Below are positions 1 to 64,000 of a DNA stretch of 64,000 nucleotides, piece by piece. The position numbers and the translations under genes were made by a program. The notes beneath the pieces are model-generated. The model saw only the letters and a list, made by a program, of their open reading frames with translations. It was not told where the DNA came from and did not search any database. The stretch comes from an uncultured Neisseriaceae bacterium. Lineage in GTDB: Bacteria > Pseudomonadota > Gammaproteobacteria > Burkholderiales > UBA11063. Position 1 is the stretch's first letter, and each line of letters opens with the position of its first letter. The stretch is taken from the NCBI GenBank assembly GCA_937872505.1, contig CALMTA010000137.1, forward strand, positions 132 to 64,131. Direction: 5' to 3'.

Positions 1-85
1 TGAAATAGACATTGAGTGGTTTTTTGGAACAGATGAAGAAATATTCAATATGACGCTATTATACAATACAAAAACAAATTAAACG

Positions 86-625
86 ATGAAATACGAAGTT
101 AATATAAAAAATAACTATGTTTATCTGACTGATGATAAAGGTCAGACTTGTTTCGCAGAAAAAGAACTCAACCTTGAAAATGTACCTATTTTACCTAATT
201 ATAGGGAATGGGAAGTTAAGCAATTAGCTGAAAAAGAATTTAATCTTACTTATACAAAAGAATCTTTAGAAAACACTAATGATGATACTGTATTCTGTGC
301 GTTTTTAGACGGCTTCGTTGCAGGTTACAACCACTTTAAAGTCAAGCACACAGAAGATTTAAGCAAGGCTATACAAATGGCTTGGGAAGCAGACTCTATT
401 GACGGCACTGTCGACTTGAATGTTGTTTTAAAGTATGGTAATAATGATGATTTACGTACCAAATGGACTGAAGAAGAAATTATTCAATCTCTTCAAAAAA
501 TACCTAAGTATATTGTGATGGAGAGTGAGTTAAATTTAAATGGTAAAAATGGTTTAGAAAGAGCATCTTTTATACCAAAATTAACCCCTGATTTAGAGGG
601 AATAATTAAAGAAATAATTTATTAA
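86..625 (+). CDS. hypothetical phage protein
   Basis: 179-aa ORF with A-rich start context; no recognised motif. Confidence 0.6.
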   Translation: MKYEVNIKNNYVYLTDDKGQTCFAEKELNLENVPILPNYREWEVKQLAEKEFNLTYTKESLENTNDDTVFCAFLDGFVAGYNHFKVKHTEDLSKAIQMAWEADSIDGTVDLNVVLKYGNNDDLRTKWTEEEIIQSLQKIPKYIVMESELNLNGKNGLERASFIPKLTPDLEGIIKEIIY

Positions 626-635
626 ATTTATTAAA

Positions 636-986
636 ATGCAAATAAAAAAAGGAGTTACAAGAATAGTATTGTTGATAGGTAATTATGCTATAAAGTTTCC
701 AAATTTTACTTTTTGTCATCTTTACTTTTTGTCAGGATGTTACAATAATTGGAGTGAACGTAATTATTGTAAAGTGTTTAAAAAACATTCTTATATTGAT
801 AAAGTAGCTCCTTGTTATTATTGTTCTATATTTGGATTATTTGCTATATATGCAAGATGTAAGCCTTTAGAAAGGAAGTTAACAGATACAGAAAAAGAAT
901 ATTATAAGCATTTACACGATGGAGATGATAAAAAAGAAAACTTTGGTTATTATAAAAATAGATTAGTATGTTTAGATTATCCTTAA
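636..986 (+). CDS. minimal protein-kinase-like fold protein
   Basis: GVTRIV..YAIK (beta strands plus Lys), HDGDDKKENFG (catalytic-loop-like D...N), LVCLDY (DFG-like). Confidence 0.45.
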   Translation: MQIKKGVTRIVLLIGNYAIKFPNFTFCHLYFLSGCYNNWSERNYCKVFKKHSYIDKVAPCYYCSIFGLFAIYARCKPLERKLTDTEKEYYKHLHDGDDKKENFGYYKNRLVCLDYP

Positions 987-1061
987 CTTATATTAGATAA
1001 AGCATTTGCTTGTTTAATTGAATTTATTTCTAAACAAGTCTATAAAACTCAAAAAATAAAT

Positions 1062-1595
1062 ATGAAAAAAACATTTAAATTGGTTTATATTAAAGAAACA
1101 GCTTATGCTATTTCTAATGAAGAAGAAATTAAAGATGGAGATATTAGATTTACAATTACAAACTCTATTGAATCTCTTTGTAAAGTAGATTTTAAAAGTT
1201 ATGTATATCCAATGGATTTTAATAAAAAAAATAATCCTTTAATTATTGCTACCTCTGATGAAAATAATAAATTCGGACTACCAATTTTTAAAACAGGTAA
1301 GGAAGAAGAAATTAAAAATTATAGTAAAGAAGATTTAATAGAAGGAATGAAATTTATATATGGTTGGATGATACCTGAATCAGGCACAGTTCACCCAAGA
1401 CCTGAAACTTTAGAAGATGCTATGGAATATTATATACAATCACTTAAAAAAACTATTCCTGTTTCAATTGAAATAGAATTCACTACACCACTACCTAATT
1501 TTTATAGTCATGTAGATAATTTTTTAGGAGAATTTAAAAGTACTCCAATTGTAGATTCAAATAATTTTTTAACTAATTACAATTTAATTTATTAA
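1062..1595 (+). CDS. hypothetical protein
   Basis: 177-aa ORF in operon-like array. Confidence 0.6.
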   Translation: MKKTFKLVYIKETAYAISNEEEIKDGDIRFTITNSIESLCKVDFKSYVYPMDFNKKNNPLIIATSDENNKFGLPIFKTGKEEEIKNYSKEDLIEGMKFIYGWMIPESGTVHPRPETLEDAMEYYIQSLKKTIPVSIEIEFTTPLPNFYSHVDNFLGEFKSTPIVDSNNFLTNYNLIY

Positions 1596-1597
1596 TT

Positions 1598-1768
1598 ATG
1601 CAATCATTAAAAGAAATGTTAACAACAATTTCTTGTTTAACTTTAGGATTAACCATAAGTTCGTTATGGTTTAGTGATGATATGAGATGGAAATATTATC
1701 TTCCAATTTGTATATTTTGTATAATATTTCAACAAGCGATTGATAGAATTGAAAAGAAATATAAATAA
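1598..1768 (+). CDS. small membrane protein (56 aa, not in ORF track)
   Basis: ATG1598-TAA1768 fills the gap exactly; MQSLKEMLTTISCLTLGLTISSLWF...YYLPICIFCIIF hydrophobic segments. Confidence 0.55.
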   Translation: MQSLKEMLTTISCLTLGLTISSLWFSDDMRWKYYLPICIFCIIFQQAIDRIEKKYK

Positions 1769-1770
1769 TT

Positions 1771-2646
1771 ATGGCAATAATTGCAATATCGGGAAAAATG
1801 GGGTCTGAAAAAAACTTAGTTGCGTCTATAATTCAATATTTAACAAGTAATGAATATCAAAGAATACAGGATAAATATTCTTGGTCATCTTTTGTAGTGG
1901 ATTCTGTAAACGTTAAATTACATCAAGATGCTTACTCTGTTTGGCAACAAAAATCTTTTGCAGGAAAACTTAAACAGATTGTATCTATACTTACAGGAAT
2001 ACCTGTTAAAGATTTAGAGAAAGAAGAGATTAAAAATAGAGTATTAGGTGACGAATGGGAAGTAAGTTATGTTAATGGTTATAATCCTTCAAAACCTAAT
2101 GGAATGAGAAACTTAACCGTTAAAGAGATACTTCAAAAAATAGATACTAAAGCTATGCGTGATGTTATCCATCCAAATGTTTGGTGCAACGCTTTATTTG
2201 TTGAATATATAAAAGGAAGTCAATGTAATTGTGTAATACACGAAGAGAGCAATGGTTGTTATCATTGTGATGATACAGGATGGGATATACCTCCTTCAAA
2301 ATGGATTATTACAGATATGAAGTATTTAAATGAATTAGATGCTGTAAAAACCAGAGATGGTATTACTATTAGAATAAATAGAGATAATATTTATGAAGAA
2401 TATTGTAAATTTGTTGATTCTGATAAAGCTACTTTTGATGATTTAAATTCTAATCAAGATAAAATGTCTTTTGAACTATTTAATAGACAAAATGATGAAT
2501 TTAAAAAGAGATTTATTAAAGAAGAACATTATTTAAAAACAGCTTCAGATAATGCTACATTTGATTACACAATAGAAAATAATTCAGGTATTCCTGAATT
2601 AATTGAACAAATAAAACAAATTTTAATCAAAGAAAAAATAATTTAA
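1771..2646 (+). CDS. deoxynucleoside monophosphate kinase homolog, conserved motifs eroded
   Basis: IAISGKMGSEKN (P-loop position), SFAGKLK, ILQKIDTKAMR, HPNVWCNAL, WIITDMKYLNE, FDYTIEN follow the phage dNMP kinase motif order. Confidence 0.75.
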   Translation: MAIIAISGKMGSEKNLVASIIQYLTSNEYQRIQDKYSWSSFVVDSVNVKLHQDAYSVWQQKSFAGKLKQIVSILTGIPVKDLEKEEIKNRVLGDEWEVSYVNGYNPSKPNGMRNLTVKEILQKIDTKAMRDVIHPNVWCNALFVEYIKGSQCNCVIHEESNGCYHCDDTGWDIPPSKWIITDMKYLNELDAVKTRDGITIRINRDNIYEEYCKFVDSDKATFDDLNSNQDKMSFELFNRQNDEFKKRFIKEEHYLKTASDNATFDYTIENNSGIPELIEQIKQILIKEKII

Positions 2647-2647
2647 A

Positions 2648-3304
2648 ATGATAGAGCAAATTAAAGAATTTAGAATTAAAATAGACGGTTTATCACAACT
2701 TGTTAAAAATTTAAATTCTCCAACAATAATGATAGATTTACAAAAAGTTAATCATGATATTGATACTGAAAAAATTTTAACGATGTTAAAAAATAGTCCT
2801 TTAACTCTTGTAGATGCTATAAAAACTATTAATGTATATCCACAAAAAGAAATAGAAAAATGTTATGATAATCTTATTTTAGCCAAAGCTTGGTTAGGAG
2901 TGTGTATTCAAGAGTTAGGAGAATCTACTCCTTATGCTAATGATGGTAAAAGAAAAACAGTAGAAGATATTGAACCTGCTGCTGATACTGATAAAAAAGT
3001 TAAATTTCCATATAATCATCATTTAAATAAAAATTTAGAAGTAAAAGATAGGGGAAAAGAATTAAATCATATTGAAAAAGTAGATTGGATACGTGAAGAA
3101 ATTAATCAAATAATTTATCACTTTCAAGGCGCTATGATTAATTGGTCAGAATTTAACTCTGTATTAGAATTTAAGCTTTCACAAGGAAAAATAACAAGTT
3201 TAGGAGATTTTGTTTATCAACATTTATGTGAAGCAAGATTTTGGTTGGGTTTTGAACTTCAAAGAATCAAAGAATCACAAAATGACAGTCAAGCAATTAA
3301 TTGA
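2648..3304 (+). CDS. hypothetical phage protein
   Basis: 218-aa ORF, tightly packed. Confidence 0.6.
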   Translation: MIEQIKEFRIKIDGLSQLVKNLNSPTIMIDLQKVNHDIDTEKILTMLKNSPLTLVDAIKTINVYPQKEIEKCYDNLILAKAWLGVCIQELGESTPYANDGKRKTVEDIEPAADTDKKVKFPYNHHLNKNLEVKDRGKELNHIEKVDWIREEINQIIYHFQGAMINWSEFNSVLEFKLSQGKITSLGDFVYQHLCEARFWLGFELQRIKESQNDSQAIN

Positions 3305-3572
3305 AGAATTACAAAAATATCCAGAAGACTTAGAAATATGGGTTTCTGATAGAGGTGCTTTAGAAGGAGGAACACCTTTAGAAAATGTTAAAGAAATGTT
3401 AGCATGGGATGCTGGTTTAGATGGAGATGATATTGGAGATGAATATATTTATACTGATACTTTAACAACTGAAGAAATAGAAGAATTAATATTAATTAAA
3501 GATTATTATAAAACAGATAGTTTTAAAGATATTATAAGCAAAAAAATATTACTTTTACATGATTATGAATAA
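3282..3572 (+). CDS. hypothetical phage protein (likely start ATG 3282, MTVKQLIEELQKYPED)
   Basis: MTVxxLIExL N-terminus is typical of small phage proteins; the longer ORF call at 3210 overlaps the upstream gene. Confidence 0.6.
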   Translation: MTVKQLIEELQKYPEDLEIWVSDRGALEGGTPLENVKEMLAWDAGLDGDDIGDEYIYTDTLTTEEIEELILIKDYYKTDSFKDIISKKILLLHDYE

Positions 3573-3575
3573 AAA

Positions 3576-4634
3576 ATGAATTTAGAACAACTTAAAAAAA
3601 ACGGTTGGATTATTTATGATGTGATTGTAGGCTCACATTTATACGGTACAAATAAAGAAGGTAGTGATACTGATACAAAAGGTATATTTATTCAACCAAC
3701 TAAAGAAATATTAGCAGGAAACTATATATCTCAAGTATCTGATGATAAACAAGATACTACTTATTATGAAATAGGCAGATTTATTGAATTAATAAGTGGA
3801 TCTAATCCAAACATGTTAGATGTATTAGGTAGCGATAAAATAATTTATGACAACGGATTATTTAGAAAATATTTTCCTGATAATAATAAATTTTTAACTT
3901 CTAAAATTAAACATACTTTTAGCGGTTATGCTTATTCTCAAATACAAAAAGCTAAAGGTTATAATAAGAAAGTTAATTGGGAAAAAAGTAGAACTGAACG
4001 TAAAGATGTTTTAGATTTTTGTTATATATTATTAGATAAAGAAGATAGTATTAAAATTAAAGATTTTTTTGAAGTACCTGAGAATACTTTTATAGAAACT
4101 ACACATTGGGGATTAGCTAAAATAAATAATTTTCCTGATTGTTATTCTATGTATTATTTTCCTGATGGTAATGGTGGTATTATATCTGAAGATTCTAATG
4201 ATGTTCAACTTAGAGAAATTCCTATTAAGTCTCAAAGAAAATACATACTTAGGTTTGATAAAGCAGCATACTCTACACACTGTAAAGATTTTAGAGAATA
4301 TCAACAATGGTTAATAGATAGAAATCCTCTTAGATATGCTGATAATGCTAAAGTAGGTAATGATTTTGATAGCAAAAACATGTCACATTGTATAAGATTA
4401 TTAAATACATCAATAGATTTACTTAGTGACAAAGGTTTAATTTTAAAAAGACCTGAAAAAGATTATTTAATAAGTATTAGAAATGGTGAAGTAAGTTATG
4501 AAACTATAATTAACGAAGCTGAAACAAAAATGGAATTATTAAATTCTTTATATGAAACTACTACATTGCCAAGAGAAGTTGATAGTAAATATATTTCAGA
4601 TTTATTATTACAAATTAGATTAGAGCACTTATGA
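3576..4634 (+). CDS. RlaP-like (Pol-beta superfamily) nucleotidyltransferase
   Basis: VGSHLYGTNKEGSDTDTKGIF = GS..YG....SDxD signature; NPNMLDVL; KNMSHCIRLL. Confidence 0.8.
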   Translation: MNLEQLKKNGWIIYDVIVGSHLYGTNKEGSDTDTKGIFIQPTKEILAGNYISQVSDDKQDTTYYEIGRFIELISGSNPNMLDVLGSDKIIYDNGLFRKYFPDNNKFLTSKIKHTFSGYAYSQIQKAKGYNKKVNWEKSRTERKDVLDFCYILLDKEDSIKIKDFFEVPENTFIETTHWGLAKINNFPDCYSMYYFPDGNGGIISEDSNDVQLREIPIKSQRKYILRFDKAAYSTHCKDFREYQQWLIDRNPLRYADNAKVGNDFDSKNMSHCIRLLNTSIDLLSDKGLILKRPEKDYLISIRNGEVSYETIINEAETKMELLNSLYETTTLPREVDSKYISDLLLQIRLEHL

Positions 4635-4954
4635 TGAAAAGTATAATAGAACTTTTTAATCAAAAAGAAGAAATAGATTTAACTATAAAGTTACAAGTAT
4701 CTCAAATATGCAATTATTTAGGACATAATATTACAGCTAATAATATACAGTCTATAACAAAAAATCATAAAAAAATATTTGTAAAATATAATAATTGTTT
4801 AGGGACAAAATGTAATAAACATAGTGAATTTAGTTTTCCAATTGAATACTGTAATTTATCTCAAGAAGAAATAAAAAACGATTGGGAAAAACGAAAAGAA
4901 TATTTTAATGAAAATAAAAATAATAATTATAAATTAAAAAATGAAAAACATTAA
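4631..4954 (+). CDS. hypothetical protein
   Basis: ORF overlapping the upstream stop. Confidence 0.5.
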   Translation: MMKSIIELFNQKEEIDLTIKLQVSQICNYLGHNITANNIQSITKNHKKIFVKYNNCLGTKCNKHSEFSFPIEYCNLSQEEIKNDWEKRKEYFNENKNNNYKLKNEKH

Positions 4955-5381
4955 GGAACTATCAGAACAAGAAGCAAAAGAAATATTAAATTTTGTATTT
5001 CCTGAAAATAAATTGATATATTTTAAAAATATATCATTTGAGCCAGATATAATAGATGAAAATACTGAACATGTAAGTTTAGGTTTTGAATCAATAATTG
5101 GTATTATATATAATAATGGTCAAGATAATTGTTTATTGAACTTTACTAATACTAAAGTTGTATTATGGTTATATAAACATGACTATAATATTACTAAATT
5201 TCTTGAACTTAATTCTTATTTTACTGAAATGGAATCTAATTTTGATGAAATGGCACATGAAATTAATATATTATCAAGAGGTCATGCTGGAAATAGAAAT
5301 AATAAAGAAGAATTTACACTTGGCTATGTTAAAGATAAATGTAAAGAAATATTAAATAAGTATTATTATAAAAATTATTAA
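4941..5381 (+). CDS. hypothetical protein
   Basis: 146-aa ORF. Confidence 0.55.
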   Translation: MKNIKELSEQEAKEILNFVFPENKLIYFKNISFEPDIIDENTEHVSLGFESIIGIIYNNGQDNCLLNFTNTKVVLWLYKHDYNITKFLELNSYFTEMESNFDEMAHEINILSRGHAGNRNNKEEFTLGYVKDKCKEILNKYYYKNY

Positions 5382-5393
5382 AATAAAAGAAAT

Positions 5394-5858
5394 ATGAAAA
5401 ATCTTAATGAATTTGATGATGATTATATTTTTGGCACAGGAACTATAATTATTATTAAAAATACTGATACTTTAGATAACAAAAATATTAGTTTAGCTCA
5501 CGTTGAACTAAAAGAAGACTGTGCAAATCAGTTTACAATACTTGATTTACATGTAGCTTCTGGTCGTTATACTAATGTAAATCTTCCTATAGAATTTTTT
5601 GAAGGTAATGGTGTGACTAAAAAGTTAATTATATCTTTAGTAAATCAACATATTAAATACTTCTATAAAAATTATATAGAAAAAGACATAAATTCTACAA
5701 ATGGAAATCACGTAAAAAAATTAATGTCTTTAATTAATGATTTAATTTATATCGAAACTTGGGATAATTATATTAAACAAGTTAATCCAGATTTATTCTT
5801 TAAATTACCATCAGTAATTATTCCAGATAATGATTTTATTGATAATTATAAATTATAA
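5394..5858 (+). CDS. hypothetical protein
   Basis: 154-aa ORF. Confidence 0.55.
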   Translation: MKNLNEFDDDYIFGTGTIIIIKNTDTLDNKNISLAHVELKEDCANQFTILDLHVASGRYTNVNLPIEFFEGNGVTKKLIISLVNQHIKYFYKNYIEKDINSTNGNHVKKLMSLINDLIYIETWDNYIKQVNPDLFFKLPSVIIPDNDFIDNYKL

Positions 5859-5863
5859 TTAAC

Positions 5864-6109
5864 ATGAATTCACAAGAAAGATATAATAAAATAACAGAAC
5901 TATTATCTAAATTTAAAAATGGTGAAAAATTATATAATCAAAATGCTACATTTAATTTAATTATAAACCAAATGGTTCATGGTGTTAATGAATTTGAAAT
6001 AATAGAACAACTTGTTTTACAAATTAATACATTACAACAAATATTTGAAGATTATATAAATAGAGATACACGACCTTTTATTATAAATACTGAAATAATT
6101 TTAAAATAA
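5864..6109 (+). CDS. hypothetical protein
   Basis: 81-aa ORF. Confidence 0.5.
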   Translation: MNSQERYNKITELLSKFKNGEKLYNQNATFNLIINQMVHGVNEFEIIEQLVLQINTLQQIFEDYINRDTRPFIINTEIILK

Positions 6110-6184
6110 TATATGATGAAAAAAAATTTAAAGAAGAAGTTTCAAATTTAATTAAGTATTTTAATATAACAGTAGAAAAATAAA

Positions 6185-6346
6185 ATGGCAACAATTTATA
6201 AAATTGAAATTAAAACTGTAAGTGCTTTTTGTGCTTATGATGAAAAATATATTAAAGAAATGTTTGAAAAGTTTCTTAAAGAATATAAAGATAAAAAAAG
6301 CAATTTAGGTTTTGAAAGTACAGAAATTAAAGTAACACGTTCTTAA
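6185..6346 (+). CDS. small hypothetical protein (53 aa, not in ORF track)
   Basis: aaaATG start; MATIYKIEIKTVSAFCAYDEKYIKEMFEK...; fills the gap. Confidence 0.5.
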   Translation: MATIYKIEIKTVSAFCAYDEKYIKEMFEKFLKEYKDKKSNLGFESTEIKVTRS

Positions 6347-6370
6347 TATTTTAATTCAAAAATAAAAAAC

Positions 6371-6694
6371 ATGCAAAAAGTAAAAAACAAACTTAGAGTT
6401 TTACACTATCCACAAGTTCCTTGTGAACCTTTTGTTGTGGATGTTAAAGATGAAGAACAAGCATATTTTGTTCAAGAAACATTGGCAAATCAACATTTAT
6501 TTCTTTTTAAAAATAATATTATTCCTGATTATTCTAATGTTATTGTAGTTTTAATGTTAAATGAAAATTCAGAATGGGTTGATTACTATAATGAAGAAGA
6601 AAATATGGAATTTGATGAATTTGTAGAAACATATTTGTCTTATTTACCTGTTGTAACAAATTTAAATGAGAGTACTTTTAGAAAACAAAACTAA
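6371..6694 (+). CDS. P22 gp17-like (superinfection exclusion gene product 17 family) protein
   Basis: KLRVLHYPQVPCEPFVVDV..EEQ...IIPDYSN resembles the P22 gp17 pattern KLRVWHIPQVP..PF.V.V...PDY.N (recalled, not aligned). Confidence 0.6.
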   Translation: MQKVKNKLRVLHYPQVPCEPFVVDVKDEEQAYFVQETLANQHLFLFKNNIIPDYSNVIVVLMLNENSEWVDYYNEEENMEFDEFVETYLSYLPVVTNLNESTFRKQN

Positions 6695-6696
6695 AA

Positions 6697-6864
6697 ATGA
6701 TTACAGTAGAAATAACAGGATTTAAATCTTTAGAAGATGCTCAAGAATTTATTTCTTGGTATGAAGGACAAGGTGAACAAGATTCAGAATTTTGGCAAAG
6801 AGAACATTCTCCAGACAGTAATTGGTATACAGATGAAGAAGGTTTAACTTTAAAAATAAAATAA
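6697..6864 (+). CDS. small hypothetical protein (55 aa, not in ORF track)
   Basis: MITVEITGFKSLEDAQEFISWYEGQGEQD...; fills the gap between neighbours. Confidence 0.55.
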   Translation: MITVEITGFKSLEDAQEFISWYEGQGEQDSEFWQREHSPDSNWYTDEEGLTLKIK

Positions 6865-6865
6865 A

Positions 6866-7243
6866 ATGGCAAAAAGAACTCATTGTGATATTATCATAGC
6901 TTGGGCTAATGATGATACAATAGAAATAGAAGTCAAATATAATAAAACAGGACAATGGTGTAATATACAGTGTCCTTCTTGGCTTCCTTTAAATGAATAT
7001 AGAATTAAAAAAAAACCTGTGTATAGACCCTTTACTTATGAAGAATTATGTAGTAAAATAGGAATGATTGTTGAAAGTATTTCGGGTATGGGTAATGGTC
7101 AAGGAATAATTGTAGCTGTATCAGAATTAAATTCTAATGAACCCTTTGCTCAAATAGGTTGTGGACAACATCTTAGTGCAGAAAAATTATTAAAACGATA
7201 TAAATTTAAAGAAACAGGTTTACCTTGTGGGGTAAAAATTTAA
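6866..7243 (+). CDS. hypothetical phage protein
   Basis: 125-aa ORF. Confidence 0.55.
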   Translation: MAKRTHCDIIIAWANDDTIEIEVKYNKTGQWCNIQCPSWLPLNEYRIKKKPVYRPFTYEELCSKIGMIVESISGMGNGQGIIVAVSELNSNEPFAQIGCGQHLSAEKLLKRYKFKETGLPCGVKI

Positions 7244-7256
7244 AAAAAACAAACAA

Positions 7257-7529
7257 ATGAAAACAACACTTTCAAAACATCTTATTTTATTGTCATTTAT
7301 TATAATGATAATAATGTTAAACTCTTGCAAACCAAAAACAGATTATTTAGAAACAGTAGACATAACTTATAGTAAAAGTAAAACAGTTATTATTGATGGT
7401 ATAATTTATGCTAATTTTATTGTAATAGATAGCTGTCAATATATAATTGGTAATTATAGTGGAACTAGTAATTATTTTTTAACTCATAAAGGCAATTGTC
7501 AAAATTGCTTAAAAAACAAGTGCAAATAA
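7257..7529 (+). CDS. putative lipoprotein
   Basis: basic N-terminus, hydrophobic stretch, lipobox LNS-C at residue 24. Confidence 0.6.
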   Translation: MKTTLSKHLILLSFIIMIIMLNSCKPKTDYLETVDITYSKSKTVIIDGIIYANFIVIDSCQYIIGNYSGTSNYFLTHKGNCQNCLKNKCK

Positions 7530-7530
7530 A

Positions 7531-8094
7531 ATGGCAATTACTAACAAACAAGTAAAGGCGTGGACTGATTATTTTAACAGTCTATCTAAGGAAGAAAAAA
7601 AAGTAGCTCTTGCAAAAGATGCAATAGCTCAGATAAAAGCTGGTAGAACTATTCCTACTAATGTAACTTATTTTAAAAGTTTGCAAGATGAAGATTTTGA
7701 TATACAAAAAAATATAGATAAAATAAAATGTGAAGTTTGTGCTTTAGGTTGTTTATTTATTTCTTATATTAAATATAATAATAAATATAATACTAAAGAT
7801 TTAGAAGAAGATTTAATAGATGAAATTATTTTGGAAGATTTATCAAAGTATTTTACAGAAAAAGAATTAGTATTAATAGAACTTGCTTTTGAAAAATGGA
7901 GTTATGATGCCTTTTTAGATTTTGATACAAAAATATCACGAGGTATTGCTGCTGACAGGTACGTAGAAGAATTAGATATTACAGACGAAGAAATTGACAT
8001 GGCTTCTGAATTTAATGGTGATAGAAATGCCGATGAAGTATTAATAGAAATTTGTAAAAACATTATTAAAAATAAAGGAAAGTTTGTATTATGA
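7531..8094 (+). CDS. hypothetical protein
   Basis: 187-aa ORF. Confidence 0.55.
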   Translation: MAITNKQVKAWTDYFNSLSKEEKKVALAKDAIAQIKAGRTIPTNVTYFKSLQDEDFDIQKNIDKIKCEVCALGCLFISYIKYNNKYNTKDLEEDLIDEIILEDLSKYFTEKELVLIELAFEKWSYDAFLDFDTKISRGIAADRYVEELDITDEEIDMASEFNGDRNADEVLIEICKNIIKNKGKFVL

Positions 8095-9086
8095 TAAAAA
8101 TAATAGCAATAAAAACAGATACAGATTATTTAATTTCAGATAATACTGAAAATAAAGGATATTATAGTTCTTATTTACACAATTTGTTTTTTGATGGTGT
8201 AAAACCTGAAAAAACATTTAAATCAGATTGGTTTAAAATTAAAAATAAACCTGTTAAAATAGAAAGAGAAGTTATATCTCCATCTATAAATAAAAGATTT
8301 GAATTAAAATCTGAATTTGATAAAGGTGTTTTTAAAAAGGTTTGGTTATATTCTGAAGCTTACGATGAAGATTCTGAAATTGTTGATGAATTTAAAGATA
8401 TTAGAGTATTATATGATTATAAAGAAGATAAACAACCTAATACTTTAGAGAGTATAGAATTTGAATGGAAGACACTATTAGAAATAGAAGTATACACAGA
8501 ACCTCAAGGATTTAGTTATAAAACAATAGGTAAATGGCATAATGATGTTTCTCCATCTGTCACGCAAAGTAATTTAGAATATAATATTTTATCTCAAGTT
8601 TTAACTCCTTCTATACTTTTACATACACAACCTTGTAAATTAAGTAGTAAAGCAACATATGATATTATAAGAGCTTTTATTAAAGAAAATATAAATCCAA
8701 GAGTAGCTGAAATTAAAAGTGATTATGATTTTTGTTTTTCTGTTCATAAAAAAATATCTATAGCAAAACCTTATACTTATCAAATAGATGTAAATTCTTC
8801 TATATTTGGAGGAAGAAAAAAGAAGCCTAAATATGAAACAAGGCTTGTAGATAAAAAAAGTATACAGATATTTGAAATGACCCATAATCAAGCTGGAGGA
8901 AATGGTAGAGGTTATGATAAATATACATTAGTAACTCCTTTTGAAGCTGAAAATCAAGAAGCATTAAAAAAATATATAGATGCTTATTTAGAACATTTAA
9001 TTAATGTTATTAATGAACCTCTTTGTGAATGTGACAAATGTAATGGAACAGGTGTATTATTTGATCAAGAAATTGAGAAAATATGA
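8091..9086 (+). CDS. hypothetical protein with C-terminal CxxCxGxG zinc-binding motif
   Basis: ends LCECDKCNGTG. Confidence 0.55.
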   Translation: MIKIIAIKTDTDYLISDNTENKGYYSSYLHNLFFDGVKPEKTFKSDWFKIKNKPVKIEREVISPSINKRFELKSEFDKGVFKKVWLYSEAYDEDSEIVDEFKDIRVLYDYKEDKQPNTLESIEFEWKTLLEIEVYTEPQGFSYKTIGKWHNDVSPSVTQSNLEYNILSQVLTPSILLHTQPCKLSSKATYDIIRAFIKENINPRVAEIKSDYDFCFSVHKKISIAKPYTYQIDVNSSIFGGRKKKPKYETRLVDKKSIQIFEMTHNQAGGNGRGYDKYTLVTPFEAENQEALKKYIDAYLEHLINVINEPLCECDKCNGTGVLFDQEIEKI

Positions 9087-9089
9087 AAA

Positions 9090-9278
9090 ATGGATAAATT
9101 GAAAAAACTTCAACAAATTATATTAAATTTTACTTATAAATATCCTCTTATTTGTTGGATAATTATATTATTAATATTTAATATAATTTGTTTTCTTATA
9201 AACGAAAGATTATTGAATACATTAACTAATATAATTATTTTATTATGGGGTTCAGCACTCCAATTAAATAGAAATTAA
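9090..9278 (+). CDS. small membrane protein
   Basis: two hydrophobic segments in 62 aa. Confidence 0.5.
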   Translation: MDKLKKLQQIILNFTYKYPLICWIIILLIFNIICFLINERLLNTLTNIIILLWGSALQLNRN

Positions 9279-9282
9279 ACAT

Positions 9283-9513
9283 ATGAGTTTAAGACAAAAA
9301 TATACTGATAAAGAGTGGCAGGATTTTGAAAAAAAAATAAAAGAAGATAGAGAAAATGGAAAACCTGATGAAATATTACTGTATTTATCTGTATGGAATA
9401 AAGATGTAATTGAATTAAGAAAAATTAGAACTGCTCTCTCACCTTTTTATAATGATCATAGTTTATCAATTTTAGATAAATGGATTAATTGGAAAACTAA
9501 TAATAATGATTGA
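9283..9513 (+). CDS. hypothetical protein
   Basis: 76-aa ORF. Confidence 0.5.
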   Translation: MSLRQKYTDKEWQDFEKKIKEDRENGKPDEILLYLSVWNKDVIELRKIRTALSPFYNDHSLSILDKWINWKTNNND

Positions 9514-9706
9514 ATTAATTCCTACTGAAAATTGTCAATGTGGTACATGCAGTCTTTACAGAAAAATTAATACTATTAAGAACTTAGATGATTTATTAAA
9601 ATGTAAAGAAATATATCTTTACTTAAAAAAAGGAGTAGCTGGTCCAAGAATAGACAAAGCTGGTTATTTAATTTCTGAAAAACTAAAACAAATAGAAATA
9701 AAATGA
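9506..9706 (+). CDS. hypothetical protein
   Basis: 66-aa ORF with CQCGTC motif, overlapping neighbours. Confidence 0.45.
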   Translation: MIELIPTENCQCGTCSLYRKINTIKNLDDLLKCKEIYLYLKKGVAGPRIDKAGYLISEKLKQIEIK

Positions 9707-10404
9707 TTGAAAAAATTTGGGTTATTTCTGATACCCATACAAAACATTCAGAATTAAGAATTCCCGATGTTGATATTGTTATTCATGCGGGAGACATGAC
9801 TAATCAAAAAGGACCACTAAATAATAATGAAGCATTTAGTTTTATTAAATGGTTTGATAATTTAAGTATTAATAAAAAAGTATTAATTGCTGGTAATCAC
9901 GATTCAACTTTTTTTAATAAAGAAATTATATTTCCTAAATATTATTTAGAAGACAAATTAATAAAATATAAAAAGTGGTTAATATATGGTACTCCTTATA
10001 CACCTAAATTTTATAATTGGTATTTTATGTTAACTAAAGAGCAAGAAATAACTTGGGCTAAGAATATACCACCTTGTGATATTTTAGTTACACACGGTCC
10101 TCCTAAATTTATATTAGATAGTGTATATAGAGAAGATTATGATTTATATGAACATTGTGGTTCTGTAGAATTATATAATAGAGTTAATAAACTTAAACCT
10201 AAATTACATATAGTAGGACATATTCATAGTTCTTATAATAAAAAGTATCCTGAAAATAATGGAGTGTTTTTTAATGGTAATACTTGGTTTATAAATGCAA
10301 GTTGTTGTAGTGACGGTTATAAGTTACCATTAACTTCGCATGGTTGGATTGTAGAAGTAAACATTGATACTAAAGAAATAGTAAAGATATATAGAAATAT
10401 ATAA
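9703..10404 (+). CDS. calcineurin-like metallophosphoesterase
   Basis: ISDTH, IHAGD, IAGNHD, LVTHGPP, VGHIH: all five motifs. Confidence 0.9.
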   Translation: MIEKIWVISDTHTKHSELRIPDVDIVIHAGDMTNQKGPLNNNEAFSFIKWFDNLSINKKVLIAGNHDSTFFNKEIIFPKYYLEDKLIKYKKWLIYGTPYTPKFYNWYFMLTKEQEITWAKNIPPCDILVTHGPPKFILDSVYREDYDLYEHCGSVELYNRVNKLKPKLHIVGHIHSSYNKKYPENNGVFFNGNTWFINASCCSDGYKLPLTSHGWIVEVNIDTKEIVKIYRNI

Positions 10405-10420
10405 CTTTTTTTAAAAGCTT

Positions 10421-10529
10421 AACACACTTATAATCATAAACAAGGTATGTAAAACCTACGGTTATTGGTTCGAATCCAATATTACTTATTTAAGTAATTA
10501 GATCAATGGTAGATTGTAAAAAGTGTGTT
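10421..10529 (+). ncRNA. circularly permuted tRNA-like RNA (anticodon arm, T arm, acceptor stem closed by loop, D arm) enclosed in a 9-bp terminal stem
   Basis: AGGT-ATGTAAA-ACCT 10443-10457; ATTGG-TTCGAAT-CCAAT 10464-10480; ATTACTT-ATTT-AAGTAAT 10481-10498; TA; GATC-AATGGTA-GATT 10501-10515; outer AACACACTT 10421-10429 / AAGTGTGTT 10521-10529. Confidence 0.75.
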
Positions 10530-10572
10530 TAAATTTACTTAACTTATTTAGCCTAAAATAATATAAATAAAA

Positions 10573-10878
10573 ATGACTAATTTACAACAAGAAGAATATT
10601 TAGAAACTTTAATAACTAAGTTAAAAACTATATTACTTTCTAAAAGAAACGATTATGCATTTGAAACAGATGCTTTGAGCAATTTTAAAGTAGTTGGTAA
10701 TATATGTGGTATAAAACCTGAAATAGCTTGTCTCACTTTAATAGCTACTAAAGTAGCAAGATTAAGTTCTTTATTAAGTGAAAACAAATTACCTAATAAT
10801 GAAAGTATTGATGATAGTATTTTGGATTTAATTAATTACGGAATATTATTATCCATGATTAATTCTGAATCTAAATGA
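10573..10878 (+). CDS. DUF1599 / nucleotide-modification-associated domain protein
   Basis: KRNDYA..D.LSNF, TKVARL, NESIDDSILDLINY. Confidence 0.75.
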   Translation: MTNLQQEEYLETLITKLKTILLSKRNDYAFETDALSNFKVVGNICGIKPEIACLTLIATKVARLSSLLSENKLPNNESIDDSILDLINYGILLSMINSESK

Positions 10879-11123
10879 TACAGCTATTTATAAGAGGATT
10901 TGTGCAAGTATTTTTTATATGTGTTAATACTTTTTTCTTAAGTAAAGAATATTATTGGGGTGTACTAATCTGTGGCTTTGTAATAAGTTATATTTGGTGT
11001 ACAAACGTAGCAAGAGTTTCAGTTAGTACAACTTCAGAAAAATTAATTTATTCACTAGGAGCAGCTATAGGCTCTGTAGCAGGATTATTTATATCAACAC
11101 AAATATTTAAGTTTTTTAATTAA
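10875..11123 (+). CDS. small multi-pass membrane protein
   Basis: three hydrophobic helices in 82 aa. Confidence 0.6.
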   Translation: MIQLFIRGFVQVFFICVNTFFLSKEYYWGVLICGFVISYIWCTNVARVSVSTTSEKLIYSLGAAIGSVAGLFISTQIFKFFN

Positions 11124-11491
11124 TGGGATTACATACTTATTTTTATAAAAGTAAAGAACTTTATGATTTATGTGATAAATTATATAATTCTTTAGATGAT
11201 CATGAATCAGGTAAGTTAAATTTTGATGAAATAATATTAACTCTAATACGTCATAAAATAGAAGATACTGAAAAAGAAAATAAAGCAGATTATATTAATA
11301 TTTTTAAAACTAAAAAACGAGATTTAATTAAAGGTGGATATACAAATGATGTTATATATAGTAAAGAAGAGTGCTTTGAATGGTTGAAAAATAATAAAGT
11401 CACTTATATAAACGATGATATAGAATTAGCTACTAATTTACTCAATGAATTTTGGGACAAGTATCCTCATGGAGTAATAAGTTTTGATTAA
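11123..11491 (+). CDS. hypothetical phage protein
   Basis: MGLHTYF N-terminus; 122 aa. Confidence 0.55.
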   Translation: MGLHTYFYKSKELYDLCDKLYNSLDDHESGKLNFDEIILTLIRHKIEDTEKENKADYINIFKTKKRDLIKGGYTNDVIYSKEECFEWLKNNKVTYINDDIELATNLLNEFWDKYPHGVISFD

Positions 11492-11556
11492 ATTATTTGA
11501 AAAGTAACAAATTATTATTTAATTTCACACCCTTATAAATTATAAAATATGTAATA

Positions 11557-11850
11557 ATGATATATTACCAAAGATTAGAAAGTAATTCAGGAGATTTGTT
11601 TATAGACAATTTCGATAATGATATTGTATTAAGCTCTAATTCTTATAATGATGATATTGGAGGATTAATAATAGAAGATTATGTTTATTTAAAAAATACA
11701 TTATATCCTCTATGTCTAAGATTTAAAAATAATGAATTAACAGACACCGACAAAGAAGAAATAATTGATTTAGAAGTAGATTTTAATGCTTTGCTTGAAA
11801 ATGAAATTATTGAATTATTAGAAGAAGCTATTAAAAAAAATTGGATATAG
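11557..11850 (+). CDS. hypothetical acidic protein
   Basis: 97-aa ORF. Confidence 0.5.
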   Translation: MIYYQRLESNSGDLFIDNFDNDIVLSSNSYNDDIGGLIIEDYVYLKNTLYPLCLRFKNNELTDTDKEEIIDLEVDFNALLENEIIELLEEAIKKNWI

Positions 11851-11887
11851 TTAATTAAAGCATTAAATAATATTAAAATTAATTAAA

Positions 11888-14746
11888 ATGAATAATATAA
11901 TTACACCTTGGGGAGAAATAGGATATATAGTATTTAAAAGAACATATTCAAGGAGACTAAAAGAAGACGATCCCAATAGTGAAACAGAAGAATTTATAGA
12001 TGTTATTAATAGAGAATTATTAGCTATATCTAAACAGTTAAAATTGAAATTAACTGATGATGAAATAGATTTTTATAGAAATACAAGATTATTATTAAAG
12101 TGGTCAGTAGCAGGAAGATTTATGTGGCAATTAGGCACTAAAACAGTTAATGATTTAGGATTAACAAGTTTACAAAACTGTGCTGGTGTAGTAGTAGATA
12201 ATCCTATAAGACCTTTTACTTGGGCAATGGAACTTCTAATGTTGGGTTGTGGTGTAGGCTTCAATATTCAAAAAGAGTATGTTTATCAATTACCTAAACT
12301 TAAGAAAAAAATAAAAATAGAAAGATTAGACACAAAAGATGCTAACTTTATATTACCAGACACACGAGAAGGGTGGGTCAAACTTTTGGGAAAAACATTA
12401 AAAGCACATTTTTATAGTGGAGAAGGATTTACTTATTCTACACAGTTAATTAGAAGTAAAGGAGCTGCTATAAAAGGATTTGGTGGATTATCAAGTGGTC
12501 CAGAAGAATTATGTAATGGCATTAATGATATTCATAATATTTTAAATAGTAGGTCTAATCAAAAATTAAGACCTATAGACTGTTTGGATATAATGAATAT
12601 TATTGGTTCTATTGTAGTAGCTGGTAATGTACGTAGGTCAGCACAAATAGCTATTGGAGATTATGATGATTTAGAGTTTTTAAAAGCTAAAAGATGGGAT
12701 TTAGGACAAATACCTAATTGGCGAGCAATGTCCAATAATTCTGTAGCTTGTGATAATATTGAAAATTTACCCATTGAGTTTTGGCAAACTTACGAACAAG
12801 GTGAACCTTATGGTTTGATTAATCTAAGATTAGCAAGATTAGTTGGTAGAACAGGAGAAACACAATATAGTGATAAAGATACAGTAGTTTTTAATCCTTG
12901 TTTTACATCAGATACAAAAATATTAACACCAGAAGGATATGTTGAAATAGGTAAAAATGTAGGTGAGTTAGAATTAATTAATAAAGAAGGTTTAATTGTG
13001 AATGGAAATATTTGGTCCAATGGTTTTAAAACTGTTATTGAAATACTTACTTCACAAAAAAATAAATTAAAATGTACTCCTGATCACATATTTATGTTAA
13101 ATGACGGTTCTGAATGTACTGCTATAGAATTATTAGGTAAAAGAATTATGCCATATTTTAGTATAAATGAAGAAATTAGTGAGTATACTAAATATGGTTT
13201 TATTCAAGGAGATGGTAATTTAACAAGGTTAAACTCTGAACCTCATAAAGGGCTTGAAATAAATATAGGTGAAAATGATTATGACATTTTTGAGTTATTT
13301 GACATTGAAAAAGAAGAAAATAAAAGAAGTTATTATACATCTGGATTTAATGAAATTTTAAAAATTTTAGGTTTTGACTCTTCTGTATTACCTATAAGAA
13401 GAATGCCAAATACTTTTTCGTTTTGGAGCAATAAAGATAAATTAATGTTTTTAAAAGGAATGTATTCTGCAAATGGCTCCATTATTAAAAATCATAGAAT
13501 TTCATATAAAACAGTTTCTCAAAAACTAGCATTAGAATTACAAGAGGCATTATTGCAATTTGATATATGTTCTTATATAACTATTAATAAGGAAAAAGAA
13601 GTTTTATTTTCAAACGGTAATTACTCTTGTAAAGAATCTTATGATATAAATATTTCTAAATATGATTCAATATTACAATTTGCTAAATTAATAGGATTTG
13701 TCCATAAATATAAAAATGAGTCTTTAAGAGAATTAATTTTAGCAAAATCTCCTAAAGTAATAAGTATTAAAGATGTTGGTTATCAAGAAGTCTTTGATTT
13801 TAACTTACAAGATGACACTCATTGGGGAGTTATAGATGGTTTAATAGCACATAACTGCTCCGAACAGTCTTTACACAATTATGAAACTTGTTGTTTAAGT
13901 GAAGTATTTTTACCTAATATAGAATCTTATGAAGAATTATTAAAAATATTAGAGATTACGTATAAAGTAAATAAACATAGTTTAGCTATATCATGTAATA
14001 TAAAGGAAACAGAAGAAATTGTTCATAAAAATATGAGAATGGGTATTGGAATGACTGGTATTTTACAAGCAACAGAAAAACAAAGAAGTTGGTTAAAAAA
14101 TGCTTATATTTGGTTAAGAGAATTTGATAAAATTTATTCTAAAGAAAATAACTTCCCAACAAGTATTAAACTTACTACTGTAAAACCGAGTGGAAGTCTT
14201 TCTTTACTTGCAGGTGTAACTCCTGGAATACATCCGAATCCTGCTGGTCCTTATTATATAAGGAGAGTTAGAATGGCAGCTAATTCTGTTTTAGTAAACT
14301 CTTGTCGAGAACATGGTTTTTTAACAGAGCATCAAATTAATTTTGATGGTAGTGAAGATAAATCAACTATTGTAGTTAGTTTTCCTTGTAAAGTTTCTGA
14401 AGATACTCCTATTGCAGCAAATTATGGATGGAAAGAACAAATAGAAATGGTTAGGAAAATTCAATCAGAATGGAGTGATAATTCTGTTAGTTGTACAATT
14501 TATTATAAAAAAGAAGATTTAGAAGATATCAAAGCATATTTAAAAACTTATTATGAAGATAACTTTAAAACATTATCTTTTTTATTATATCACGGTCATG
14601 GTTTTATACAAGCTCCTTACGAAACTATAGACAAGGAAACTTATGAAAAAATGGTTAGCACCATTAGACCTATTACCAGTATTAATGTTAAAGAAAAAGA
14701 TTTTAATATAGATGAATGTGAGAATGGTGCATGTCCTATTAAATAA
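11888..14746 (+). CDS. nrdJ: class II (adenosylcobalamin-dependent) ribonucleotide reductase, intein-containing
   Basis: VFKRTYSR, AGRFMWQLG, LQNCA, AGNVRRSA, NP[intein]CSEQ, ETCCLSE, TVKPSGS, C-terminal CENGACPIK. Confidence 0.93.
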   Translation: MNNIITPWGEIGYIVFKRTYSRRLKEDDPNSETEEFIDVINRELLAISKQLKLKLTDDEIDFYRNTRLLLKWSVAGRFMWQLGTKTVNDLGLTSLQNCAGVVVDNPIRPFTWAMELLMLGCGVGFNIQKEYVYQLPKLKKKIKIERLDTKDANFILPDTREGWVKLLGKTLKAHFYSGEGFTYSTQLIRSKGAAIKGFGGLSSGPEELCNGINDIHNILNSRSNQKLRPIDCLDIMNIIGSIVVAGNVRRSAQIAIGDYDDLEFLKAKRWDLGQIPNWRAMSNNSVACDNIENLPIEFWQTYEQGEPYGLINLRLARLVGRTGETQYSDKDTVVFNPCFTSDTKILTPEGYVEIGKNVGELELINKEGLIVNGNIWSNGFKTVIEILTSQKNKLKCTPDHIFMLNDGSECTAIELLGKRIMPYFSINEEISEYTKYGFIQGDGNLTRLNSEPHKGLEINIGENDYDIFELFDIEKEENKRSYYTSGFNEILKILGFDSSVLPIRRMPNTFSFWSNKDKLMFLKGMYSANGSIIKNHRISYKTVSQKLALELQEALLQFDICSYITINKEKEVLFSNGNYSCKESYDINISKYDSILQFAKLIGFVHKYKNESLRELILAKSPKVISIKDVGYQEVFDFNLQDDTHWGVIDGLIAHNCSEQSLHNYETCCLSEVFLPNIESYEELLKILEITYKVNKHSLAISCNIKETEEIVHKNMRMGIGMTGILQATEKQRSWLKNAYIWLREFDKIYSKENNFPTSIKLTTVKPSGSLSLLAGVTPGIHPNPAGPYYIRRVRMAANSVLVNSCREHGFLTEHQINFDGSEDKSTIVVSFPCKVSEDTPIAANYGWKEQIEMVRKIQSEWSDNSVSCTIYYKKEDLEDIKAYLKTYYEDNFKTLSFLLYHGHGFIQAPYETIDKETYEKMVSTIRPITSINVKEKDFNIDECENGACPIK
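12899..13855 (+). mobile_element. intein (319 aa) with LAGLIDADG endonuclease in nrdJ
   Basis: starts CFTSDTKILT, ends GLIAHN followed by +1 Cys; internal YGFIQGDG and FLKGMYSANG; removal restores FNPCSEQ. Confidence 0.92.
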
Positions 14747-14757
14747 ATATATAAACA

Positions 14758-15009
14758 ATGAAATTACATTCTTTTTTAGAAAAGAATAATTTAATAGACC
14801 ACGGTGAATTAGGCTTAATAATTAATTATATTTTGCCTGATTCACTACAAGGCTATTATTTTATAGTTAAAAATGTAGATTTATTAACAGAAGAAAAGTT
14901 AATAATTACAGTGTCAGATGAATTAGAGGATAAACCATTAAATTGTCAAATTACATTTGATATAACGGATAATGGTGATTTGGTTTATAATAATCATATT
15001 GAATTATAA
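14758..15009 (+). CDS. hypothetical protein
   Basis: 83-aa ORF. Confidence 0.5.
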   Translation: MKLHSFLEKNNLIDHGELGLIINYILPDSLQGYYFIVKNVDLLTEEKLIITVSDELEDKPLNCQITFDITDNGDLVYNNHIEL

Positions 15010-15121
15010 AGTTTAATTACAAATATTAAAATTTAAAATTATATTATGTTATTACCTTTAATAATATCAGTTATATTTTGTGCTGCTATAATGTTCTTGG
15101 CAAGCTTTATTAGTTCACATT

Positions 15122-15346
15122 ATGAAAATATTGACGATGACTTGGAAAAATAAAATAAAAGAAAATTGTGTATATAAATTAGGCAATGGTACATATAGTG
15201 GTCCAAAAGGAGCATTACAATATGGTGAAATTCTTGAAAATAATGCTTTTTCGGATATACAAATACAAGAAAATATAGCAATATCAGAAAATAATAATTT
15301 ACTAAAAGATAATGTTTATATAAAATTAATTGATTTAAAATCATAG
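15122..15346 (+). CDS. hypothetical protein
   Basis: 74-aa ORF directly before the glycan cluster. Confidence 0.4.
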   Translation: MKILTMTWKNKIKENCVYKLGNGTYSGPKGALQYGEILENNAFSDIQIQENIAISENNNLLKDNVYIKLIDLKS

Positions 15347-15348
15347 TT

Positions 15349-16185
15349 ATGAAAGTAGATGTAGTTATACATGTTTACGGAAAACCTTGGCAAACTTTAT
15401 GTACTTTAAAAAGTTTGATGCTATATAGTTCTGAACACATAGATAAAATATATTTTGTTACAGAGCCTAAACAACCTTATAACGAAAAAGTAGATTGGGT
15501 TATAGATTATTTTGATAATATTATTCAATATACTCCTATTAAATCTATTTTAATGAATATTTGTAAGAATGTAAATAACGAAATAGAAAGACACAGTATG
15601 TATTGTCAATATGCTTTAGAAAAAACAGATAAACAATATATCTTTGTAACTCATAATGATATATTGTATACTGATGATATTATTGGAGACATGATTAATA
15701 ATATAGAAGACAATATTGCTATAGGGGAATTAGGTCAATGTTGGAATTGTCCCGCTCAACAATTTTGTGGAGGAGGAGCTAAATGGAATAGCTGGAATCC
15801 TACAGAAGAAGAAATTAATCAAATTAAAGAAAAACTTCCTTACGTCAGAACAAGTTTAAATAACTTAACTCCTAATAAATTTAAACTAATGCCTGAATGT
15901 AGATTAAATGAGTGGGCTTGTTTAATTAATGTAGAGTTATCTAATAAAGAAACTTATCCTAATGGTAATACACCTTTTTTTGGAGAATTTCATGTTGATT
16001 CTGGCACTGCTTGGTTTAAAAGTTTATATTTAAAGGGATATAATTTTAAAGATTATAGAAAAAATTATAGTCATACTTATTGGTCTGATTTGTCAAATGG
16101 TTATCAAACTGTGTTAAAAGAAAATTATTATTGGAAAGCAGAACAAAAAGCTGAACAATATTTTAATGAAAACTTTAAAATTTAA
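15349..16185 (+). CDS. GT-A fold glycosyltransferase (family 2-like)
   Basis: N-terminal VDVVIHVY..P...LKSL; KQYIFVTHNDILY (DxD position). Confidence 0.6.
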   Translation: MKVDVVIHVYGKPWQTLCTLKSLMLYSSEHIDKIYFVTEPKQPYNEKVDWVIDYFDNIIQYTPIKSILMNICKNVNNEIERHSMYCQYALEKTDKQYIFVTHNDILYTDDIIGDMINNIEDNIAIGELGQCWNCPAQQFCGGGAKWNSWNPTEEEINQIKEKLPYVRTSLNNLTPNKFKLMPECRLNEWACLINVELSNKETYPNGNTPFFGEFHVDSGTAWFKSLYLKGYNFKDYRKNYSHTYWSDLSNGYQTVLKENYYWKAEQKAEQYFNENFKI

Positions 16186-16193
16186 AAATAATT

Positions 16194-16835
16194 ATGAATA
16201 ATGTACATGATATAACTAAAGATTTTGAAAAAATGTTAGGTGATTACACTAATGCACCTTATGTTATAACTCTTGATAATCAATCTAATGCTTTATTTTT
16301 AGCATTATACTATGAAAAAAATATAGCAAAAACAATTATAAATGATACAATAATAATACCTTCCAGGACATATCCTTCCGTCCCTTGTGAAATAATTCAT
16401 GCTAATTTAAAAGTGCAGTTTAAGAAAGTAACAGGTAAAACTTTAACTGGAGCTTATAATCTTGAAAATAGTAATGTATGGGATTCAGCATTAAGATTTA
16501 CTGCTGACATGTATATGCCTTTTACTTATATGTGTATATCATTTACTGGTCCTTATAAACACTTTAAATTAAGTAAAGGAGGTGCTATACTAACAGACAA
16601 TTATGATGCTTATTTATGGTTTAAACGTGCAAGATATAGTGGTAGAAGAGAGTGTTCTTACCATGATGACCATTTTGATATGTTAGGCTGGAATTTTTAT
16701 ATGATGCCTGAATTAGCAGCAAGAGGAATTTTATTAATGAATCAATTTTATAATATAGATGGTACTAAAAAAAATAATGAAGATTTAACACTACCTTATC
16801 CTGATTTATCAAAATTTGATATATATACAAAATGA
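16194..16835 (+). CDS. DegT/DnrJ/EryC1/StrS-like PLP-dependent sugar aminotransferase (short form)
   Basis: NALFLAL, IIIPSRTYPSVP, VWDSA, SFTGPYKH (PLP Lys), GGAILTD, GWNFYM. Confidence 0.85.
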   Translation: MNNVHDITKDFEKMLGDYTNAPYVITLDNQSNALFLALYYEKNIAKTIINDTIIIPSRTYPSVPCEIIHANLKVQFKKVTGKTLTGAYNLENSNVWDSALRFTADMYMPFTYMCISFTGPYKHFKLSKGGAILTDNYDAYLWFKRARYSGRRECSYHDDHFDMLGWNFYMMPELAARGILLMNQFYNIDGTKKNNEDLTLPYPDLSKFDIYTK

Positions 16836-17425
16836 TAAAAGCATTAATTGGCTATGGTGGACACGCTAAAGAAGTTATGAGACAAATGAATATAATTTTA
16901 CCTTGTTTTGTAAGTGATAATTATTTAACAAATGAAACTATACCATTGTCTAAATTTAATCCTGCTAAATATATAGTTATGATTGCTGTTAGTAATTCAA
17001 TTGATAGATATAATATTGTTAATCAGCTTCCTAAAGAGACTAAATATTTTACATGGATACATAATACAGCTTTAATTATGGATAATAATATTGAAATAGG
17101 TGACGGTAGTTTTATAGGGGCTTACTCTATATTAACAACAAATATAAAATTAGGAAATCATACAATATTAAATAGAGCTAATCATATAGGACATGATTGT
17201 ACTATTGGAAATTATTTTACTGCTTTACCTGGCTCAATTGTTTCAGGAAATGTTAAAATAGGTGATAAAGTGTCTTTAGGAACAAACTCTTCTATAAAAG
17301 AAAAAATAACTATATGTGATAATGTAGTTATTGGTTTAAATTCAGGAGTAGTTAAGAATATTTTGGAACCTGGTATCTATGGTGGAGTTCCTGTTAAATT
17401 ATTAAAAAATGCCTATATTCAATAA
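16832..17425 (+). CDS. PglD/NeuD-like sugar acetyltransferase (hexapeptide repeat)
   Basis: LIGYGGHAK, HIGHDC, left-handed beta-helix repeats, YGGVPVK. Confidence 0.9.
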   Translation: MIKALIGYGGHAKEVMRQMNIILPCFVSDNYLTNETIPLSKFNPAKYIVMIAVSNSIDRYNIVNQLPKETKYFTWIHNTALIMDNNIEIGDGSFIGAYSILTTNIKLGNHTILNRANHIGHDCTIGNYFTALPGSIVSGNVKIGDKVSLGTNSSIKEKITICDNVVIGLNSGVVKNILEPGIYGGVPVKLLKNAYIQ

Positions 17426-17915
17426 ACATAAACTTATTTTTATACATATACCTAAAACAGGAGGAAGTAGTGTGGAAAAGGCTTTTCTTAATAAAGAAGA
17501 TAAATCATTATTTTATAGTGAGACTTATTTTATAAATAATCATAGTCCTCAACACTCTACATATATAGAATTAGAAAAATTAAATTTATTGTTTGAAGAT
17601 TATAAAATATTTACTATTATAAGACATCCTTATGAAAGATTTATAAGTGAATATAACTATTTATATACTAAAAATAATTTAGAAGATATTAATAATTTTG
17701 CTAAAAAGTTTTTAGGCTCTTCTAAAAATAAATATAATTGGGATAATCATCACTTATCTTGCAGCGAATTTATAAAAGAATGTAAAAACATTAATATTTT
17801 AAGATATGAAAACTTGCAAGAAGATTTTAAAAATTTTATAGGATTTAATCTCTTAGAACACGAAAATAAAGGTAATAAAATAATAACATTAGTAAATTTA
17901 ACAAAAAAAAATTAA
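17409..17915 (+). CDS. sulfotransferase family 2 protein
   Basis: FIHIPKTGGSS (5'-PSB) and IRHPYERFIS (3'-PB). Confidence 0.85.
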   Translation: MPIFNKHKLIFIHIPKTGGSSVEKAFLNKEDKSLFYSETYFINNHSPQHSTYIELEKLNLLFEDYKIFTIIRHPYERFISEYNYLYTKNNLEDINNFAKKFLGSSKNKYNWDNHHLSCSEFIKECKNINILRYENLQEDFKNFIGFNLLEHENKGNKIITLVNLTKKN

Positions 17916-18001
17916 AAAACAAATATATAATACTTGGAAAGAAGATTTTATTAATTTTAATTATCAAAAATAAGTTATATAATAATGTATAAAATATAAA
18001 T

Positions 18002-18838
18002 ATGTTAAAATGTATTAATTGGGGCAAAACTTTAAGATTAGGTAACTGGCTTTTTTTATATGCTGGTTTAAATTATTTTAGCAGAAAAAGTAATAACTCC
18101 TTAGTTTTACCAGATTTTTATTTGTGGAATTATTTAGAAAATCCACCTGTTATAAATAACAATAAAGATTTTGATTTAGAACATTCTTGGAGATATTTTG
18201 AGTATTCTGATGAAGAAAAACAGTATCAAATAGATATTTTAACTAAAAATGCAGATAAAATAATTAATATTGTAATGTTTCCTTATTTTCAAACAGAAAA
18301 ATGGTGGAAAGATGAAGAAAATTATATTTTAAATCTTCTTAAATTAAAAACAGATAAAATAGATGAAATTAAACAAAAGTATAAAAATTTGTTTAATACT
18401 TCTAAAGAAACCGTAGCAATTTCAATAAGAAGAGGAGATTTTGTAAAACATGGTGCTTTTTATCAAATACCTGAAAGTTGGTATGAAAAAGCGTTAGATT
18501 CTAATTTTAAAGATTGTAATGTTATAGTTTTTAGTGATGATATAGATTGGTGTAAAAAATATTTTAAGCACAGAAATTTCAATTATGCAGAATGTAATAA
18601 TACTCATTCTTTAAAAGGCTATGAAAATAATCCAATGGAACAATTTATTTTAGCCATTTTATGTGATCATGCAATAATAGGTAATTCTACATTTTCATGG
18701 TGGATAGCTTATTATATAAATAAGTTTAATAATGGAATAATCATTCATACTGGTAAAAACTTAACTAACGAAACAGATAAAATTTATAAAGCAAATAACA
18801 ATTATTATCCTAAAAATTGGAAACTTTTTAATATATAA
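18002..18838 (+). CDS. alpha-1,2-fucosyltransferase-like (GT11) glycosyltransferase
   Basis: RLGNWLF, SIRRGDF, FSDDIDWCK, NSTFSWW. Confidence 0.85.
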   Translation: MLKCINWGKTLRLGNWLFLYAGLNYFSRKSNNSLVLPDFYLWNYLENPPVINNNKDFDLEHSWRYFEYSDEEKQYQIDILTKNADKIINIVMFPYFQTEKWWKDEENYILNLLKLKTDKIDEIKQKYKNLFNTSKETVAISIRRGDFVKHGAFYQIPESWYEKALDSNFKDCNVIVFSDDIDWCKKYFKHRNFNYAECNNTHSLKGYENNPMEQFILAILCDHAIIGNSTFSWWIAYYINKFNNGIIIHTGKNLTNETDKIYKANNNYYPKNWKLFNI

Positions 18839-18840
18839 AT

Positions 18841-19377
18841 ATGAAAATTAAAGAATTATTAGAACAGAGAATTTATAACACAGATAAGTTTACATCTCAT
18901 CAATATTTGAATACTTATGAAGAATTATTCGAGCCTATACAACATAATGTTAAAAATCTATTAGAAGTAGGTGTATTAAGAGGAGAGTCTTTAGAATTAT
19001 GGAAAAATCTTTTTACTAACGCTGAAATATATGGAGCAGAACTTGTATCATCTGAAGTAACAATAAAACAACAAGAAAGAATAGAAATATTTTATGGAGA
19101 TGCCTACAACAAAGATTTTTTAAATAATTTTAAAGATATAAAATTTGATATTATTATAGATGACGGCAGTCATCAGTTTGAACACATGGATTTCTTTTGT
19201 AAATATTATAAAGATTTATTAAATATAAATGGTATTATCATAGTAGAAGATATACCTGCTATGGATTGGGCTGAAAAACTTAAAAAGTCATTAAATTTTA
19301 AAGATTCTTTTATTGTTGATTTAAGACATTTAAATAATAGATGGGATGATATAATGCTTATTGGTAAAAATAATTAA
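18841..19377 (+). CDS. class I SAM-dependent methyltransferase (sugar O-methyltransferase-like)
   Basis: LLEVGVLRGES, FDIIIDDGSH, GIIIVED. Confidence 0.85.
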   Translation: MKIKELLEQRIYNTDKFTSHQYLNTYEELFEPIQHNVKNLLEVGVLRGESLELWKNLFTNAEIYGAELVSSEVTIKQQERIEIFYGDAYNKDFLNNFKDIKFDIIIDDGSHQFEHMDFFCKYYKDLLNINGIIIVEDIPAMDWAEKLKKSLNFKDSFIVDLRHLNNRWDDIMLIGKNN

Positions 19378-19409
19378 CAAACTATTTAAAAGTTGATTAA
19401 AATAAACAA

Positions 19410-21113
19410 ATGATTAAAATATTAGCCTATTACAATAAAATGGTAGGTAGTCATTATCATAGATTACATGTTCCTTTAGAAAATCTTAAAGATAAGTATG
19501 ACATTACTATAGTTGATTCTATAAAAACAGATACTTGGGAAAATTTTGATATATTTATATATAACAGATATGTAAATTTACCAATATATAGTTTAAATCT
19601 ACTAAAAAAAAAATTTGGGTTTAAAATTATAATGGATATGGACGATAAAGTCACTATACCATTTTCTCATTATATGACTAAACTTTATGATACTCAAGCC
19701 ATACCTGAAAAAATAATATTGCACTTAAAAAACGCTGACTATGTAATATGTTCTACTGAATTATTAGCAGATAATTTAAAAAAATATAACAAAAATGTTG
19801 TAGTTATACCTAATGCTATAGATTTTTCAATTGATCAATTTAAATATAAAGAAAAAAAACAGAGTGATAAATTAAGAATAGTTTATCCTTGTTCTTTGAG
19901 TCATGAAAAAGATGTAAGGTTACTTGAGCTTTCTTTTAAAAAATTAGCTCAAGATATAAATTTAAAAGATAAGTATATATTTACTTTAGCGGGATACAGT
20001 GACTTTAATAATAAAAGTAAGCTTATATGGGATAATATGGTAAAAGTATTTAAATTAAGTGGTTCTTATAATATTATACCTAATAAAACAGTATTTGATT
20101 ATATGGAACATTATGATAATCAAGATGTTTGTATAATTCCTTTAATAGATGATTCGTTTAATAGAATGAAATCTGTTTTAAAATTAAATGAATCAGGAGC
20201 TAAAAAATTAGCTGTTATAGCTTCTAATGTACCTCCTTATGATAAAGAATCAGACTATTTTTTACCTGTTGACAAATCGGTAGATTGGTATAATCATGTT
20301 AAATATTTAATAAATAATCCAGAAGAAGTAAAAAATTATGCTAATAAGCTTTATGAATATAATAAAGAGAATTATGATATTAATGTGATTAATAAATTAA
20401 GAATAAATTTATTCGACAATGTTGTTAAATATAAAAAAGAAGAAAGTTTTAAATATAAAATAATTTCTATTACTTATGATACGCAGCAAATTACTGAATA
20501 TGATACATATTTTAATACTATTAATAGTGTGGCTCAAAAAAGTTATTTATTTGAATATAATCCTATAATAGATATTATAGATAATAATAAGTATAATATA
20601 AATTCTTATGATTATTTAGGTATTTTTAGTTGGAAGTTTGCTTTTAAATCTAAAGTTTCTAATATAGAAATTAACGATCATATAGACAATAACTATGATG
20701 CTTATGGATTTAATGCTCCTTTATTTAAAGATGGTAAAGATTACTTTACTCAAAGCAATAAATATCATCCTAACTTATTAAACATTATACGTATATTGTG
20801 TGAGGAAATAGGTATAAAATATACGGATAGTCCTAAATATGCTGTGTGGTCTAATTTTTTTGTAATGAGAACAGAATTATATAAAGATTATATTAATACT
20901 TATGTAAAACCTATTATAAATTTAATGGAAAATAAGTATAAAATTTTAGTATATAAAGATGCTAAATATGGAGGATTAACTAAAGAAAAATTAAAAGCTT
21001 ATACAGGCTTAGATTTTTACACATATCATACATTTATTTTAGAAAGACTAATTAGTCTATATTTACATAATAATCCTCAAATAAAATTTAAAAGTTGCAT
21101 TGGAAAGAAATAA
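19410..21113 (+). CDS. GT-B (family 4-like) glycosyltransferase fused to a second glycan-related domain
   Basis: YHRLHVP, IIMDMDD, VVVIPNAID, KSVLKLNESG..AVIASNV; C-terminal NFFVM...HTFILERL domain. Confidence 0.8.
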   Translation: MIKILAYYNKMVGSHYHRLHVPLENLKDKYDITIVDSIKTDTWENFDIFIYNRYVNLPIYSLNLLKKKFGFKIIMDMDDKVTIPFSHYMTKLYDTQAIPEKIILHLKNADYVICSTELLADNLKKYNKNVVVIPNAIDFSIDQFKYKEKKQSDKLRIVYPCSLSHEKDVRLLELSFKKLAQDINLKDKYIFTLAGYSDFNNKSKLIWDNMVKVFKLSGSYNIIPNKTVFDYMEHYDNQDVCIIPLIDDSFNRMKSVLKLNESGAKKLAVIASNVPPYDKESDYFLPVDKSVDWYNHVKYLINNPEEVKNYANKLYEYNKENYDINVINKLRINLFDNVVKYKKEESFKYKIISITYDTQQITEYDTYFNTINSVAQKSYLFEYNPIIDIIDNNKYNINSYDYLGIFSWKFAFKSKVSNIEINDHIDNNYDAYGFNAPLFKDGKDYFTQSNKYHPNLLNIIRILCEEIGIKYTDSPKYAVWSNFFVMRTELYKDYINTYVKPIINLMENKYKILVYKDAKYGGLTKEKLKAYTGLDFYTYHTFILERLISLYLHNNPQIKFKSCIGKK

Positions 21114-22162
21114 TCAAAATACCTTATATACAAGAACAGATATATAATTATTATATTCCTAATTGTTATTTAACAGGTAAGCCTTTTAAATCTCCATTTA
21201 GAAAAGATAATAATCCTTCATTTAGTATATTGAAAATAGGTAGTTACTATAAATGGGCTGATTGGGGTACAAATGAAAAAGGAAATTGTTTTGATTTTGT
21301 TGCTAAATACTATGGATTAAATGTTAATAAACAATTTAATCTTGTTTTAAAAGCTATAGTGAAAGATTTAAATTATGAACATTTATTTAATACAGATTCT
21401 AAAGTTTTAATTAATTTTATTAAAAATAATGTTCAACTAAACAAAGAATTACATACTATGTATTCTGCTGCTAATAAAGTAAGTTCAGTTAAATTAAAAT
21501 ATAATAAAAAACCTTTTAATCAAAGTGAAATAGATTATTGGAAATCTCAAGGATTAATAAATATAGATACTTTAAAATATTTAAACATACATTCTGTAAG
21601 TAAAGCTTATATTATTATTAATGATTATGTTAAAATGTTTTATAACTATAATGATTATAAATTACACTCTAACGATGAAAATATTAAAAAATTATATTAT
21701 TGTTTTGCATATAATTATGATAATAAATATTTAAAAATTTATAGACCTTATTATATTGATAAATGGAAAAGTACAGTGCCTTTAAATTTAATTTGTACTA
21801 AAACATTATTTGGCAATGATAATTTAATTATAACTAAGGCTAAAAAAGAGCAAGTTCATTTATTAGATATTCAAAGTTATATGATTGATAAATTTGATAT
21901 ACTGCCTTTGAATAATGAAATTACTTTTCCTCATGATTTTATTGAAAGTATTAAAGATAATTATAAAAAAATTATATTATGGTTAGATAATGATAATATA
22001 GGAATTTTTAATATGAAAAAATGGGCAGAACAACATAATTTAACAATGTTTTATAGTAAAAATTTTAAAAACATTACTGATCAATATTCAAATTTATATA
22101 GTATTAATAGCGATATGGCTAAAAATAATTCATTACTAACAATAAAAAACTTATTACAATAA
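21095..22162 (+). CDS. DNA primase (crAss-type)
   Basis: SPFRKDNNPSFSI, WADWG..GNCFDFV N-domain; TOPRIM-like LWLDNDNIG. Confidence 0.8.
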   Translation: MHWKEIIKIPYIQEQIYNYYIPNCYLTGKPFKSPFRKDNNPSFSILKIGSYYKWADWGTNEKGNCFDFVAKYYGLNVNKQFNLVLKAIVKDLNYEHLFNTDSKVLINFIKNNVQLNKELHTMYSAANKVSSVKLKYNKKPFNQSEIDYWKSQGLINIDTLKYLNIHSVSKAYIIINDYVKMFYNYNDYKLHSNDENIKKLYYCFAYNYDNKYLKIYRPYYIDKWKSTVPLNLICTKTLFGNDNLIITKAKKEQVHLLDIQSYMIDKFDILPLNNEITFPHDFIESIKDNYKKIILWLDNDNIGIFNMKKWAEQHNLTMFYSKNFKNITDQYSNLYSINSDMAKNNSLLTIKNLLQ

Positions 22163-22169
22163 TATAATT

Positions 22170-22712
22170 ATGTTCAAAAGCAATGAAGAAAAGTTCTTTA
22201 ATATGTGGTGCAAACAACTCAAAGAATTAGATTATATAATAGATTATTTTTATCAGCCTGAAACTTTGCAAATTACCCCTAAAGCTGAATTATGTTTAAA
22301 TATTAATAAAAAAAATAAATGTTATTTTTTATTACATCCACTGACATATACATATGATTTTAAAATAATATGGAATATAAAGGCTAAAGATGTATTTTAT
22401 AATAATATAGATAATGAATATTATAAAAATAATTGTTATTTTAAAACTAAAGAAGATATAAGCTATATAGATGTAAAAGGAGAATATACTAGAAAAAATA
22501 GAGTTACAGATATATCTTATCCTATTTTACAAAAAATATTATATCATTATAGTAATTTTTATGTACAAAAAATAGTTCCTATAAAATTATTTAAAGATAC
22601 ATTCGCACCCACAGAGTATTTACTAAATAATAATATTTATAAAGTAGGTACTAAAAAAGGGACAAACAAATCAAACTTATTAAATTTAGATGAATACACA
22701 AGAAGTAAATGA
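22170..22712 (+). CDS. PD-(D/E)XK-like nuclease (DUF1064-like)
   Basis: F.S.EE, YTYDF, YIDVKG. Confidence 0.6.
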   Translation: MFKSNEEKFFNMWCKQLKELDYIIDYFYQPETLQITPKAELCLNINKKNKCYFLLHPLTYTYDFKIIWNIKAKDVFYNNIDNEYYKNNCYFKTKEDISYIDVKGEYTRKNRVTDISYPILQKILYHYSNFYVQKIVPIKLFKDTFAPTEYLLNNNIYKVGTKKGTNKSNLLNLDEYTRSK

Positions 22713-22914
22713 ATTATCTATTCATATATCTATGAATTTATTAGTATTTTTAGCTGAAAAAGGATTATTAAGACATAATCAAATATATGATACTATAACA
22801 GAAATGGACAGTAATACTGTTACAAAAGAATATACTAATGAATTTAAAGCAATGATTATGGGTGCAGCAGTTGTTATTAAAAACACATTAACCGACAAAT
22901 ATGAAATTGATTGA
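22690..22914 (+). CDS. hypothetical protein
   Basis: 74-aa ORF. Confidence 0.45.
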   Translation: MNTQEVNELSIHISMNLLVFLAEKGLLRHNQIYDTITEMDSNTVTKEYTNEFKAMIMGAAVVIKNTLTDKYEID

Positions 22915-23215
22915 AACTTTTACATTAGATAAAAATGGTTTAAAATATTTAATGGCTTATTTAGATGAAAAAATTGTGGCAACAAGTGTTAAAGCTTTTT
23001 TTAAAGAAGATATTGTTAATTCTTTACATTATTCTGCTACGCCATATACAGAAAAAGATGTAGAATATTTTATAGATAATATAAGATTGTTTGAAATACC
23101 TAATGTTATAGGAGTTTCTATTAAATATTTCTTAGAAAGAATTATTGTTTATTTTGAAGATTATATTTTAGAGTTTGTTAATGACGAGATTTTTTTATAT
23201 GATATTAATAATTGA
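22901..23215 (+). CDS. hypothetical protein
   Basis: 104-aa ORF. Confidence 0.5.
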   Translation: MKLIETFTLDKNGLKYLMAYLDEKIVATSVKAFFKEDIVNSLHYSATPYTEKDVEYFIDNIRLFEIPNVIGVSIKYFLERIIVYFEDYILEFVNDEIFLYDINN

Positions 23216-23924
23216 TACAGATACTATTATATATTCTATAGCTGTATTAGATTTAGATTTAAAAAGTGTTATAGAAATTTTTGACAAAAAGATTAAGGGA
23301 TTAGTAGATAAATTTAAAGCAGATAATTATATATTAGTAATAGAAGGAAATAGAAACTTTAGAAATAAGTTTGATCCTAATTATAAAAAACATAGATCTA
23401 CAAATAAACCAATACATTATAAAGCTTTAAGACATCATGTTCAAAAACAATATAAATTAAATCATCATTTATCTATTAATGTGGAAACAGATGATGTATG
23501 TTCTATATTAGCTAATATATGCTTAGAAAAGAATATACAATGTGTTATTATACATACTGACAAAGATTTAAATCAAATAGTCGGTCAACATTATAATCCT
23601 AAAACTAAAGAAGAATATTATATAGATGAAAATAATAGCAAATATTTATTATGTTTACAGATATTAATGGGAGACCCTACAGATTCTAAAATAACTGGAA
23701 TATCGGGTATTGGTAAAACAAAAGCTTTTAATATACTAAATAATGCTTTAGACAATAATGTAGAATATATGACAGCAGTTTTTGATGAATTTATAAAAAA
23801 ATATAGTTATGATATAGGTGTAGAAAGATTTTATAATAGTTTTAACATAATTAAGTTATTAACAAACTATTCAAAAATAGATAAAAAATTAATAAAATTT
23901 TTAGATGGATTACAAAGCACCTAA
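23199..23924 (+). CDS. 5'-3' exonuclease / RNase H (T5/T7 gp6-like; likely start 23199)
   Basis: LIIDTD, YKKHR, VETDD, DKDLNQI, GDPTD..GISGIGKTKA (H3TH). Confidence 0.88.
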   Translation: MILIIDTDTIIYSIAVLDLDLKSVIEIFDKKIKGLVDKFKADNYILVIEGNRNFRNKFDPNYKKHRSTNKPIHYKALRHHVQKQYKLNHHLSINVETDDVCSILANICLEKNIQCVIIHTDKDLNQIVGQHYNPKTKEEYYIDENNSKYLLCLQILMGDPTDSKITGISGIGKTKAFNILNNALDNNVEYMTAVFDEFIKKYSYDIGVERFYNSFNIIKLLTNYSKIDKKLIKFLDGLQST

Positions 23925-24486
23925 TTATAATAGTTGGTTATTATTGCCTTTAACAAATATAAAAAATATTAATACCTTATACATTAACAATGTATTTGTA
24001 GGAAAAGAAAAAATAGAAAAGTTTCTCTATATTTTAATAAATAATGATGGTAGTGCAGAGTGTTTAGAATATATTAATACTTTAAAACAAGAGAAAAATT
24101 TTATTAAAAATGAAATAATAGATTATGATTTAATACTATTTAAATTTAAAATAAATTATAATGATGAAAATTATAGTCATTTAATAAATGCTAAATATAA
24201 TTTAGTCAGCTCTGACTATTCATTGTTATTAGCAGAAAGTTTAATTAGTAATTGTAAAAAATTATATAATGAAATATTATCTTTTTACAAAATATTAATA
24301 TATATCGTTAAAAATAGTGAACAATTATTTATAGATTATTATGAGTATAAACTAAAAATAGTTGATGTGAATTTTATAAATCAAATTAAAAGTACTGGCA
24401 TATATTTTTCTAATTTTAATGATAATAATTTTTTTAACGAATATTTAAAAATGAGTAATAAAACTATAAATGAATCTAAATTATAA
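23905..24486 (+). CDS. hypothetical protein
   Basis: 193-aa ORF. Confidence 0.5.
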   Translation: MDYKAPNYNSWLLLPLTNIKNINTLYINNVFVGKEKIEKFLYILINNDGSAECLEYINTLKQEKNFIKNEIIDYDLILFKFKINYNDENYSHLINAKYNLVSSDYSLLLAESLISNCKKLYNEILSFYKILIYIVKNSEQLFIDYYEYKLKIVDVNFINQIKSTGIYFSNFNDNNFFNEYLKMSNKTINESKL

Positions 24487-24859
24487 TGATATAAATATAT
24501 CTATAACCAATGCAAAAGATATAAAACAAGTTAGTGACAGCACTGTCTTTTTAAAAGATTTAAAGTTAGTTAAAACAAAAGGTAAAATTTCTAAAAAGAA
24601 AATTGTTACTAAAGCTAAAAACAGAAAAAGAAGTTATAAATTAGTTTATTATATTATAAATCAAAATGTAACTATACTTAATTATACTAATCCTCACACT
24701 TCTTTAAAAGAAGCTGAAAAATTTGCAAAATCTATTATTAATGAATTTAATAATATTTTATACATTATTCCAGTTAAAATACCAATTACTGGAGATAAAT
24801 TTTGCACAAGAATTGCTTTACAAGCAAATGATGTATTATATGGATTAATAGAAGGTTAA
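24470..24859 (+). CDS. hypothetical basic protein
   Basis: 129-aa Lys-rich ORF. Confidence 0.5.
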   Translation: MNLNYNDINISITNAKDIKQVSDSTVFLKDLKLVKTKGKISKKKIVTKAKNRKRSYKLVYYIINQNVTILNYTNPHTSLKEAEKFAKSIINEFNNILYIIPVKIPITGDKFCTRIALQANDVLYGLIEG

Positions 24860-24861
24860 TT

Positions 24862-25158
24862 ATGATTGGTACAATATTTAAACATCATTCTCAAACTCAC
24901 GGCTATCATAATTGGATAGTTTTGAAAGACGTGAGTAGTAGTAAATATTGTATCTGTGCTATAATATCGAGTAAAAAATCTACACATTCCTTAAAAATAG
25001 GACCCAAAGATTGTAGTTTTTTAAAAAAAGATTCTTACATACAAATAGATAATTTATTATCTATAGATAAAGACATAATTGAAAAAAAAGAAAAAGAGCT
25101 TGTTTGTTCAAGCCTATTGAATAAAATAAAAATAACATTTAATAAATTTTTTACATGA
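24862..25158 (+). CDS. PemK/MazF-fold protein (divergent)
   Basis: WIVL...CICAIISS, LKKDSYIQIDNLLSIDK pattern; 98 aa. Confidence 0.5.
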   Translation: MIGTIFKHHSQTHGYHNWIVLKDVSSSKYCICAIISSKKSTHSLKIGPKDCSFLKKDSYIQIDNLLSIDKDIIEKKEKELVCSSLLNKIKITFNKFFT

Positions 25159-27401
25159 AAGTTAATACACAAGTTTCGTCAATATCTAAATCTTACTCTG
25201 AAAAGAAATTTGAGATAGATTTTAATGATGAAATAAGTTTAGGAAAACTATTCCAAAGTCTTATAATGATATACAAAGATAAATTTTCCTTTGTAAGAGA
25301 GTTTGTACAAAATGCCTATGATGCAGTTGTTGAAGTTTGGGAAACTAATTATGAAAACTCTATAAGTTTAGATGAATTTCTTATTAAAAATCCTATATTA
25401 GTTTCTTTATATAAAGACAGTAAAGGAAATTATTTTGAAGTAAAAGAAACTAAAGGTATAGGAATTTCTCCTGAAAGAATGGATAATATGTTTAGATTTT
25501 TAACTAAATCTACAAAACAAAATAGTATAAATCAAATAGGAGCCAAAGGAATAGGTAAAATGGCTGCATTATCTTATACAGAAGAATATTTTATATCAAC
25601 AGTATATAACTCTATATTATATGAATATAAAATTTCTTGGTATAACCAACAAGGTATTCCTACTATATCAGAACCTGTAATTTCAAAGACAAAAGAACAT
25701 TCAGGTACTACAATAAGAGTTTATTTAAAGACAGAAGAAGATACTTCTAAAATTTTATCTTCTGTTAAAAATTTTTTGTCTTATTTTAATAATATATATT
25801 ACAGTAATATTTATTTAACTAATAAATATTATACAGATTATTTTTATGATAGAAATGGAGGAGTGTATGTAAATAATCTAACAGTAACTAATTCTTTAAA
25901 TGACTGTACTTTACATAATTATAAAACTTTTTTATATAGAGAAACTATAGATATTTTTGACAAAAAAGCTTTTTTAATTGTAGATAGAATTCCTTATGAA
26001 ATAGATTGGAATTTAATAAATATGAATGTTATTTATTTACCCTTTGGTATCAAAGTTTCATCATCTGAAATATTATTAAATGATAATAGAGATAGTATTA
26101 GATACACAGATTCAGTTATACAAATTATTAGAGAGAAAATAATAAATTTTAAAAAAGAATTATTAGATTTTATACAACAAGGCTTTACTACTAATAACGA
26201 TGACTTATCTGCTATTTGGAGAAATAATACTAAACTTATGATAAATAAAGTTTCTTTTACTTTAAGCTCAAACCCACTAGCTTACTGGAAATCTTCTCAA
26301 AAATATGTAGAAAGTATTGATTTTTCGTTAAAAAGTACTCCTTTACTTAATCATCTGTTTAATCCTGTTTTGATTGCAATAAAAGATAAAAATATAATAA
26401 GAACTTCTTTACCTTCTTATAATTCATTATTAAACTCTTCTTATGGTAAGTTTGAAGATGTTTCTAAAAATCATTATTTAGTATTAAAAGATATAGATGT
26501 CAAACTGAATAGTATCGGATTATCTAATTTAGATATATATAGTAATATTGTTGTTGTAGATAAACCTGATTTAGATGTTATAAAAAAAGAAGATATTGGA
26601 GTAACTAATGATAACAATTTAATTCAAATAAAAAAAGAAATAAATTATTATTTTAATAATAAAGTATTTAAATTATCTAAAATATATAATGAAAAAAGAA
26701 AGCCTAAAGCTATTACTAAAAAAAATAATGAGTCGTTTAAAATAAGTACTCTTACTTCTCAAGTAAATTATTATAATTACAATGTTAGTAAAATAGATAG
26801 ATATATTACTTATCCAGAACTAACTGATAAATATATAATTTTTAATACAAATGAAAATGATTCGGCTAAAAACTTAAATGCAATTTTATCTAAATTTGGT
26901 ATACTTAATGAAGTAAGTTTAGTTGCGCCAACTTTTTGTAAAAAAATAAAATATAATTTACAATATTTTTTAAATACTTCTAAGGAGTTTGAATTATTGA
27001 GAATTGCTTTTTTATGTTATAAACTATATGAAGAAAAAAATTCTTATTTTTTTCCTATTATTTATGATGCCCCTTCAATTACTTCAAAAAAACTTTTTAA
27101 AGATACTATAGTTTTAACTATTATAGAAGAAATATTAAGTGATAGGGGTAAATTTTTTATTTACTTAAATATATTTATGTATAGTACTTATATTGTAAAT
27201 ATGGTAAAATCTTTTGAAGATAATTATAAAGATTTATTAGATACATCTATTGTAAATAGTAATGTTTACTCTAAATTTAAAGAGCTTTTGAATATTTTTA
27301 ACAATACACATAAAGAATTAAAAGCTATTAATTATAGAGAAAATAATACTTTAATTAACGAAACCGTCAAAATAATATTAAATAAAAATAAAAATGTATA
27401 A
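25155..27401 (+). CDS. rIIA: rIIA-like protein with GHKL ATPase domain
   Basis: REFVQNAYDA, GIGIS, IGAKGIG, GTTI; adjacent to an rIIB-like gene. Confidence 0.8.
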   Translation: MKVNTQVSSISKSYSEKKFEIDFNDEISLGKLFQSLIMIYKDKFSFVREFVQNAYDAVVEVWETNYENSISLDEFLIKNPILVSLYKDSKGNYFEVKETKGIGISPERMDNMFRFLTKSTKQNSINQIGAKGIGKMAALSYTEEYFISTVYNSILYEYKISWYNQQGIPTISEPVISKTKEHSGTTIRVYLKTEEDTSKILSSVKNFLSYFNNIYYSNIYLTNKYYTDYFYDRNGGVYVNNLTVTNSLNDCTLHNYKTFLYRETIDIFDKKAFLIVDRIPYEIDWNLINMNVIYLPFGIKVSSSEILLNDNRDSIRYTDSVIQIIREKIINFKKELLDFIQQGFTTNNDDLSAIWRNNTKLMINKVSFTLSSNPLAYWKSSQKYVESIDFSLKSTPLLNHLFNPVLIAIKDKNIIRTSLPSYNSLLNSSYGKFEDVSKNHYLVLKDIDVKLNSIGLSNLDIYSNIVVVDKPDLDVIKKEDIGVTNDNNLIQIKKEINYYFNNKVFKLSKIYNEKRKPKAITKKNNESFKISTLTSQVNYYNYNVSKIDRYITYPELTDKYIIFNTNENDSAKNLNAILSKFGILNEVSLVAPTFCKKIKYNLQYFLNTSKEFELLRIAFLCYKLYEEKNSYFFPIIYDAPSITSKKLFKDTIVLTIIEEILSDRGKFFIYLNIFMYSTYIVNMVKSFEDNYKDLLDTSIVNSNVYSKFKELLNIFNNTHKELKAINYRENNTLINETVKIILNKNKNV

Positions 27402-28719
27402 AATAGTTTTTCAAAAAACAATTGTGAATGATAAAACATTATTAGATGTTTTTTTCATTAAAAATGATATAAAAAAAAGTGTTTTTTATTCTTTAAATAT
27501 ACCAAAAGATAAAATTACTTATGTAAATAGTTTAATAGAATTGTGTCAAGTTAATAGTTTAGATAAAAAAACTTATAGCTTTGTAAAAAAAGAAATATCC
27601 AATTTAGTCAATGATATAAATATAGAGATTAGCGAGATTAATAGTAAGATAAATGATTTAAATTTAAAAATGAACTCTGTTAAAAACGAAAATAATTTTT
27701 CAGAAAAACTTATTATTATTCAAAAAGAATTACTAAATAATAATATAGTTTATAACATAGTTAATGAATCTTTGTTTAAGTCTGGCAGTGAAGTAAGAGT
27801 TCCTACTATACTATGTGATTATTTTTACAAAGCTGTTTCTGAAAAAGATATTAGTTATTTAATAAGTTTAGATAAATTTTGGAATAATTGTTTACAAAAA
27901 GAAAATTATTCTAATATTGAAGATTTATTTATTTTTATAGAAGATAATAATTTAACTATTACTCCTAACGGATATTTATTTCTTTTTAGAAGAGTAGTTG
28001 ATAAAAATGAAGAAAATGAAGATAAATTATTTGAGTATGTAAGTAATGAATGGAAAAAATGTATTATTAATAAAATTGACCCTACTTTGTATTTTGTAGA
28101 ATTTGATGGATATGATTATTATTTAAGCGAAAAAAAATCAGAGAACTCTGATTCTTTAGAATCATTAATGCAAGGTTATTTTAGAGATAATATTAATTCT
28201 CCTAAATATACCGATAATCATACTAAAAAATTTCTATATCAATTAGGTAAAACATATATAATTAACAATGTTGACAATAATGTTAATAATTATTGTTCTC
28301 ATGGTCTTCATTTAGGTTCTAAAGATTATGTTAAAAATAATGGTTGGTTAGGTTCTCAAATAGTAGGTTGCATAGTTAATCCACGAGACATTATAGCAGT
28401 AGCTGATTCAGCAAGCAAGTTAAGAGTTAGAAAAATGCACATAGCTTGTACTATTTCTCCAGAAGAGTTAGATAACTTTTCTGCAACAATGTTTAATTAT
28501 GATTACGAAGAATTGTGTAATAGAGATAATGAAGAATATAGCACATTTACTTTTAATGAAAACTTTAATTCTGTAATTGAATATTCTAAAAAATTATCAG
28601 AAATAACAGAAGAAATAAGCTTTTTTCAAAAAAAATTAGATGAATTTGCAACAAAAACTAATTTGAGCAAAAGTAAAATTATATCTTTATTAAATAATAA
28701 TTATAAAACTAATAATTAA
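27394..28719 (+). CDS. rIIB: rIIB-like protein
   Basis: ITPNGY...RRV, YTDNHT, CSHGLHLGS, VNPRDI...KLRV. Confidence 0.8.
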   Translation: MYKIVFQKTIVNDKTLLDVFFIKNDIKKSVFYSLNIPKDKITYVNSLIELCQVNSLDKKTYSFVKKEISNLVNDINIEISEINSKINDLNLKMNSVKNENNFSEKLIIIQKELLNNNIVYNIVNESLFKSGSEVRVPTILCDYFYKAVSEKDISYLISLDKFWNNCLQKENYSNIEDLFIFIEDNNLTITPNGYLFLFRRVVDKNEENEDKLFEYVSNEWKKCIINKIDPTLYFVEFDGYDYYLSEKKSENSDSLESLMQGYFRDNINSPKYTDNHTKKFLYQLGKTYIINNVDNNVNNYCSHGLHLGSKDYVKNNGWLGSQIVGCIVNPRDIIAVADSASKLRVRKMHIACTISPEELDNFSATMFNYDYEELCNRDNEEYSTFTFNENFNSVIEYSKKLSEITEEISFFQKKLDEFATKTNLSKSKIISLLNNNYKTNN

Positions 28720-28746
28720 CAAATTTTTAATATAAATTATAATTAT

Positions 28747-28971
28747 ATGACTACTACAGAGATAAAAGAATTATCAGAATCTATTTTGAACATTCAAAGA
28801 AGTATAAAAGAAAGTGACATTAGATACCATCAAGCTATTATAGATAGTGTTGATAGTATTATTCAAGAAGAAAAAAATGCCATAAAAGAATTAGTATTTA
28901 TAAGAGATAATCTTTTAATGTTATTAGGATATGCTGCTGAAGACCTATCCGCTAAACATTTAACAGTTTAA
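28747..28971 (+). CDS. hypothetical protein
   Basis: 74-aa ORF. Confidence 0.5.
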   Translation: MTTTEIKELSESILNIQRSIKESDIRYHQAIIDSVDSIIQEEKNAIKELVFIRDNLLMLLGYAAEDLSAKHLTV

Positions 28972-28972
28972 T

Positions 28973-30112
28973 ATGAACAATGCACAATTAACCATTAAAC
29001 TAATTAACGTTTCCGATAAAAATAATAATAAGTATTATGATATGATAAATAATGGAAACGGTACATTCACAGTAAAGTTTGGAAGAGTTGGTGCATCTCC
29101 TATGACTAAAAATTATCCTATTAATAGATGGGATACTATTTATAGAGAAAAAATAAATAAAAATTATAAAGATATAACTAGTAATTTTAAAGCTTCCAAT
29201 TCTGAATTTTTATTTAAAAGCGATGATATTAAAGAATTTTATAATATTTTTTCCAAAAATGTAAATAATGTTGTATCAACTAATTATTTAGTAGATAATG
29301 TAAACAAAACTGTTATTGATGAATGCAAAAAATTGATAAAAGATTTATCTTATCATAATATAAATCTTAGTAATGAAGTGTTATTAGAAATATTTAAACT
29401 TATTCCTCGAAAAATGAATAATGTTAATAATTTCTTAGTAAAAGATTTAAAAGACATAAATCTTATTGTTGAAAGAGAAACTGATTTATTAGATACTTTA
29501 TCGAGTAAAATGAATTTACAAATAACTGAAAGTATAGATTTTTGTGATTTTTTCAACATAGAAATGAATATTGTTAATAATGATGAAGTTAATAAATTTT
29601 TAAATAGTACTAATAATACTAGTTCTAAAATTTATAAATTATTTTCTTTTAAGCATAAAGTAACAGAAAATAACTTTGATAATTGGGTAAAAGACCAAGA
29701 AAACAAGACTACTAAGTTATTAATTCACGGAACTAAAAATGGTAATATATTTAATATTTTTAAAACAGGATTGTTAATAAGACCCTCTACAGCTGTGTCA
29801 TTTGCTGGAAGTGCTTATGGAGATGGTATTTATCACAGTTTTCACACCAGTAAATCTTTAGGTTATGCTGATTATTCTAATAATAAATTGTTATTAATTC
29901 AAGATGTTCACTTAGGAAATTATTATACTTATAAAGGATGGTTTAGAGAAAGTAAAGATTTATCAAGAAATGAATTAAACTATAATAGTTTAAAGAATAA
30001 AGGTTATGATAGCTTATATGTAGAAGCAGGAGATGGATTACTCAATTCAGAATATATTGTTTATAACGCACAACAAACAACAACAAAGTACTTAGCATGG
30101 TTACAAAGTTAG
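28973..30112 (+). CDS. WGR-domain PARP-like ADP-ribosyltransferase
   Basis: NNNKYY...FGRVG (WGR); LIPRK (regulatory-domain-like); LLIHGT, YGDGIY, KSLGY, NSEYIVY (H-Y-E triad). Confidence 0.88.
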   Translation: MNNAQLTIKLINVSDKNNNKYYDMINNGNGTFTVKFGRVGASPMTKNYPINRWDTIYREKINKNYKDITSNFKASNSEFLFKSDDIKEFYNIFSKNVNNVVSTNYLVDNVNKTVIDECKKLIKDLSYHNINLSNEVLLEIFKLIPRKMNNVNNFLVKDLKDINLIVERETDLLDTLSSKMNLQITESIDFCDFFNIEMNIVNNDEVNKFLNSTNNTSSKIYKLFSFKHKVTENNFDNWVKDQENKTTKLLIHGTKNGNIFNIFKTGLLIRPSTAVSFAGSAYGDGIYHSFHTSKSLGYADYSNNKLLLIQDVHLGNYYTYKGWFRESKDLSRNELNYNSLKNKGYDSLYVEAGDGLLNSEYIVYNAQQTTTKYLAWLQS

Positions 30113-30534
30113 TGAATTTAGATAAAGCTGTATTAGATAGCTTTATAGACATTTGTTTAAAAAATTATTTGACAGTAAAAGATTCTTTTACAACCTTAGA
30201 TTTTAAGAATTATTTTAGAGAAAATAATAGATTTATAAATATTAGTCAAGATAATATTAGTCAATTTTTAATGAGAAATCATAAAAATTATGATTTATTT
30301 TTTACTGATAATGGGACTTATAGAACTTATTATGTTCAAAAAGAACCTTTATATTTTTCAAAAAGTAAAGGAACTATTAAAATTTCTAGTATGGAAAGTA
30401 CTCATCTTATGAGAGCAATAGCTAAAGAAGTGAGTAATACAGATAAATCAGATTTATTTTTAATGTTAAAATCAAGAGATTTACCTTTATTTGAATTATT
30501 AAAAGAATATATATCCAGAAATGATAGTAAATAG
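30097..30534 (+). CDS. hypothetical protein
   Basis: 145-aa ORF. Confidence 0.5.
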   Translation: MVTKLVNLDKAVLDSFIDICLKNYLTVKDSFTTLDFKNYFRENNRFINISQDNISQFLMRNHKNYDLFFTDNGTYRTYYVQKEPLYFSKSKGTIKISSMESTHLMRAIAKEVSNTDKSDLFLMLKSRDLPLFELLKEYISRNDSK

Positions 30535-31264
30535 AGAATTAGCAGAAATTCTTGATTCAAGAATGTATGAAAACAGTAAAGGAGTAGTTTTTAAATCTCC
30601 TAAAGAAATATTACAACCTTTCTTAGATAAAGTATCGCCTTTTGTAGATAATGATAATTATAGAATAAAATATTCAGTAGGCAGCATTAATAGAAATATA
30701 GATGGAACTTCTAATATAGCTTATGATAAATTAATTACAGAATTTGAGCTATCTGTTAATGGTAATGCAGGTGAATATAGTAATATATGTTTAGCTTATG
30801 ACTTAAACAATAAAGTTCCTATTTATAAAGTAGCATCAGGATATACTATTAGAACTTGCTTAAATATGTGTATAGTTTCTGATTATGATTTATTTGTTAC
30901 TGACGACCATACTAAAGCTTCACAAAAGTTAGTAAGTTATATAAATGAATTAAGTTTAAAAGAGCAAGCTTACTTATCTTTTAAAAATCATTTGGAAAAT
31001 CGTAAAATTGATATAAATCAAGTAGAAAAAGTTATAGGAAATTTAATATACAATATAGAAAATAAATATTTGAAAAGTTTTGTTTTAGAGTCTGTAGATG
31101 ACTTAAAAAACTCAAAATCTAATTATTATATAGAAAATAATGAAACTACTTTATGGAATGTTTATAATTGTATTACTCAACAAATATCTAATCAATTTAA
31201 TAAAAAATATATTGATTATCCTTCTTTGACTACAGCTTTGTCAAATAAAATAATGCTTAACTAA
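30521..31264 (+). CDS. DUF932-like protein
   Basis: SGYTIRTCLNM motif and C-terminal TLWNVYNCIT. Confidence 0.5.
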   Translation: MIVNRELAEILDSRMYENSKGVVFKSPKEILQPFLDKVSPFVDNDNYRIKYSVGSINRNIDGTSNIAYDKLITEFELSVNGNAGEYSNICLAYDLNNKVPIYKVASGYTIRTCLNMCIVSDYDLFVTDDHTKASQKLVSYINELSLKEQAYLSFKNHLENRKIDINQVEKVIGNLIYNIENKYLKSFVLESVDDLKNSKSNYYIENNETTLWNVYNCITQQISNQFNKKYIDYPSLTTALSNKIMLN

Positions 31265-31285
31265 TAGTTATTTTTTTATAACAAT

Positions 31286-31323
31286 AGCACGTTACATAGT
31301 TTAATTATTGTGTAACGTGCTTT
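31286..31323 (+). terminator. intrinsic terminator-like hairpin
   Basis: AGCACGTTACATAG / TTGTGTAACGTGCT 14-bp stem (2 GU) followed by T residues, in an intergenic gap. Confidence 0.65.
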
Positions 31324-31346
31324 ATAATTTGGAATTTATATGATAA

Positions 31347-33176
31347 TTGGAAAAATTAAAATTTGGAGTAGGTGGAAATGCTAAACTTGATAAAAATATA
31401 GCTACTTTTAGCTTACTTAGTGGATATAGTTGCCCTGGAGCAGATAAATGTTATACAAAAGTTATTATTGATAACAATGGTAAAAAGAAAATAGAAGATG
31501 GTAAACATCAAGAATTTAGATGTTTTAGTGCTTCACAAGAAGTGTTATATGCAGGAGTCTATAATAATAGAAGTCATAATTATAATATAATATTAAATAT
31601 AGTTAAAGATAAAAGTAAAACTTATAATGAGAAAGTTGAAACTATACATAATTTGTTAAAAATATCTTTACCACAACTCCATAAATGGGATATACTAAGA
31701 CTTCATGTAGGAGGTGATATATTTTGTCTGGAATACTTTGACGCTCTTATACAGCTTGCCAAAGACTATTCTAATAAATTATTTTATGCTTATACTAAGT
31801 CTGTTCATTTATGGGTTAAAAGATTAAATGAAATTCCTGACAATTTTATTTTAACAGCAAGTTATGGTGGAAAATATGATGATTTAATAGATAAGTATAA
31901 CTTAAAATCTGTTAAAGTAGTTATGAGTAATGAAGAAGCTGAAATGTGGAATTTAGAAATAGACCACGATGATAGTCATGCTTATGAAGGTAAAGATAAT
32001 TTTGCACTTTTATTACATGGTTCTCAAAAAAAAGATACTAACGCATCTAAGGCTTTGTCTGCACTTAAAAAAAGTGGTTGGACAGGATATAATCAAAAAT
32101 CAAAAAACATTATGAATAATAGTATGCTTAATTTAACTCAATATGCTTCTTTAAAATATTATCTAATAGAATTAGGATTGGAATTAAATTTAATTAAAGA
32201 TATAAAAAAAATAAATAATCCTAATAAATATATAACTTTTCATCAGGGTGAAGTTATATATTCAGATGTAACAATATTAAACGGAATTACTTTTTTATAT
32301 AATGATTCTGTTTATGATGTATATAGTGTTCTATTGCCAGGAAGTTCTTTGGTTAAATGGATATGTAATTGTGATATTAATATAAAAGATATGTTCACTT
32401 ATAATGATTTTGTTAATATACCTATTAAAGAAGAAATAGCAGATGAGTCAAAAGTCAATGATTATAATTGGTCTTTAATGAAAAATTATTATTTTATTGG
32501 TGGAAGTATGGTGATGTATATTTTTAAAAAATATCTTATTGGAGATAAATTTTATTATGTTCAATATGGCAAATTAGTAGAAATACCTAACAATAATTAT
32601 GATAGAACTGATTTTGATAATTATTGTAATAAACTAGGAATATTACCTAATCCTATTATACAAAAATTATATACAAACTTTATTAGTTATAATGAAGTTA
32701 ATGTATTTCCTGACAATATTGAAGGACGTGATATTTTAAATTATCCTGTTTATAAAGTAGATGAATTAGTTACATATAACGATACTGAGCAGTTAACTAT
32801 TCTTGATATGAACATTAATAGAAAAAAATCAACAGATGAGTTAACTTGGATTTATAGTTTTTATGAATGTAAAGAATGGTATGATGAATCTTTGTTATCA
32901 AAATGTCCTTTTAACAAAAGTAGACCCGATTTAATAAGTCCTTACTTTTTGAGTTCTTTTGGTAAGTTTTTAAATAATAAAAAAAATTTTAATAAAATTA
33001 ATAATGAAGATATTATTAATCAACATTTAATGCAAAATATTATAGCTTACAATCAACAAAGATTATATGGTTTAGACGATAATTTTAAAAATACAGATTT
33101 TTTATTAGAAATTGCACACAATGTTATGTCTTTAGTACACTTTAGAGAAGTTAAAAAAATTAAAGATGGAATTTAA
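31347..33176 (+). CDS. Gp88-like (radical-SAM-related) protein with long unrelated C-terminal extension; TTG start
   Basis: FSLLSGYSCPGADKC, RCFSA, RLHVGGD, FYAYTKS, TASYGG, FALLLHG. Confidence 0.65.
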   Translation: MEKLKFGVGGNAKLDKNIATFSLLSGYSCPGADKCYTKVIIDNNGKKKIEDGKHQEFRCFSASQEVLYAGVYNNRSHNYNIILNIVKDKSKTYNEKVETIHNLLKISLPQLHKWDILRLHVGGDIFCLEYFDALIQLAKDYSNKLFYAYTKSVHLWVKRLNEIPDNFILTASYGGKYDDLIDKYNLKSVKVVMSNEEAEMWNLEIDHDDSHAYEGKDNFALLLHGSQKKDTNASKALSALKKSGWTGYNQKSKNIMNNSMLNLTQYASLKYYLIELGLELNLIKDIKKINNPNKYITFHQGEVIYSDVTILNGITFLYNDSVYDVYSVLLPGSSLVKWICNCDINIKDMFTYNDFVNIPIKEEIADESKVNDYNWSLMKNYYFIGGSMVMYIFKKYLIGDKFYYVQYGKLVEIPNNNYDRTDFDNYCNKLGILPNPIIQKLYTNFISYNEVNVFPDNIEGRDILNYPVYKVDELVTYNDTEQLTILDMNINRKKSTDELTWIYSFYECKEWYDESLLSKCPFNKSRPDLISPYFLSSFGKFLNNKKNFNKINNEDIINQHLMQNIIAYNQQRLYGLDDNFKNTDFLLEIAHNVMSLVHFREVKKIKDGI

Positions 33177-33888
33177 AATATTGTTAGATTCAGTATCTCC
33201 AATTATAAATTCAAGAATAACAACTATTTATTTAAAAATACCTTTTTATTTATTAACAAATTTATTAACAAATTCCTGTAATTATAATTACAGAATTACT
33301 GATACTGTTTATAATCCTTATTCACACACATCAGATAAGTATTGTTATGACAGTGCTTTAGAATTTTTGTCTTTAAATAATAATAATAATTTAAAAAGCT
33401 TATTTAATTATTGTGAAATAATAATGACTTCTGTAAATTGGTTTAAAATATTTGACAATATATTTAATAATGTTGATAATAAAAACTATTTATATACTAA
33501 GGATTTTTTAGCTTTTATAAGTCATTTAGAAAATCAATATGTTGAAAATACAAATATATATAAAAAAACACACAATCAGTATCACGTTCCTTTTAACAAC
33601 AATGACTACTTACCTGCAAAATTACAGGATTACATATATAGAGTTTCTAATTTTGATGTACACGAAAATGCCGCTTCTTCTCAAAAAAATTTAAATAATA
33701 CAATTTTGACAAACACCAAACCTATATTAAACCACATTGCAAAGCATCCTACAGATAAAGAATTATCTTCTGGTATGTTAAATTATCATTGGAATCAGGA
33801 CATTAAATCTTTTACAAAAGGAAAGTACCATAATGTTTTATATGAAAAATGGATACCTTTGTCTTATTTTTTAAAAAATGATATGTAA
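33166..33888 (+). CDS. degenerate ThyX (flavin-dependent thymidylate synthase)-like protein
   Basis: ILLDSVSP..SRITT..L..P N-terminus, YHVPF, RVS, NHIA in ThyX order; HRxxS...SxR signature absent. Confidence 0.5.
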   Translation: MEFKILLDSVSPIINSRITTIYLKIPFYLLTNLLTNSCNYNYRITDTVYNPYSHTSDKYCYDSALEFLSLNNNNNLKSLFNYCEIIMTSVNWFKIFDNIFNNVDNKNYLYTKDFLAFISHLENQYVENTNIYKKTHNQYHVPFNNNDYLPAKLQDYIYRVSNFDVHENAASSQKNLNNTILTNTKPILNHIAKHPTDKELSSGMLNYHWNQDIKSFTKGKYHNVLYEKWIPLSYFLKNDM

Positions 33889-33918
33889 TTAATATTTATT
33901 TATTATAATAAATAACAT

Positions 33919-33927
33919 TAAATTTGC
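33919..33927 (+). promoter_or_regulatory. Bacteroidota-type -7 promoter element TAAATTTGC upstream of the giant RNAP gene
   Basis: TAnnTTTG match in the short intergenic gap, about 30 nt before ATG 33958. Confidence 0.5.
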
Positions 33928-33957
33928 AAATTAATAATAAAAAACCAAACAACATAT

Positions 33958-36900
33958 ATGAAAAATTGTGGAACTAATTATGTTTCTGTAAATATAGAAA
34001 CTATGAGCAATAGTATCTTTGATACTATTCAAAGAAATATTAACAGTAACTTACCCAGAAGTATTTATAGTTTATTAAAAGAAAATTTAAAAAAACAAGT
34101 TTTAACTGATACTACTTTAAATTTAGAATCTGATAATTTAGAATTAATTCGTTATAAATTCTTTTCTACATATCAAAGAATCTATAATGATTATGTTAAT
34201 GATGGTAAAGCTTTAGATGCTTTTTATATTACTTTATACGATTCTATATATAGTTTAGTGTTAGACAAAATTATAGATATAAAAGACTCTTATAGTATTG
34301 CTATGTATGGAGACATTATAAGTAGTATTATAAACAAGTTTTCCCCTTCCCAAAATGAATTATTAAATTTATCTGAAATTAGTGATTTATCAGAAGATAA
34401 CATAGAAACATTGTTAACAGCTTATAAATCTATTAAAAACAACGAAGAAAGTAATGAAGAATTGTCTTTATTAGATGTAACTGATTTAGAAACTTTAAGT
34501 GCTCCTTTTGATACTTCTGAAGGATTAAATGATTTTAAAGATACTACACCTAATATTTTAAGAAAACTATTTTCATTTATACCTAAAATAACTGTTAAAG
34601 ATGGTAATTTTGTATATAGTTATGAGTCAAAAGAAAAATTATTTTCTTTTTACAACTGGAAAGAAATATATTCTACACTTTTATATATATCTAATGAGGT
34701 TTATAAGCCAAATATAAAAAATGGTAAATTTATAGATACTGTTTTACCTAAAGATTTATCATACGAAGATATTATTTTAGAAATTTTCGAAGTCATTAAA
34801 GATAAAAATCATCCTTATTACAATCATTACTTGAGTTATTTGATAGGATATACTTACAGTGAAAAAGATGGTTATACTAAATTATCTATAAAAAATAATG
34901 AAAATAGTTTTGATGAAATTAGTGGATTAATGTTATCATCTATGATGATAGAAGTTAATTTTGATGAAAAAAATGGTAAAAAAATTAAAGTAAATAGCTT
35001 AAATTTCGATAAAGCTACTGAATCTATTAATTATAGTAAAAGTATTGTTAATTTATTTTTAACAACTTTTGGAAGACATATAGCTAATTGGATAAATATT
35101 GTTCAAAACAATACAGATAACGGAGTTGTTACTGAAGTTTATAATACTAATCAAGAAAATTCTTATACAGTTGTTAAAGACTTATTATTATCAGGATTTA
35201 TTAATAGTAAATATACTGTATTAACTGAGATATCTTCTAATTATAATGTTGAATTAGCTAATAAACTATTAAATAATATAAATAATAGATTAGATACTAT
35301 TGCAGCAATATCAGCCGAAAAAGATGGAAAATCTATTTTTGACCTTAAAAAAGAAGAATTAATAAAGCTAACTGATATAATATTAAGAAAAGAATTTAAT
35401 TTTGTTTTACCTGAAGGTATAAGTAAAGAAACAGTTTATTTTGCTCGTTTTAATAATGATAAAACTTTGTCAAATTCTCTTTTGAAAGATATAATAGAAT
35501 TTTTAACTTATATAACTTCTTTAGACGAAAGTAATAGTACTATTATATTAGAAGACACTGATTTATTTATTAATAAAAATAACTTTAAAAGTTTTATTAG
35601 AAAAACATCTAAAGTTATATTACCAAGAGTTAAGCTAGATTTTATAAGTAAAACTAATAAAAAACTCTATTCTGGTATAAATACTAATCACATATATAAA
35701 GTATATAATGAAATTTTAGGATTAAATATTTCTTATTGGACAGAAGAAAAAAAGAATAATTTAATAAAAGTTTTAGAGTCTTTAAAAAATAGTAGTTATA
35801 CAGACTTATTTAATCTTAATATAATTAATAAATTATTAAGTATAAAGAACAGAGGATTTTTTACGGAAGTTTTAAATCAAATGCAAATTGCTATTTTAGA
35901 TACTGTTTCAGACAATAGAACTACTAGTAATTTTGATGAAGAATTAAATACTAAAAGGATAAAAGCTTTAATGACTGCTTATCAATATAATCCTTTTGTT
36001 GGAACTTCAGAAGAAGAAACTAGTACTGAAACTATTAAGTTTATAATAGTACCATTAATACCTAATTCTGTAAGTAGAATAGTTAGAGTACTAAAAACTA
36101 TAAAATTTTTAGAAATAAAGGGTAATATTTTTGGAAGTACTAATTCTTTAATATCTTTTAATAAAGGCAAATTTGTAATAAACGATGAAAGTTACAATAG
36201 TGATTCTTTATTGCCTTTATACAATGAAAGTTTATCAGAACTTACTCAAGCTGCTCGATTTCAAAAAATGATAAATGATGATGAAAATTTATCTACTTTA
36301 AATGATAAAGAAATTCAAAAAGTAATAAATGGTCTAAATTTTGTATTATATCCTTATCTTAATGATATGGATTATATATATGAAGATGTAAGTGAAAATC
36401 ATCCTTTGTATAAAAGAAATGGTTACACCAGAAAGATAAAAGATTCTATTATTGATTATGTTTTAAATATTAGTACTAAAAATAGTAAACTTAAAGTTCT
36501 TTTGCCTATAAGAAAAAGGTCTTTGGAAAATTTTCTTGATACTATAAATCAGAACTATGAATATTTGTCCAACAATGTTATTTTAGATAATAAATCTGAT
36601 TTTTTAACTACTTCTTACAGAAATAAGTTAATAACGGAAGGAAATGCTTATCCTGTTAATTTTGGAATTAATTTAGAAACTAATAAAGAATTTGATGCTT
36701 TTTATATAAACACATTTAATAAAAGTGTAGGAGAAATAGTTAAAGATTATCAAGGTATAATAGATGCAGTAATTAATAATACAGATATACCATTGGATAA
36801 TTTATATTATTTACCTTTATACAGTAAAGGGAGTAAAGTAATATCTACTTTAGACTCTTTATTTGAAAAAAATATTCCTTTAACTTTAGACCACATTGTT

Positions 36901-39900
36901 AAAAGCATAAATATAGTTAATAACATTTTACAAGGTAAGTTATTATTAGAAATTTCAGAAAGAAAAACTAAAGGAAATGGTTCAGAAATAGAAATAGAAG
37001 AATTATTAAATCTTGAAATAGGGTTTTTTGACAATAAAACTATAGGTGTTTATAATAAACATGAGTTTAATGATGGTTTATTTAAACTGTTAAATTTTGA
37101 ATATACTTTAAACTCAAGATTAACTTTATCAGATCACTTTAAAATGATTTATGGTGAAGCTTTAAACTTTGCTATTTTTGATAAAAATAATAACTTAAAA
37201 ATAGAAGAATATATTTATAATCTTTACAAGAGAAATACTTTAGCACGAGCTCCAAATATACCTCATGGGTCTATAACTGATTCAGGAGAATTTACTAATG
37301 GTTATATTGAAGATTTAGTTGCCCCAAGTAATGAGTTGCGTAAAAATATTATAGTAGCAGAAGATTTTACTCCAGAAATATTTAAAGAAGTAAAACCTTT
37401 ATTATTTCCAGATATAACAGAACAAGACTTATTTCCATATAAGCTAAATGAAAAAGCTGTTAAAGATACTTTAAAAGCTTATAAAAAAATACAAAATAAT
37501 GTAGATAACACTAATTTTTTTGTTTTAAATGGAGAATTAAGTGAAATGTTACAAGATATTTTAGAAAAAAGTATTCAAAAAAATATAAAAAGTATAAGTC
37601 CTTATTTAACTTCATCTAAAAGTTATTTAAAAATAGAACATACTGATGGTTATGATATGGTCACTGTTTCTTTCTTTTTAAAAAGAGCATTATCTTATGG
37701 TTATTTGTCCGAAGAATTAGTTAATAGACTTTTGACAAAAATTAATAAGTCTATTAATAATGCAAAAAGAGCTTTACTAAATGAAGACCTTGTTTCTGTA
37801 GATAAATATCTCGACTATACAATAACTAGTAAAGAAGTATCAGAAATTAAACAAAATTTATTAGAAAACTTAGAAAGTAAATATCAAGATATTATGAATA
37901 TATCTATGATAAAAGATATGAGTTTATCTGATTTAAGTATATTAGTATTAAAAGATGTTTTTGTTGGATTTGTAGATAACCCTAATTTAAATATTAGAGA
38001 ACTTATTTTTGATAAAAATGCTTCAAGAGTATTATTGCCTAATACTATAAAAAATTCTAGATTAGATTTAATTAGAAAATCTATGGAACTTCATAGTATA
38101 GACAGATTATCTCATTTTTCAGCTATAAAAACTAATGTGTCTTTAATTAAAAGAGCTCCTGTAAGTTTTTGGAATTCAGATATAAACTCTACTTTAGATT
38201 CTTTAAAGTGGTTTAATCATGAAGGTTCTGAATTGTATGATAAAATAGTAGCTTTAAATAATGGAGAAACTACAGATAATATATCAGTATTAACTTTGCA
38301 CTCTAATGGTTTTGGAGAACAGACTCCACAATCTGATAGCGATAAATCTATTATGTCTTCACAGGTTAAAGCAGTTATATTTATAGACCAATTAAATAAA
38401 ACATATAATCATAGATATATAAATGGAGAATACGTTGTAGCTAAAAACAGCGGCAAAGATTCCTATAATAGATTTCAAGATTTATGGAAAGAACTATATA
38501 GATATAAATATTTAAAATTTATAAAAAGTATAACTGATCCTGATACTGAAATTATTGATAATAATAAATTATTAAAATATATAGTTAAAAACTTAAGTCA
38601 TAGTCAAAATATATCTCAAAATGATTTAAATTCTTTTTTAACTATTAAAGAAATATTTAAAATTAAATTTCCTAATTCTAATAATTTAGTTGATTCTATT
38701 AATAATTTATTAAGTACTTCTAATGTTAATAGTGAAGAATATACAGAATTAATTAATTATTTTAATAAAGAACAAATAACGGAAGAAGATTTAAATAAAT
38801 TTATGCTTCCTTTATTATTTAGTCCTAATTCTTATAAACTTCAATCTATTTTGAATTCTTTAGTCGAAACAAGATTATCGTCTAAAGGGTTTAAAGGTGT
38901 GTTAACTCCTGATATACAGTATGAAAAAGATATAAATTGGGGAGACTTTAAAAATAGTATAGTTTTTACAGACCCAGAAAAATGGAATAATACTCAACCT
39001 TTAAAAGATATGAGATATGTTAATGGTAAAATAGAGCCTGCGCAAATGGTTGTATCTTGGAATTTTAAATCTTATATTCATAAATATGCTGAAATATTTG
39101 AAGAAGATGGATATTATACAAAAAAAGATATATCTAAAGAAGATATAGAAGATGATTATTTAGAAGATGTTTCTTTAAAATCATTTATAAAAAATAATAG
39201 AAATTCAAATGATAAAGAAGTTATAGATATTATAAATAATATTCCTAAAAAAGGTAAAAATGTTTCTATAAGAAAACACAAAGAAAACAATAGCTATATT
39301 GTTACATATATTAGTAGACAAAAGGAATTAATAAATATAGAAGATTACATAAAAGAAGTTGATGGTAAAAAAATATTAGATACTAAAAATATAGACCCTT
39401 TATTATTACGTGGGCTTAGTAATCGTATTCCTGTTCAGTATCAATCTTCTATAACTTATTTTGAAATAGTAGGATTTATAACTGATTTAGAAAGGTCTAT
39501 TATTATAGCTCCGTCAGACTTTATAGTTAGAATGGGCTCTGACTTTGATATAGACACTCTTTATTCTTTAATTTATAATTTTAATTATGATATAAGAAGT
39601 GGTAAAATAAGTATGGTTAAATATCTTAATGACGACAAAGAATTATATACTAATTATATATTTAGACATGTAGGAAATAAATTAACTACACAATATTATA
39701 AAAAAATATACGAAATAATTAAAGAACAGAAACTTAAAGAAATAACAACTAAAATTATATCTAATATAGACAGTTTAATAAGTAAGCAAGATGCTGAAGA
39801 TATACAAGCTATAAATAGTTTTAATACTTTAAAAGATAAAATTATTTTAGCTGAAAATTCTATTAGCACTTCTTCTGTTGATAACACTTTTAAACATTTA

Positions 39901-42900
39901 ATAAAAATATTAACAGAGTTTAGTAATTTTAAAAGTTTTGGTGGATTAGGTACTATAAATTTATATTCCTTTAATAATGTAGATGTTAAAATAAAAAATA
40001 ATGATGTTGTTAAAAGCATAAATCGTAGATTAAAAAATATAAAGGATAAAAAAGCTAATCCTTTACCAAATGAAGTTTCTACTTTAAATAGTATGTTAGA
40101 AGACAAAAAGTTATTAAAAGAGTTCGTTGATTATAAAAGTATATCTAACATGCTTCAAAGCCTTATAACTATATCTAATTATAGTCAAAAAACTATAAGT
40201 AATTTAACTAATAAAGTTTTATCCAGCCCTACTTCAAAATTTAATATTGCTAAATCTATCTCTAAAAAATATAATAGCTTGTTAAGCTTTGATGATTTTG
40301 TATTAAAAAGTTATTCTTTTAAAAATTCTCCTTTAGCTATAGAAAATGCTATTAAAGATGAGTTTATAACTATTTTAACAGAACCAAGTAATTTAAGACA
40401 AATTATGGCTCCATTAGGATATGGACTTTTTTATAAAGGAAGCCAATCTTTAAATAAAGAAGAGTCTGCAAAAATTAAAAAAGAATTATTATCTAAAACA
40501 AATAACGAATTAAAAGCTTATGTAGACAGCTTATTAGAAAAATATTCTTTAGCAGTTTTAATGGATATTTTTAGAGATAAAACAGTATTTCCTGATCCTT
40601 TAAATTGGTTGTATAATCAAATTTCCTATGACTCTTCAAGAGTAGACTCTGTAATTATTGGGGCTATGGCTTTAAATCAAGTAGGACAATCTTTAATACA
40701 AATTATTAATAAGCCTATTTATTATGACTTTAAAAAATCTATTATAAAAGATAATGTAATTACACTATCTGCAATAGATGAAGATAATATAAAAAAAATT
40801 ATATTTGGTAATAACTATAATGAATCACAATTAGTAAAAGATTTTATTAATAATCATTTTGTATTAAAATTAGAAGAAGGCTCTGTATTTATTTCTTTAG
40901 GGGTAGATGGTCAAAAAATACAAGTACTTCCAAGAATAAGTGCTACTCTTTTAAATTTAAATAGTTATATAGGCTTTATGGCACAAGGTATAAAGTCACA
41001 TTGGATAGTAGCAATAACTAATCAGCCTGCAATAAAAGAATTAAATAATATTTACTTAAACTATATTTCAGACAATACTCCTCGCAAAAAAGCTTTAGAG
41101 TTAGCTTTTTATGATACAATACAACAATACTTTTTTAGTTACTTAGAATTAAACAATTTATCTTTAGAAATAAACAAAACACAAGATATATTTGATTATA
41201 TTAAAAATACTATTATTTCAAGTGTTGAAAATCAAGTAACTTTGTATGATTTATTTAAAGCATTAGCTTTAGGGGAAAGTATAAACAATCCATTAATGTC
41301 TAATTATGAAAAGTCTCAATTTTTAAAAGCACAACTTATATCTTTGTATAATTATATAATGGCTGTGGAACAAGGTCAAGAATTAGGAGATTTTTATAGA
41401 AAAACTAATGTCGATTCTAAAGGTGTTGGATCTTCTTATATATCAGCCGTTGAGTCTTTAAATGCTTTAGAAAGTATATATGAAGGCAGTCCTTTAGTTA
41501 ATATTCAAAGTTTATATGGTGATTATTTTTATATAAAATATAATCCTGTTTTAAACAGTAAAACAGAAGTTAATGGCATTGTAATTTATGATAGATTATA
41601 TGATTTTATTAATGAAATATTAGAAAATAATATATATGCTACAAGTAACACAAGAAGAATTAGATTGTCTTTAATTCACAATGCAGATGAAAGTGTAACC
41701 CTTTCTAATGTTTTAATTAATAAAGAAGAATTTATTTTAAGCATCATAGATAATATAGATTTTAACAGCAATTACTTTTCTTTTTACGAAAAATTATATT
41801 TTGCTAATATTATACTTAAAAGTCAATATAATAATAAATTTTCAAAATTAGAAGAAATATTAAAAGAAGCCAATAAGTTTAATGAATTTGAATCATATAT
41901 ATCATTTACTAAAAAAGATATAGAATTATTTTCAAACCCAGATAATTTTAGTAAAATAACTGATTTTAGATTAGTTCAGTTTTTAACAGAAGAATTTGTT
42001 AAAAAAACATTATTACTAAAAAATATGGAAAACAATATAAAATTTGATAATGTTCTTATTGTTCCTAATAACTATAAATATTATGCATTAAAATACGGTT
42101 CTGATTTAGTTAAAAGAAGCTATAAAGATTTCTTTCCTTATAGCACTAACTTATATAAAGATTTAATAAAAAGATTAAATTTTGTTAATAATGATAATTT
42201 ATATATGGATGAAAATAGAATTAAAATATTTGATAGACATATTTCTTCATATTTAATAGGTCTATTTTCTAGATATTCTTTAGAAAGTAAAAAAGAACTT
42301 CTTGATAAACTTATAGCTTCTTATCAAGAGTTAAAAACTTTAACTTTAAATTCTGATTATAGTTTATTTTTAAAATTTTTAATACCAAGTGTTCAAGACA
42401 ATATAACATACTTAATATTTAACAATAGTGATAGAATTAATTCTGACATAAAATTATATAATATTTATGAAAAAATGTTCTATGACACTGAGCCAAAAAT
42501 AGTAGAATTTGCAGAATTATTGTTAAACTATTGGATGGTATTTAACGGTGCATATACCTCATATAAAAGTATAGGATCTGTTGTTCCTAATAATATTTAT
42601 ATGCAAAATCGTATAGTTTCTTTGTTGAGAAATATTGATTGGAATAATGTTATAAATAATAATGTTATTTTAAAAAATGATATTTCTTATATAATACAGT
42701 TGATACAACATTATCCTACTGAGTTTTTGACTAATAAAAATGTTATAAGAATATCGAAAAATATAGATAATATACTTACTACTTATAATATGCTAGTAGA
42801 TAATGTCTTAGAACCTTATGTTTTTATATTTAAACCTTCATATAAAGAACAGGATTCTGCAGGAAATCCTTTAGAAAGAGAAATTTTTCCTGTAATAAAA

Positions 42901-45900
42901 GCTATTACAAATAGAGATTCTAATAAAAATAATAGATATATATTTATAAATTTAGAATATCTAATGTATAAATTATTTTCATTGAGCGAATATGATTCTC
43001 AAAGTGAGAATAAAGCTAAAGAAATGTTTTTACATTTTTTAATTACTAATAAAAAAACATTAAATGAAACTTTAGGCATTAATTTACAATATTTAATAGA
43101 AAAAATTAAAGATGCTGAAACTTCACTAAAAAAAGTTTATATAAGAATTAATAATTTAGGAACTAATGTTATAGGTCACAAAATATTTGAATTTTCTAAA
43201 AATGAATCAGATGTAGGATTAAGTTTAGTTAATAAAGAGAACTCTTTGTTTAACTTTTTATTTAAAAAACTTATTGAGAATAAATCTAATTTAGATATAT
43301 TTAAAGCTAATATTAAATCTGGTTTAATATCAAGTAGCAATTTTACTAGAAATGAAGATTCTGATAAACAAATGGTAATAACTACTACTGATAGTTTATC
43401 ATTTTTTAAAAAACGAAGTCCTATTACTTTTGGTAAAAATTCTTTTGATACTATAGATAAAATATTTTTACATACTATATTAACTAATCATAGAGGCATA
43501 ACTTCAAATAGTAACTTATATAAAATATCTGAATTATTAACTTTAAACACATCAGAAGCAGATAAAGTAACTACTTGGCAAGAAATAATAAATAAGTTAT
43601 TAATTGTTATTAGTCCTGTAAGTGTTGATGAAACTATTATTAGTAATAATAATTCTTTTTCAGAAGAAAATGTTTTACAACTGGTTAAAGATATATTACA
43701 AAAAGGACCTGTTACTAAAAAATTAATTAGTAATAATTATTTTACTGAAAATGAAATTAATTCTTTAATTAATAATATTGTATATAACTATTCAATTTAT
43801 TTTGATTCTATTTTAAATAGAGATACAGGTTTAGTAAATCATTTAACTCATCCTAAATACGATGAATTAGAATTTGTAATGGAATACGATTTTTTAGATA
43901 GTAAAAAAAGAAGTTTAGTAGGTTATAAAAATCCTGGAGATAAAAATTATTATGGTATATTATTGACTAATTTTAAAGATTCTTTAAAAACTAAAACAGC
44001 TTTTGTATTACCTAAAAATACATTTTTACAAGCTATTAATTCTGATTTTTTTACTGTTAAATCAGGACCAGAAAAACTAAAAAAAGGAGATGTTGTTAAT
44101 ATACAAACTTCCAGAGAAGTTACTAGTAAAAATGACTTTATAGTTAAAAAAGATTTAACTGATAGTAATTCTTTATATGTAACATTAGATAGTTTTGAAG
44201 AAGATGGAATAGAATCTATAGAATTTCCATTAACAGAAGATATTAAAAATATTTATGAAAGATTAAAAAATTCTTCCGACTTAATGGAGCAAATGGAGCT
44301 AAGTGAAACAATTAAAAATTATATAAATTCTGTATTATTAGGAGATAAAAATGTCTTGCAAACTATTGAAACAGACGATAATAACATAGAAATACACATA
44401 GATACTATATCTCCAGATTTTATAGCTATTAAAAATTCTTTTGCTTCTAATGATTTAAAAGTTTCAATATATAGACTAAATAGTATAGAAACTATTAAAA
44501 AAGATAATCCTATAATTTATAACTATTTAATTGAACAATATAACAGAATAAATAGAACATTGGGTCAAAAACCTTTAGACCCTAATGTACCAGCACAAAA
44601 ATATATTTTAGATAATATTTTAAATGAATTATTAAAAGTAAAAAATAGTAATGAGTTAATTATATTTAGTACTATAATTTCTCCAAATAATTATGATATT
44701 TCTAAAACTTATACAGTACAAAATACTAATGATTTTTCTTTAACTTCTTCTAACACTAAATTTGCTTTGTTAGCAGCCATAGAAAAAAATATACCTATAT
44801 TTGTTTATAATAATGTAGAAAACGGTATATATGATATAGGTTGGTATAAATGGGAAAGTACTGTATCTGATTTTGTTAAATCTGAAGTTCCTGTTTTCTT
44901 AAAAAATGTAGCTATATCTGTTGTTAACGAAAACAATTATTTAAACAATAAAGTATTATCAGATTTAATTGATTTTAATACATCTTCTTCTAAAGAAGAT
45001 TATGTAAAAGGTATAAATATTAAAACAGACAAAGAATCGTTTAACTCTCTGGCTAATAGATTAACTAATCCTAATTATTATGCTGATAAATCATTGTTTG
45101 ATGTAGAAACTGAATATAAAGATAAGCAATCTAAAAAAACTCATCCCGAGCTTAATGCAAAAGAAGCATTAAAATATGATATGAACTTAATGTATAATTT
45201 ACAAGTTAAAAAATTTAGACAAAATCCAGAATTAATAGATGAAATAAATGAACAAGGAGGATTAAAGTTTATACAAAACAGTTCACATTGGACACATTAT
45301 ACAGATACAGCAAAAACTATGTTGGACACTGATAAAAATTCAATTAGAAATAGAAATGATAGATGGGTTGGTCAAGGATTAGACAGTAATTTTATTAAAG
45401 TTTTAGCGCAATCTTATACTAAAGTAGCTAAAGAATTAAATAAATTTGTAGAAAGTCCTGTTGATATTAATTCTTCTAAAAAAGATATATTAGTTACAGA
45501 AGAAGATTATACTAAAAATACTCCAGACGATAAGTCCAAAGGATTTTTCTTTACTGAAAATTTACAAGCTTATTTAGCTGCAAGAAATAGATTAAACGAA
45601 GTAGAAGATATTCCTAAAGGATTTCCTATTACATTAAATGTAAAAACTGACAATAATCAAGCAGGTATAAGATATAAATCTAAAGATAAAAGAAACTTAA
45701 ATGCTTTTGCTATAATAAGTAAAAAATACCAACAATCTGATGCTAATTCTTTTGTAGCTAAAGAAGGTCAATTTGCAGATACAGAAGAGGATTTTGAATT
45801 ATTTAAAAAGTATAATACTGAATCTATACAAGAAGCTTTAAGGTATAAAAAACCTTTAGTTATACTTAAAAAAGGTATAGCTACAGGAAAATCGGCTTTA

Positions 45901-48336
45901 CCTTTAAGATTTGCTCAATGGTTAAATGAAGAATTAAAAAGTAAATTAGGTATTCAAGGAATTATAAAAGAAAATACTTCAAGAGATTATGAAGGATTTG
46001 GTATATTTAATTTATTTAAAGTAGAAGCAAAAACATTTAAAAATGAAGAATATTTAATAGCTAAATCAGAAGCAGATAAAAGACCCAATAATACTTTAAT
46101 TCCTCAAAATTTTCAAGGAAAAAAAGATATTAAAGTTAGCGATTTGGTTAAAAAGAATTTAGGTGCAGATGCTTTTTCTATAGACATGATATATTACGGA
46201 TTTCGTACAAGAACTACAAGACAAAAAGAAGAGTTAGATAAATACAATATAAAAGTTGGAAGTTATACTTATATGTTTGGTAAATCTTCTGATGGAACTG
46301 TTAAAAGAATACTTGTAAAAATAACTAAAATAACTAAAGGAATAGATGAAACTTCATGGTTTAAAGAAGGTTGGGATAGTGGAGAAATAAAAAAAGTTAG
46401 AAACTTTAAAGAACCTTATGCTGTAGAATTTGAAAAAGTTGAAGAATTTTTAGCTTCTCCTATAGTTAAAAAAGAATCTGATATAATTTTTGATGTTAAT
46501 GATTTAATAAATCCTCAATATAATAATAAGCCAGAATTTAATAAATTGCCTATTAGAGGAATAAATCCTACATTTACTTATGCAGGTATTGGAAGCAGAG
46601 AAACTCCTGCAAAAATATTAGCTTTAATGACTCAAGTAGCTAAAGAATTAGAAAGTTATTTAACTCTTAATACAGGTAAAAAGAGTGATACTAAAGAAGA
46701 AGGTGCTGATAAAGCTTTTTCAGATGGTACAAAAAGAAAAAATTTATTTTCTCCAAGTAAAGCTAGTGATTTAACAAGAAAAATAGCAGCTGAAATACAT
46801 CCAGATTTAGAAAGAATGGCACAGTCTATATATAATAAATGGGTAAGTACTGTTGGAAAAGATAAAGCTAATATTTATAAACAAGGTGCTATAGATTTAC
46901 AAGCAAGAAATACTTATCAGATATTTGGTGAAAATTTAGATACTCCTGTTGATTTTGTATTATTTTGGGCTAAGGAAACTAAAAATCCTTTAAGACCAGA
47001 AGGGGGTACAGGTCAAGCTGTTGAAATGGCAAGAAGAAAAGGTATCCCTACTATTAATATGGCTGATTCCAATTGGAGAGAACAATTAGATGATATATTA
47101 TCACAAATTAAAAAAGGTAAGCTTACCCCTTCTGCAATAAATATTAATGAAAAATATCAAAAAAGTGATAAATCTCCTGTAGAAGAACTTTTAACTTCTT
47201 TGAGAAATACTAATAAATTTATTATTTTAGATAAACTTATAGACGAACGTTTAATTAAACAGTTATTATCAGATAGTTATTTATCAAGTAAAATGTATGT
47301 TTTAGAAGATAATGGTGATACAGTAAAAATTAGTAAAACTAAACCTACTCCTGCTTTAAATTTAACTATTTCTTTTGGTAAATCATATAATACTATAGTA
47401 GAGATATTAAATGGTAAAACAGAACTTCCTCCTGATTCGGATAAAGAAAAAGAAGCTATATTTATAATTAAAAATTTATTATTAAGTAATAATGAATCTT
47501 TGTTAAAAACAATAGATAGTCAAAAAGATGGTTTAGCATTTTTAGAAAATTCTACTATTAATACTTCTGTATCTAATGAACATAAAAAATATTTTAACAT
47601 TATTAAATCTTATTTAAAATCTGTTTATGCCGAATTAAAAAATATAGATTATATAATACATAGTATTGATTATATTCCATATAAGTTTAAAGACAATTCT
47701 AGTTTTAAAGATGCTACATATATAATGTATGATAAAGAATCTTTAACCACAGGACTTATTTTGAAGTACAGAGATGTATTAAAAATGATTAAAACAATAG
47801 AAAATCCTTTAGACAGTTTTACTAATAGTACAGATAAATTAGAAAATTCTGTAGATATTTATATAAAAGATTTATCTATTTTAGAAAACTTAGACAGTGA
47901 TATTAATTATCATGTGACAGGAGTTAATTATAAGAAAGTTACTAATATTAAGAAGCTTATTAAATCTATTAATAATAAAAAAAATATAACTGTAGAAAAT
48001 TCAGTAAAAAGTTCTATTTTAAAAAGGTATATATCTATTAAAACAAAAATATCTTTAAAGTCTTTAAGTAAAAGAGATATTAATAATATTAGAATATTAG
48101 AACTTCAGCCTGTTAATAAAGGGATAGTTACAGTAAAAAGAGAAAGTGAAATATCAAGTACTTTGTATGAGGATTTTATTACAGCTTTAAATTCTACTTT
48201 ACAAGAAAGTCAGGATATTAGTCAAGAAGATTTAGACAAACTTAAGACAGATTATACTAATTTGTCAGAGGAAGATAAAATTAAATTTAATAATTCAAAT
48301 ATAAACGACACTATTAAATCTTTAATGACATGTTAG
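33958..48336 (+). CDS. giant virion-associated DNA-dependent RNA polymerase (crAss/phi14:2 gp66-like) with C-terminal accessory domains
   Basis: 4792 aa; NRIPVQYQSS at 39421 and MGSDFDIDTL with DFDID at 39541-39555 (residues 1862-1866). Confidence 0.85.
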   Translation: MKNCGTNYVSVNIETMSNSIFDTIQRNINSNLPRSIYSLLKENLKKQVLTDTTLNLESDNLELIRYKFFSTYQRIYNDYVNDGKALDAFYITLYDSIYSLVLDKIIDIKDSYSIAMYGDIISSIINKFSPSQNELLNLSEISDLSEDNIETLLTAYKSIKNNEESNEELSLLDVTDLETLSAPFDTSEGLNDFKDTTPNILRKLFSFIPKITVKDGNFVYSYESKEKLFSFYNWKEIYSTLLYISNEVYKPNIKNGKFIDTVLPKDLSYEDIILEIFEVIKDKNHPYYNHYLSYLIGYTYSEKDGYTKLSIKNNENSFDEISGLMLSSMMIEVNFDEKNGKKIKVNSLNFDKATESINYSKSIVNLFLTTFGRHIANWINIVQNNTDNGVVTEVYNTNQENSYTVVKDLLLSGFINSKYTVLTEISSNYNVELANKLLNNINNRLDTIAAISAEKDGKSIFDLKKEELIKLTDIILRKEFNFVLPEGISKETVYFARFNNDKTLSNSLLKDIIEFLTYITSLDESNSTIILEDTDLFINKNNFKSFIRKTSKVILPRVKLDFISKTNKKLYSGINTNHIYKVYNEILGLNISYWTEEKKNNLIKVLESLKNSSYTDLFNLNIINKLLSIKNRGFFTEVLNQMQIAILDTVSDNRTTSNFDEELNTKRIKALMTAYQYNPFVGTSEEETSTETIKFIIVPLIPNSVSRIVRVLKTIKFLEIKGNIFGSTNSLISFNKGKFVINDESYNSDSLLPLYNESLSELTQAARFQKMINDDENLSTLNDKEIQKVINGLNFVLYPYLNDMDYIYEDVSENHPLYKRNGYTRKIKDSIIDYVLNISTKNSKLKVLLPIRKRSLENFLDTINQNYEYLSNNVILDNKSDFLTTSYRNKLITEGNAYPVNFGINLETNKEFDAFYINTFNKSVGEIVKDYQGIIDAVINNTDIPLDNLYYLPLYSKGSKVISTLDSLFEKNIPLTLDHIVKSINIVNNILQGKLLLEISERKTKGNGSEIEIEELLNLEIGFFDNKTIGVYNKHEFNDGLFKLLNFEYTLNSRLTLSDHFKMIYGEALNFAIFDKNNNLKIEEYIYNLYKRNTLARAPNIPHGSITDSGEFTNGYIEDLVAPSNELRKNIIVAEDFTPEIFKEVKPLLFPDITEQDLFPYKLNEKAVKDTLKAYKKIQNNVDNTNFFVLNGELSEMLQDILEKSIQKNIKSISPYLTSSKSYLKIEHTDGYDMVTVSFFLKRALSYGYLSEELVNRLLTKINKSINNAKRALLNEDLVSVDKYLDYTITSKEVSEIKQNLLENLESKYQDIMNISMIKDMSLSDLSILVLKDVFVGFVDNPNLNIRELIFDKNASRVLLPNTIKNSRLDLIRKSMELHSIDRLSHFSAIKTNVSLIKRAPVSFWNSDINSTLDSLKWFNHEGSELYDKIVALNNGETTDNISVLTLHSNGFGEQTPQSDSDKSIMSSQVKAVIFIDQLNKTYNHRYINGEYVVAKNSGKDSYNRFQDLWKELYRYKYLKFIKSITDPDTEIIDNNKLLKYIVKNLSHSQNISQNDLNSFLTIKEIFKIKFPNSNNLVDSINNLLSTSNVNSEEYTELINYFNKEQITEEDLNKFMLPLLFSPNSYKLQSILNSLVETRLSSKGFKGVLTPDIQYEKDINWGDFKNSIVFTDPEKWNNTQPLKDMRYVNGKIEPAQMVVSWNFKSYIHKYAEIFEEDGYYTKKDISKEDIEDDYLEDVSLKSFIKNNRNSNDKEVIDIINNIPKKGKNVSIRKHKENNSYIVTYISRQKELINIEDYIKEVDGKKILDTKNIDPLLLRGLSNRIPVQYQSSITYFEIVGFITDLERSIIIAPSDFIVRMGSDFDIDTLYSLIYNFNYDIRSGKISMVKYLNDDKELYTNYIFRHVGNKLTTQYYKKIYEIIKEQKLKEITTKIISNIDSLISKQDAEDIQAINSFNTLKDKIILAENSISTSSVDNTFKHLIKILTEFSNFKSFGGLGTINLYSFNNVDVKIKNNDVVKSINRRLKNIKDKKANPLPNEVSTLNSMLEDKKLLKEFVDYKSISNMLQSLITISNYSQKTISNLTNKVLSSPTSKFNIAKSISKKYNSLLSFDDFVLKSYSFKNSPLAIENAIKDEFITILTEPSNLRQIMAPLGYGLFYKGSQSLNKEESAKIKKELLSKTNNELKAYVDSLLEKYSLAVLMDIFRDKTVFPDPLNWLYNQISYDSSRVDSVIIGAMALNQVGQSLIQIINKPIYYDFKKSIIKDNVITLSAIDEDNIKKIIFGNNYNESQLVKDFINNHFVLKLEEGSVFISLGVDGQKIQVLPRISATLLNLNSYIGFMAQGIKSHWIVAITNQPAIKELNNIYLNYISDNTPRKKALELAFYDTIQQYFFSYLELNNLSLEINKTQDIFDYIKNTIISSVENQVTLYDLFKALALGESINNPLMSNYEKSQFLKAQLISLYNYIMAVEQGQELGDFYRKTNVDSKGVGSSYISAVESLNALESIYEGSPLVNIQSLYGDYFYIKYNPVLNSKTEVNGIVIYDRLYDFINEILENNIYATSNTRRIRLSLIHNADESVTLSNVLINKEEFILSIIDNIDFNSNYFSFYEKLYFANIILKSQYNNKFSKLEEILKEANKFNEFESYISFTKKDIELFSNPDNFSKITDFRLVQFLTEEFVKKTLLLKNMENNIKFDNVLIVPNNYKYYALKYGSDLVKRSYKDFFPYSTNLYKDLIKRLNFVNNDNLYMDENRIKIFDRHISSYLIGLFSRYSLESKKELLDKLIASYQELKTLTLNSDYSLFLKFLIPSVQDNITYLIFNNSDRINSDIKLYNIYEKMFYDTEPKIVEFAELLLNYWMVFNGAYTSYKSIGSVVPNNIYMQNRIVSLLRNIDWNNVINNNVILKNDISYIIQLIQHYPTEFLTNKNVIRISKNIDNILTTYNMLVDNVLEPYVFIFKPSYKEQDSAGNPLEREIFPVIKAITNRDSNKNNRYIFINLEYLMYKLFSLSEYDSQSENKAKEMFLHFLITNKKTLNETLGINLQYLIEKIKDAETSLKKVYIRINNLGTNVIGHKIFEFSKNESDVGLSLVNKENSLFNFLFKKLIENKSNLDIFKANIKSGLISSSNFTRNEDSDKQMVITTTDSLSFFKKRSPITFGKNSFDTIDKIFLHTILTNHRGITSNSNLYKISELLTLNTSEADKVTTWQEIINKLLIVISPVSVDETIISNNNSFSEENVLQLVKDILQKGPVTKKLISNNYFTENEINSLINNIVYNYSIYFDSILNRDTGLVNHLTHPKYDELEFVMEYDFLDSKKRSLVGYKNPGDKNYYGILLTNFKDSLKTKTAFVLPKNTFLQAINSDFFTVKSGPEKLKKGDVVNIQTSREVTSKNDFIVKKDLTDSNSLYVTLDSFEEDGIESIEFPLTEDIKNIYERLKNSSDLMEQMELSETIKNYINSVLLGDKNVLQTIETDDNNIEIHIDTISPDFIAIKNSFASNDLKVSIYRLNSIETIKKDNPIIYNYLIEQYNRINRTLGQKPLDPNVPAQKYILDNILNELLKVKNSNELIIFSTIISPNNYDISKTYTVQNTNDFSLTSSNTKFALLAAIEKNIPIFVYNNVENGIYDIGWYKWESTVSDFVKSEVPVFLKNVAISVVNENNYLNNKVLSDLIDFNTSSSKEDYVKGINIKTDKESFNSLANRLTNPNYYADKSLFDVETEYKDKQSKKTHPELNAKEALKYDMNLMYNLQVKKFRQNPELIDEINEQGGLKFIQNSSHWTHYTDTAKTMLDTDKNSIRNRNDRWVGQGLDSNFIKVLAQSYTKVAKELNKFVESPVDINSSKKDILVTEEDYTKNTPDDKSKGFFFTENLQAYLAARNRLNEVEDIPKGFPITLNVKTDNNQAGIRYKSKDKRNLNAFAIISKKYQQSDANSFVAKEGQFADTEEDFELFKKYNTESIQEALRYKKPLVILKKGIATGKSALPLRFAQWLNEELKSKLGIQGIIKENTSRDYEGFGIFNLFKVEAKTFKNEEYLIAKSEADKRPNNTLIPQNFQGKKDIKVSDLVKKNLGADAFSIDMIYYGFRTRTTRQKEELDKYNIKVGSYTYMFGKSSDGTVKRILVKITKITKGIDETSWFKEGWDSGEIKKVRNFKEPYAVEFEKVEEFLASPIVKKESDIIFDVNDLINPQYNNKPEFNKLPIRGINPTFTYAGIGSRETPAKILALMTQVAKELESYLTLNTGKKSDTKEEGADKAFSDGTKRKNLFSPSKASDLTRKIAAEIHPDLERMAQSIYNKWVSTVGKDKANIYKQGAIDLQARNTYQIFGENLDTPVDFVLFWAKETKNPLRPEGGTGQAVEMARRKGIPTINMADSNWREQLDDILSQIKKGKLTPSAININEKYQKSDKSPVEELLTSLRNTNKFIILDKLIDERLIKQLLSDSYLSSKMYVLEDNGDTVKISKTKPTPALNLTISFGKSYNTIVEILNGKTELPPDSDKEKEAIFIIKNLLLSNNESLLKTIDSQKDGLAFLENSTINTSVSNEHKKYFNIIKSYLKSVYAELKNIDYIIHSIDYIPYKFKDNSSFKDATYIMYDKESLTTGLILKYRDVLKMIKTIENPLDSFTNSTDKLENSVDIYIKDLSILENLDSDINYHVTGVNYKKVTNIKKLIKSINNKKNITVENSVKSSILKRYISIKTKISLKSLSKRDINNIRILELQPVNKGIVTVKRESEISSTLYEDFITALNSTLQESQDISQEDLDKLKTDYTNLSEEDKIKFNNSNINDTIKSLMTC

Positions 48337-49442
48337 CTGCTAAATGCGTAAATTTTAATATACCATTTAATAAGCAATTGCTTTATCTATATGGTAAAAA
48401 TACTGCTACTGAACTATCTTCTTTTATAAATAGTAAAGAATTTATAAATTGGTATGGTTCTAATAGTTATCCAATGATAATAAATCACGCTGTTTTTAAC
48501 AGTAAAGGAGAAAAATTAGATTTAAGAAGTAAAATTATATATACTAAAACTATTTATGAAAATAGACTTAATAATATAATTAATGATAATTATGATAGTT
48601 TTGATTTAGATTTAAAAAAGTATTTAAATCCAGAATTTAGTAACTATTCATCTTTAAAAAAAGGTATCATAAATGGTAAATATATTAATAAAAAAATAGG
48701 AGCTTTTAATAAGCTTTTTAATTCTAATGTAAAAAAATTAGACTTAAGTTTAGTTAATACTTCAATGGATAGTCAAACCATTGTTAATATTTTACTAAGT
48801 GATTATTTAGATAAAATAAAAAATAAGTATAATAAAACTTTAACAGAAAAAAATATATTAAATAATGTTGAAGATATTAACAAGTTCTTTGGTTTAAAGG
48901 ATATAAAATTTGAGATTTCAGGAAACATATTAGAAAATGATAGCTATTTTGAAATTTTACAAAAAATAAAATCTTTTATACCTGAAAGTTATGTTAACTA
49001 TTTAAAAAACAATACAAATATTGATAATGTTTATTATGTAAATAATATTGATAAATCTGTAATAAAAGTTAATAATGATTTATATATTAATAAAAATATA
49101 GCTAATTTTGAAAATCTTTCCTTTATTAAAGATTTTTTGAAAATTTTAGTACTTGATAATTTTAATATTTCTGATGAAAGCTTAGCTGCTATTAACACTT
49201 ATTTACCTCAATTTGATAAAACTAAATTTAAGGCTTACTTAACTAATAAGGATTTATTAAAAAGCGGTATATTTGAGAATGACGAGTTTGTACAAAGTTT
49301 AAGAGACAATTCATTATATGATATTATAGACCCTGATAACTACATTAATGAGTTACTAATTACAGATAAAACATTTCCTGATAAAGAAATTTATATTGAT
49401 TTTCAAATAATTCAAAACAAAAAAGAACAATGTCTCCTTTAA
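48330..49442 (+). CDS. hypothetical virion-associated protein
   Basis: overlaps the RNAP stop; SKEFINWYG motif; Cys near both termini. Confidence 0.55.
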   Translation: MLAAKCVNFNIPFNKQLLYLYGKNTATELSSFINSKEFINWYGSNSYPMIINHAVFNSKGEKLDLRSKIIYTKTIYENRLNNIINDNYDSFDLDLKKYLNPEFSNYSSLKKGIINGKYINKKIGAFNKLFNSNVKKLDLSLVNTSMDSQTIVNILLSDYLDKIKNKYNKTLTEKNILNNVEDINKFFGLKDIKFEISGNILENDSYFEILQKIKSFIPESYVNYLKNNTNIDNVYYVNNIDKSVIKVNNDLYINKNIANFENLSFIKDFLKILVLDNFNISDESLAAINTYLPQFDKTKFKAYLTNKDLLKSGIFENDEFVQSLRDNSLYDIIDPDNYINELLITDKTFPDKEIYIDFQIIQNKKEQCLL

Positions 49443-49608
49443 ATACCAAACTTAATTCTAAGAACTACTTTAGAATTAACACAGTTTACATAAGTATAGC
49501 TAAAACCATATATGAAGCATCTTCTTTAATTAAAGATGATAAGATTATAGCAGAAATTAAATTAACTAATAGAGGAATCAATTAAGATTTTCTTGAAAAT
49601 ATAAAAAT

Positions 49609-49791
49609 TTGGTAATGGAAAACAATATAATAACAGCAACTATTTGGCATCCAAAATTAAAAAAATATCAACTTGCTCACTATCAAAACGGTAAATTTAC
49701 TTTTTACACGGGATATATGTATCAAGTAAGATTAAATGATGCTAAATTTAAGTCTCAAGAAGATAAAAAACATTTTTATAGTCAAATCTAG
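49609..49791 (+). CDS. small hypothetical protein
   Basis: 60-aa ORF. Confidence 0.45.
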   Translation: MVMENNIITATIWHPKLKKYQLAHYQNGKFTFYTGYMYQVRLNDAKFKSQEDKKHFYSQI

Positions 49792-49813
49792 AATTAACTT
49801 ATCTTAAATATTT

Positions 49814-50047
49814 ATGTCAGAACGTATTATAAATGAAAAAGATTATTATAGTTTTGTAGAACAGGCAGAAAATCTTGTTATAAATAATCCTTCTTTAAGA
49901 TTAGGTCAATGTTTATTTAATATATTTTTTGAAAACTATCCTGATATTATTAATAAAATAAAAAACACTGATAAAGATCCTTTTTATAACAATAACAATA
50001 TAGTAAAATTTTTAAATTATATAAAAAAACATGTCAATTATTATTAA
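49814..50047 (+). CDS. hypothetical phage protein
   Basis: LRLGQ.LFN..DPFY motif typical of a small phage family. Confidence 0.55.
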   Translation: MSERIINEKDYYSFVEQAENLVINNPSLRLGQCLFNIFFENYPDIINKIKNTDKDPFYNNNNIVKFLNYIKKHVNYY

Positions 50048-50756
50048 AAATAACATAGAAGTACAAGACATAAGATTAGGAAGAATAGAAGAATTTGACC
50101 AAAGAAGTTTAAACTTTCCTATAACTACCGTTTTAAAAACAGGTGTTAAAAGAAATCGCATATGGAGATGTACTGAAAATTATGACCAAGGAAATATTGG
50201 TGCTTGTGTAGCTTTTTCTATAGCTCACGAATTAGCAGCTACTCCAGTTGAAGTATTAGGTCTGAAAAATAACTATATAATAGAACAAATATATTGGGAA
50301 GCTCAAAAAATAGACCCTTGGGCAGGAGGAGCATATCCATCTGCTAGTCCTAAATATGAAGGTACGTCAGTCTTAGCTGGTGTTAAAATTGCACAAAAGT
50401 TAGGATATTTTGAACAATATAGGTGGGCTTTTGGTTTAAATGATGTACTATTAGGTTTATCAAGTAGTGGACCCTGTGTCTTAGGTATTAAATGGTATTC
50501 TAATATGAGCATTCCTGATAGTAAAAACTTTATAACTCCTACAGGTCAACTACAAGGTGGACATGCTATTTTAGCAAGAGGCGTTGATTGGAATAATAAA
50601 CATGTTATTTTACATAACTCTTGGGGAAAGAATTGGGGAGATAAAGGTAATTGCTATATTAAGTTTGAAGATTTAGAATTATTACTAAAAGATAATGGTG
50701 AAGCAGTATTCTTTAGTCAAAGAAAAAATCCTTATATTTTAAAACCTAAAAAATAG
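50031..50756 (+). CDS. papain-like (C1) cysteine peptidase
   Basis: DQGNIGACVAFS (Q/C), GGHAIL (H), HNSWGKNWGDKG (N). Confidence 0.9.
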   Translation: MSIIIKNNIEVQDIRLGRIEEFDQRSLNFPITTVLKTGVKRNRIWRCTENYDQGNIGACVAFSIAHELAATPVEVLGLKNNYIIEQIYWEAQKIDPWAGGAYPSASPKYEGTSVLAGVKIAQKLGYFEQYRWAFGLNDVLLGLSSSGPCVLGIKWYSNMSIPDSKNFITPTGQLQGGHAILARGVDWNNKHVILHNSWGKNWGDKGNCYIKFEDLELLLKDNGEAVFFSQRKNPYILKPKK

Positions 50757-50780
50757 TATATCTAAAAAATATATTTTAAC

Positions 50781-50829
50781 AAAAAATCACCTGTTACTAA
50801 ATAGTTTATTAAGTTTCAGGTGATTTTTT
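50781..50829 (+). terminator. intrinsic terminator-like hairpin
   Basis: AAAAAATCACCTG 50781-50793 / CAGGTGATTTTTT 50817-50829. Confidence 0.65.
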
Positions 50830-50841
50830 AATATAATTATA

Positions 50842-53800
50842 ATGAATTATATAGTAACTAAAAACAAAGAATATTTTCAAAAAATTGGAGAATATTTATA
50901 TTGTAAATTAGAAGATATAGTTTTACCAGATAAAATATCTTTTGATACAGAAACTACTGGATAAATAAAATATAAATATAAACCTAATTTTAATTATTTA
51001 TTATACTTTTAAGCTGTATATTTGTGAATAAATATCACAATTATGCAAGTAGACATAGAAGATAAAAAGAACTTTAAACTAAAAGGAATATATGGAATAG
51101 TAAATATTTTAAATAATAAAATATATATAGGTTCTACTTTAAATTCTTTTTATGATAGGTTCAAAAAGCATAAAAACTTATTATTAAAAAATAAACATCC
51201 CAATAAATATTTACAAAATAGTGTAAATAAACATGGAATAAATAATTTTAAGTTTTTTATAATAGAAATAGAAGATAATATTGAAATTATACGGTTCAGA
51301 GAATCTTTTTACATAGATAATAAAAACAGTGTGAAAAAAGGTTATAATATATCTAATCAAACAACTTGTCCTCCTTCAAACAAAGAAATAAGACTTAAAA
51401 TAAGTGAAACTTTAAAACACAAGCATAAAAATGATTGTGTTTTTAGGCAGGAATTTTTAAAGTTAGCAGAAAAAAGAAAAGGAAAACCTTCTTGGAACAA
51501 AGGTTTAATTTGTTCAAATATCTCCAATGCAAGAAAAAAAATGTTTGATGATATAGAAGTATATGATAATAATATGAAATATTTTGGAACATTTTCAAAT
51601 CCTGTAGAAATAGAAAAATATAGTAAATCTAAAAAAAATGATTTACCTATACCTATTCTTGTAGAACATTTACTTTTTAATCATAAAGATAAAAGTAAAA
51701 AAAGGATTAAAAAATATTTCGTAAATAATATTATTTATTCTCAAAATATACACAGAGCCATAAGAAACAATACTACTTACAAAGGTTTATTTTTTAAAAA
51801 AGTCCCTTATAATAGTAATGTTATAAGAAAAGAGGATGAATTGCTGGAAAAGCTGGAATGCCAATCAGCAGCCAAGCTATAAATACATTTATAGAAGGTT
51901 CAACGACTACCTGAGCAATAAAGTTTGCTTAATAACAGGAAGTAGCTTATCGTAATGTTTAAGTGAAAAAGCGTCCTCCATCCTTATAGGATGATGATAT
52001 AGTCTGGTCTTATATTAATAAAAAGTATAAGTTAACACAACGTAGATTCTAAGAAACATGATATATTTTGTGCGCAAATAGGTACAGGTAAAGATAATTT
52101 TTTGATTAAATTGTATGATGATGATTATGTTATAAAAGATTTAATAGAATTAATAAAAAACAAAACTTTAGTTATTCATAATGCTTTATTTGATTTAGAG
52201 TTTTTATATAAACATAATTTTTATCCTACAGATATTAAAGATACAATGCTAGCTTCTAAAATTATTTACAACGGTGATTATTTTAATATGCAGCATGATT
52301 TTAAATCCTGTATGAAAAGAGAATTAAACATAGAATATGATAAAACAGAACAAAAAAATATATCTACTGTTAAGCTATCTCAAAGTTCTACTATTTCTTA
52401 CAGTTTCAATGATGTAGACAAATTGCTTGAGTTACATGATAAATTGGAAAATAGTATAATAAAAAATAATCAAACGGCAACTTATAATTTACATTGTAAA
52501 TTTATCAGAGCTTTAGCTTATATAGAAAGATGTGGATTACCTATTTCAGTTAAAAAATGGAAAAATAAAATAAAAGAAGACTTACGTTTATCTTTAAAAT
52601 ATGAAAAAGATATAATTAAATATATATATAAAAATATACCTGAGTTTAGACAAAATCAATTAGATTTATTTGATAATAAAGAAACAGTTAAAGTTTTATT
52701 AACTTCTCCATTACAAATGCTAAAGGTTTTTAACAAGCTTAATATTAATACTAAAGATAAAGATAATAAAGACAGTATAAATGAAGCTGTTATTTCTAAA
52801 ACTAAACACGAGTTTGTTGATTTGTGGTTAAAGTTTCAAGAAAGTAAACACAGAGTAACTACCTTTGGTGAAAATATATTATCTCAAGTAGAAAATGATA
52901 GATTATATACTAACTTTAATCCTATGGTAGATACTGCTCGATTATCAACAAGAAAAGGATATATAAATTTTTTAAACTTTCCTGGAGATTTAAACACAAG
53001 AAATTGTTTTGAAGTAAGAGAAGGTAATAAATTAATAGTTTGTGACTTTTCAGGTCAAGAAACAATTTTAGCAGCTGATTTAAGTAATGATGAAGCTATG
53101 GTAGATTCTGTAGTTCATGGTAAAGATTTACATTGTGCTTTTGCTCGTGTTTTATATCCTGAAATAAAAGATTTAGATGACGAAGATATTATGAAAAATC
53201 ATAAGGATAAAAGAAATGCTGCTAAAGTTCCAAGGTTTGCGTTAAACTAATTTGACCGTTTATATAGTAATATATAAAATGAATTCTGTGAATTGTCTGA
53301 GAAGCCCTAAAAAGGGTAATCAGCAGCCAAGCTTTGTAGAAATACATTGAAGGTTCAACGATCAACACGTACTAACTAAACAGATAATGCTGTAGTTTAT
53401 GAGGTGACAAGAGCGCAGAACACCCTACTCTTTACAAGAGGGGTGATGATATGATCTGAGCTACGCATATATATAAAAGCGTAGAAGTTAGGATAAAGAG
53501 CCTAACGATAACAAAACTGTCAATATGGAGGATCGGCATTTACAATACATGAAAGTAAAGGAATACCTTTAGATGAAGCTTATGAAATAGAGAAAGCCTT
53601 TAAAGAGCTACATAGTGGGTTTTATTCTTGGGGTGAAGTTGAATATCAAAAAGCAATTAAAACAGGCTATATAGTCTCCTCTGACGGTTGGAGATTAAAA
53701 TTACCTAAATATGATTACTTTAAAAGTTTATTATCTCAAATATCTAATATAAGCAAAAATGAATGGCTATTATATAGAGATGGAAAATCTGAATTTACAG

Positions 53801-56384
53801 CAGAATTAAAAGCTAAAGAAAATAAGCTGCCTTATAAAATAACTGATATTCAAGCATATAATTTTTATAAAAGTAGAAGAAAAGATGTATCTAACTTTTA
53901 TAAAATGAAATCAGAATATCAGAGATTGTGTTTGAATAATCCTGAAATGTACGGGTGCGTAATAAGCAATTATTACAGTAGAATTGGGTGAATTGCTGGA
54001 ATGCCTCTAAAATAAAATTAGGTTAATCAGCAGCGAAGGTTTGTAAAAGTAATATTTAAATTGTATCTTTACAAAAAATAAGTAACAAACAACGTTCAGA
54101 GACTAGGAAGTGAGAATACTTATCAATAATCTTCCCACGAGTGCCCAATACCTTAATTATGACAAGAAAAGAATTATTATTATTTACAAAAGAGGTTCAA
54201 TTAGATTACTTTGAAAAAAGAATGACTTTAGATGAATTAGTTGAAAAATATAAAAGAAAAAAAGCAACTATACAGTATCATCTTATGAAAGCTGGTATTA
54301 CCAGAGCAGGTTATTTAAAAAAAAGATACACTAAAGAATATCTTGAAAATGCATTAACTACAACAACTTATAAAACATTAGCAAAAAAATTAAATTGTAC
54401 TTTAGGGGAGTTTAGACGTTTAGTACATTTTCATAATATAAAAAGAAATACTGCTCAGTTTTATAAAAAAAATATAGTTAAAGAAGAATTTTATTCTTCT
54501 AAAAAGTTTGAAAAAGAGTTTTACTACTTTGTTGGATTATTTGTTACAGATGGTTGTTTTTCAGGAAAAAACTCTATGAAAATATCAATAAAAAACAAAG
54601 GGGCTAAAGAGTTATTAACAAGTTTGTCTAGTATTATAGGTAATAATAATGTAAAAATTTATAATTCTGAATTTTATACATTAACACTAACTGATAGAAA
54701 CTTAAAAGAAAAGTTACTTTCTTTAGGTATTCCTGAAAAAGAAAAAACATATTTATTACGAGATATTTATATTCCTAATTCTGACTGTCTTTATTCTTTT
54801 TTGGCAGGAGCACTAGATGGTGATGGTCACATAGACTATCAATTATCTTATTTAGGTTATAGAACTAGTATAGGATATGCTTTATGTAATTATAATATTG
54901 AATTTTTAAAAAATCTTAAACTTAAAATAAAAGATATATTAAACTTTAATTGTATAATACATTTTTCATTAAAAGGAGGACTACCAGTTTTAGTAATAGG
55001 AGCAAGAAATAACTCAAAAAAATTTTTTAATAACTTGTATGCAATTTCACCAATCTTTTTGAAATGTAAATATGAAATATATCAAAGTGTCATAAATAAG
55101 GTAATGATATAGTCCAATCTTATAAGATAGTAAATTATAAGAATTAAGAGATAAAGAACTCTTAAGATAATAAAAATGGTACAAACAAGAGGAGCACATC
55201 AATTAAAACTAGCCGCTTATTTATTATTTACTTGGATATTAGAAAATAACTATGTTGGTGAAGTTCTGATATGCAATCTTATACACGATAAACTAAAAAA
55301 CTTGTTGTGTTTAAATCATGTTAATTGCTGGAATCCCCTAAAGACAACTAAACTACAACATAATTAGAAATAATAGGTGTGAATGTTTTAAAAATTAGTT
55401 GTATATTTGTTTATACAAACAAACATATAATATATAAAAAAAACAAATAATGGGCAATCAGCAGCTATATATTTTAAATGAAGATACAAAACAATTATTA
55501 CTAACAGCTAAATTAGGAGATGGTCATTTAACTATTCCTAAAAATAGTAACAGTAATTCTTGTTATTATACAAATTGTATTTATAAAGAATATTTAGAGC
55601 ATAAAAAAAGTATTCTGAGAGATTTAAGTTTTGATATTACTTATGTAGAAAAAAATGGTTATGCAGGAAAACCTATTTTCTGTTTATCATCTAAGAAGCA
55701 TGTAGAAATAACTAAAATAAAAAATATGTCCTTAGAAGATACTTTAAGCAGTTTGAATGATTACGGAATAGCACTATGGTTTTATGATGATGGAAGTTTG
55801 CATAAAGATAAACTTTTTTACAATCTTAACACACATAGCTTTTCAAAAGAAATTCAAGAAAACCTTTTTATACCATTTTTTAATAAATATAATATTTTTC
55901 CAAAAGTTACAAAAGAAATAAAGAAAAATGGAAATATATATTATTATTTAAGAATAAGTAAGTTTGAAGGCGCTTATGAAATATCTGAAATATTAAATAA
56001 ATATAAAATAAATTGTTATTCATATAAAGTATGGAGTTCAGAGACTAGCCAGAAATGGCGTAAATTGCAAGTGCAGTTGAAAAGCATGACGATAGATATT
56101 AGTAATTCTAAAAAAGGTAAACTTTTAGAATTAGATTCTGTCGAAGATATAGTCCGATCTTTAGAGAAATTTAAAGCGAGTAGATGGTACAAAACTCGGG
56201 CACGTAATAACGAAACGTGTTAAACAAAAAAATGGAGTTGGTTTTAGAATGTCCAGAACATTTAGCAGAAATTGTTAGACAAGCGACTGAAACAATTATG
56301 GTAGAAGCTGGAAATTATTATTTAACAAACATGAAAATAAAAGCCTCGGCTCATATAGGTAACTCTTGGGGAGAAGCAAAATAA
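50842..56384 (+). CDS. polA: family A DNA polymerase with 3'-5' exonuclease, five exons: 50842-50962, 52043-53243, 53520-53943, 55179-55289, 56235-56384 (2007 nt, 668 aa)
   Basis: splicing restores DTETTG|LD (Exo I), CDFSGQE (motif A), KVPRFAF|QYGG (motif B), NNP|VQTRGA and IHD|ELV (motif C) in one continuous frame. Confidence 0.92.
51017..51024 (+). promoter_or_regulatory. Bacteroidota-type -7 element TATATTTG inside intron 1
   Basis: 18 nt before the GIY-YIG ATG at 51043. Confidence 0.55.
51043..51882 (+). CDS. GIY-YIG homing endonuclease (intron-encoded)
   Basis: KGIYGIVNILNNKIYIGST, RFKKH, RE..YI, GYN; NUMOD-like RLKISETLK / KGKPSWNKG. Confidence 0.92.
   Translation: MQVDIEDKKNFKLKGIYGIVNILNNKIYIGSTLNSFYDRFKKHKNLLLKNKHPNKYLQNSVNKHGINNFKFFIIEIEDNIEIIRFRESFYIDNKNSVKKGYNISNQTTCPPSNKEIRLKISETLKHKHKNDCVFRQEFLKLAEKRKGKPSWNKGLICSNISNARKKMFDDIEVYDNNMKYFGTFSNPVEIEKYSKSKKNDLPIPILVEHLLFNHKDKSKKRIKKYFVNNIIYSQNIHRAIRNNTTYKGLFFKKVPYNSNVIRKEDELLEKLECQSAAKL
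53244..53519 (+). mobile_element. group I intron 2 in polA, ORF-less (276 nt)
   Basis: P1 GTT|AAA pairs with TTTGAC (U.G wobble); AATTGTCTGAGAA, AATCAGCAG, GTTCAACGATCA / GATATGATC; terminal G. Confidence 0.9.
53944..55178 (+). mobile_element. group I intron 3 in polA, LAGLIDADG ORF in L8
   Basis: CCT|G with IGS CGGG; AATTGCTGGAA, AATCAGCAG, GTTCAGAGACTA, GATATAGTC; terminal G at 55178. Confidence 0.9.
54159..55112 (+). CDS. double-motif LAGLIDADG homing endonuclease (ATG 54159; in-frame GTG 54141)
   Basis: YFVGLFVTDGCF and FLAGALDGDGHI. Confidence 0.9.
   Translation: MTRKELLLFTKEVQLDYFEKRMTLDELVEKYKRKKATIQYHLMKAGITRAGYLKKRYTKEYLENALTTTTYKTLAKKLNCTLGEFRRLVHFHNIKRNTAQFYKKNIVKEEFYSSKKFEKEFYYFVGLFVTDGCFSGKNSMKISIKNKGAKELLTSLSSIIGNNNVKIYNSEFYTLTLTDRNLKEKLLSLGIPEKEKTYLLRDIYIPNSDCLYSFLAGALDGDGHIDYQLSYLGYRTSIGYALCNYNIEFLKNLKLKIKDILNFNCIIHFSLKGGLPVLVIGARNNSKKFFNNLYAISPIFLKCKYEIYQSVINKVMI
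55402..55409 (+). promoter_or_regulatory. Bacteroidota-type -7 element TATATTTG inside intron 4
   Basis: 40 nt before the endonuclease ATG at 55450. Confidence 0.5.
55450..56223 (+). CDS. LAGLIDADG_2-type homing endonuclease
   Basis: LLLTAKLGDGHL and IALWFYDDGS. Confidence 0.88.
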   Translation: MGNQQLYILNEDTKQLLLTAKLGDGHLTIPKNSNSNSCYYTNCIYKEYLEHKKSILRDLSFDITYVEKNGYAGKPIFCLSSKKHVEITKIKNMSLEDTLSSLNDYGIALWFYDDGSLHKDKLFYNLNTHSFSKEIQENLFIPFFNKYNIFPKVTKEIKKNGNIYYYLRISKFEGAYEISEILNKYKINCYSYKVWSSETSQKWRKLQVQLKSMTIDISNSKKGKLLELDSVEDIVRSLEKFKASRWYKTRARNNETC

Positions 56385-56395
56385 TTTCAACTAAA

Positions 56396-57661
56396 ATGAC
56401 TAGATATAAATTGGAAAAACAAAATAGCTTAGAAGGAGAAAGAGATATGAGTGTTTTACTTAAAGACTATGATAATATTGGTCTTGAAAAAGTTAATAAT
56501 GAAACCTATACTCAAAGAGTGATAAAAGTTGACAAACTAAACTTTACCAATTATACAGGAGAACATTTTCCTGTACATTCTTATATGACTAATAAGTTTA
56601 ATATATTTCCATCTAAGCTAGATATTACTTCAGTTAAAGCCAATAAAGATATAAATTTAGTTAATTTCTTTTTAGAAGAAGGCTTTAGTATAATTTTTAA
56701 AAAAATAGAAACTCGTACTACTAAAATTGACATTACTAACAATAAATTTTATATAAATTCTTATGATAATTATTATGAGCATCCTATAAGAAGTATAGTT
56801 TTTGTTAATGAAGATATGAGAATATTAGTAGATTTATATTGTGAAGAAATTAGTAGTAAAGATAAAGAAGAAATACAAGACAATGTATTAGATAATCCTG
56901 TTGTTACTTACAATATAGAAGTATATTATGATGAAAATATAGGAATACATAACTTTTTAGAAAAACTAAAAACTGTTATTACTGATAGTTGTGTAAAAAA
57001 ATTAGTAGATAATAATAATTATATTTATATTATTACTAATGATTTAAGACTAGATAAATGTGAAATTAAAGATATGAAACTAAATTCTGAAAATTTACCG
57101 TTATACTATAATGATGATTTTATTGAAGTTAGTGATTATCTTTTATCAACTCTTAATGAAAACAGTAAAGCAGGTATAATGTTTTTACATGGTGAGCCAG
57201 GAACTGGTAAAACAAGTTATATTAGATATTTAGTTACTCAGTATAAATATAAATCTATATATGTAACTCCTGATAAATTAAATCTATTAGGGGACAGTGC
57301 TTTCTTACAGCTATTAATTAATTATAAAAATTCTCTTTTAATATTAGAAGATTGTGGAAATATTATTAAAAAAGGAAATCATTCTACAATAGTTAATAAT
57401 TTATTAAACTATAGTGATGGCATTTTAGGAGATATAATTAATGTTAAAATTATTATAACTTTTAATGAAGACATTAATGATATTAGTGATGCTTTTTTGC
57501 GAAACGGTAGATGTTTGTTAAAATATAAATTTAATAAATTGTCTGCTAATAAAGTTAATAAGTTAAATCCTAATTATAATGAAGAAATGACTTTAGGAGA
57601 AATATTTAAACCTAAACAAGATTATATTAACAATACTCAAAAAAATAAAATAGGATTCTAA
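56396..57661 (+). CDS. AAA+ ATPase (BCS1-like; likely start ATG 56396)
   Basis: LHGEPGTGKT (Walker A), LILED (Walker B), LLNYSDG, LRNGR (Arg finger). Confidence 0.88.
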   Translation: MTRYKLEKQNSLEGERDMSVLLKDYDNIGLEKVNNETYTQRVIKVDKLNFTNYTGEHFPVHSYMTNKFNIFPSKLDITSVKANKDINLVNFFLEEGFSIIFKKIETRTTKIDITNNKFYINSYDNYYEHPIRSIVFVNEDMRILVDLYCEEISSKDKEEIQDNVLDNPVVTYNIEVYYDENIGIHNFLEKLKTVITDSCVKKLVDNNNYIYIITNDLRLDKCEIKDMKLNSENLPLYYNDDFIEVSDYLLSTLNENSKAGIMFLHGEPGTGKTSYIRYLVTQYKYKSIYVTPDKLNLLGDSAFLQLLINYKNSLLILEDCGNIIKKGNHSTIVNNLLNYSDGILGDIINVKIIITFNEDINDISDAFLRNGRCLLKYKFNKLSANKVNKLNPNYNEEMTLGEIFKPKQDYINNTQKNKIGF

Positions 57662-58230
57662 TGGACATTATAAAAGAAATAAAAGAATATATAGTATATA
57701 ACGATTCGAGAACTACATTAAAGTTTAAAAATGTACAAGAAAAAGAAAGATATTTAAGAAAAACTGACCTATTTTTTGAAAAACTAACTTTAGAAGATTT
57801 AAACTCTGTTATTGACTTAGTGGATTTTGATCAAAAAAGCGGTAAATTTTTCTCTTCTTTATATTCTTCTAAAATTAGTAAATTATATCTAGATATAGAT
57901 GTTACTAAAATATCTTTAAAAGAGACTTATGCTATAATGAATGAAAGAATAGAACATTTGAAAAACAACAGCAGAGCTTCTCAACTTATATATAAAATAA
58001 TAGGTCAAGGAATCTGTACACTATTAAAGTTATTTAAAGACGAAGAAATAATAGAATTTGTTAAAACTGAAAATGAACACTTTAAGTTTATAGCTAATTA
58101 TATTGTTACAATTTATAATGAATATTATGCTTCTGGTAATAAGATTACTTATGGTTTAAGTGAATACACTATAAAAAATGTTTTGTTATTTATACAAGAA
58201 AAATCCGAATCTCTAAATAAACCAATTTAA
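57661..58230 (+). CDS. hypothetical protein
   Basis: 189-aa ORF sharing a base with the upstream stop. Confidence 0.55.
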   Translation: MDIIKEIKEYIVYNDSRTTLKFKNVQEKERYLRKTDLFFEKLTLEDLNSVIDLVDFDQKSGKFFSSLYSSKISKLYLDIDVTKISLKETYAIMNERIEHLKNNSRASQLIYKIIGQGICTLLKLFKDEEIIEFVKTENEHFKFIANYIVTIYNEYYASGNKITYGLSEYTIKNVLLFIQEKSESLNKPI

Positions 58231-58237
58231 ATATATT

Positions 58238-58274
58238 AAAACACGGTAAGTTATTTTATTTGCCGTGTTTTTTT
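58238..58274 (+). terminator. intrinsic terminator
   Basis: AAACACGGTAA / TTGCCGTGTTT stem followed by a T-run. Confidence 0.7.
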
Positions 58275-58277
58275 ATT

Positions 58278-58286
58278 TAATTTTGC
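58278..58286 (+). promoter_or_regulatory. Bacteroidota-type -7 element TAATTTTGC
   Basis: TAnnTTTG immediately after the terminator, upstream of GTG 58333. Confidence 0.5.
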
Positions 58287-58332
58287 AAATGATTATTAAC
58301 AAAATTCGCTATTAAAAAAAAATTTCACAAGC

Positions 58333-61300
58333 GTGAGTAATTGTATTATAGACCCTATTTTAGAAAAAAAATACGGAAAAGAGGTTATAAGTTATATATA
58401 TGACTACAATGGAAAAGAAGACATAGATTTATTTTTTTCTCAAAACAAAAAATATAATGTTAACAAAAATGTATTTGATGTTTATAGTCCTATTTTATTT
58501 ACACCTAATTACTATAAAGATAATGGACATTGGTTTATGTATTATAAATTATTGAACAATATACCATTAACTTTATTTGAAAGAAATATATATAATACTT
58601 CTTTTGATAATAATATTGAAGAGGTAAAAAAAGATATAGATAAAAAAAGATTGAGTTTAAAAACATTAATAGACCCTTTGTTTGAAGAAGAAATTATGTT
58701 ATTAGAAACTTTTAATCAAGCTAAAGAACTAATACCTTATAAAGAACATTTTTTCAAAAAGCTAAATGATGAGTCTGATTTAGTACAATATGTGTCTCAA
58801 ATATATACAAAAGAATTTAAAGATTTTTTTGGAGACTGGCAAAATGAATCAAGTGAAAAAAGTGTAATGATTAATGACGACAATAGTCCTCAATTAGCTT
58901 TTCATATTAATACAACTAATGATGAAGAATTTTTAAGTATTAGAAACTTTTTACATAAAAATAGCGTGTCTGATATTATAGCTAATAAAAAGAAATATGA
59001 AGATAGATTTTACAGAGTATTAGTGAAAGATTATTATTATAATTTTAATTATAGTTTTACAGAATTAACTAAAAAGCTTTTAGAAGCTTTTCCTACTAAT
59101 AAAGAAAAATATGAGTTTTTAATGTCTAGAATTTCACCATCAGATTTATTAATTTATAATATTTCTTCATCTTACTATAAGTCAGCTATTAAGAGAATTG
59201 TGGATAATTTTGATAATAATATTCTTTTAGAAGAGACTGTAGAAGATTTAAAGCAAAACTTAGACGATGCAAACTCTTCTTTGAAACTATTTTTTTCTAA
59301 TGATTTACTTTATATAAATGAATTGTATAAAGAGTTGTTGGGAATCGAAAATGTATATTATATATATCCTGCTTTTTTAAATATAAGAAAACCTTTTACT
59401 AATGTTGACAGAGAAATACATAATAAATATATTCAAGAATTGATAACTGATAATCCTAATATATTAGTAGAAAATGATGCTATTATAGGTTTAGAAGGTG
59501 TTTATGAAGCTACATCTAAAGATGAAGTTTGGGACTATATAATTTTTGATTCTACTCAAATTAAATCTTTGTTTAATAACGGAGAGTATAATAAAGAAAA
59601 TCCTAATATCTACTATAAGAAAATAGATGAAAAAGTATTTGGATTTATTACTTCCGATAATATTATTTTTATAGACAAATCAACACTAGATAATCCTAAT
59701 GTTATGTTCCATGAATTTTATCATTTATTTGATAAAATATTATTAGAAAATAGTAAAACTAATACTAAAGAAAAAATTATAATTGATAAAGCTAATTCTC
59801 TTGTAAAAGAATATGGTTTTTTAGATAAAGTACAAAAAGACCTTAATTACAAAAACCTTTCTTTAGAGGTTCAGTTAATAGAAGCAAGAGCACAAATGAT
59901 AGGAGATTTTGCAGAAGGCAGATTTAAAGATAAAACCTTAATAAATAAAGTAAAACAATTAATTAATAATATATATAATTACATAAAAAGTTTATTTAAA
60001 AATAATATATTAGATAGTTATACTCCAGAACAAATATTTAGCATGAATATGTATGATTTTAACAATGTTATTATTAACACTATGTTGAATACAGATAAAA
60101 GTATATCTAATAATAAATTATTTGATACTTTAAAAGATATATTTGAGCCTTTTTATAAAGAAATTATAACTGATTATGAAGTAGCTAAAGATATTATTGA
60201 AGAAAATGATAAATTAAAATCATTACAATTTATAAATTCTTTGCTTGAAGAAAGTAAAACTAATCATATTAATATTACAATTGATATAAGATTAGGTACT
60301 AAATGGAATCTACCCTATGAAGGTAAAGTTATTACTGATTTGGTTATATATGCTAATGAGATTAAAAATAGTGATAATGATAAATATAAAGCTATATTAG
60401 ATAGTTTATATGAACTCATTATTAACAATAATCCTCTTTTAAAAGATATACCTGTATTAAGCTATATAGATAAAAGAGATGTTGTTGCTGGTGCTGCTTC
60501 TGATTTGTCTTTTGAAGACATAAGTTATTTTATAAGTATAGGTAATTCAGCCTTAAATATGCCTGTTGAAGATAGAGACTTAATGACAGAAGCTCGACAC
60601 GCAGCTCATAAAAAAGGCATTTATAATATTAATTTTGTATTAAGTCCATACACTTCAAATAAAATATTAAAATTAGGAGATAAAGAAACTTTATTAATTG
60701 ATAAAATTAAATATAAAGAATACTTAATCAATTTAATTTCTAAAAAAGAAGATTATAATAAAATTCTAAAAATAAAAGATTATTCTTATTTTAAAAATAT
60801 ATATGATTCTTTAGATTATAATTTTAATTTAAAAAATGTATTAGATTATGGTACTCAAAATAATATAATAAATTTATTAGGATTTATGCCTAATGATAAA
60901 AGTGATATAAATGAGTATTTTTCTAAAGTAGAGTATGAATTAAAAAGTATAAATAATAAAATTAATACTATACAAGATAAATGGGAAAAAGCTATAAATA
61001 AAGAATTTATAAAATATTTAGATTCTATAAACATTAATAGTGATAATATATCTTTAGATGATTATTATTTAAATAAAGAATTTTTTAATCTACAACTACT
61101 TATTAATACAAATGATAATCAATATAATAATATTTATAATTATTTATTTAAAAATATTAATAAATGGAATGGATATAAAAATATAGATAAAACTAATTTA
61201 AGTACAGAAGAAGTAAATAACTTAGCTATAACAGAATTTTTAAAAAACGATTTTAAAAATACTAAAAAAGTAGATATAGTTAATTATGCTAATGAAGCTA

Positions 61301-62328
61301 AAGATTATATGAAAAGTATTATGAATAATTTTAAAGCAGATAAAGATTTAATGTTAATTAATATACTTAATGATTATAAAGTTATGTTTACTCTTACTTT
61401 TTCAACAGAAAAAGATTATAACTTTACGCAACCAATGTGGACAAATATATTTAATAATATACCTTTAAAAACCAAAGGTAATCTTATATCAGAAATTGAA
61501 TATTCTTGGAGAGATTCTAATATTGAAAACATTTTAGATAATAAAAATATTTTTGATAATATATATTTTAATGTAATAGAAGATATATTAGGAAAAGATA
61601 TAGTTTTTGATTTAAATTATATTTTAAGTAAAAGAATAGTCACTTTAAAAAACTTACTTACAGAAGAAATAGAATATATTAATAAAATAATAGTTCCTAT
61701 AATTGATAAAAAATTACAAGATGATAATCAATTTAAGTTTACAATGTTAAACTTTATGAAAAACTCTTTAAAAAAATCTCAAACATTTAATGTTCTTCTT
61801 GGCAAAGACAATAAATATTATTCTAATATCAAAGATATTAATTCTTTTTTAAATAGTGCTTTAACTGATAATACATTTATTAATTACTTAGAGTCTATAG
61901 GTTTATTAGAAGATATTTATACTAATATATATAATAATGTTAAAGATAACACTTCAGAAGTTGATTATAAAGAATTAAGTAATATTATTGCATCTAAGTT
62001 AAATAACATTAAAACATTAAAAGATAACATTTCTTTAATAAAAAAATATCCTGAAAATCTACAATTTTCTAATGAAGAACTTGTCATTAATAATGATAAT
62101 ATTAATTTTCTTGTAAACTTTGATGATATAGGATATAAAATAAGTTCATCAGATAATAATGATAATATAATAGAAAATTTATCTACTTTTGCAGATAAAA
62201 CATTAACTAAGTTTAAAGATTTTAATGTTAATATAGAGCTTAATAAATTAAATTCTTTAGGTATATCTATAGAAGATTGGAACTTACTAACGCAAGAAGA
62301 ACAAAATAATATACTATACTGTCATTAA
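58333..62328 (+). CDS. polyvalent-type virion protein with ART-PolyVal-like and zincin metallopeptidase domains
   Basis: TKEFKDFFGDW...SPQLAFH...YPAFLNIRKP...YIIFDSTQIKS..NNG.Y (58801-59615); HEFYH at 59710 with downstream EARA. Confidence 0.7.
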   Translation: MSNCIIDPILEKKYGKEVISYIYDYNGKEDIDLFFSQNKKYNVNKNVFDVYSPILFTPNYYKDNGHWFMYYKLLNNIPLTLFERNIYNTSFDNNIEEVKKDIDKKRLSLKTLIDPLFEEEIMLLETFNQAKELIPYKEHFFKKLNDESDLVQYVSQIYTKEFKDFFGDWQNESSEKSVMINDDNSPQLAFHINTTNDEEFLSIRNFLHKNSVSDIIANKKKYEDRFYRVLVKDYYYNFNYSFTELTKKLLEAFPTNKEKYEFLMSRISPSDLLIYNISSSYYKSAIKRIVDNFDNNILLEETVEDLKQNLDDANSSLKLFFSNDLLYINELYKELLGIENVYYIYPAFLNIRKPFTNVDREIHNKYIQELITDNPNILVENDAIIGLEGVYEATSKDEVWDYIIFDSTQIKSLFNNGEYNKENPNIYYKKIDEKVFGFITSDNIIFIDKSTLDNPNVMFHEFYHLFDKILLENSKTNTKEKIIIDKANSLVKEYGFLDKVQKDLNYKNLSLEVQLIEARAQMIGDFAEGRFKDKTLINKVKQLINNIYNYIKSLFKNNILDSYTPEQIFSMNMYDFNNVIINTMLNTDKSISNNKLFDTLKDIFEPFYKEIITDYEVAKDIIEENDKLKSLQFINSLLEESKTNHINITIDIRLGTKWNLPYEGKVITDLVIYANEIKNSDNDKYKAILDSLYELIINNNPLLKDIPVLSYIDKRDVVAGAASDLSFEDISYFISIGNSALNMPVEDRDLMTEARHAAHKKGIYNINFVLSPYTSNKILKLGDKETLLIDKIKYKEYLINLISKKEDYNKILKIKDYSYFKNIYDSLDYNFNLKNVLDYGTQNNIINLLGFMPNDKSDINEYFSKVEYELKSINNKINTIQDKWEKAINKEFIKYLDSININSDNISLDDYYLNKEFFNLQLLINTNDNQYNNIYNYLFKNINKWNGYKNIDKTNLSTEEVNNLAITEFLKNDFKNTKKVDIVNYANEAKDYMKSIMNNFKADKDLMLINILNDYKVMFTLTFSTEKDYNFTQPMWTNIFNNIPLKTKGNLISEIEYSWRDSNIENILDNKNIFDNIYFNVIEDILGKDIVFDLNYILSKRIVTLKNLLTEEIEYINKIIVPIIDKKLQDDNQFKFTMLNFMKNSLKKSQTFNVLLGKDNKYYSNIKDINSFLNSALTDNTFINYLESIGLLEDIYTNIYNNVKDNTSEVDYKELSNIIASKLNNIKTLKDNISLIKKYPENLQFSNEELVINNDNINFLVNFDDIGYKISSSDNNDNIIENLSTFADKTLTKFKDFNVNIELNKLNSLGISIEDWNLLTQEEQNNILYCH

Positions 62329-64000
62329 TGGAAAATTGTGTAAATATATCCTCAAGAGAATTTTTAGAATTACAAAATTCTATTAATATAAATAAATACA
62401 TACTTGCTGCTAAAATTAAACTTTGGCAAGATAAAAATGGTTATGATAAATTTCCAGATGCGAAGGAAATAATAGAAAGTGGTAATGTAAATTATGCTTT
62501 AAAAATACTTAGTTCTTTTACTAATTTAACTGAAAGAAAAAATAAATTAATTAATGATTTTAATCTTAATAAAATTAGTGCTGAACAGTTATTATCTAAT
62601 AAGGAATTTGCTATAACTAAATATCAACAAGATTTATTTAAACCTTTTCTAGTTGGAAATTCATTAGAGGAAGCTTTAACAAGTTTTGCTTATAAATATG
62701 TACATGTTATAAAAATAGCGCCTATATTAGATAACAGTGATTATTCTAATTATGATAATTTTATTTATAATGGACTATTATATTTTTATAATGAAGAAGA
62801 AAATAAGTTCTATAAAGATATAGAAGAAATATCTAATAAGGAATATGATAGAGTTTTTGATATTGTAGAAAATATTAATAGAAAAGATTCAAGTAGATTT
62901 AAAGCTTTATCGGCTAAAGATTCTAATAACGTTATAAAGTATGATGATACTTGGAACTATACTGAAAGACAAATAGTATCTCCTTTTATAAATAATTATG
63001 ATAGAAAACATACTACAATTGATTCTTCTGCAATATCTTGGTTTAGATATTGGAGTAAAGGAAATACAGCAGAAGTTAATTTAATTCAATCAGATATTTA
63101 TCAAGATAGAGACATTACATTAAACAATGATTTAGTTAGTTTAATAGGTAAAAATTGGTTAAAATTTTCTTTAGAGAGTATAATAGATTATATGTCTAAA
63201 AAAAATATAGTTACTTTAAGATTTCCTTTAGGAGATAATAGTTTAAGGATTCAAAATTATAATTTAAAAAAAGAACAATTAGCTTCTTTTATAAAAGATA
63301 AAGAAAAATTAGAAACCTATTATAATAATCCTTTAGAAGATAGAGATAATTTTAATATATTAACTATTATATCTAAATATATGAATTTATCTCACAACGA
63401 CACTTCTCAAGAAAGCTTACAATATTATATTGATTCAATTAATTACGATATTAAAAATATCGAAGAATCAATATTAAGCTTAGAAAAAGGAGTTTATAAT
63501 TTTTATGAAGAAGTTATTCCTAATACTTTAAAAAAATTAGGATATAATTTAACTATTTATACAGATGAAGTTGGTAATAATTGGTTTGAAACTGATATAT
63601 CTAAAGCTTCTTCTAATAAGGAAATACTATTTCAAGATGATGTTAAAATAAACATTTTATCTCAAGAAGAGATAGAAGAAGGTAATAAATTATCTGACAA
63701 AATAGCTGATTTGATTATTGAAAATATAGCTAATAGGGAAAATAAAACTAAAGAAGAATTATTAGAAAGACTACAAATTATAACTAATAGTGAGGATGAT
63801 TTAGTTAAAGATAAAAAAGGAGGTATTATAAGATATAAAAATAAATCAATAATACTATTATCTAAATTATCAGACCCTACAACATTATTACATGAATTAG
63901 CACATGAATTTGAAAGAGATTTAACTAATGATGAAATTAATACAGTTTTAAATTGGACTAATCATAAAAGTTGGACAACTGAAACAAGTGAATTATTTGC
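62328..64000 (+). CDS. large virion/polyvalent-type protein, 3'-truncated by the window (not in ORF track)
   Basis: ATG overlaps upstream TAA; MENCVNISSREFLELQ...AAKIKLWQDKN; LIQSDIYQ; HELAH at 63891 in frame; open to window end. Confidence 0.75.
   Translation, partial: MENCVNISSREFLELQNSININKYILAAKIKLWQDKNGYDKFPDAKEIIESGNVNYALKILSSFTNLTERKNKLINDFNLNKISAEQLLSNKEFAITKYQQDLFKPFLVGNSLEEALTSFAYKYVHVIKIAPILDNSDYSNYDNFIYNGLLYFYNEEENKFYKDIEEISNKEYDRVFDIVENINRKDSSRFKALSAKDSNNVIKYDDTWNYTERQIVSPFINNYDRKHTTIDSSAISWFRYWSKGNTAEVNLIQSDIYQDRDITLNNDLVSLIGKNWLKFSLESIIDYMSKKNIVTLRFPLGDNSLRIQNYNLKKEQLASFIKDKEKLETYYNNPLEDRDNFNILTIISKYMNLSHNDTSQESLQYYIDSINYDIKNIEESILSLEKGVYNFYEEVIPNTLKKLGYNLTIYTDEVGNNWFETDISKASSNKEILFQDDVKINILSQEEIEEGNKLSDKIADLIIENIANRENKTKEELLERLQIITNSEDDLVKDKKGGIIRYKNKSIILLSKLSDPTTLLHELAHEFERDLTNDEINTVLNWTNHKSWTTETSELF

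What the first reader, a model, noticed from the sequence alone, without database searches (positions are those of the whole stretch)
10421..10529. Circularly permuted tRNA cloverleaf clamped in a terminal stem: permuted tRNA gene or Y-RNA-like tRNA mimic
Seen directly: the 3' half of a tRNA precedes its 5' half. The order is anticodon hairpin AGGT-ATGTAAA-ACCT, variable CGGTT, T arm ATTGG-TTCGAAT-CCAAT, 3' acceptor ATTACTT, linker ATTT, 5' acceptor AAGTAAT (7/7 pairing), U8-A9, D arm GATC-AATGGTA-GATT, G26, and T27, which can pair with A10458 to complete the anticodon stem. Rejoining at position 27/28 gives a 72-nt cloverleaf: AAGTAAT TA GATC AATGGTA GATT G TAGGT ATGTAAA ACCTA CGGTT ATTGG TTCGAAT CCAAT ATTACTT A. 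It retains U8, A14, G18-G19, the A15-U48 Levitt pair, T54-C56, A58, anticodon GUA and discriminator A. The whole is enclosed by a perfect 9-bp stem. Established: permuted tRNA genes are known from red/green algae and one archaeal lineage, and bacterial YrlA Y RNAs (about 110 nt) are tRNA mimics with T arm, loop-closed acceptor stem and D arm inside a terminal stem. This element is 109 nt but keeps an anticodon hairpin, and no Ro60 gene is seen in the window. A32, the short variable loop and A1-U72 are atypical for bacterial tRNA-Tyr. Inference: either a processed permuted tRNA or a decoy for anticodon nucleases or other tRNA-sensing defences. Standard tRNA scanners would probably miss it.
Basis: partly seen in the sequence, partly recalled or inferred. 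Interest (0 to 1): 0.88.

Follow-up and report, generated by a model that had tools for sequence, protein, structure and literature searches.

The report
Orphan phage tRNA look-alike RNA
A phage carries a gene for a small RNA that folds like a complete tRNA with its parts in rotated order and its amino-acid end sealed; it is an odd, partner-less member of a large, largely undescribed family of phage tRNA mimics that normally accompany a Ro60-like protein.

Summary
Window 10421-10529 (+) holds, in order: a 9-bp clamp, a hairpin with a 7-nt anticodon-type loop, a T arm, a loop-closed 7-bp acceptor, a D arm, and the clamp again. An independent assembly is identical.

It is not an ordinary tRNA, and probably not a decoding tRNA-Tyr. 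Its body is generic class I, whereas 49 of 51 real tRNA-Tyr genes sampled are class II. It also has A32, which is found in 1% of real tRNAs.

It has the YrlA/Y-RNA topology, though the Rfam YrlA score is below threshold. It aligns colinearly with dozens of phage units that I found here. Each of those is a clamp-held permuted tRNA mimic with a complete anticodon arm. Their clamp is followed by an invariant ACAGCAA motif, and 18 of 19 of their genomes encode DUF2828, a Ro60-related vWA protein.

This element lacks the motif (it has ATAATCA). The nearly complete ~94 kb phage and its bin have neither TROVE nor DUF2828. The element sits between a repair-type phosphoesterase and small ORFs, downstream of RlaP and Gad1.

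Best reading: a Ro-independent, complete tRNA mimic, probably opened by RNase P, that acts as a decoy or scaffold for tRNA-directed enzymes.

No transcript data and no covarying orthologs were available.

The parts
10421..10429 (+). Clamp (terminal stem), 5' strand AACACACTT
   Evidence: 9/9 Watson-Crick pairs with 10521-10529. It corresponds to the clamp of the handle-type relatives in alignment A1.
10430..10442 (+). Linker ATAATCATAAACA. It sits where relatives carry the invariant ACAGCAA motif.
   Evidence: Alignment A1: ACAGCAA is present in 16 of 16 relatives and ATAATCA here. AUAAUC can also pair with GAUUGU at 10512-10517.
10443..10458 (+). Anticodon-arm look-alike: AGGT / ATGTAAA / ACCT, plus A43, which can pair with T27 (10517).
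   Evidence: hairpin probability about 0.8. The loop has U33, GUA, A37 and A38. It differs by one base (A32) from the tRNA-Tyr consensus CTGTAAA.
10459..10463 (+). Variable loop CGGTT (class I length; G45, G46 and T48 are in tRNA-like positions).
   Evidence: read directly from the sequence.
10464..10480 (+). T arm ATTGG-TTCGAAT-CCAAT
   Evidence: aligned to the YrlA and tRNA models; probability about 0.85.
10481..10498 (+). Acceptor stem closed by a loop: ATTACTT - A73 + TTT - AAGTAAT (7/7 pairs).
   Evidence: Chen et al. 2014 (PMC4201824) show that a 7-bp closed acceptor in a YrlA is cut by RNase P and receives CCA.
10499..10517 (+). U8-A9, D arm GATC-AATGGTA-GATT (A14, G18, G19, A21), G26, T27.
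   Evidence: The same D arm occurs in handle-type units L268-L270, L273 and L274. ViennaRNA predicts the D stem to be outcompeted.
10518..10529 (+). Linker AAA and clamp 3' strand AAGTGTGTT
9703..10404 (+). Calcineurin-type phosphoesterase gene directly upstream; a repair-module enzyme in relatives.
   Evidence: Pfam PF00149/PF12850. Its orthologs at 54-63% identity sit in clusters of RlaP, RNA ligase, AAA_33 kinase, Thg1 and Metallophos.
3576..4634 (+). RlaP nucleotidyltransferase (RNA 3'-end repair)
   Evidence: Pfam PF10127, E 2.5e-14; PHROG nucleotidyltransferase, E 8.6e-50. Its biochemistry is described in bioRxiv 10.64898/2025.12.29.696909.
8091..9086 (+). Gad1 (Gabija anti-defence) gene. 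It marks the region as a counter-defence island.
   Evidence: Pfam PF25705, E 3e-84.

Best explanation
The element is a gene for a small phage RNA of about 109 nt that copies a whole tRNA (acceptor, D, anticodon and T arms) in circularly permuted order. The acceptor end is sealed by a 4-nt loop. The RNA's own ends lie in the 5' strand of the anticodon stem and are held together by a 9-bp clamp. This is the topology of bacterial YrlA Y RNAs.

It is a diverged, partner-less relative of a large family of phage 'clamp + ACAGCAA + permuted tRNA' RNAs that normally go with a Ro60-related protein (DUF2828, or TROVE in a sister group).

Proposed mechanism (inferred): the RNA is made early in infection, together with the neighbouring counter-defence and RNA-repair genes. 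It folds into a tRNA-like L shape. Host RNase P probably cuts it at the sealed acceptor, and CCA is probably added there, which would leave two pieces held together by the clamp. It would then act as a mimic, not a decoder: a decoy, competitive substrate or scaffold for enzymes that recognise tRNA, and in particular a tRNA-Tyr-type anticodon loop. Candidates are host anticodon nucleases or the phage's own repair enzymes RlaP and the phosphoesterase.

Shown: the sequence architecture, the family relationship, the absence of a Ro-type partner, and the gene context.

Inferred: transcription, processing, and the decoy or scaffold role.
For: Architecture:
- The segments are as described.
- About 30 base pairs in five helices have no mismatch.
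- The tRNA tertiary positions are intact: U8, A14, A15/T48, G18, G19, A21, G46, T54-C56, A58.
- An independent assembly is identical.

Family:
- 42 clamp-held permuted units were found in viral contigs.
- 27 of the 42 have a perfect 5-bp anticodon stem, partly supplied from after the D arm, with a 7-nt loop. Shuffles give 2.3 +/- 1.4.
- Among those 27, U33 is present in 78%, a purine at 37 in 93% and A38 in 81%.
- 12 of the 27 loops are identical to real tRNA anticodon loops, against 2.5% of linker 7-mers.
- A32 occurs in 41% of units and 1% of 1,727 real tRNAs. The window element has A32.
- The element aligns colinearly with 16 such units.
- It shares its D arm with units L268-L270, L273 and L274.

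Mimic rather than decoder:
- The body is generic class I, while 49 of 51 real tRNA-Tyr genes are class II.
- 9 of 38 units duplicate the anticodon of an ordinary tRNA in the same locus.

Partner:
- DUF2828 is encoded in 18 of 19 genomes carrying ACAGCAA units and in 0 of 14 control genomes.
- DUF2828 matches phage TROVE proteins at 94.6% hhalign probability over the vWA/MIDAS part.
- In this genome there is no TROVE, no DUF2828, and nothing with a custom HMM against all ORFs. C137 plus C100 cover about 90.7 kb of the ~94 kb phage.

Context: RlaP, Gad1 and a repair-cluster phosphoesterase.

Precedents:
- A YrlA with a 7-bp acceptor is cut by RNase P and receives CCA in vivo (PMC4201824).
- Phage tRNA-Tyr counters a defence that depletes tRNA-Tyr (PMC11555353).
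- RlaP repairs damaged tRNAs.
Against: - No promoter or terminator is called at the element.
- No ortholog of this particular element exists in relatives at 54-66% protein identity. None was found in the viral, metagenome or genome pattern scans either. Covariation for this element itself is therefore unavailable.
- The family's defining ACAGCAA motif and its protein partner are both missing, so the element could be a decaying relic.
- Energy folding prefers an extended clamp that abolishes the D stem.
- This phage lacks the RNA ligase and kinase that its relatives have; the ligase and Thg1 orthologs are on another contig, C123. A repair-linked role is therefore less obvious.
- No PrrC/RloC-type nuclease was found in the bin.
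- The decoy role is an analogy and has not been tested.
Confidence: 0.5

Rival explanations
1. It is a genuine permuted tRNA gene. RNase P and 3' trimming plus CCA addition open the sealed acceptor, giving a two-piece tRNA held by the clamp, or a religated one. This tRNA is aminoacylated and decodes UAY codons, supplying tRNA-Tyr when the host's is depleted.
For: - The cloverleaf is complete, with anticodon GUA, U33, A37 and discriminator A73.
- The acceptor has 7 bp, like the RNase P-cleaved M. smegmatis YrlA.
- In the family, class II bodies carry Leu anticodons, and some closing loops encode N73-CCA (read by eye).
- 44% of the family's loops equal real anticodon loops.
- Phage tRNA-Tyr is known to rescue phages from tRNA-Tyr depletion (PMC11555353).
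Against: - The body is class I, while 49 of 51 real tRNA-Tyr genes in phages and hosts are class II.
- It has A1-U72 and A32; A32 is found in 1% of real tRNAs.
- A 9-bp helix projects from the anticodon stem at position 26/27.
- Close family members change anticodon (GGA versus GUA) on an unchanged class I body.
- Units duplicate ordinary tRNAs next to them.
- There is no BHB motif and no RNA ligase in this phage.
- ARAGORN's acceptance of the re-permuted sequence does not discriminate.
Confidence: 0.12
2. It is a Y-RNA-type ribonucleoprotein component after all. The clamp and linker would bind an unrecognised protein, encoded by the phage or the host, that replaces Ro60/DUF2828. The particle would work in RNA quality control or repair, for example by presenting damaged tRNAs to RlaP and the phosphoesterase, or by recruiting a host exonuclease.
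For: - The topology is shared with YrlA, and the YrlA model is the best Rfam hit.
- Sister families always come with a protein: TROVE, DUF2828, or DUF7873 next to the second mimic in this same bin.
- The published view is that ROT/TROVE plus a tRNA-like RNA forms an RNA-repair platform in phages (PMC7824862).
- RlaP and the phosphoesterase are nearby.
Against: - No TROVE, DUF2828 or DUF7873-type gene lies next to it.
- The flanking small ORFs have no informative family.
- The conserved handle motifs (GNCGAA; ACAGCAA) are absent.
Confidence: 0.25
3. It is a decaying relic. A handle-type mimic was acquired from another phage, the DUF2828 partner was lost, and the RNA no longer works.
For: - ACAGCAA is replaced by ATAATCA. 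Three of the four changes are G/C-to-A/T transitions, in a genome of 23% G+C.
- There is no partner protein.
- Related phages have no ortholog.
- An alternative fold competes with the D arm.
Against: - All five helices are free of mismatches, and every tRNA tertiary-contact nucleotide is retained despite strong A/T pressure.
- The stems are A/U-rich yet still paired, which points to compensated evolution in place.
- The sequence is identical in an independent sample.
Confidence: 0.1
4. It is a tRNA-like processing or stability signal at the 3' end of the phosphoesterase mRNA (tRNA punctuation). RNase P would cut there, and the structure would protect the upstream message.
For: - It starts 17 nt after the stop codon of the upstream gene, on the same strand.
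- No promoter is called immediately upstream.
- It has an RNase P-competent acceptor/T-arm stack.
Against: - A processing signal would not need a full anticodon arm, a D arm with tertiary nucleotides, and a clamp.
- Related units occur in arrays within tRNA clusters, not at mRNA ends.
Confidence: 0.03

Closest known systems
YrlA-type bacterial and phage Y RNAs with Ro60/Rsr (Rfam RF02553; Chen et al. 2014, PMC4201824)
   Same: Both are about 110 nt. Both have the permuted order T arm, loop-closed acceptor, D arm inside a terminal stem, and tRNA-like D and T loops. The 7-bp acceptor matches that of M. smegmatis YrlA, which RNase P cleaves and which receives CCA.
   Different: It scores 30.3 bits against a gathering score of 69. 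Sub-threshold hits are common at tandem tRNAs. There is no Ro60/TROVE gene in the phage or the bin. It has no GNCGAA-type Ro-binding helix. It carries a complete anticodon arm with a 7-nt loop, which the YrlA model lacks.
Phage 'clamp + (Y)UUACAGCAA' permuted tRNA-mimic RNAs that co-occur with DUF2828. I found no published description of them; they were noted repeatedly in this scan and re-derived here.
   Same: The architecture is colinear from clamp to clamp. The anticodon stem is partly formed by nucleotides that follow the D arm. A32 is shared. The D arm GATC-AATGGTA-GAT is identical to that of units L268-L270, L273 and L274.
   Different: It lacks the ACAGCAA motif, which is invariant in 16 of 16 relatives, and the U.G pair at the clamp base. 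There is no DUF2828 gene, which 18 of 19 relatives' genomes have. It is a single copy outside any tRNA array.
Circularly permuted tRNA genes of Cyanidioschyzon merolae, other algae and Thermofilum (from established knowledge; mentioned in PMC3400036 and PMC4238349, listed)
   Same: The 3' half lies upstream of the 5' half. A short linker joins the acceptor strands. The transcript ends pair with each other.
   Different: Those genes rely on a bulge-helix-bulge motif, the splicing endonuclease and a ligase to form a circular intermediate. No such motif or enzyme is seen here. The break here lies inside the anticodon stem (26/27-27/28). The body does not match the isotype of the anticodon.
Two-piece tmRNA from permuted ssrA genes (from established knowledge)
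   Same: It is a bacterial precedent for a permuted tRNA-like gene. Its acceptor-linking segment is excised, leaving two base-paired pieces.
   Different: This element has no mRNA-like tag region and no pseudoknots. ARAGORN's tmRNA search finds nothing here.
Phage-encoded tRNAs that defeat tRNA-targeting defences (T5-family tRNA-Tyr against Retron-Eco7 PtuAB; PMC11555353)
   Same: Both are phage-encoded and have a GUA anticodon loop. This one lies in a counter-defence gene neighbourhood.
   Different: Those are ordinary, chargeable class II tRNAs that work by replenishing the pool. This one is permuted, sealed and class I.

Membership tests
YrlA / Ro60-bound Y RNA (RF02553) | Permuted tRNA-like domain: T arm, loop-closed acceptor and D arm inside a terminal stem. 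| tested here: met
   Sequence; cmscan alignment to the whole YrlA model, positions 1-114.
YrlA / Ro60-bound Y RNA (RF02553) | Score at or above Rfam's gathering threshold (69 bits). | tested here: not met
   30.3 bits; no hit at gathering threshold in the window. Sub-threshold hits occur in 13 of 14 control genomes.
YrlA / Ro60-bound Y RNA (RF02553) | Encoded next to, or in the same genome as, a Ro60/Rsr (TROVE) protein. | tested here: not met
   PF05731 is absent from the whole bin. The bin holds about 97% of the phage (C137 + C100). Positive controls: 5 phage contigs with TROVE.
YrlA / Ro60-bound Y RNA (RF02553) | Ro-binding helix with the conserved GNCGAAN0-1G motif (Chen et al. 2014). | tested here: not met
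   Read directly from the sequence: clamp AACACACTT/AAGTGTGTT and the linkers contain no such motif.
DUF2828-associated ACAGCAA-handle tRNA mimics (undescribed phage family) | Colinear architecture: clamp, linker, anticodon hairpin, T arm, closed acceptor, D arm, clamp. | tested here: met
   Alignment A1 with 16 units; composite anticodon arm.
DUF2828-associated ACAGCAA-handle tRNA mimics (undescribed phage family) | Invariant ACAGCAA motif directly after the clamp's 5' strand. | tested here: not met
   ATAATCA at that position; C12, G14 and C15 are invariant in all the others.
DUF2828-associated ACAGCAA-handle tRNA mimics (undescribed phage family) | DUF2828 (PF11443) protein encoded in the same genome. 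| tested here: not met
   None in G000 with the Pfam model or with a custom HMM run with all filters off. Present in 18 of 19 relatives' genomes.
Functional (decoding) tRNA-Tyr, permuted gene | Re-permuted sequence is recognised as a tRNA by a standard finder. | tested here: inconclusive
   ARAGORN calls tRNA-Tyr(gta). It also calls many other anticodons for arbitrary junctions.
Functional (decoding) tRNA-Tyr, permuted gene | Body matches the isotype (bacterial and phage tRNA-Tyr: class II, long variable arm; C/U32). | tested here: not met
   5-nt variable loop. The best-matching real tRNAs are Thr, Ala, Asn and Val. 49 of 51 tRNA-Tyr are 82-93 nt long. A32 is seen in 1% of real tRNAs.
Functional (decoding) tRNA-Tyr, permuted gene | Processing to a free CCA end, aminoacylation, and use on the ribosome. 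| not testable with these tools
   Needs RNA end mapping and charging assays.
Algal/archaeal permuted tRNA genes | Bulge-helix-bulge motif at the paired termini, plus a splicing endonuclease. | tested here: not met
   The termini form a plain 9-bp helix without bulges. No such enzyme appeared in the Pfam annotation of the window.

The most novel reading that the evidence does not exclude
The element, and with it many of the clamp-held units in phage tRNA arrays, is a true permuted tRNA gene. RNase P and CCA addition would open the sealed acceptor to yield a two-piece, aminoacylatable tRNA held together by the clamp. This would be the first permuted or split tRNAs in bacteria or their viruses. 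They would be invisible to tRNA finders and perhaps resistant to host anticodon nucleases.
Probability: 0.1. Interest if true: 0.92.

Novelty: new variant of a known kind. Interest (0 to 1): 0.58.

Why it matters
Bacterial Y RNAs are understood as Ro60-tethered tRNA mimics. This element shows the same permuted design, but with a full anticodon arm and with no Ro-type protein in a nearly complete phage genome. It sits beside RNA-repair and anti-defence genes. The tRNA-mimic module may therefore work on its own, for example as bait for tRNA-directed nucleases.

The family I recovered while tracing it has dozens of phage units. Their anticodon loops are often letter-for-letter copies of real ones, they are marked by A32, and they are tied to DUF2828. 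I found no description of this family in the searched literature, and standard annotation misses it. The family gives a concrete system for asking what phage tRNA mimics do, and whether any of them are cryptic tRNAs.

Tried and rejected
- **Ordinary tRNA or tmRNA.** ARAGORN finds none in the window.
- **Rfam families other than YrlA.** Only weak tRNA, Histone3 and CrcZ noise.
- **ARAGORN on re-permuted junctions as a test of 'real tRNA'.** Rejected as non-discriminating.
- **Orthologs by synteny.** The phosphoesterase and DUF1599-like neighbours gave nothing useful in viral contigs. Flavobacterium phage relatives and contigs of relatives at 54-66% identity have no element.
- **Pattern scans for close homologs.** The metagenome scan, the genome-contig scan and the WIN-type linker scan in viral contigs gave only handle-type units or ordinary tRNAs.
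- **Nucleotide search of the phage database.** No match in 'near' mode. In 'distant' mode, only T-arm matches to tRNAs.
- **Upstream hairpin CTTTT-TTT-AAAAG as a recurring promoter.** 14 matches against 14.9 expected.
- **Sigma-70 promoters and terminators.** Nothing above background.
- **G+C retention as a sign of selection.** Not distinctive.
- **Covariance model of the family.** Abandoned, because MAFFT misaligns the variable acceptor loops.
- **Reaching the rest of the 93-kb record.** Not held. This was resolved by finding the continuation on contig C100.
- **N4-like / virion RNA polymerase reading of the 4792-aa ORF.** Not confirmed by Pfam or PHROGs.
- **PrrC/RloC-type nuclease in the bin.** None found.
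Full report
**1. Observation**

- A perfect 9-bp clamp, AACACACTT/AAGTGTGTT, encloses the rest.
- Inside it lie a 13-nt linker, then a hairpin AGGT-ATGTAAA-ACCT followed by A, and the variable loop CGGTT.
- Next come the T arm ATTGG-TTCGAAT-CCAAT and an acceptor helix ATTACTT/AAGTAAT, which is closed by the loop ATTT.
- After that come TA, the D arm GATC-AATGGTA-GATT, G26, T27 and AAA.

ARAGORN finds no tRNA or tmRNA anywhere in the window. It calls the re-permuted 72-mer tRNA-Tyr(gta). That call is weak evidence. When I re-permuted 75 related units at many arbitrary junctions, ARAGORN called many different tRNAs for most of them.

Chance is excluded on other grounds:
- A T arm followed by a closed 7/7 acceptor occurs 0.075 times per shuffled window.
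- A clamp of 9 bp or more between shuffled flanks has P=0.04.
- The D arm and the anticodon hairpin come on top of that.

An independent assembly from another run (L259) is 100% identical over 13.7 kb including the element. An assembly rearrangement is therefore unlikely.

**2. Genome**

The window is contig C137 of a bin of 2.16 Mb and 316 contigs. The window has 23% G+C and the bin 28.8%.

It is phage DNA. Its genes include a ribonucleotide reductase with an intein, a PolA gene interrupted by group I introns and homing endonucleases, a 4792-aa ORF, Gad1, and a GP17-type superinfection-exclusion gene.

A 93-kb version of the same phage exists in public data. Contig C100 of the same bin is its continuation. 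C137 plus C100 therefore hold about 90.7 kb of about 94 kb. Pfam and PHROGs do not confirm that.

**3. Match to known RNA families**

On the small region, the best Rfam match is YrlA. It scores 30.3 bits with E 5.9e-5, over model positions 1-114, and the gathering score is 69. The T arm, closed acceptor and D arm are what align. Such sub-threshold hits are common at tandem tRNA genes; they occurred in 13 of 14 control genomes.

Neither the window nor the whole bin has a TROVE/Ro60 gene.

Chen et al. 2014 (PMC4201824) established that YrlA RNAs carry exactly this permuted tRNA-like domain. They also showed that the M. smegmatis YrlA, which has a 7-bp acceptor, is cut by RNase P and receives CCA in vivo, and that its halves stay together. 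Our element has a perfect 7-bp acceptor and A73.

**4. The family**

I scanned viral contigs for a T loop followed closely by a D arm, and for TTACAGCAA upstream of a T loop. After structural filtering and removal of ARAGORN tRNAs, dozens of units remained with one plan.

That plan is a clamp of 8-18 bp, a linker, a 7-nt-loop hairpin, a T arm, a closed 7-bp acceptor, a D arm, a linker, and the clamp again. Many sit in arrays inside phage tRNA clusters.

In most units the 5-bp anticodon stem is complete only if 1-5 nucleotides that follow the D arm are combined with local ones. The RNA's ends therefore lie inside the 5' strand of the anticodon stem.
- Of 42 clamp-held units, 27 have a perfect composite 5-bp stem with a 7-nt loop.
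- Shuffles give 2.3 +/- 1.4 (maximum 7), and other loop sizes give 8-11.
- In those loops U33 is present in 78%, a purine at 37 in 93% and A38 in 81%.
- Twelve of the 27 loops are identical to an anticodon loop among 1,727 real tRNAs, against 2.5% of control 7-mers from the units' own linkers.

These are complete tRNA mimics. They also differ systematically from tRNAs: A32 occurs in 41% of units and in 1% of real tRNAs. Nine of 38 units repeat the anticodon of an ordinary tRNA in the same locus. Close relatives change anticodon (GGA versus GUA) on the same class I body.

**5. Protein partners**

One subgroup has GTTAC-type linkers (L038, L069, L081, L098, L101). It lies in contigs that encode TROVE, so these are classical phage Y RNAs.

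In the larger subgroup the clamp is followed by an invariant ACAGCAA motif. Earlier notes of this scan claimed that this 'handle' accompanies DUF2828. I tested that claim.
- PF11443 is present in 18 of 19 such contigs, and in 6 of 6 that are near-complete. It is present in 0 of 14 control genomes.
- A profile comparison of four phage DUF2828 proteins with five phage TROVE proteins gives 94.6% probability and E 7e-8 over about 181 columns. Those columns cover the vWA/MIDAS part (DVSGSM).
- DUF2828 is therefore at least partly Ro60-related. The N-terminal part did not align.

A second mimic in this bin, C210:28617-28734, lies directly after a DUF7873 gene in a 379-nt gap.

**6. Where the window element fits**

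It aligns colinearly with 16 ACAGCAA-type units. It shares their A32. Its D arm matches that of units L268-L270, L273 and L274.

But it has ATAATCA where all the others have ACAGCAA, and it lacks the U.G pair at the clamp base. The genome has no DUF2828 by the Pfam model, nor by a custom HMM run with all filters off against all 3,179 ORFs of the bin.

It is a single copy and lies outside any tRNA array. Related phages at 54-66% protein identity lack it. No WIN-type relative turned up in the metagenome, genome or viral pattern scans. Covariation for this one element therefore cannot be measured. The structural argument rests on its own flawless helices and on the family.

**7. Decoder or mimic?**

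The re-permuted body is most like generic class I tRNAs (Thr, Ala, Asn, Val, Met). In contrast, 49 of 51 real tRNA-Tyr genes in the same phage and host sample are class II (82-93 nt), and 45 of the 51 carry the loop CTGTAAA.

The element's loop ATGTAAA differs from that consensus only at position 32. It is thus a Tyr-type anticodon loop on a non-Tyr body. That fits bait for enzymes that read the anticodon loop better than it fits a TyrRS substrate. This is an inference.

**8. Context**

The gene directly upstream is a calcineurin-type phosphoesterase. In relatives its ortholog sits in heal-and-seal clusters made of RlaP, an RNA ligase, an AAA_33 kinase, Thg1 and Metallophos.
- This phage keeps RlaP (3576-4634) and the phosphoesterase.
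- Between them lie Gad1 and a superinfection-exclusion gene.
- It lacks the ligase, kinase and Thg1. The ligase and Thg1 orthologs in the bin are on C123, which belongs to another phage.

RlaP adds one or two nucleotides to damaged RNA 3' ends. It is needed to restore heavily damaged tRNAs (bioRxiv 10.64898/2025.12.29.696909). Iyer et al. 2021 describe these phage repair sets, and the idea of a TROVE protein plus a tRNA-like RNA as a repair platform (PMC7824862). Phage tRNA-Tyr overcomes a retron effector that depletes tRNA-Tyr (PMC11555353). Thermus phage Ro60 binds phage Y-like RNAs and host PNPase (PMC12135203).

**9. Caveats**

- ViennaRNA prefers an extended clamp, AUAAUC/GAUUGU, that removes the D stem. 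It scores -22.4 against -19.3 kcal/mol, and the D stem has probability 0.01. Energy models often miss weak D stems, but this alternative fold is specific to this element and remains unexplained.
- No promoter or terminator was called, and the upstream hairpin does not recur.

**10. Verdict**

The element is best read as a Ro-independent, complete tRNA mimic of the Y-RNA/YrlA design. It is an orphan offshoot of a large phage family, for which I found no published description in the searched literature.

I rate a mimic, decoy or scaffold function at about 0.5 to 0.75 when the unknown-partner variant is included. A true two-piece tRNA rates about 0.1, and a relic about 0.1.

Noticed in passing
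G000 contig C210:28617-28734 (+) (locus L008:7783-7900): A second permuted tRNA mimic in the same bin, on a different phage-like contig of 32.9% G+C. It has an outer stem CAAGATG/CATCTTG, a T arm, an acceptor closed by a 20-nt loop, and a 3-bp D arm, but no anticodon hairpin. YrlA score 33.8 bits.
   Followed up: partly
Viral loci L055, L063, L086, L131, L145, L146, L148, L161, L165, L168, L175, L186, L197, L208, L213, L216, L223, L227, L233, L240, L268-L270, L273, L274: A large family of clamp-held, circularly permuted complete tRNA mimics, with an invariant ACAGCAA after the clamp. They often form arrays inside phage tRNA clusters. 18 of 19 host contigs encode DUF2828. 44% of their loops equal real anticodon loops. 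A32 is at 41%, against 1% in real tRNAs. Class II bodies appear to carry Leu anticodons, and some closing loops encode N73-CCA (these last two points were read by eye).
   Followed up: partly
Loci L251 (691-4708) and L254 (1-4699): In related phages the phosphoesterase ortholog is the last gene of an RNA heal-and-seal cluster: RlaP, an RNA ligase (PHA02142/PF09414), an AAA_33/Zeta-toxin-type kinase, a Thg1-like 3'-5' polymerase, and Metallophos.
   Followed up: partly
G000 contig C123 (13.9 kb): Another phage-like contig in the bin. It carries the RNA ligase (447 aa) and Thg1 (319 aa) orthologs missing from the window phage, plus ordinary tRNA-Met, tRNA-Val and tRNA-Arg genes. It probably belongs to a second, related phage.
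   Followed up: no
window 10430-10435 with 10512-10517: Linker AUAAUC is complementary to GAUUGU (D-stem 3' strand + G26 + U27). This gives an extended-clamp fold that competes with the D arm. It may be a conformational switch, or it may be chance.
   Followed up: partly
window 28973-30112: A phage protein with a WGR domain and a PARP catalytic domain (PF00644, E 3e-17).
   Followed up: no
window 11888-14746: A ribonucleotide reductase gene carrying an intein with a LAGLIDADG endonuclease.
   Followed up: no
window 50842-56384: A DNA polymerase A gene in pieces. Two group I introns reach Rfam's threshold (51777-52025 and 53233-53479). GIY-YIG and LAGLIDADG homing-endonuclease ORFs lie between the exons.
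   Followed up: no
window 15349-21113: A run of sugar-modification genes in a phage: DegT-type aminotransferase, hexapeptide acetyltransferase, sulfotransferase, GT11 fucosyltransferase-like enzyme, methyltransferase and GT4-like transferase.
   Followed up: no
window 33958-48336: A 4792-aa ORF with no Pfam match. Its only PHROG match is a DprA/SLOG-like domain at residues 4206-4386. It is followed by further giant ORFs (1331, 1584, 865 and 2755 aa) that continue onto contig C100.
   Followed up: partly

What the first reader, a model, noticed from the sequence alone, without database searches (positions are those of the whole stretch)
15349..21113. Phage-encoded glycan assembly and decoration pathway (seven contiguous genes)
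Seen: GT2-like transferase, DegT-type aminotransferase, PglD/NeuD acetyltransferase, sulfotransferase, GT11 fucosyltransferase-like enzyme, SAM methyltransferase, and a GT4-like two-domain transferase, mostly overlapping or a few nt apart and running into the primase gene. Established: aminotransferase plus acetyltransferase pairs make N-acetylated amino-deoxy sugars, as in Mimivirus viosamine synthesis for fibre glycosylation. Inference: the phage builds a sulfated, methylated, fucosylated glycan on the virion, on its DNA, or on the host surface (receptor masking). No flippase, polymerase or signal peptides are evident, which favours a cytoplasmic acceptor.
Basis: partly seen in the sequence, partly recalled or inferred. 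Interest (0 to 1): 0.72.

Follow-up and report, generated by a model that had tools for sequence, protein, structure and literature searches.

The report
Swappable sugar-chain gene island in phage
A large uncultured AT-rich phage carries seven real, tightly packed genes for soluble enzymes that should build and decorate a short sugar chain; such islands turn out to be common and modular in environmental phages, and what the sugar chain is attached to remains unknown.

Summary
The seven genes exist at the stated coordinates and their family calls hold, with caveats. g1 is a GT-A glycosyltransferase by predicted fold only. g2 is a 213-aa "mini-DegT". g6 scores just under Pfam's cut-off. g7 is a GT-B domain plus an uncharacterised C-terminal domain.

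The block is phage DNA. Identical or near-identical sequence occurs in contigs from at least three other public assemblies. All seven proteins lack membrane segments. About 90 kb of this phage encodes no flippase, polymerase or lipid-carrier enzyme.

The block is a mosaic island:
- g7 is a conserved anchor beside the primase gene.
- A sister phage is 81% identical from 9 nt before the g7 start codon onward, but carries different sugar genes upstream.
- A more distant syntenic phage fills the same slot between the ribonucleotide reductase and primase genes with other sugar enzymes.
- The g2-g3 pair (mini-DegT plus a VioB/PglD-like acetyltransferase) occurs in more than 500 viral contigs. Mini-DegT forms 7,786 protein clusters at 75-86% identity and is absent from isolate genomes.

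The acceptor is unresolved. I favour virion proteins (about 40%) over host envelope intermediates and DNA. No hydroxymethylase, TET/JBP enzyme or C5-methylase was found. Fucosylation and sulfation are family-level inferences only: the binned genome has RmlA/RmlB but no Gmd or APS kinase. This is a new variant of a known kind, of moderate interest.

The parts
11888..14746 (+). Left flank: class II ribonucleotide reductase with an intein. It marks the left side of the variable slot.
   Evidence: ORF. Pfam RNR-II_ins_dom, Intein_splicing and LAGLIDADG_3 on the identical gene in L084. A syntenic relative, L115, also has an RNR directly left of its sugar genes.
15349..16185 (+). g1: divergent GT-A fold glycosyltransferase, 278 aa. 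It belongs to a family with no Pfam model.
   Evidence: No Pfam, PHROG, NCBIfam or PDB sequence match. 333 homologue clusters, all unnamed or labelled hypothetical protein. AF2 model pLDDT 94.3. Foldseek matches GlfT2, SpsA, TarP, chlorovirus HAS and viral GT2 proteins at probability 1.0, TM 0.44-0.52. H102-N103-D104 are invariant and there is a conserved Cys cluster. Homologues sit next to g7 homologues in L112 and L113.
16194..16835 (+). g2: mini-DegT, 213 aa. A minimal PLP-type sugar aminotransferase-like protein that keeps the WDSA and SF..PYK(122) motifs.
   Evidence: PF01041 at 41 bits, covering profile 26-98 only. PDB alignments place PYK on the PLP-lysine motif. 519 IMG/VR contigs carry a relative. 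7,786 clusters of about 214 aa at 75-86% identity. 117 invariant columns. 622 clusters at 50% identity, nearly all 195-260 aa. Only 17 contigs among 185,579 species genomes, all MAG contigs.
16832..17425 (+). g3: NeuD/PglD/VioB-type N-acetyltransferase for 4-amino sugars, 197 aa.
   Evidence: TIGR03570 E 8e-38, full length. Best PDB matches VioB 7txp E 3e-24, then 4m9c and PglD. GHDC histidine retained. Directly abuts g2 in 50 of 81 loci.
17409..17915 (+). g4: short sulfotransferase, 168 aa.
   Evidence: PF03567 at 49 bits against a cut-off of 22. phrog_3347, E 9e-14. PKTGGS and RHPYERFIS motifs. A 47% identical homologue sits next to a g6-like methyltransferase in L144. Absent from the sister phage L114.
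18002..18838 (+). g5: GT11 family glycosyltransferase (the alpha-1,2-fucosyltransferase family), 278 aa.
   Evidence: PF01531 at 74 bits against 23.9. phrog_2644, E 6e-32. SIRRGDF is visible in the translation; SDD and STFSWW were found. A homologue lies upstream of g7 (1.0-3.4 kb) in 10 of 57 g7-bearing loci and downstream of it in 2.
18841..19377 (+). g6: SAM-dependent methyltransferase of the Methyltransf_24 / CmcI-TylF type, 178 aa.
   Evidence: PF13578 at 25.9 bits against 26.3. phrog_21658, E 2e-15. EVGVLRGES motif. Homologues in L112 (37%) and L144 (57%).
19378..19409 (.). g6/g7 intergenic spacer containing the recombination breakpoint that ends the variable cassette on its right side.
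   Evidence: Sister phage contig L114 aligns at 81% nt identity over window 19401-30314. Nothing upstream of that point aligns.
19410..21113 (+). g7: the conserved anchor, 567 aa. GT-B (GT4-like) domain at aa 1-340. C-terminal domain at aa 345-567 (window about 20442-21113) of unknown family, possibly DUF4422-like.
   Evidence: phrog_7162, E 2e-58. Weak GT1/GT4 Pfam matches in 14 of 28 family members. The C-domain has no Pfam or PDB match. It also occurs as a separate 211-230-aa gene next to the GT-B gene in 35 loci. hhalign against DUF4422: E 4e-4, probability 34%. Conserved next to primase in L114 (84% overall; 85% N-domain, 83% C-domain) and L115 (about 55%).
21095..22162 (+). Right flank: DNA primase, overlapping the end of g7 by 19 nt.
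   Evidence: phrog_12622, E 1e-22, plus a weak CHC2 zinc-finger match. The same arrangement is seen in L114 and L115.

Best explanation
The block is a phage-encoded glycan-building island made only of soluble cytoplasmic enzymes. It has three kinds of part.

(1) A conserved anchor, g7. It is a GT-B glycosyltransferase fused to an uncharacterised, possibly DUF4422-like, domain. It belongs to the phage backbone next to the primase gene.

(2) A pan-phage amino-sugar module, g2-g3. I infer that the mini-DegT enzyme aminates an NDP-4-keto-6-deoxyhexose taken from the host. The most likely substrate is dTDP-4-keto-6-deoxyglucose made by host RmlA and RmlB. The VioB/PglD-like enzyme would then N-acetylate the product, giving an NDP-4-acetamido-4,6-dideoxyhexose.

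(3) Swappable elaborating and capping enzymes: g1 (GT-A), g5 (GT11), g6 (O-methyltransferase) and g4 (sulfotransferase).

Together they should assemble a short oligosaccharide of three to four sugars with N-acetyl, methyl and possibly sulfate groups on an acceptor inside the infected cell. Because g7 is constant while the rest is exchanged even between near-identical phages, I infer that g7 recognises the acceptor and starts the chain.

I think the phage's own virion proteins are the most likely acceptor (about 40%). That would give a strain-variable glycan coat, as in mycobacteriophages and giant viruses.

Shown here: gene content, family or fold assignments, modularity, restriction of mini-DegT to viruses, and absence of membrane machinery. 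Inferred: every substrate, the order of steps, and the acceptor.
For: - Genes and families.
- Phage origin: an identical stretch lies on contigs from other assemblies (ENA ERZ27240680 62 kb, ERZ794914 58.6 kb, NCBI GCA_035329365.1 93 kb). GC content equals the flanks.
- Soluble enzymes only: the highest 19-residue hydropathy in g1-g7 is 1.24. About 90 kb of the phage (C137 plus C100) encodes no multi-pass membrane protein.
- Anchor and cassette: L114 is 81% nt identical from window 19401 onward and unrelated upstream, where it carries a g3-like end, a GT2 fragment and a 222-aa methyltransferase. L115 has RNR, a 245-aa protein, a methyltransferase, a GT92-like gene, a 130-aa protein, then g7 and primase. 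L112 has g7-g1-g6-Methyltransf_21-g5 and L113 has g7-x-g1-x-g5.
- g2-g3 module: g3 directly abuts g2 in 50 of 81 loci. In other phages the pair sits with SDR dehydratase/epimerase, GT1, GT2, GT9, GT10-like, FkbM and Methyltransf_24 genes.
- Fusion proteins GNAT+miniDegT and GT1+FkbM+miniDegT exist.
- The precursor route is present in the binned genome: RmlB at 463 bits and RmlA at 469 bits, both over their cut-offs. The phage itself has no SDR enzyme.
- Precedents: mimivirus R141/L136/N-L142 make Vio4NAc, which is 2-O-methylated on fibril glycans. The Moumouvirus australiensis cluster includes sulfate-metabolism genes (PMC9614988). Mycobacteriophage capsid and tail glycosylation: Freeman 2023, as cited in PMC12619734.
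Against: - No virion protein was identified or examined, and no capsid or terminase gene was seen in about 90 kb.
- The island, and g7-type modules in other phages, lie among replication and recombination genes (primase, exonuclease, RecA, NinG, DnaB-like, YqaJ) and not among recognisable virion genes.
- Mini-DegT lacks about 150 residues of a canonical DegT enzyme. Its structure model failed (pLDDT 49) and its activity is untested.
- The binned genome shows no APS kinase or Gmd above cut-off, so the sulfate and fucose donors are unexplained. The bin may not be the host.
- The g3, g6 and g7 family scores fall below curated cut-offs.
Confidence: 0.45

Rival explanations
1. DNA hypermodification. 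The glycosyltransferases would build the oligosaccharide on a modified base of the phage genome to block restriction and other nucleases, as in the T-even phages and the phage clusters that glycosylate 5hmC or 5-hydroxycytosine.
For: - The island lies in the replication module and overlaps the primase gene.
- g7-type modules elsewhere sit beside NinG, DnaB-like, YqaJ, RecA and exonuclease genes.
- phAPEC8-like phages carry four glycosyltransferase genes directly upstream of primase/helicase, a DNA methyltransferase and PolA.
- The window also has a dNMP kinase homologue.
- The literature shows mono- to trisaccharides on phage DNA, and DNA glycosyltransferases that resemble LPS and teichoic-acid enzymes (bioRxiv 10.1101/2023.12.21.572611; PMC13326640).
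- Island variability would also fit an arms race with restriction systems.
Against: - C137 and C100 (about 90 kb) carry no thymidylate-synthase-family hydroxymethylase or hydroxylase, no Tet_JBP dioxygenase and no C5 DNA methyltransferase.
- Only 2 of about 165 related loci (2.5 Mb in total) have a ThyA-like gene within 10 kb.
- g7 shows no sequence match to any solved structure, T4 alpha- and beta-glucosyltransferases included.
- The two papers read here mention no aminotransferase, acetyltransferase or sulfotransferase.
- A truncated ThyA-like ORF on the small low-GC contig C286 could not be linked to the phage.
Confidence: 0.15
2. Host envelope remodelling. The soluble phage enzymes would act at the inner face of the membrane on host lipid-linked O-antigen, capsule or protein-glycosylation intermediates. 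The altered glycan would then be exported by host machinery, masking receptors, blocking superinfection or keeping progeny from sticking to debris.
For: - All the enzyme families are typical of bacterial surface-polysaccharide loci.
- The phage relies on host nucleotide-sugar supply: it has no SDR dehydratase of its own, and RmlA and RmlB are in the bin.
- Many O-antigen glycosyltransferases are likewise soluble or peripheral. This last point rests on established knowledge and was not tested here.
Against: - About 90 kb of the phage has no initiating phosphoglycosyltransferase, flippase, polymerase, ligase or Gtr-type membrane protein.
- Mini-DegT and the g7 C-domain are essentially virus-restricted. 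Mini-DegT keeps 75-86% identity across 7,786 clusters and many different phage contigs. That fits a phage-intrinsic acceptor better than host-specific ones.
- The phage looks lytic: no integrase was noticed in the window. This was not searched exhaustively.
Confidence: 0.2
3. Another cytoplasmic target. The enzymes would make a decorated small molecule or nucleotide-sugar derivative, for example a decoy, an inhibitor or a sink for host sugar nucleotides. Alternatively they would glycosylate host proteins or RNA as part of host takeover.
For: - The genes sit among early or middle genes next to counter-defence genes: Gad1, PARP, and rIIA/rIIB.
- No acceptor could be identified.
Against: - Three to four glycosyltransferase domains plus capping enzymes point to an oligosaccharide on a defined acceptor.
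- I found no precedent for this in the literature searched.
- Island-type variability suggests a product that is exposed and under selection.
Confidence: 0.1
4. Artefact: misassembled or mis-binned host polysaccharide genes, not phage genes.
For: - The contig sits in a bacterial MAG bin.
- The enzyme families are typical of bacterial surface-polysaccharide loci.
Against: - The same gene order lies between RNR and primase on contigs from other public assemblies. Syntenic variants exist in L114 and L115.
- GC content matches the phage flanks.
- Apart from weak g3- and g7-like matches at 25-35% identity on other contigs, homologues are absent from the rest of the MAG.
- Mini-DegT was found almost only on viral contigs.
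Confidence: 0.01

Closest known systems
Giant-virus glycan gene clusters: Mimivirus R135-L143 with R141 4,6-dehydratase, L136 aminotransferase and N-L142 acetyltransferase; the Moumouvirus australiensis 12-gene cluster (PMC9614988)
   Same: Both are virus-encoded sets of soluble enzymes. Both use aminotransferase-plus-PglB/PglD-type acetyltransferase logic to make a 4-acetamido-4,6-dideoxyhexose. Both include several glycosyltransferases and a methyltransferase. The moumouvirus cluster also has sulfate-related genes. Cluster content varies between related viruses.
   Different: This is a tailed phage of bacteria. It has no 4,6-dehydratase of its own. Its aminotransferase has 213 aa against 352 aa for L136. 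The acceptor is unknown, whereas mimivirus glycans are shown to sit on fibrils. The enzymes here are not close homologues of the giant-virus ones: the best structure match for g3 is bacterial VioB.
Mycobacteriophage virion glycosylation (Freeman et al. 2023, Cell Host Microbe 31:1216). I did not read the paper; I know it only through the citation in PMC12619734.
   Same: Phage-encoded glycosyltransferases act in the cytoplasm on the phage's own capsid and tail proteins. The glycans shield the virion.
   Different: No virion protein or glycan was examined here. The island lies in the replication module. The host and phage type differ, and the enzyme set is richer (amino-sugar module, sulfotransferase, GT11).
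Phage DNA sugar-hypermodification clusters: T4 alpha- and beta-glucosyltransferases; 5hmC-glycan clusters (bioRxiv 10.1101/2023.12.21.572611); arabinosyl-5-hydroxycytosine clusters of RB69 and DLP3 (PMC13326640)
   Same: GT-A and GT-B enzymes that resemble LPS-type enzymes, sequential glycosyltransferases giving up to trisaccharides, and a location among DNA-metabolism genes (between DNA polymerase and rIIA in Straboviridae).
   Different: Those clusters are defined by a thymidylate-synthase-like hydroxymethylase or hydroxylase, or by a C5-methyltransferase plus a 5mYOX dioxygenase. None was found here. The two papers read mention no aminotransferase, acetyltransferase or sulfotransferase.
Glycan cluster of Flavobacterium phage vB_FspM_immuto (MW353175, genes 90-102)
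   Same: It has the same mini-DegT (215 aa, 75% aa identity) and NeuD-like pair, at 70.8% nt identity over 1.1 kb. These lie in a run of glycosyltransferase and methyltransferase genes. The phage is cultured.
   Different: It is a 160-kb myovirus with a larger cluster that also has a full-length WecE-type DegT and an SDR epimerase. It has no homologue of g1, g4, g5 or g7. The cluster's function has not been studied, as far as I could find.
Bacterial Wzx/Wzy-dependent O-antigen and capsule loci, and the Campylobacter pgl pathway (PglF-PglE-PglD)
   Same: The same enzyme families and the same keto-sugar to amino-sugar to N-acetyl-sugar chemistry. Gene content is hypervariable and cassette-like.
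   Different: There is no phosphoglycosyltransferase, flippase, polymerase or oligosaccharyltransferase, and no membrane protein at all. The aminotransferase is a virus-only minimal form.

Membership tests
DegT/DnrJ/EryC1/StrS sugar aminotransferases (PF01041) | Score above the Pfam gathering cut-off | tested here: met
   g2 scores 41.1 bits against a cut-off of 19.8.
DegT/DnrJ/EryC1/StrS sugar aminotransferases (PF01041) | Full fold-type-I architecture of about 360 aa: large domain plus C-terminal small domain | tested here: not met
   g2 has 213 aa and only profile positions 26-98 of 360 align. PDB alignments cover two short stretches. About 50 internal residues and the whole C-terminal domain are missing, judged from the alignments. 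The short length is a family trait: 622 clusters at 50% identity, nearly all 195-260 aa.
DegT/DnrJ/EryC1/StrS sugar aminotransferases (PF01041) | PLP-binding lysine (SF...K) and the preceding D/E-x-A motif | tested here: met
   WDSA at 96-99 and SFTGPYK at 116-122 align with the matching motifs in 3bb8 and 7kz3. D97 and K122 are invariant in 28 homologues.
DegT/DnrJ/EryC1/StrS sugar aminotransferases (PF01041) | Aminotransferase activity on an NDP-4-keto sugar | not testable with these tools
   The structure model was too poor to use (pLDDT 49). This needs an enzyme assay.
NeuD/PglB/VioB sugar N-acetyltransferases (TIGR03570) | Full-length match with N-terminal domain, left-handed beta-helix and catalytic histidine | tested here: inconclusive
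   E 8e-38 over positions 4-202 of 202, but 130 bits is below the curated 160.8. VioB 7txp E 3e-24 and PglD E 2e-17. The GHDC histidine is retained.
Sulfotransfer_2 (PF03567) PAPS-dependent sulfotransferases | Score above cut-off plus the 5'-PSB and 3'-PB PAPS-binding motifs | tested here: met
   49.4 bits against 22. PKTGGS at residue 15 and RHPYERFIS at residue 72. At 168 aa it is short for the family. The donor supply is unexplained.
Glycosyltransferase family 11 (alpha-1,2-fucosyltransferases, PF01531) | Score above cut-off and the conserved motifs (xRRGDY/F, SDD, S-x-FSWW) | tested here: met
   74 bits against 23.9. SIRRGDF is visible in the translation. SDD and STFSWW were found.
Glycosyltransferase family 11 (alpha-1,2-fucosyltransferases, PF01531) | Use of GDP-L-fucose as donor | not testable with these tools
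   The binned genome has no Gmd above cut-off: best 65.8 bits against 415. The donor is therefore uncertain.
Methyltransf_24 / CmcI-TylF type sugar O-methyltransferases | Score above cut-off and the SAM-binding motif | tested here: inconclusive
   25.9 bits against 26.3. phrog_21658, E 2e-15. EVGVLRGES and DGSH motifs are present.
GT-B glycosyltransferases (GT4-like: Glycos_transf_1, Glyco_transf_4) | Pfam match above cut-off | tested here: inconclusive
   g7 scores 21.5 and 19.1 bits, both below cut-off. Of 28 family members, 14 match Glycos_transf_1, best E 4e-8. phrog_7162 glycosyltransferase, E 2e-58. No E-x7-E motif was found.
GT-A / GT2 glycosyltransferases | GT-A Rossmann-like fold with an acidic metal-binding motif | tested here: inconclusive
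   The fold criterion is met for g1: pLDDT 94, Foldseek probability 1.0 to GT2 structures, but TM only 0.44-0.52. There is no sequence-family match. The candidate motif is the invariant H-N-D at 102-104, not a canonical DXD.
DUF4422 (PF14393), for the g7 C-terminal domain | Detectable profile similarity | tested here: inconclusive
   No Pfam match at E up to 5 in 14 members. hhalign of A4 against two DUF4422 domains gives E 4e-4, probability 34%, over 62 C-terminal columns only.
Phage DNA sugar-hypermodification gene clusters | A ThyS-like hydroxymethylase/hydroxylase, or a C5-methyltransferase plus a 5mYOX (TET/JBP) enzyme, in the phage and usually within 10 kb of the glycosyltransferase | tested here: not met
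   No PF00303, PF12851 or PF00145 match on C137 or C100. tblastn with ThyA found hits in 2 of about 165 related loci. The phage genome may be incomplete.
Wzx/Wzy- or ABC-dependent surface polysaccharide loci; Gtr-type seroconversion modules | Initiating phosphoglycosyltransferase, flippase or transporter, polymerase or ligase; that is, multi-pass membrane proteins | tested here: not met
   g1-g7 have no hydrophobic segment. C137 and C100 carry only four ORFs (62-249 aa) and one 2,755-aa ORF with 1-3 hydrophobic segments each, and no multi-pass membrane protein.
Virion-glycosylation systems (mycobacteriophage type) | Glycan shown on capsid or tail proteins, dependent on the phage glycosyltransferases | not testable with these tools
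   No virion data exist, and no virion genes were recognised in about 90 kb.

The most novel reading that the evidence does not exclude
Environmental tailed phages share a virus-only toolkit for making their own glycans. Its core would be a minimal 214-aa PLP sugar aminotransferase (mini-DegT), which lacks the C-terminal domain and about 50 internal residues of every characterised DegT enzyme. It is under extreme purifying selection (7,786 clusters at 75-86% identity). It is paired with a VioB-like acetyltransferase and plugged into hypervariable cassettes of glycosyltransferase, methyltransferase and sulfotransferase genes. In this phage the cassette hangs on a conserved two-domain glycosyltransferase (g7). 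That enzyme would start a strain-specific, possibly sulfated, glycan coat on the virion. This would be the bacterial-virus counterpart of giant-virus fibril glycosylation.
Probability: 0.3. Interest if true: 0.75.

Novelty: new variant of a known kind. Interest (0 to 1): 0.5.

Why it matters
If phages of many lineages build their own variable glycans, that would add a largely unstudied layer to phage-host and phage-environment interactions: adsorption, shielding from defences or grazers, and stickiness to particles. It would also affect how "auxiliary metabolic" sugar genes in viromes are read.

Two concrete products come out of this window:
- Mini-DegT is a sharply defined, extremely abundant, virus-restricted protein family. 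It would be the smallest sugar aminotransferase if active, and it is a good enzymology and structure target.
- The anchor-plus-cassette architecture has a mapped recombination breakpoint at the g7 start. That makes the acceptor question testable by comparing sister phages.

A cultured phage, Flavobacterium phage immuto, carries the same g2-g3 pair and could serve as an experimental model.

On its own, this instance is one more member of a recurrent class of phage glycan islands. It is not a new kind of system.

Tried and rejected
- Structure of g2: the AF2 run with 28 homologues gave pLDDT 49, because the alignment is too uniform. The model was unusable and no fold search was made.
- hhalign of the mini-DegT alignment against immuto's full-length WecE: probability 0.5%. 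This was uninformative, and the motif mapping rests.
- Sequence searches of g1, g5 and g7 against PDB found nothing useful.
- The g7 C-domain had no Pfam or PDB match. There is only a weak DUF4422 lead.
- IMG/VR scans with single g7 and primase proteins found no relatives. Relatives were reached later through protein searches and an alignment.
- Walking the phage genome. C100 continues C137, but it holds only giant ORFs. The 1069-aa end protein is not on record. The 93-kb NCBI record is not held for whole-record searches. So the virion genes, and the roughly 3 kb missing from that record, were not seen.
- Linking the ThyA-like fragment on C286 to the phage failed: it occurs only on contigs of 2 kb or less and shares no end k-mer.
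- Host identity: cluster look-ups returned no names and there is no SusD in the bin. The host is left unknown. The PolA similarity to crAss-like phages (31-34%) is too weak to classify the phage.
- Sigma-70 promoter scan: 85 sites against 77 expected, which is uninformative.
- Misassembly or host contamination was considered and rejected.

Full report
**Observation.** The window is nearly all of contig C137 (64.3 kb, GC 23%). C137 is the longest contig of a 2.16-Mb, 316-contig MAG with GC 28.8%. All large ORFs are on the + strand and form a phage replication and host-takeover module:
- a dNMP-kinase homologue and an RlaP-like nucleotidyltransferase;
- a Gad1 anti-Gabija homologue;
- an intein-containing class II ribonucleotide reductase (RNR);
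- primase and a 5'-3' exonuclease;
- rIIA and rIIB, and a PARP-like gene;
- a 4,792-aa ORF and a fragmented PolA.

Between the RNR gene (11888-14746) and the primase gene (21095-22162) lie the seven ORFs of the finding, at the stated coordinates. They are separated by +8, -4, -17, +86, +2 and +32 nt. The last one overlaps the primase ORF by 19 nt. No terminator-like site lies in 14600-22300. GC content does not differ from the flanks.

**Family calls.**
- g2 matches DegT_DnrJ_EryC1 above cut-off, but over profile positions 26-98 only.
- g3 matches Hexapep and, over its full length, NeuD/PglB/VioB (E 8e-38, below the curated cut-off). Its best solved relatives are VioB (E 3e-24), 4m9c and PglD, and the GHDC histidine is retained.
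- g4 matches Sulfotransfer_2 above cut-off and has both PAPS-binding motifs.
- g5 matches GT11 above cut-off and has that family's three motifs.
- g6 matches Methyltransf_24 at 25.9 bits against a cut-off of 26.3, matches a PHROG methyltransferase (E 2e-15), and has a SAM-binding motif.
- g7 matches PHROG glycosyltransferase 7162 (E 2e-58) over residues 6-337, with weak GT1/GT4 Pfam matches.
- g1 matches no sequence family or solved structure. It belongs to a family of 333 clusters of about 277 aa with no informative name, labelled hypothetical protein where named. An AlphaFold2 model from 38 homologues reached pLDDT 94.3. Foldseek placed it among GT-A/GT2 enzymes at probability 1.0 but TM only 0.44-0.52. 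The matches include GlfT2, SpsA, TarP, chlorovirus hyaluronan synthase, and giant-virus and cyanophage GT2 proteins.

The caveats are that g1 is GT2-like by fold only, g2 is truncated, and g7 carries an extra domain.

**Phage DNA, not host DNA.** A 20.6-kb stretch including the whole block is 100% identical on a 62-kb contig of ENA assembly ERZ27240680. Flanking genes with identical products lie on a 58.6-kb contig of ERZ794914 and on a 93-kb contig of NCBI GCA_035329365.1. MAG contig C100 continues C137 through a shared terminal 55-mer. It holds only giant ORFs: 1584, 865 and 2755 aa on one strand, then 3033 and 1069 aa on the other. Elsewhere in the MAG the seven proteins have only weak g3- and g7-like matches at 25-35% identity.

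**A mosaic island.** The block is not a fixed pathway.
- Proteins with the full g7 architecture form about 57 clusters.
- The closest relative (L114, ENA ERZ15184888) aligns at 81% nt identity from window 19401, which is 9 nt before the g7 start codon, to 30314. Upstream nothing aligns. There L114 carries the end of a g3-like gene (60% aa identity), a GT2 fragment and a 222-aa Methyltransf_24 protein. It has no g4 or g5.
- A more distant syntenic phage (L115, 75-kb contig) has RNR, a 245-aa protein, a TylF/Methyltransf_24 gene, a GT92-like gene, a 130-aa protein, then g7 (about 55% identity), primase (54%) and the same downstream order through rIIA, rIIB and PARP.
- Two further phages have g7-g1-g6-Methyltransf_21-g5 (L112) and g7-x-g1-x-g5 (L113), placed at the end of their replication modules.
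- Across 57 g7-bearing loci, a g5 homologue occurs in 12, mostly just upstream of g7. One locus has g6 (57%) and g4 (47%) side by side.
- In 35 loci the g7 C-terminal domain is a separate gene of about 223 aa, beside a GT-B gene of about 361 aa in most of them. The two are therefore partners that are sometimes fused.

Hence g7 is part of the conserved backbone, and the genes to its left form an exchangeable cassette.

**The g2-g3 pair as a separate, very widespread module.**
- A scan of IMG/VR found 519 contigs encoding a g2 relative. The best 80 are 75-83% identical over the full length and lie on contigs from 4.5 to 319 kb.
- The large protein collection holds 7,786 90%-identity clusters. 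The 120 best listed are nearly all about 214 aa and 78-86% identical to g2.
- In an alignment of 28 members, 117 of 213 columns are invariant.
- An exhaustive HMMER search of 50%-identity representatives found 622 clusters. Nearly all are 195-260 aa, so the short form is a family trait and not a truncation artefact.
- Among 185,579 species genomes only 17 contigs carry it. All are MAG contigs, from unrelated bacterial and archaeal phyla, and none is from an isolate. The family is therefore essentially virus-restricted.
- g3 homologues directly abut g2 in 50 of 81 loci.
- In other phages the pair sits with SDR epimerase/dehydratase genes (37 loci), GT1/GT4, GT2, GT9, GT10-like, Methyltransf_24, FkbM and adh_short genes, and in 15 loci with a full-length DegT as well.
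- The cultured Flavobacterium phage vB_FspM_immuto has this arrangement.

**What mini-DegT retains.** PDB alignments put WDSA (96-99) and SFTGPYK (116-122) of g2 on the acidic motif and PLP-lysine motif of DegT enzymes. The following GGAI...GWNFYMMPELAA region also matches. About 25 N-terminal residues, about 50 internal residues and the whole C-terminal domain are missing. Fusion proteins GNAT+miniDegT and GT1+FkbM+miniDegT support a role in amino-sugar and glycan synthesis. Frequent HNH or Endo VII ORFs upstream fit a highly conserved phage gene. The AF2 model of g2 failed (pLDDT 49), so whether this minimal protein is catalytically competent remains open.

**Mechanism (inference).** The phage has no SDR dehydratase on C137 or C100. 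The binned genome has RmlA (469 bits) and RmlB (463 bits), both over their curated cut-offs.
- The simplest route is: host dTDP-4-keto-6-deoxyglucose, then g2 transamination, then g3 N-acetylation, giving dTDP-4-acetamido-4,6-dideoxyhexose. That is the VioA/VioB or WecE/WecD logic, and the same chemistry as mimivirus R141/L136/N-L142 (PMC9614988).
- g7, g1 and g5 provide three glycosyltransferase activities. There would be four if the g7 C-domain is also a glycosyltransferase. It shows only a weak, partial resemblance to DUF4422: hhalign E 4e-4, probability 34%, 62 columns.
- g6 and g4 would cap the glycan with methyl and sulfate groups.
- "Fucosylated" and "sulfated" are family-level guesses. 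The bin shows no Gmd (best 66 bits against a cut-off of 415) and no APS kinase above cut-off, and the bin may not be the host (no SusD; no names returned).
- Because g7 is constant while the cassette changes, I infer that g7 recognises the acceptor.

**Acceptor.**
- None of g1-g7 has a hydrophobic segment. The roughly 90 kb of phage sequence encodes no multi-pass membrane protein. The glycan is therefore made in the cytoplasm, and the phage brings no export machinery.
- For DNA as acceptor, all known routes need a hydroxylated base. That base is made either by a thymidylate-synthase-like enzyme or by a C5-methyltransferase plus a TET/JBP dioxygenase (bioRxiv 10.1101/2023.12.21.572611; PMC13326640). 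None of these is on C137 or C100. Only 2 of about 165 related loci (2.5 Mb) have a ThyA-like gene within 10 kb.
- A truncated ThyA-like ORF on a 1.9-kb low-GC contig (C286) could not be linked to the phage.
- Against the virion reading, the island and g7-type modules elsewhere sit among replication and recombination genes: primase, exonuclease, RecA, NinG, DnaB-like and YqaJ. phAPEC8-like coliphages likewise carry four glycosyltransferase genes just upstream of primase/helicase. No virion genes were recognised in the sequence available.
- I therefore give virion proteins about 40%, host envelope intermediates about 20%, DNA about 15% and other targets about 10%. The remainder is unassigned.

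**Comparison and novelty.** Virus-encoded glycan clusters are known in giant viruses. Virion glycosylation is known in mycobacteriophages and DNA glycans in several phage groups. Notes from this scan describe at least eight similar islands in other uncultured phages, mostly next to virion genes, and two of them mention a miniaturised aminotransferase. Those notes are unchecked AI notes; I used them as leads only.

This instance is therefore a new variant of a known kind. It differs in four ways:
- its position in the replication module of a large AT-rich phage with N4- or crAss-like traits (PolA is 31-34% identical to crAss-like phages);
- the mapped anchor-plus-cassette structure;
- the presence of a sulfotransferase;
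- the quantified abundance, conservation and virus restriction of mini-DegT.

**Verdict.** The acceptor and the actual sugars remain to be determined experimentally.

Noticed in passing
window 8091-9086: Full-length homologue of Gad1, the anti-Gabija protein (PF25705, E 3e-84; phrog_20113).
   Followed up: no
window 11888-14746: Class II ribonucleotide reductase interrupted by an intein with a LAGLIDADG endonuclease domain. The syntenic relative L115 instead has a class I RNR (small and large subunits), also with an intein.
   Followed up: partly
MAG contig C100 (continues the window beyond 64000): The phage continues on C100 through a shared terminal 55-mer. C100 holds only giant ORFs: 1584 aa, 865 aa (Kinase-PolyVal domain) and 2755 aa on one strand, then 3033 aa and 1069 aa on the other. 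No capsid, portal or terminase gene was recognised in about 90 kb.
   Followed up: partly
MAG contig C148 compared with window 1-3000: A 59-kb contig with GC 33% in the same bin shares stretches of 85-96% nt identity with the start of the window. It is probably a second, related phage in the bin.
   Followed up: no
MAG contig C286 (1.9 kb, GC 25%): It carries a truncated thymidylate-synthase-family ORF (70 bits, RRLIITTWHP motif) next to a macro-domain-like ORF. It occurs only on contigs of 2 kb or less in two assemblies. Whether it belongs to this phage is unknown, and that bears on the DNA-modification rival.
   Followed up: partly
P0322, P0333, P0356, P0374 (mini-DegT relatives): Mini-DegT ORFs are repeatedly fused to, or run on from, HNH or Endo VII homing-endonuclease domains. 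This fits homing endonucleases targeting this very conserved gene.
   Followed up: no
window 15349-16185 (g1): The g1 family has a conserved cysteine cluster (C131, C134, C140, C184, C191; QCWNCP motif) inside a GT-A fold. It may be a structural metal site, which would be unusual for GT2-like enzymes.
   Followed up: no
L094 (Escherichia phage nieznany, NC_052659.1, 88806-91950): phAPEC8-like coliphages carry four adjacent glycosyltransferase genes immediately upstream of primase/helicase, a DNA adenine methyltransferase and PolA. Two of the four are about 30% identical to the g7 N-domain. I found no study of their function.
   Followed up: partly
whole MAG (G000): The bin has RmlA and RmlB but no APS kinase, no Gmd and no SusD above cut-off. 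Either the bin is not the host, or the sulfotransferase and GT11 enzymes use donors the bin cannot obviously make.
   Followed up: partly
window 3576-4634 and 28973-30112: An RlaP-like (RNA-repair type) nucleotidyltransferase. Also a PARP-domain protein, with PF00644 on the orthologues in L114 and L115. Both are conserved in the syntenic relatives.
   Followed up: no

Follow-up and report, generated by a model that had tools for sequence, protein, structure and literature searches.

The viruses of the human gut are dominated by crAss-like phages, which are also common elsewhere. The catalytic RNA polymerase protein gp66 of phage phi14:2 is reportedly about 2180 aa long, with no module tail of the kind described below. 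The polymerase-associated giant proteins constitute capsid cargo and are ejected, according to virion proteomics of crAss001 (PMC10172136), and the descriptions of the crAss001 gp47, gp49 and gp50 cargo (PMC10172136, PMC7886860) refer to "large multidomain proteins", among which none of the modules S1 to S5 reported in this work appears. Injected polyvalent proteins exist in phages (Iyer, Burroughs, Anand, de Souza and Aravind, 2017; PMC5512222). In viruses, SLOG and NADAR domains are found together and as fusions, SLOG being associated with NADAR, Macro and DUF4326 (Iyer, Burroughs, Anantharaman and Aravind, 2022; PMC9503650). Phage NADARs, which include AdfN (T4 gene 30.3), neutralise DarT1, and every phage NADAR tested acts on DNA adducts (PMC11825919). 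The catalytic pair of the E. coli C7 NADAR is E88/K95, with the Lys seven residues after the Glu, while the third catalytic residue is Glu, Asp or, in phage NADARs, His; known substrates are base-linked ADP-ribose and not PARP-type products (PMC11543638). Finally, YqfB is an ASCH-domain N4-acylcytidine amidohydrolase of E. coli that uses a Lys21-Thr24-Glu74 triad together with Arg26 (PMC6972931).

The DNA analysed here (the window, 64,000 nt) holds one uninterrupted frame of 4792 codons, inside which lies a region that a preliminary description had read as a virion RNA polymerase followed by degenerate SLOG-like, NADAR-like, macro-like, ASCH-like and SLOG/DprA-like units. The identical 4792-aa protein recurs on at least 6 contigs, drawn from no fewer than 2 independent assemblies, and because of these copies an assembly artefact was ruled out as the source of the long frame. 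The features discussed in the text, with the five tail units named S1 to S5, are the following:

28973-30109, forward strand: WGR-PARP ORF (PF00644, the PARP catalytic domain, E 3e-17; weak WGR match)
33958-48336, forward strand: giant ORF, 4792 aa, containing the flagged region
39337-39672, forward strand: RNA polymerase catalytic region, aa 1794-1905 (tblastn, DFDID motif)
44377-44967, forward strand: S1, degenerate SLOG-like domain, aa ~3474-3670 (homologue alignment, hhalign to the S5 family)
45010-45447, forward strand: S2, divergent phage-type NADAR-like domain, aa 3685-3830 (alignment, hhalign)
45493-46002, forward strand: S3, DUF7831-like alpha/beta domain, aa 3846-4015 (alignment, AF2, hhalign)
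46141-46446, forward strand: S4, predicted ASCH-fold domain, aa 4062-4163 (AF2 model, PDB matches)
46540-47115, forward strand: S5, SLOG/"DprA-like" domain, aa 4195-4386 (phrog_768 profile match)
47116-48333, forward strand: orphan C-terminal region, 406 aa after S5, rich in K, I, L, S and N
50031-50753: papain/cathepsin-B-like cysteine protease ORF, 1.7 kb downstream of the giant ORF

The identity of the carrier was addressed by tblastn with aa 1601-2200 as the query. Residues 1794-1905 matched phi14:2 gp66 (g066, "Catalytic RNA polymerase subunit") and also the "putative RNAP catalytic subunit" of crAss002 and Rudgehvirus, at E values from 4e-9 to 4e-6; the DFDID motif (aa 1862-1866, nt 39541-39555) lies mid-protein, in the DxDxD catalytic motif region that the giant ORF has in common with the crAss RNAPs. 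Judging by this homology, the 4792-aa protein is a crAss-type virion RNA polymerase with a C-terminal train of modules, and the polymerase carrier proposed in the preliminary description was upheld. Like the crAss virion polymerases, it would rank among the giant "transcription block" proteins, expected to be ejected capsid cargo; unlike phi14:2 gp66, it unites the polymerase and its add-ons in one chain. The whole protein gave no match in Pfam, and S5 was the sole part matched by PHROG.

The last quarter of the polypeptide consists of a train of small accessory domains. Homologue coverage along this tail forms five blocks separated by troughs (S1, aa 3554-3670; S2, aa 3685-3830; S3, aa 3846-4015; S4, aa 4062-4163; S5, aa 4195-4386), which agree within a few tens of bases with the five units delimited earlier; every tail motif quoted at that time was also found in the protein. 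The modules are discrete, with sharp boundaries, and probably fold independently. Segment-wise Pfam searches of the tail copies up to E 10 returned nothing useful, PADLOC and NCBIfam gave no credible match on six tail segments, and PDB sequences searched with the S2, S3, S4 and S5 alignment profiles yielded chance-level matches only. The names given previously to S1, S2, S4 and S5 were retained in substance, whereas the "macro" label of S3 was not. The polypeptide ends in a 406-aa orphan region that the preliminary description had passed over. Among the relatives, no homologues extend beyond approximately aa 4460, and searches of this end against PHROG, PADLOC, NCBIfam and Pfam gave nothing convincing, the PADLOC PtuB model being the sole match (E 9e-4, 16.9 bits).

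S5 displays the motifs YAGIGSR, EGADKAF, ARNT.Q and GGTGQAVEMA, with the glycine-rich loop replaced by an insertion, and it belongs to phrog_768 (E 7e-38 to 7e-40; 181 of 191 profile positions covered at E 6.8e-38), as do phage "DprA-like" proteins. The module is common to 109 giant relatives; matches to the tail were found in 1168 phage records, those matching S5 being often annotated as DprA-like, and among the matches listed all but the four cr55_1/cr1_1 records fall on S5. A canonical DprA reading was not supported: PF02481 did not match S5, and 116 S5 modules compared with ~29 domains of bacterial DprA, including one weak member, gave an hhalign probability of 18% (E 0.0013), in an alignment limited to the GSR...GxD motif region. 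A cpYpsA reading was not supported either, as the PF12694 model matches two other contigs of the assembly and none on this contig; a low-power comparison of S5 with one of these cpYpsA proteins gave an hhalign probability of 0.2%. Profile membership confirms S5 as an intact SLOG/"DprA-like" domain, though not as canonical DprA.

The well-aligned part of S1 is its C-terminal half (aa 3554-3670). Its relatives carry the motifs HSGGAxGxD, RN..Q, SDA, GGTGYAV, KPVYVF and FAGIGTR, all six of which are lost in the copy studied here, and the S1 family is homologous to the S5 family (hhalign 96.1%, E 3e-9, 111 columns). The alignments confirm S1 as a decayed SLOG-like domain, the degenerate unit anticipated from the first reading; a canonical DprA assignment was not supported for S1. 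As reported for DNA viruses in the viral SLOG survey (PMC9503650), SLOG and NADAR are found here in one protein, but the protein contains neither Macro nor DUF4326, and the survey makes no mention of crAss-like phages.

S2 gave no direct match to the NADAR model PF08719, which was matched weakly by 3 of the 15 aligned family members (E 0.005 or weaker), whereas its family aligned with nine PF08719-confirmed NADAR modules of related giants (hhalign 92.2%, E 5.8e-7, 73 columns). Residues E3717, H3777 and W3803 are invariant in the family; E3717 corresponds to the superfamily Glu, and H3777, the phage-type His, lines up with the His that is invariant in the LTHTQ motif of canonical NADAR modules. 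The two residues are thereby kept as in AdfN and other phage NADARs, in which His replaces the third acidic residue. The central helical hairpin of canonical NADARs is missing from S2, and the position of their catalytic Lys, seven residues after E3717, is occupied by Gln (Q3724). The close subgroup has Ala at this site, and distant family members retain the Lys at +7; S2 and the close subgroup have a Lys at +4, and this copy has another at +6 as well as a unique 17-aa insertion. Sequence comparison supports S2 as a minimal, divergent phage-type NADAR homologue, fused to a predicted virion protein, unlike the AdfN proteins, which are free-standing early gene products.

For S3, the macro reading of the preliminary description was ruled out. 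The Macro model PF01661 matched neither S3 (up to E 10) nor any of its 28 family members, nor anything in the whole assembly up to E 1, and the AF2 model of S3 (pLDDT 95.6, pTM 0.91) showed no macro fold: Foldseek against the PDB returned no fold match (best E 0.57, TM 0.25 or less), with no macro structure among the best 50 of 216 matches at E 10 or below. Instead, DUF7831 proteins were among the four best structural matches in BFVD (probability 0.87-1.0), PF25176 (DUF7831) was matched by 5 of the 28 family members (best E 5e-5), and hhalign of S3 to a canonical DUF7831 module, itself matching PF25176 at E 7e-39, gave 94.9% (E 4.6e-8). The copy studied here has diverged too far to match PF25176 directly and carries an insertion of ~25 residues after the first motif, while T3866, N3868, R3905, N3915 and Q3925 are invariant in the family. 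On alignment and predicted structure, S3 is a member of the phage family DUF7831, whose function is uncharacterised, and not a macro domain; in the literature searched we found no paper on this family, and it has no solved structure. In deposited phage genomes, homologues of S3 occur in two crAss-like phages only, where the module again ends a giant protein, and no stand-alone homologues were found there.

Structure prediction, which the preliminary description had recommended, was applied to S3 and S4, and it bore out the fold proposed for the latter. The S4 model (pLDDT 93.7) had ASCH proteins as its six best PDB matches (probability 1.0, TM 0.54-0.61), led by YqfB (9kyh/9kyf, E 2e-4, TM 0.6) and followed by 3s9x and 1t62, so that the model confirms an ASCH/PUA-like beta-barrel fold. 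At the sequence level, S4 did not match the ASCH model PF04266, and 1 of 18 family members did so weakly (E 0.0096). The motif G4081-x-R4083-x-x-T4086-x-R4088, together with E4137, reproduces the YqfB spacing, with Arg where YqfB has the essential Lys21; the G-x-(K/R)-x-x-T-x-R strand motif and the conserved Glu are common to both, although sequence identity is 21% and S4 is embedded as one module in a giant phage protein.

A set of 145 giant metagenomic proteins carries the same modules in varying order, in 43 architectures, and the polymerase motif is present in 129 of the 145. The modules also occur as small stand-alone proteins, being separate genes in some relatives, and the giants of relatives additionally carry canonical NADAR, AlkB-type PF13532, PIF1/AAA_30 helicase, RNase H, PF18760 and ART. 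The 4792-aa protein contains 2 Cys (0.04%), compared with 1.18% for the window's remaining ORFs, and the giant-protein class as a whole contains 399 Cys in 607,281 residues. Modules inside giants have 1 Cys in 11,314 residues, whereas the same modules in small proteins have 0.24-0.31% for S2 to S4 and none in 270 residues for S1. The near cysteine-free make-up spans both the polymerase body and the payload, and its extension over the train, and likewise over these modules in all giants, points to a constraint in common with the packaged body.

We propose, with confidence about evenly balanced, that the protein is a polyvalent, virion-delivered payload built on a polymerase, with a predicted role in counter-defence or repair. 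As a general matter, early delivery is plausible because of the homology to virion-packaged polymerases, the module shuffling and the shared scarcity of Cys. As with the phi14:2 and crAss001 polymerase proteins, the capsid would hold the whole polypeptide, and its extrusion into the cell would precede or accompany that of the DNA, placing the add-on domains beside the polymerase and the entering DNA at time zero. There they would act on modified nucleic acids or nucleotides: the S2 NADAR may remove ADP-ribose from bases, the S4 ASCH may bind or deacylate N4-acylated cytidine or RNA, and the SLOG, perhaps with DUF7831, may act on ribosyl-nucleotide ligands or single-stranded DNA by binding or cleavage, jointly keeping the first template and transcripts usable against host defences. 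As in the polyvalent proteins (PMC5512222), at least two disparate, unrelated enzymatic domains reside in one phage polypeptide and are shuffled between relatives, with delivery predicted to accompany the DNA at the very start of infection. Differences are also evident: that paper contains no occurrence of NADAR, ASCH, SLOG or crAss-like phages, the zincin peptidase typical of its proteins has no counterpart here (no HExxH processing motif in all 4792 aa), and the carrier is a two-barrel crAss-type virion polymerase. The idea of a polyvalent payload is therefore already known, but this polymerase carrier was not found described in the literature searched, which likewise held no relevant link of crAss-like phages to NADAR, nor to AlkB or polyvalent proteins on a polymerase.

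The case for a DarT-specific role of the tail is weak, because a macro domain is absent, the catalytic Lys of S2 is out of register, the hairpin is missing and DarT is rare: within the order of the putative host, assigned by binning only, 10 of 151 genomes carry it, and within its genus 0 of 4. The macro unit had been a pillar of the DarT argument in the first reading, and a DUF7831-type domain takes its place.

A broader version of the payload proposal, tentative and somewhat unlikely in our estimation, is that crAss-type virion polymerases have, at the C-terminal end and in some cases at the N-terminal one, a hypervariable slot for template-cleaning enzymes that act in cis and coupled to transcription. 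NADAR would take ADP-ribose off bases, AlkB (in relatives) alkyl groups and ASCH the N4-acyl group from cytosine, while SLOG and DUF7831 would handle ribosyl-nucleotide adducts or signals, DUF7831 possibly representing a new enzyme fold in that chemistry; base modifications imposed by defences would thus be stripped from the first-entering DNA before phage gene expression. If the packaged polymerase of crAss-like phages routinely carries swappable repair or counter-defence enzymes, the repertoire of add-ons would be a readable catalogue of the defences met, and a source of compact, cysteine-free, refoldable enzyme modules, among them DUF7831, confidently predicted and with no structural relative in the PDB, for which an attractive but wrong macro-domain call is now corrected.

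A different target would be small diffusible signals of immunity or toxic nucleotides, such as isomers of cyclic ADP-ribose or phosphates of ADP-ribose, and not DNA adducts, with SLOG and NADAR binding or cleaving ribosyl-base bonds and silencing Thoeris-like systems at entry. Phage SLOG and NADAR domains, often fused, have been argued to counter mainly low-molecular-weight ADP-ribose derivatives (PMC9503650), the protein holds two SLOG-type units and one NADAR-like unit, and the rarity of DarT in the host order points the same way. We nevertheless regard this target as unlikely, given that DNA adducts are the target of every phage NADAR tested (PMC11825919), that ASCH and the AlkB, helicase and RNase H domains of relatives point to nucleic acids, and that a polymerase tether suits a DNA- or RNA-bound substrate better than a diffusible one.

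The WGR-PARP ORF lies ~4 kb upstream of the giant ORF, within one gene block and in the same orientation, and this arrangement would fit a writer-eraser pair in which the NADAR-like and SLOG modules erase or recycle the phage's own ADP-ribosylation. Such a pairing is very doubtful, however, since these modules are also attached to the 129 polymerase giants, from genomes in which a PARP is not established, and the base-linked substrates of known NADARs are not of the PARP type (PMC11543638). It is similarly improbable that the train is largely non-catalytic, with decayed folds serving as spacers, as packaging or ejection adaptors, or as DNA/RNA-binding handles for the polymerase. The loss of all S1 motifs, the substitution in S2 and in S4 of a residue essential in characterised relatives, the replaced glycine-rich loop of S5 and the lack of direct Pfam matches for the tail copies are in line with decay; yet each family has polar residues that do not vary among its 15-28 diverse members (E/H/W in S2; T, N, R, N and Q in S3; G, R, R, W and E in S4; the motifs of S5), a pattern typical of active or ligand sites, and the modules also exist as stand-alone genes. 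Lastly, cleavage of the train from a polyprotein, for which the downstream papain-like protease might do the cutting, with the train acting late in the producing cell or being discarded and never packaged, would agree with the presence of the modules in separate genes in some relatives but is just as doubtful, as no cleavage site is known and the cysteine-free make-up covers the whole train and these modules in all giants.

crAss-type sequence features identify the protein carrying the modules, which occupy the last quarter of a single gene. Stop codons arise frequently by chance in DNA of low G+C content, and at the approximately 22% G+C of this DNA a frame of 4792 codons must therefore be coding; an assembly artefact is ruled out as its source, since this protein recurs, residue for residue, on six or more contigs, which come from two or more independent public assemblies. 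A DFDID motif is located at residue 1862, and residues 1794-1905 gave matches to gp66, the catalytic RNA polymerase subunit of Cellulophaga phage phi14:2, as well as to annotated RNA polymerase proteins of crAss002 and other Crassvirales. On these matches, the carrier is, judged by its sequence, a homologue of the crAss-type virion RNA polymerase, as the preliminary description had proposed. Residues 3500-4400 of this giant were searched against 5.8 billion proteins, and 148 giant proteins of 2.6-6.2 thousand residues were returned, each sharing only parts of the tail, i.e., the region C-terminal to the polymerase body. Mapped onto the query, the shared parts form five blocks (S1-S5) with troughs between them, and the block limits agree to within a few tens of bases with the module boundaries previously marked:

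33958-48336, + strand, giant ORF, 4792 aa, one uninterrupted frame
44617-44967, + strand, S1, aa 3554-3670, coverage block
45010-45447, + strand, S2, aa 3685-3830, coverage block
45493-46002, + strand, S3, aa 3846-4015, coverage block
46141-46446, + strand, S4, aa 4062-4163, coverage block
46540-47115, + strand, S5, aa 4195-4386, coverage block
47116-48333, + strand, orphan C-terminal region, 406 aa after S5, rich in K, I, L, S and N

When 1.84 billion representatives were scanned in full by HMMER, residues 3501-4200 gained 201 further relatives, many of them small stand-alone proteins with a single module each. For the orphan region, no homologue was found in any search and no convincing family match in PHROG, PADLOC, NCBIfam or Pfam, the only match being to PADLOC PtuB (E 9e-4, 16.9 bits). 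In the set of 145 giants with 2500 or more residues, the polymerase motif region has a homologue in 129, and S1-S5 together with canonical NADAR modules were arranged in 43 different orders or combinations, which shows payloads on crAss-type polymerase giants to be widespread. The modules usually lie C-terminal to the polymerase, in some cases N-terminal to it, and only the window protein carries all five. Other domains in the relatives include an AlkB-type dioxygenase, a PIF1/AAA_30 helicase, RNase H and PF18760, among others. In cr55_1 (Suoliviridae), an S3 module terminates a giant of 4551 aa, and in one metagenomic phage this module is a separate 307-aa gene within the giant-gene block. 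No description of S1-S5 modules on a crAss-type polymerase was found in the literature searched; Yutin et al. 2021 mention only 'large, multidomain proteins' (PMC7886860).

S3 had been described as macro-like, a reading that we reject. The Macro model matched neither S3, nor its 28 relatives, nor any other part of the assembly. For S3, AlphaFold2 gave a model of very high confidence from an alignment of 28 sequences (pLDDT 95.6, pTM 0.91), and a Foldseek comparison of it with 350,542 PDB chains revealed no relative (best E 0.57, TM <=0.25), with no macro structure among the 50 PDB matches listed. Of the four best matches among predicted viral structures (probability range 0.87-1.0), three are named DUF7831, and the fourth, which ranks top and comes from a crAss-like phage, carries the name of a different domain. 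Further, five S3 relatives match PF25176, and the S3 profile aligns with a canonical DUF7831 module at 94.9% probability (hhalign). No paper on DUF7831 was found in the literature searched, and this confidently predicted module without a solved relative is the most original element of the tail. Its invariant polar residues (T3866, N3868, R3905, N3915 and Q3925, with nearly invariant K, K, D and K) suggest a candidate ligand site or active site. A canonical DUF7831 module (PF25176, E 7e-39) was also detected at G000:C148:31231-31569, on another contig (59 kb) of the same bin, within a 6506-aa open frame, so that the bin may contain another crAss-like phage, whose giant would be larger still.

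The ASCH-like assignment of S4 was upheld by its AlphaFold2 model (pLDDT 93.7), whose six best PDB matches are all ASCH, including E. coli YqfB (E 2e-4, TM 0.6), 3s9x and 1t62. In its strand motif G-x-R4083-x-x-T4086-x-R4088, together with E4137, the spacing is that of Lys21, Thr24, Arg26 and Glu74 of YqfB; however, the essential Lys21 (PMC6972931) is replaced by Arg (R4083), and amidohydrolase activity is possible, not assured.

S5 is the sole part of the giant recognised directly by a family library (phrog_768, 'DprA-like DNA recombination-mediator protein', E 7e-38), and its sequence displays the SLOG-type motifs YAGIGSR, EGADKAF, ARNT.Q and GGTGQAVEMA...GIP. By tblastn, 1168 deposited phage genomes gave matches to the tail; those listed are all on S5 except for four cr55_1/cr1_1 records. 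Of the earlier SLOG/DprA-like label, the SLOG part stands; canonical DprA is not demonstrable, as PF02481 did not match S5, and a profile of 116 S5 modules, compared by hhalign with some 29 bacterial DprA domains, reached 18% probability, in the GSR...GxD region only. The supportable label is 'SLOG-like, phrog_768'. The cpYpsA model had no match on the window's contig; a normal bacterial dprA gene is found on contig C260 of the same bin. S1, which extends upstream to approximately aa 3474 (44377-44967), beyond its earlier marking, belongs to a family homologous to S5 (hhalign 96.1%, E 3e-9, 111 columns). Relatives retain the full domain with HSGGAxGxD, RN..Q, SDA, GGTGYAV, KPVYVF and a terminal FAGIGTR, and none of these motifs survives in the window copy, although its hydrophobic pattern is retained; hence the copy was correctly called a degenerate SLOG-like unit. 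The family (e.g., relative P0265, aa 100-290) starts at the GGAxGxD loop and ends in the FAGIGTR strand, which resembles the first strand of S5 (YAGIGSR), and it looks like a circular permutation of an S5-type SLOG domain.

For S2, described as NADAR-like, homology was supported, although no direct Pfam match was obtained for the window copy and PF08719 matched weakly in 3 of 15 family members. The S2 profile aligned at 92.2% probability (E 5.8e-7, hhalign) with nine canonical NADAR modules excised from related giants, all nine of which pass PF08719 (best E 3e-17). The superfamily Glu (E3717) is invariant in the family, as is H3777, the counterpart in the alignment of the His that takes the place of the third catalytic residue in phage NADARs (PMC11543638, PMC11825919). 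The Lys seven residues past the Glu, essential in E. coli C7 NADAR (PMC11543638), is Gln in the window and Ala in its close subgroup, both of which have a Lys at +4 in its place; S2 also lacks the helical hairpin at the centre of canonical NADARs. Both absences count against activity, and because of them S2 is best regarded as a minimal, divergent NADAR homologue and putative enzyme. Directly after the conserved His, the window copy contains a 17-residue insertion (45301-45351, aa 3779-3795; THYTDTAKTMLDTDKNS) absent from 14 of 14 aligned relatives.

Of the 4792 residues of the giant, only 2 are Cys (position 4 and the C-terminal residue), compared with 1.18% Cys in the other window ORFs. The class as a whole is similarly depleted (399 of 607,281 residues in 145 related giants, 0.066%), as are the modules inside giants (1 of 11,314 residues), whereas S2-S4 in small proteins contain 0.24-0.31% Cys; body and payload thus share one unusual constraint. 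We infer that this is the mark of a polypeptide that would be packaged, extruded partly unfolded and then refolded, as proposed for crAss001 cargo (PMC10172136). Similarly Cys-poor ORFs occur at 58537 (1263 aa, 1 Cys) and 62328 (557 aa, 1 Cys).

Judging from its homologues, the giant would be capsid cargo that enters the host before or together with the DNA, so that the modules would be in the cell before any phage gene expression. From their families, they may act on modified nucleic acids or nucleotides: NADAR might target base-linked ADP-ribose, ASCH might target N4-acyl cytosine or RNA, and the SLOG units, possibly with DUF7831, might target ribosyl-nucleotide ligands or ssDNA. This scheme would be the strategy of polyvalent proteins (PMC5512222) on a new carrier, here a crAss-type polymerase, and the arrangement fits the SLOG-NADAR associations reported in DNA viruses (PMC9503650).

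Alternatively, the modules may serve the phage's own PARP, encoded at 28973-30109 (+), approximately 4 kb upstream of the giant (PF00644 catalytic domain, E 3.2e-17; weak WGR match, phrog_23333), which might be the writer to which the NADAR-like or SLOG modules are partners, or they may act on diffusible ADP-ribose-derived signals. The train could also be cleaved without packaging, perhaps by the papain/cathepsin-B-like cysteine protease at 50031-50753 (+), 1.7 kb downstream (phrog_16701; PDB 3ois, E 8.5e-11), a candidate processing enzyme for the polyprotein; no HExxH motif is present in the giant itself, and the Cys depletion points to packaging. Non-catalytic roles of the train would suit the motif losses of S1 and the substitutions at essential residues in S2 and S4, and the invariant polar residues of S2-S4 and the motifs of S5 speak for ligand binding or catalysis. 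The DarT-specific version of the payload idea is weak, because there is no macro domain, the NADAR lacks the in-register Lys, and, in the order of the putative host, 10 of 151 genomes contain DarT, compared with 0 of 4 in its genus. The phage is linked to this host only by binning, contig C137 being part of a bacterial bin of 2.16 Mb in 316 contigs. The giant-gene block is immediately preceded by an ORF matching Pfam GP88 (31347-33173, +; PF17338, E 2.5e-32), and for a 279-aa ORF downstream of the giant (51043-51882, +) the contig annotation lists a GIY-YIG domain, as would be expected of a homing endonuclease.
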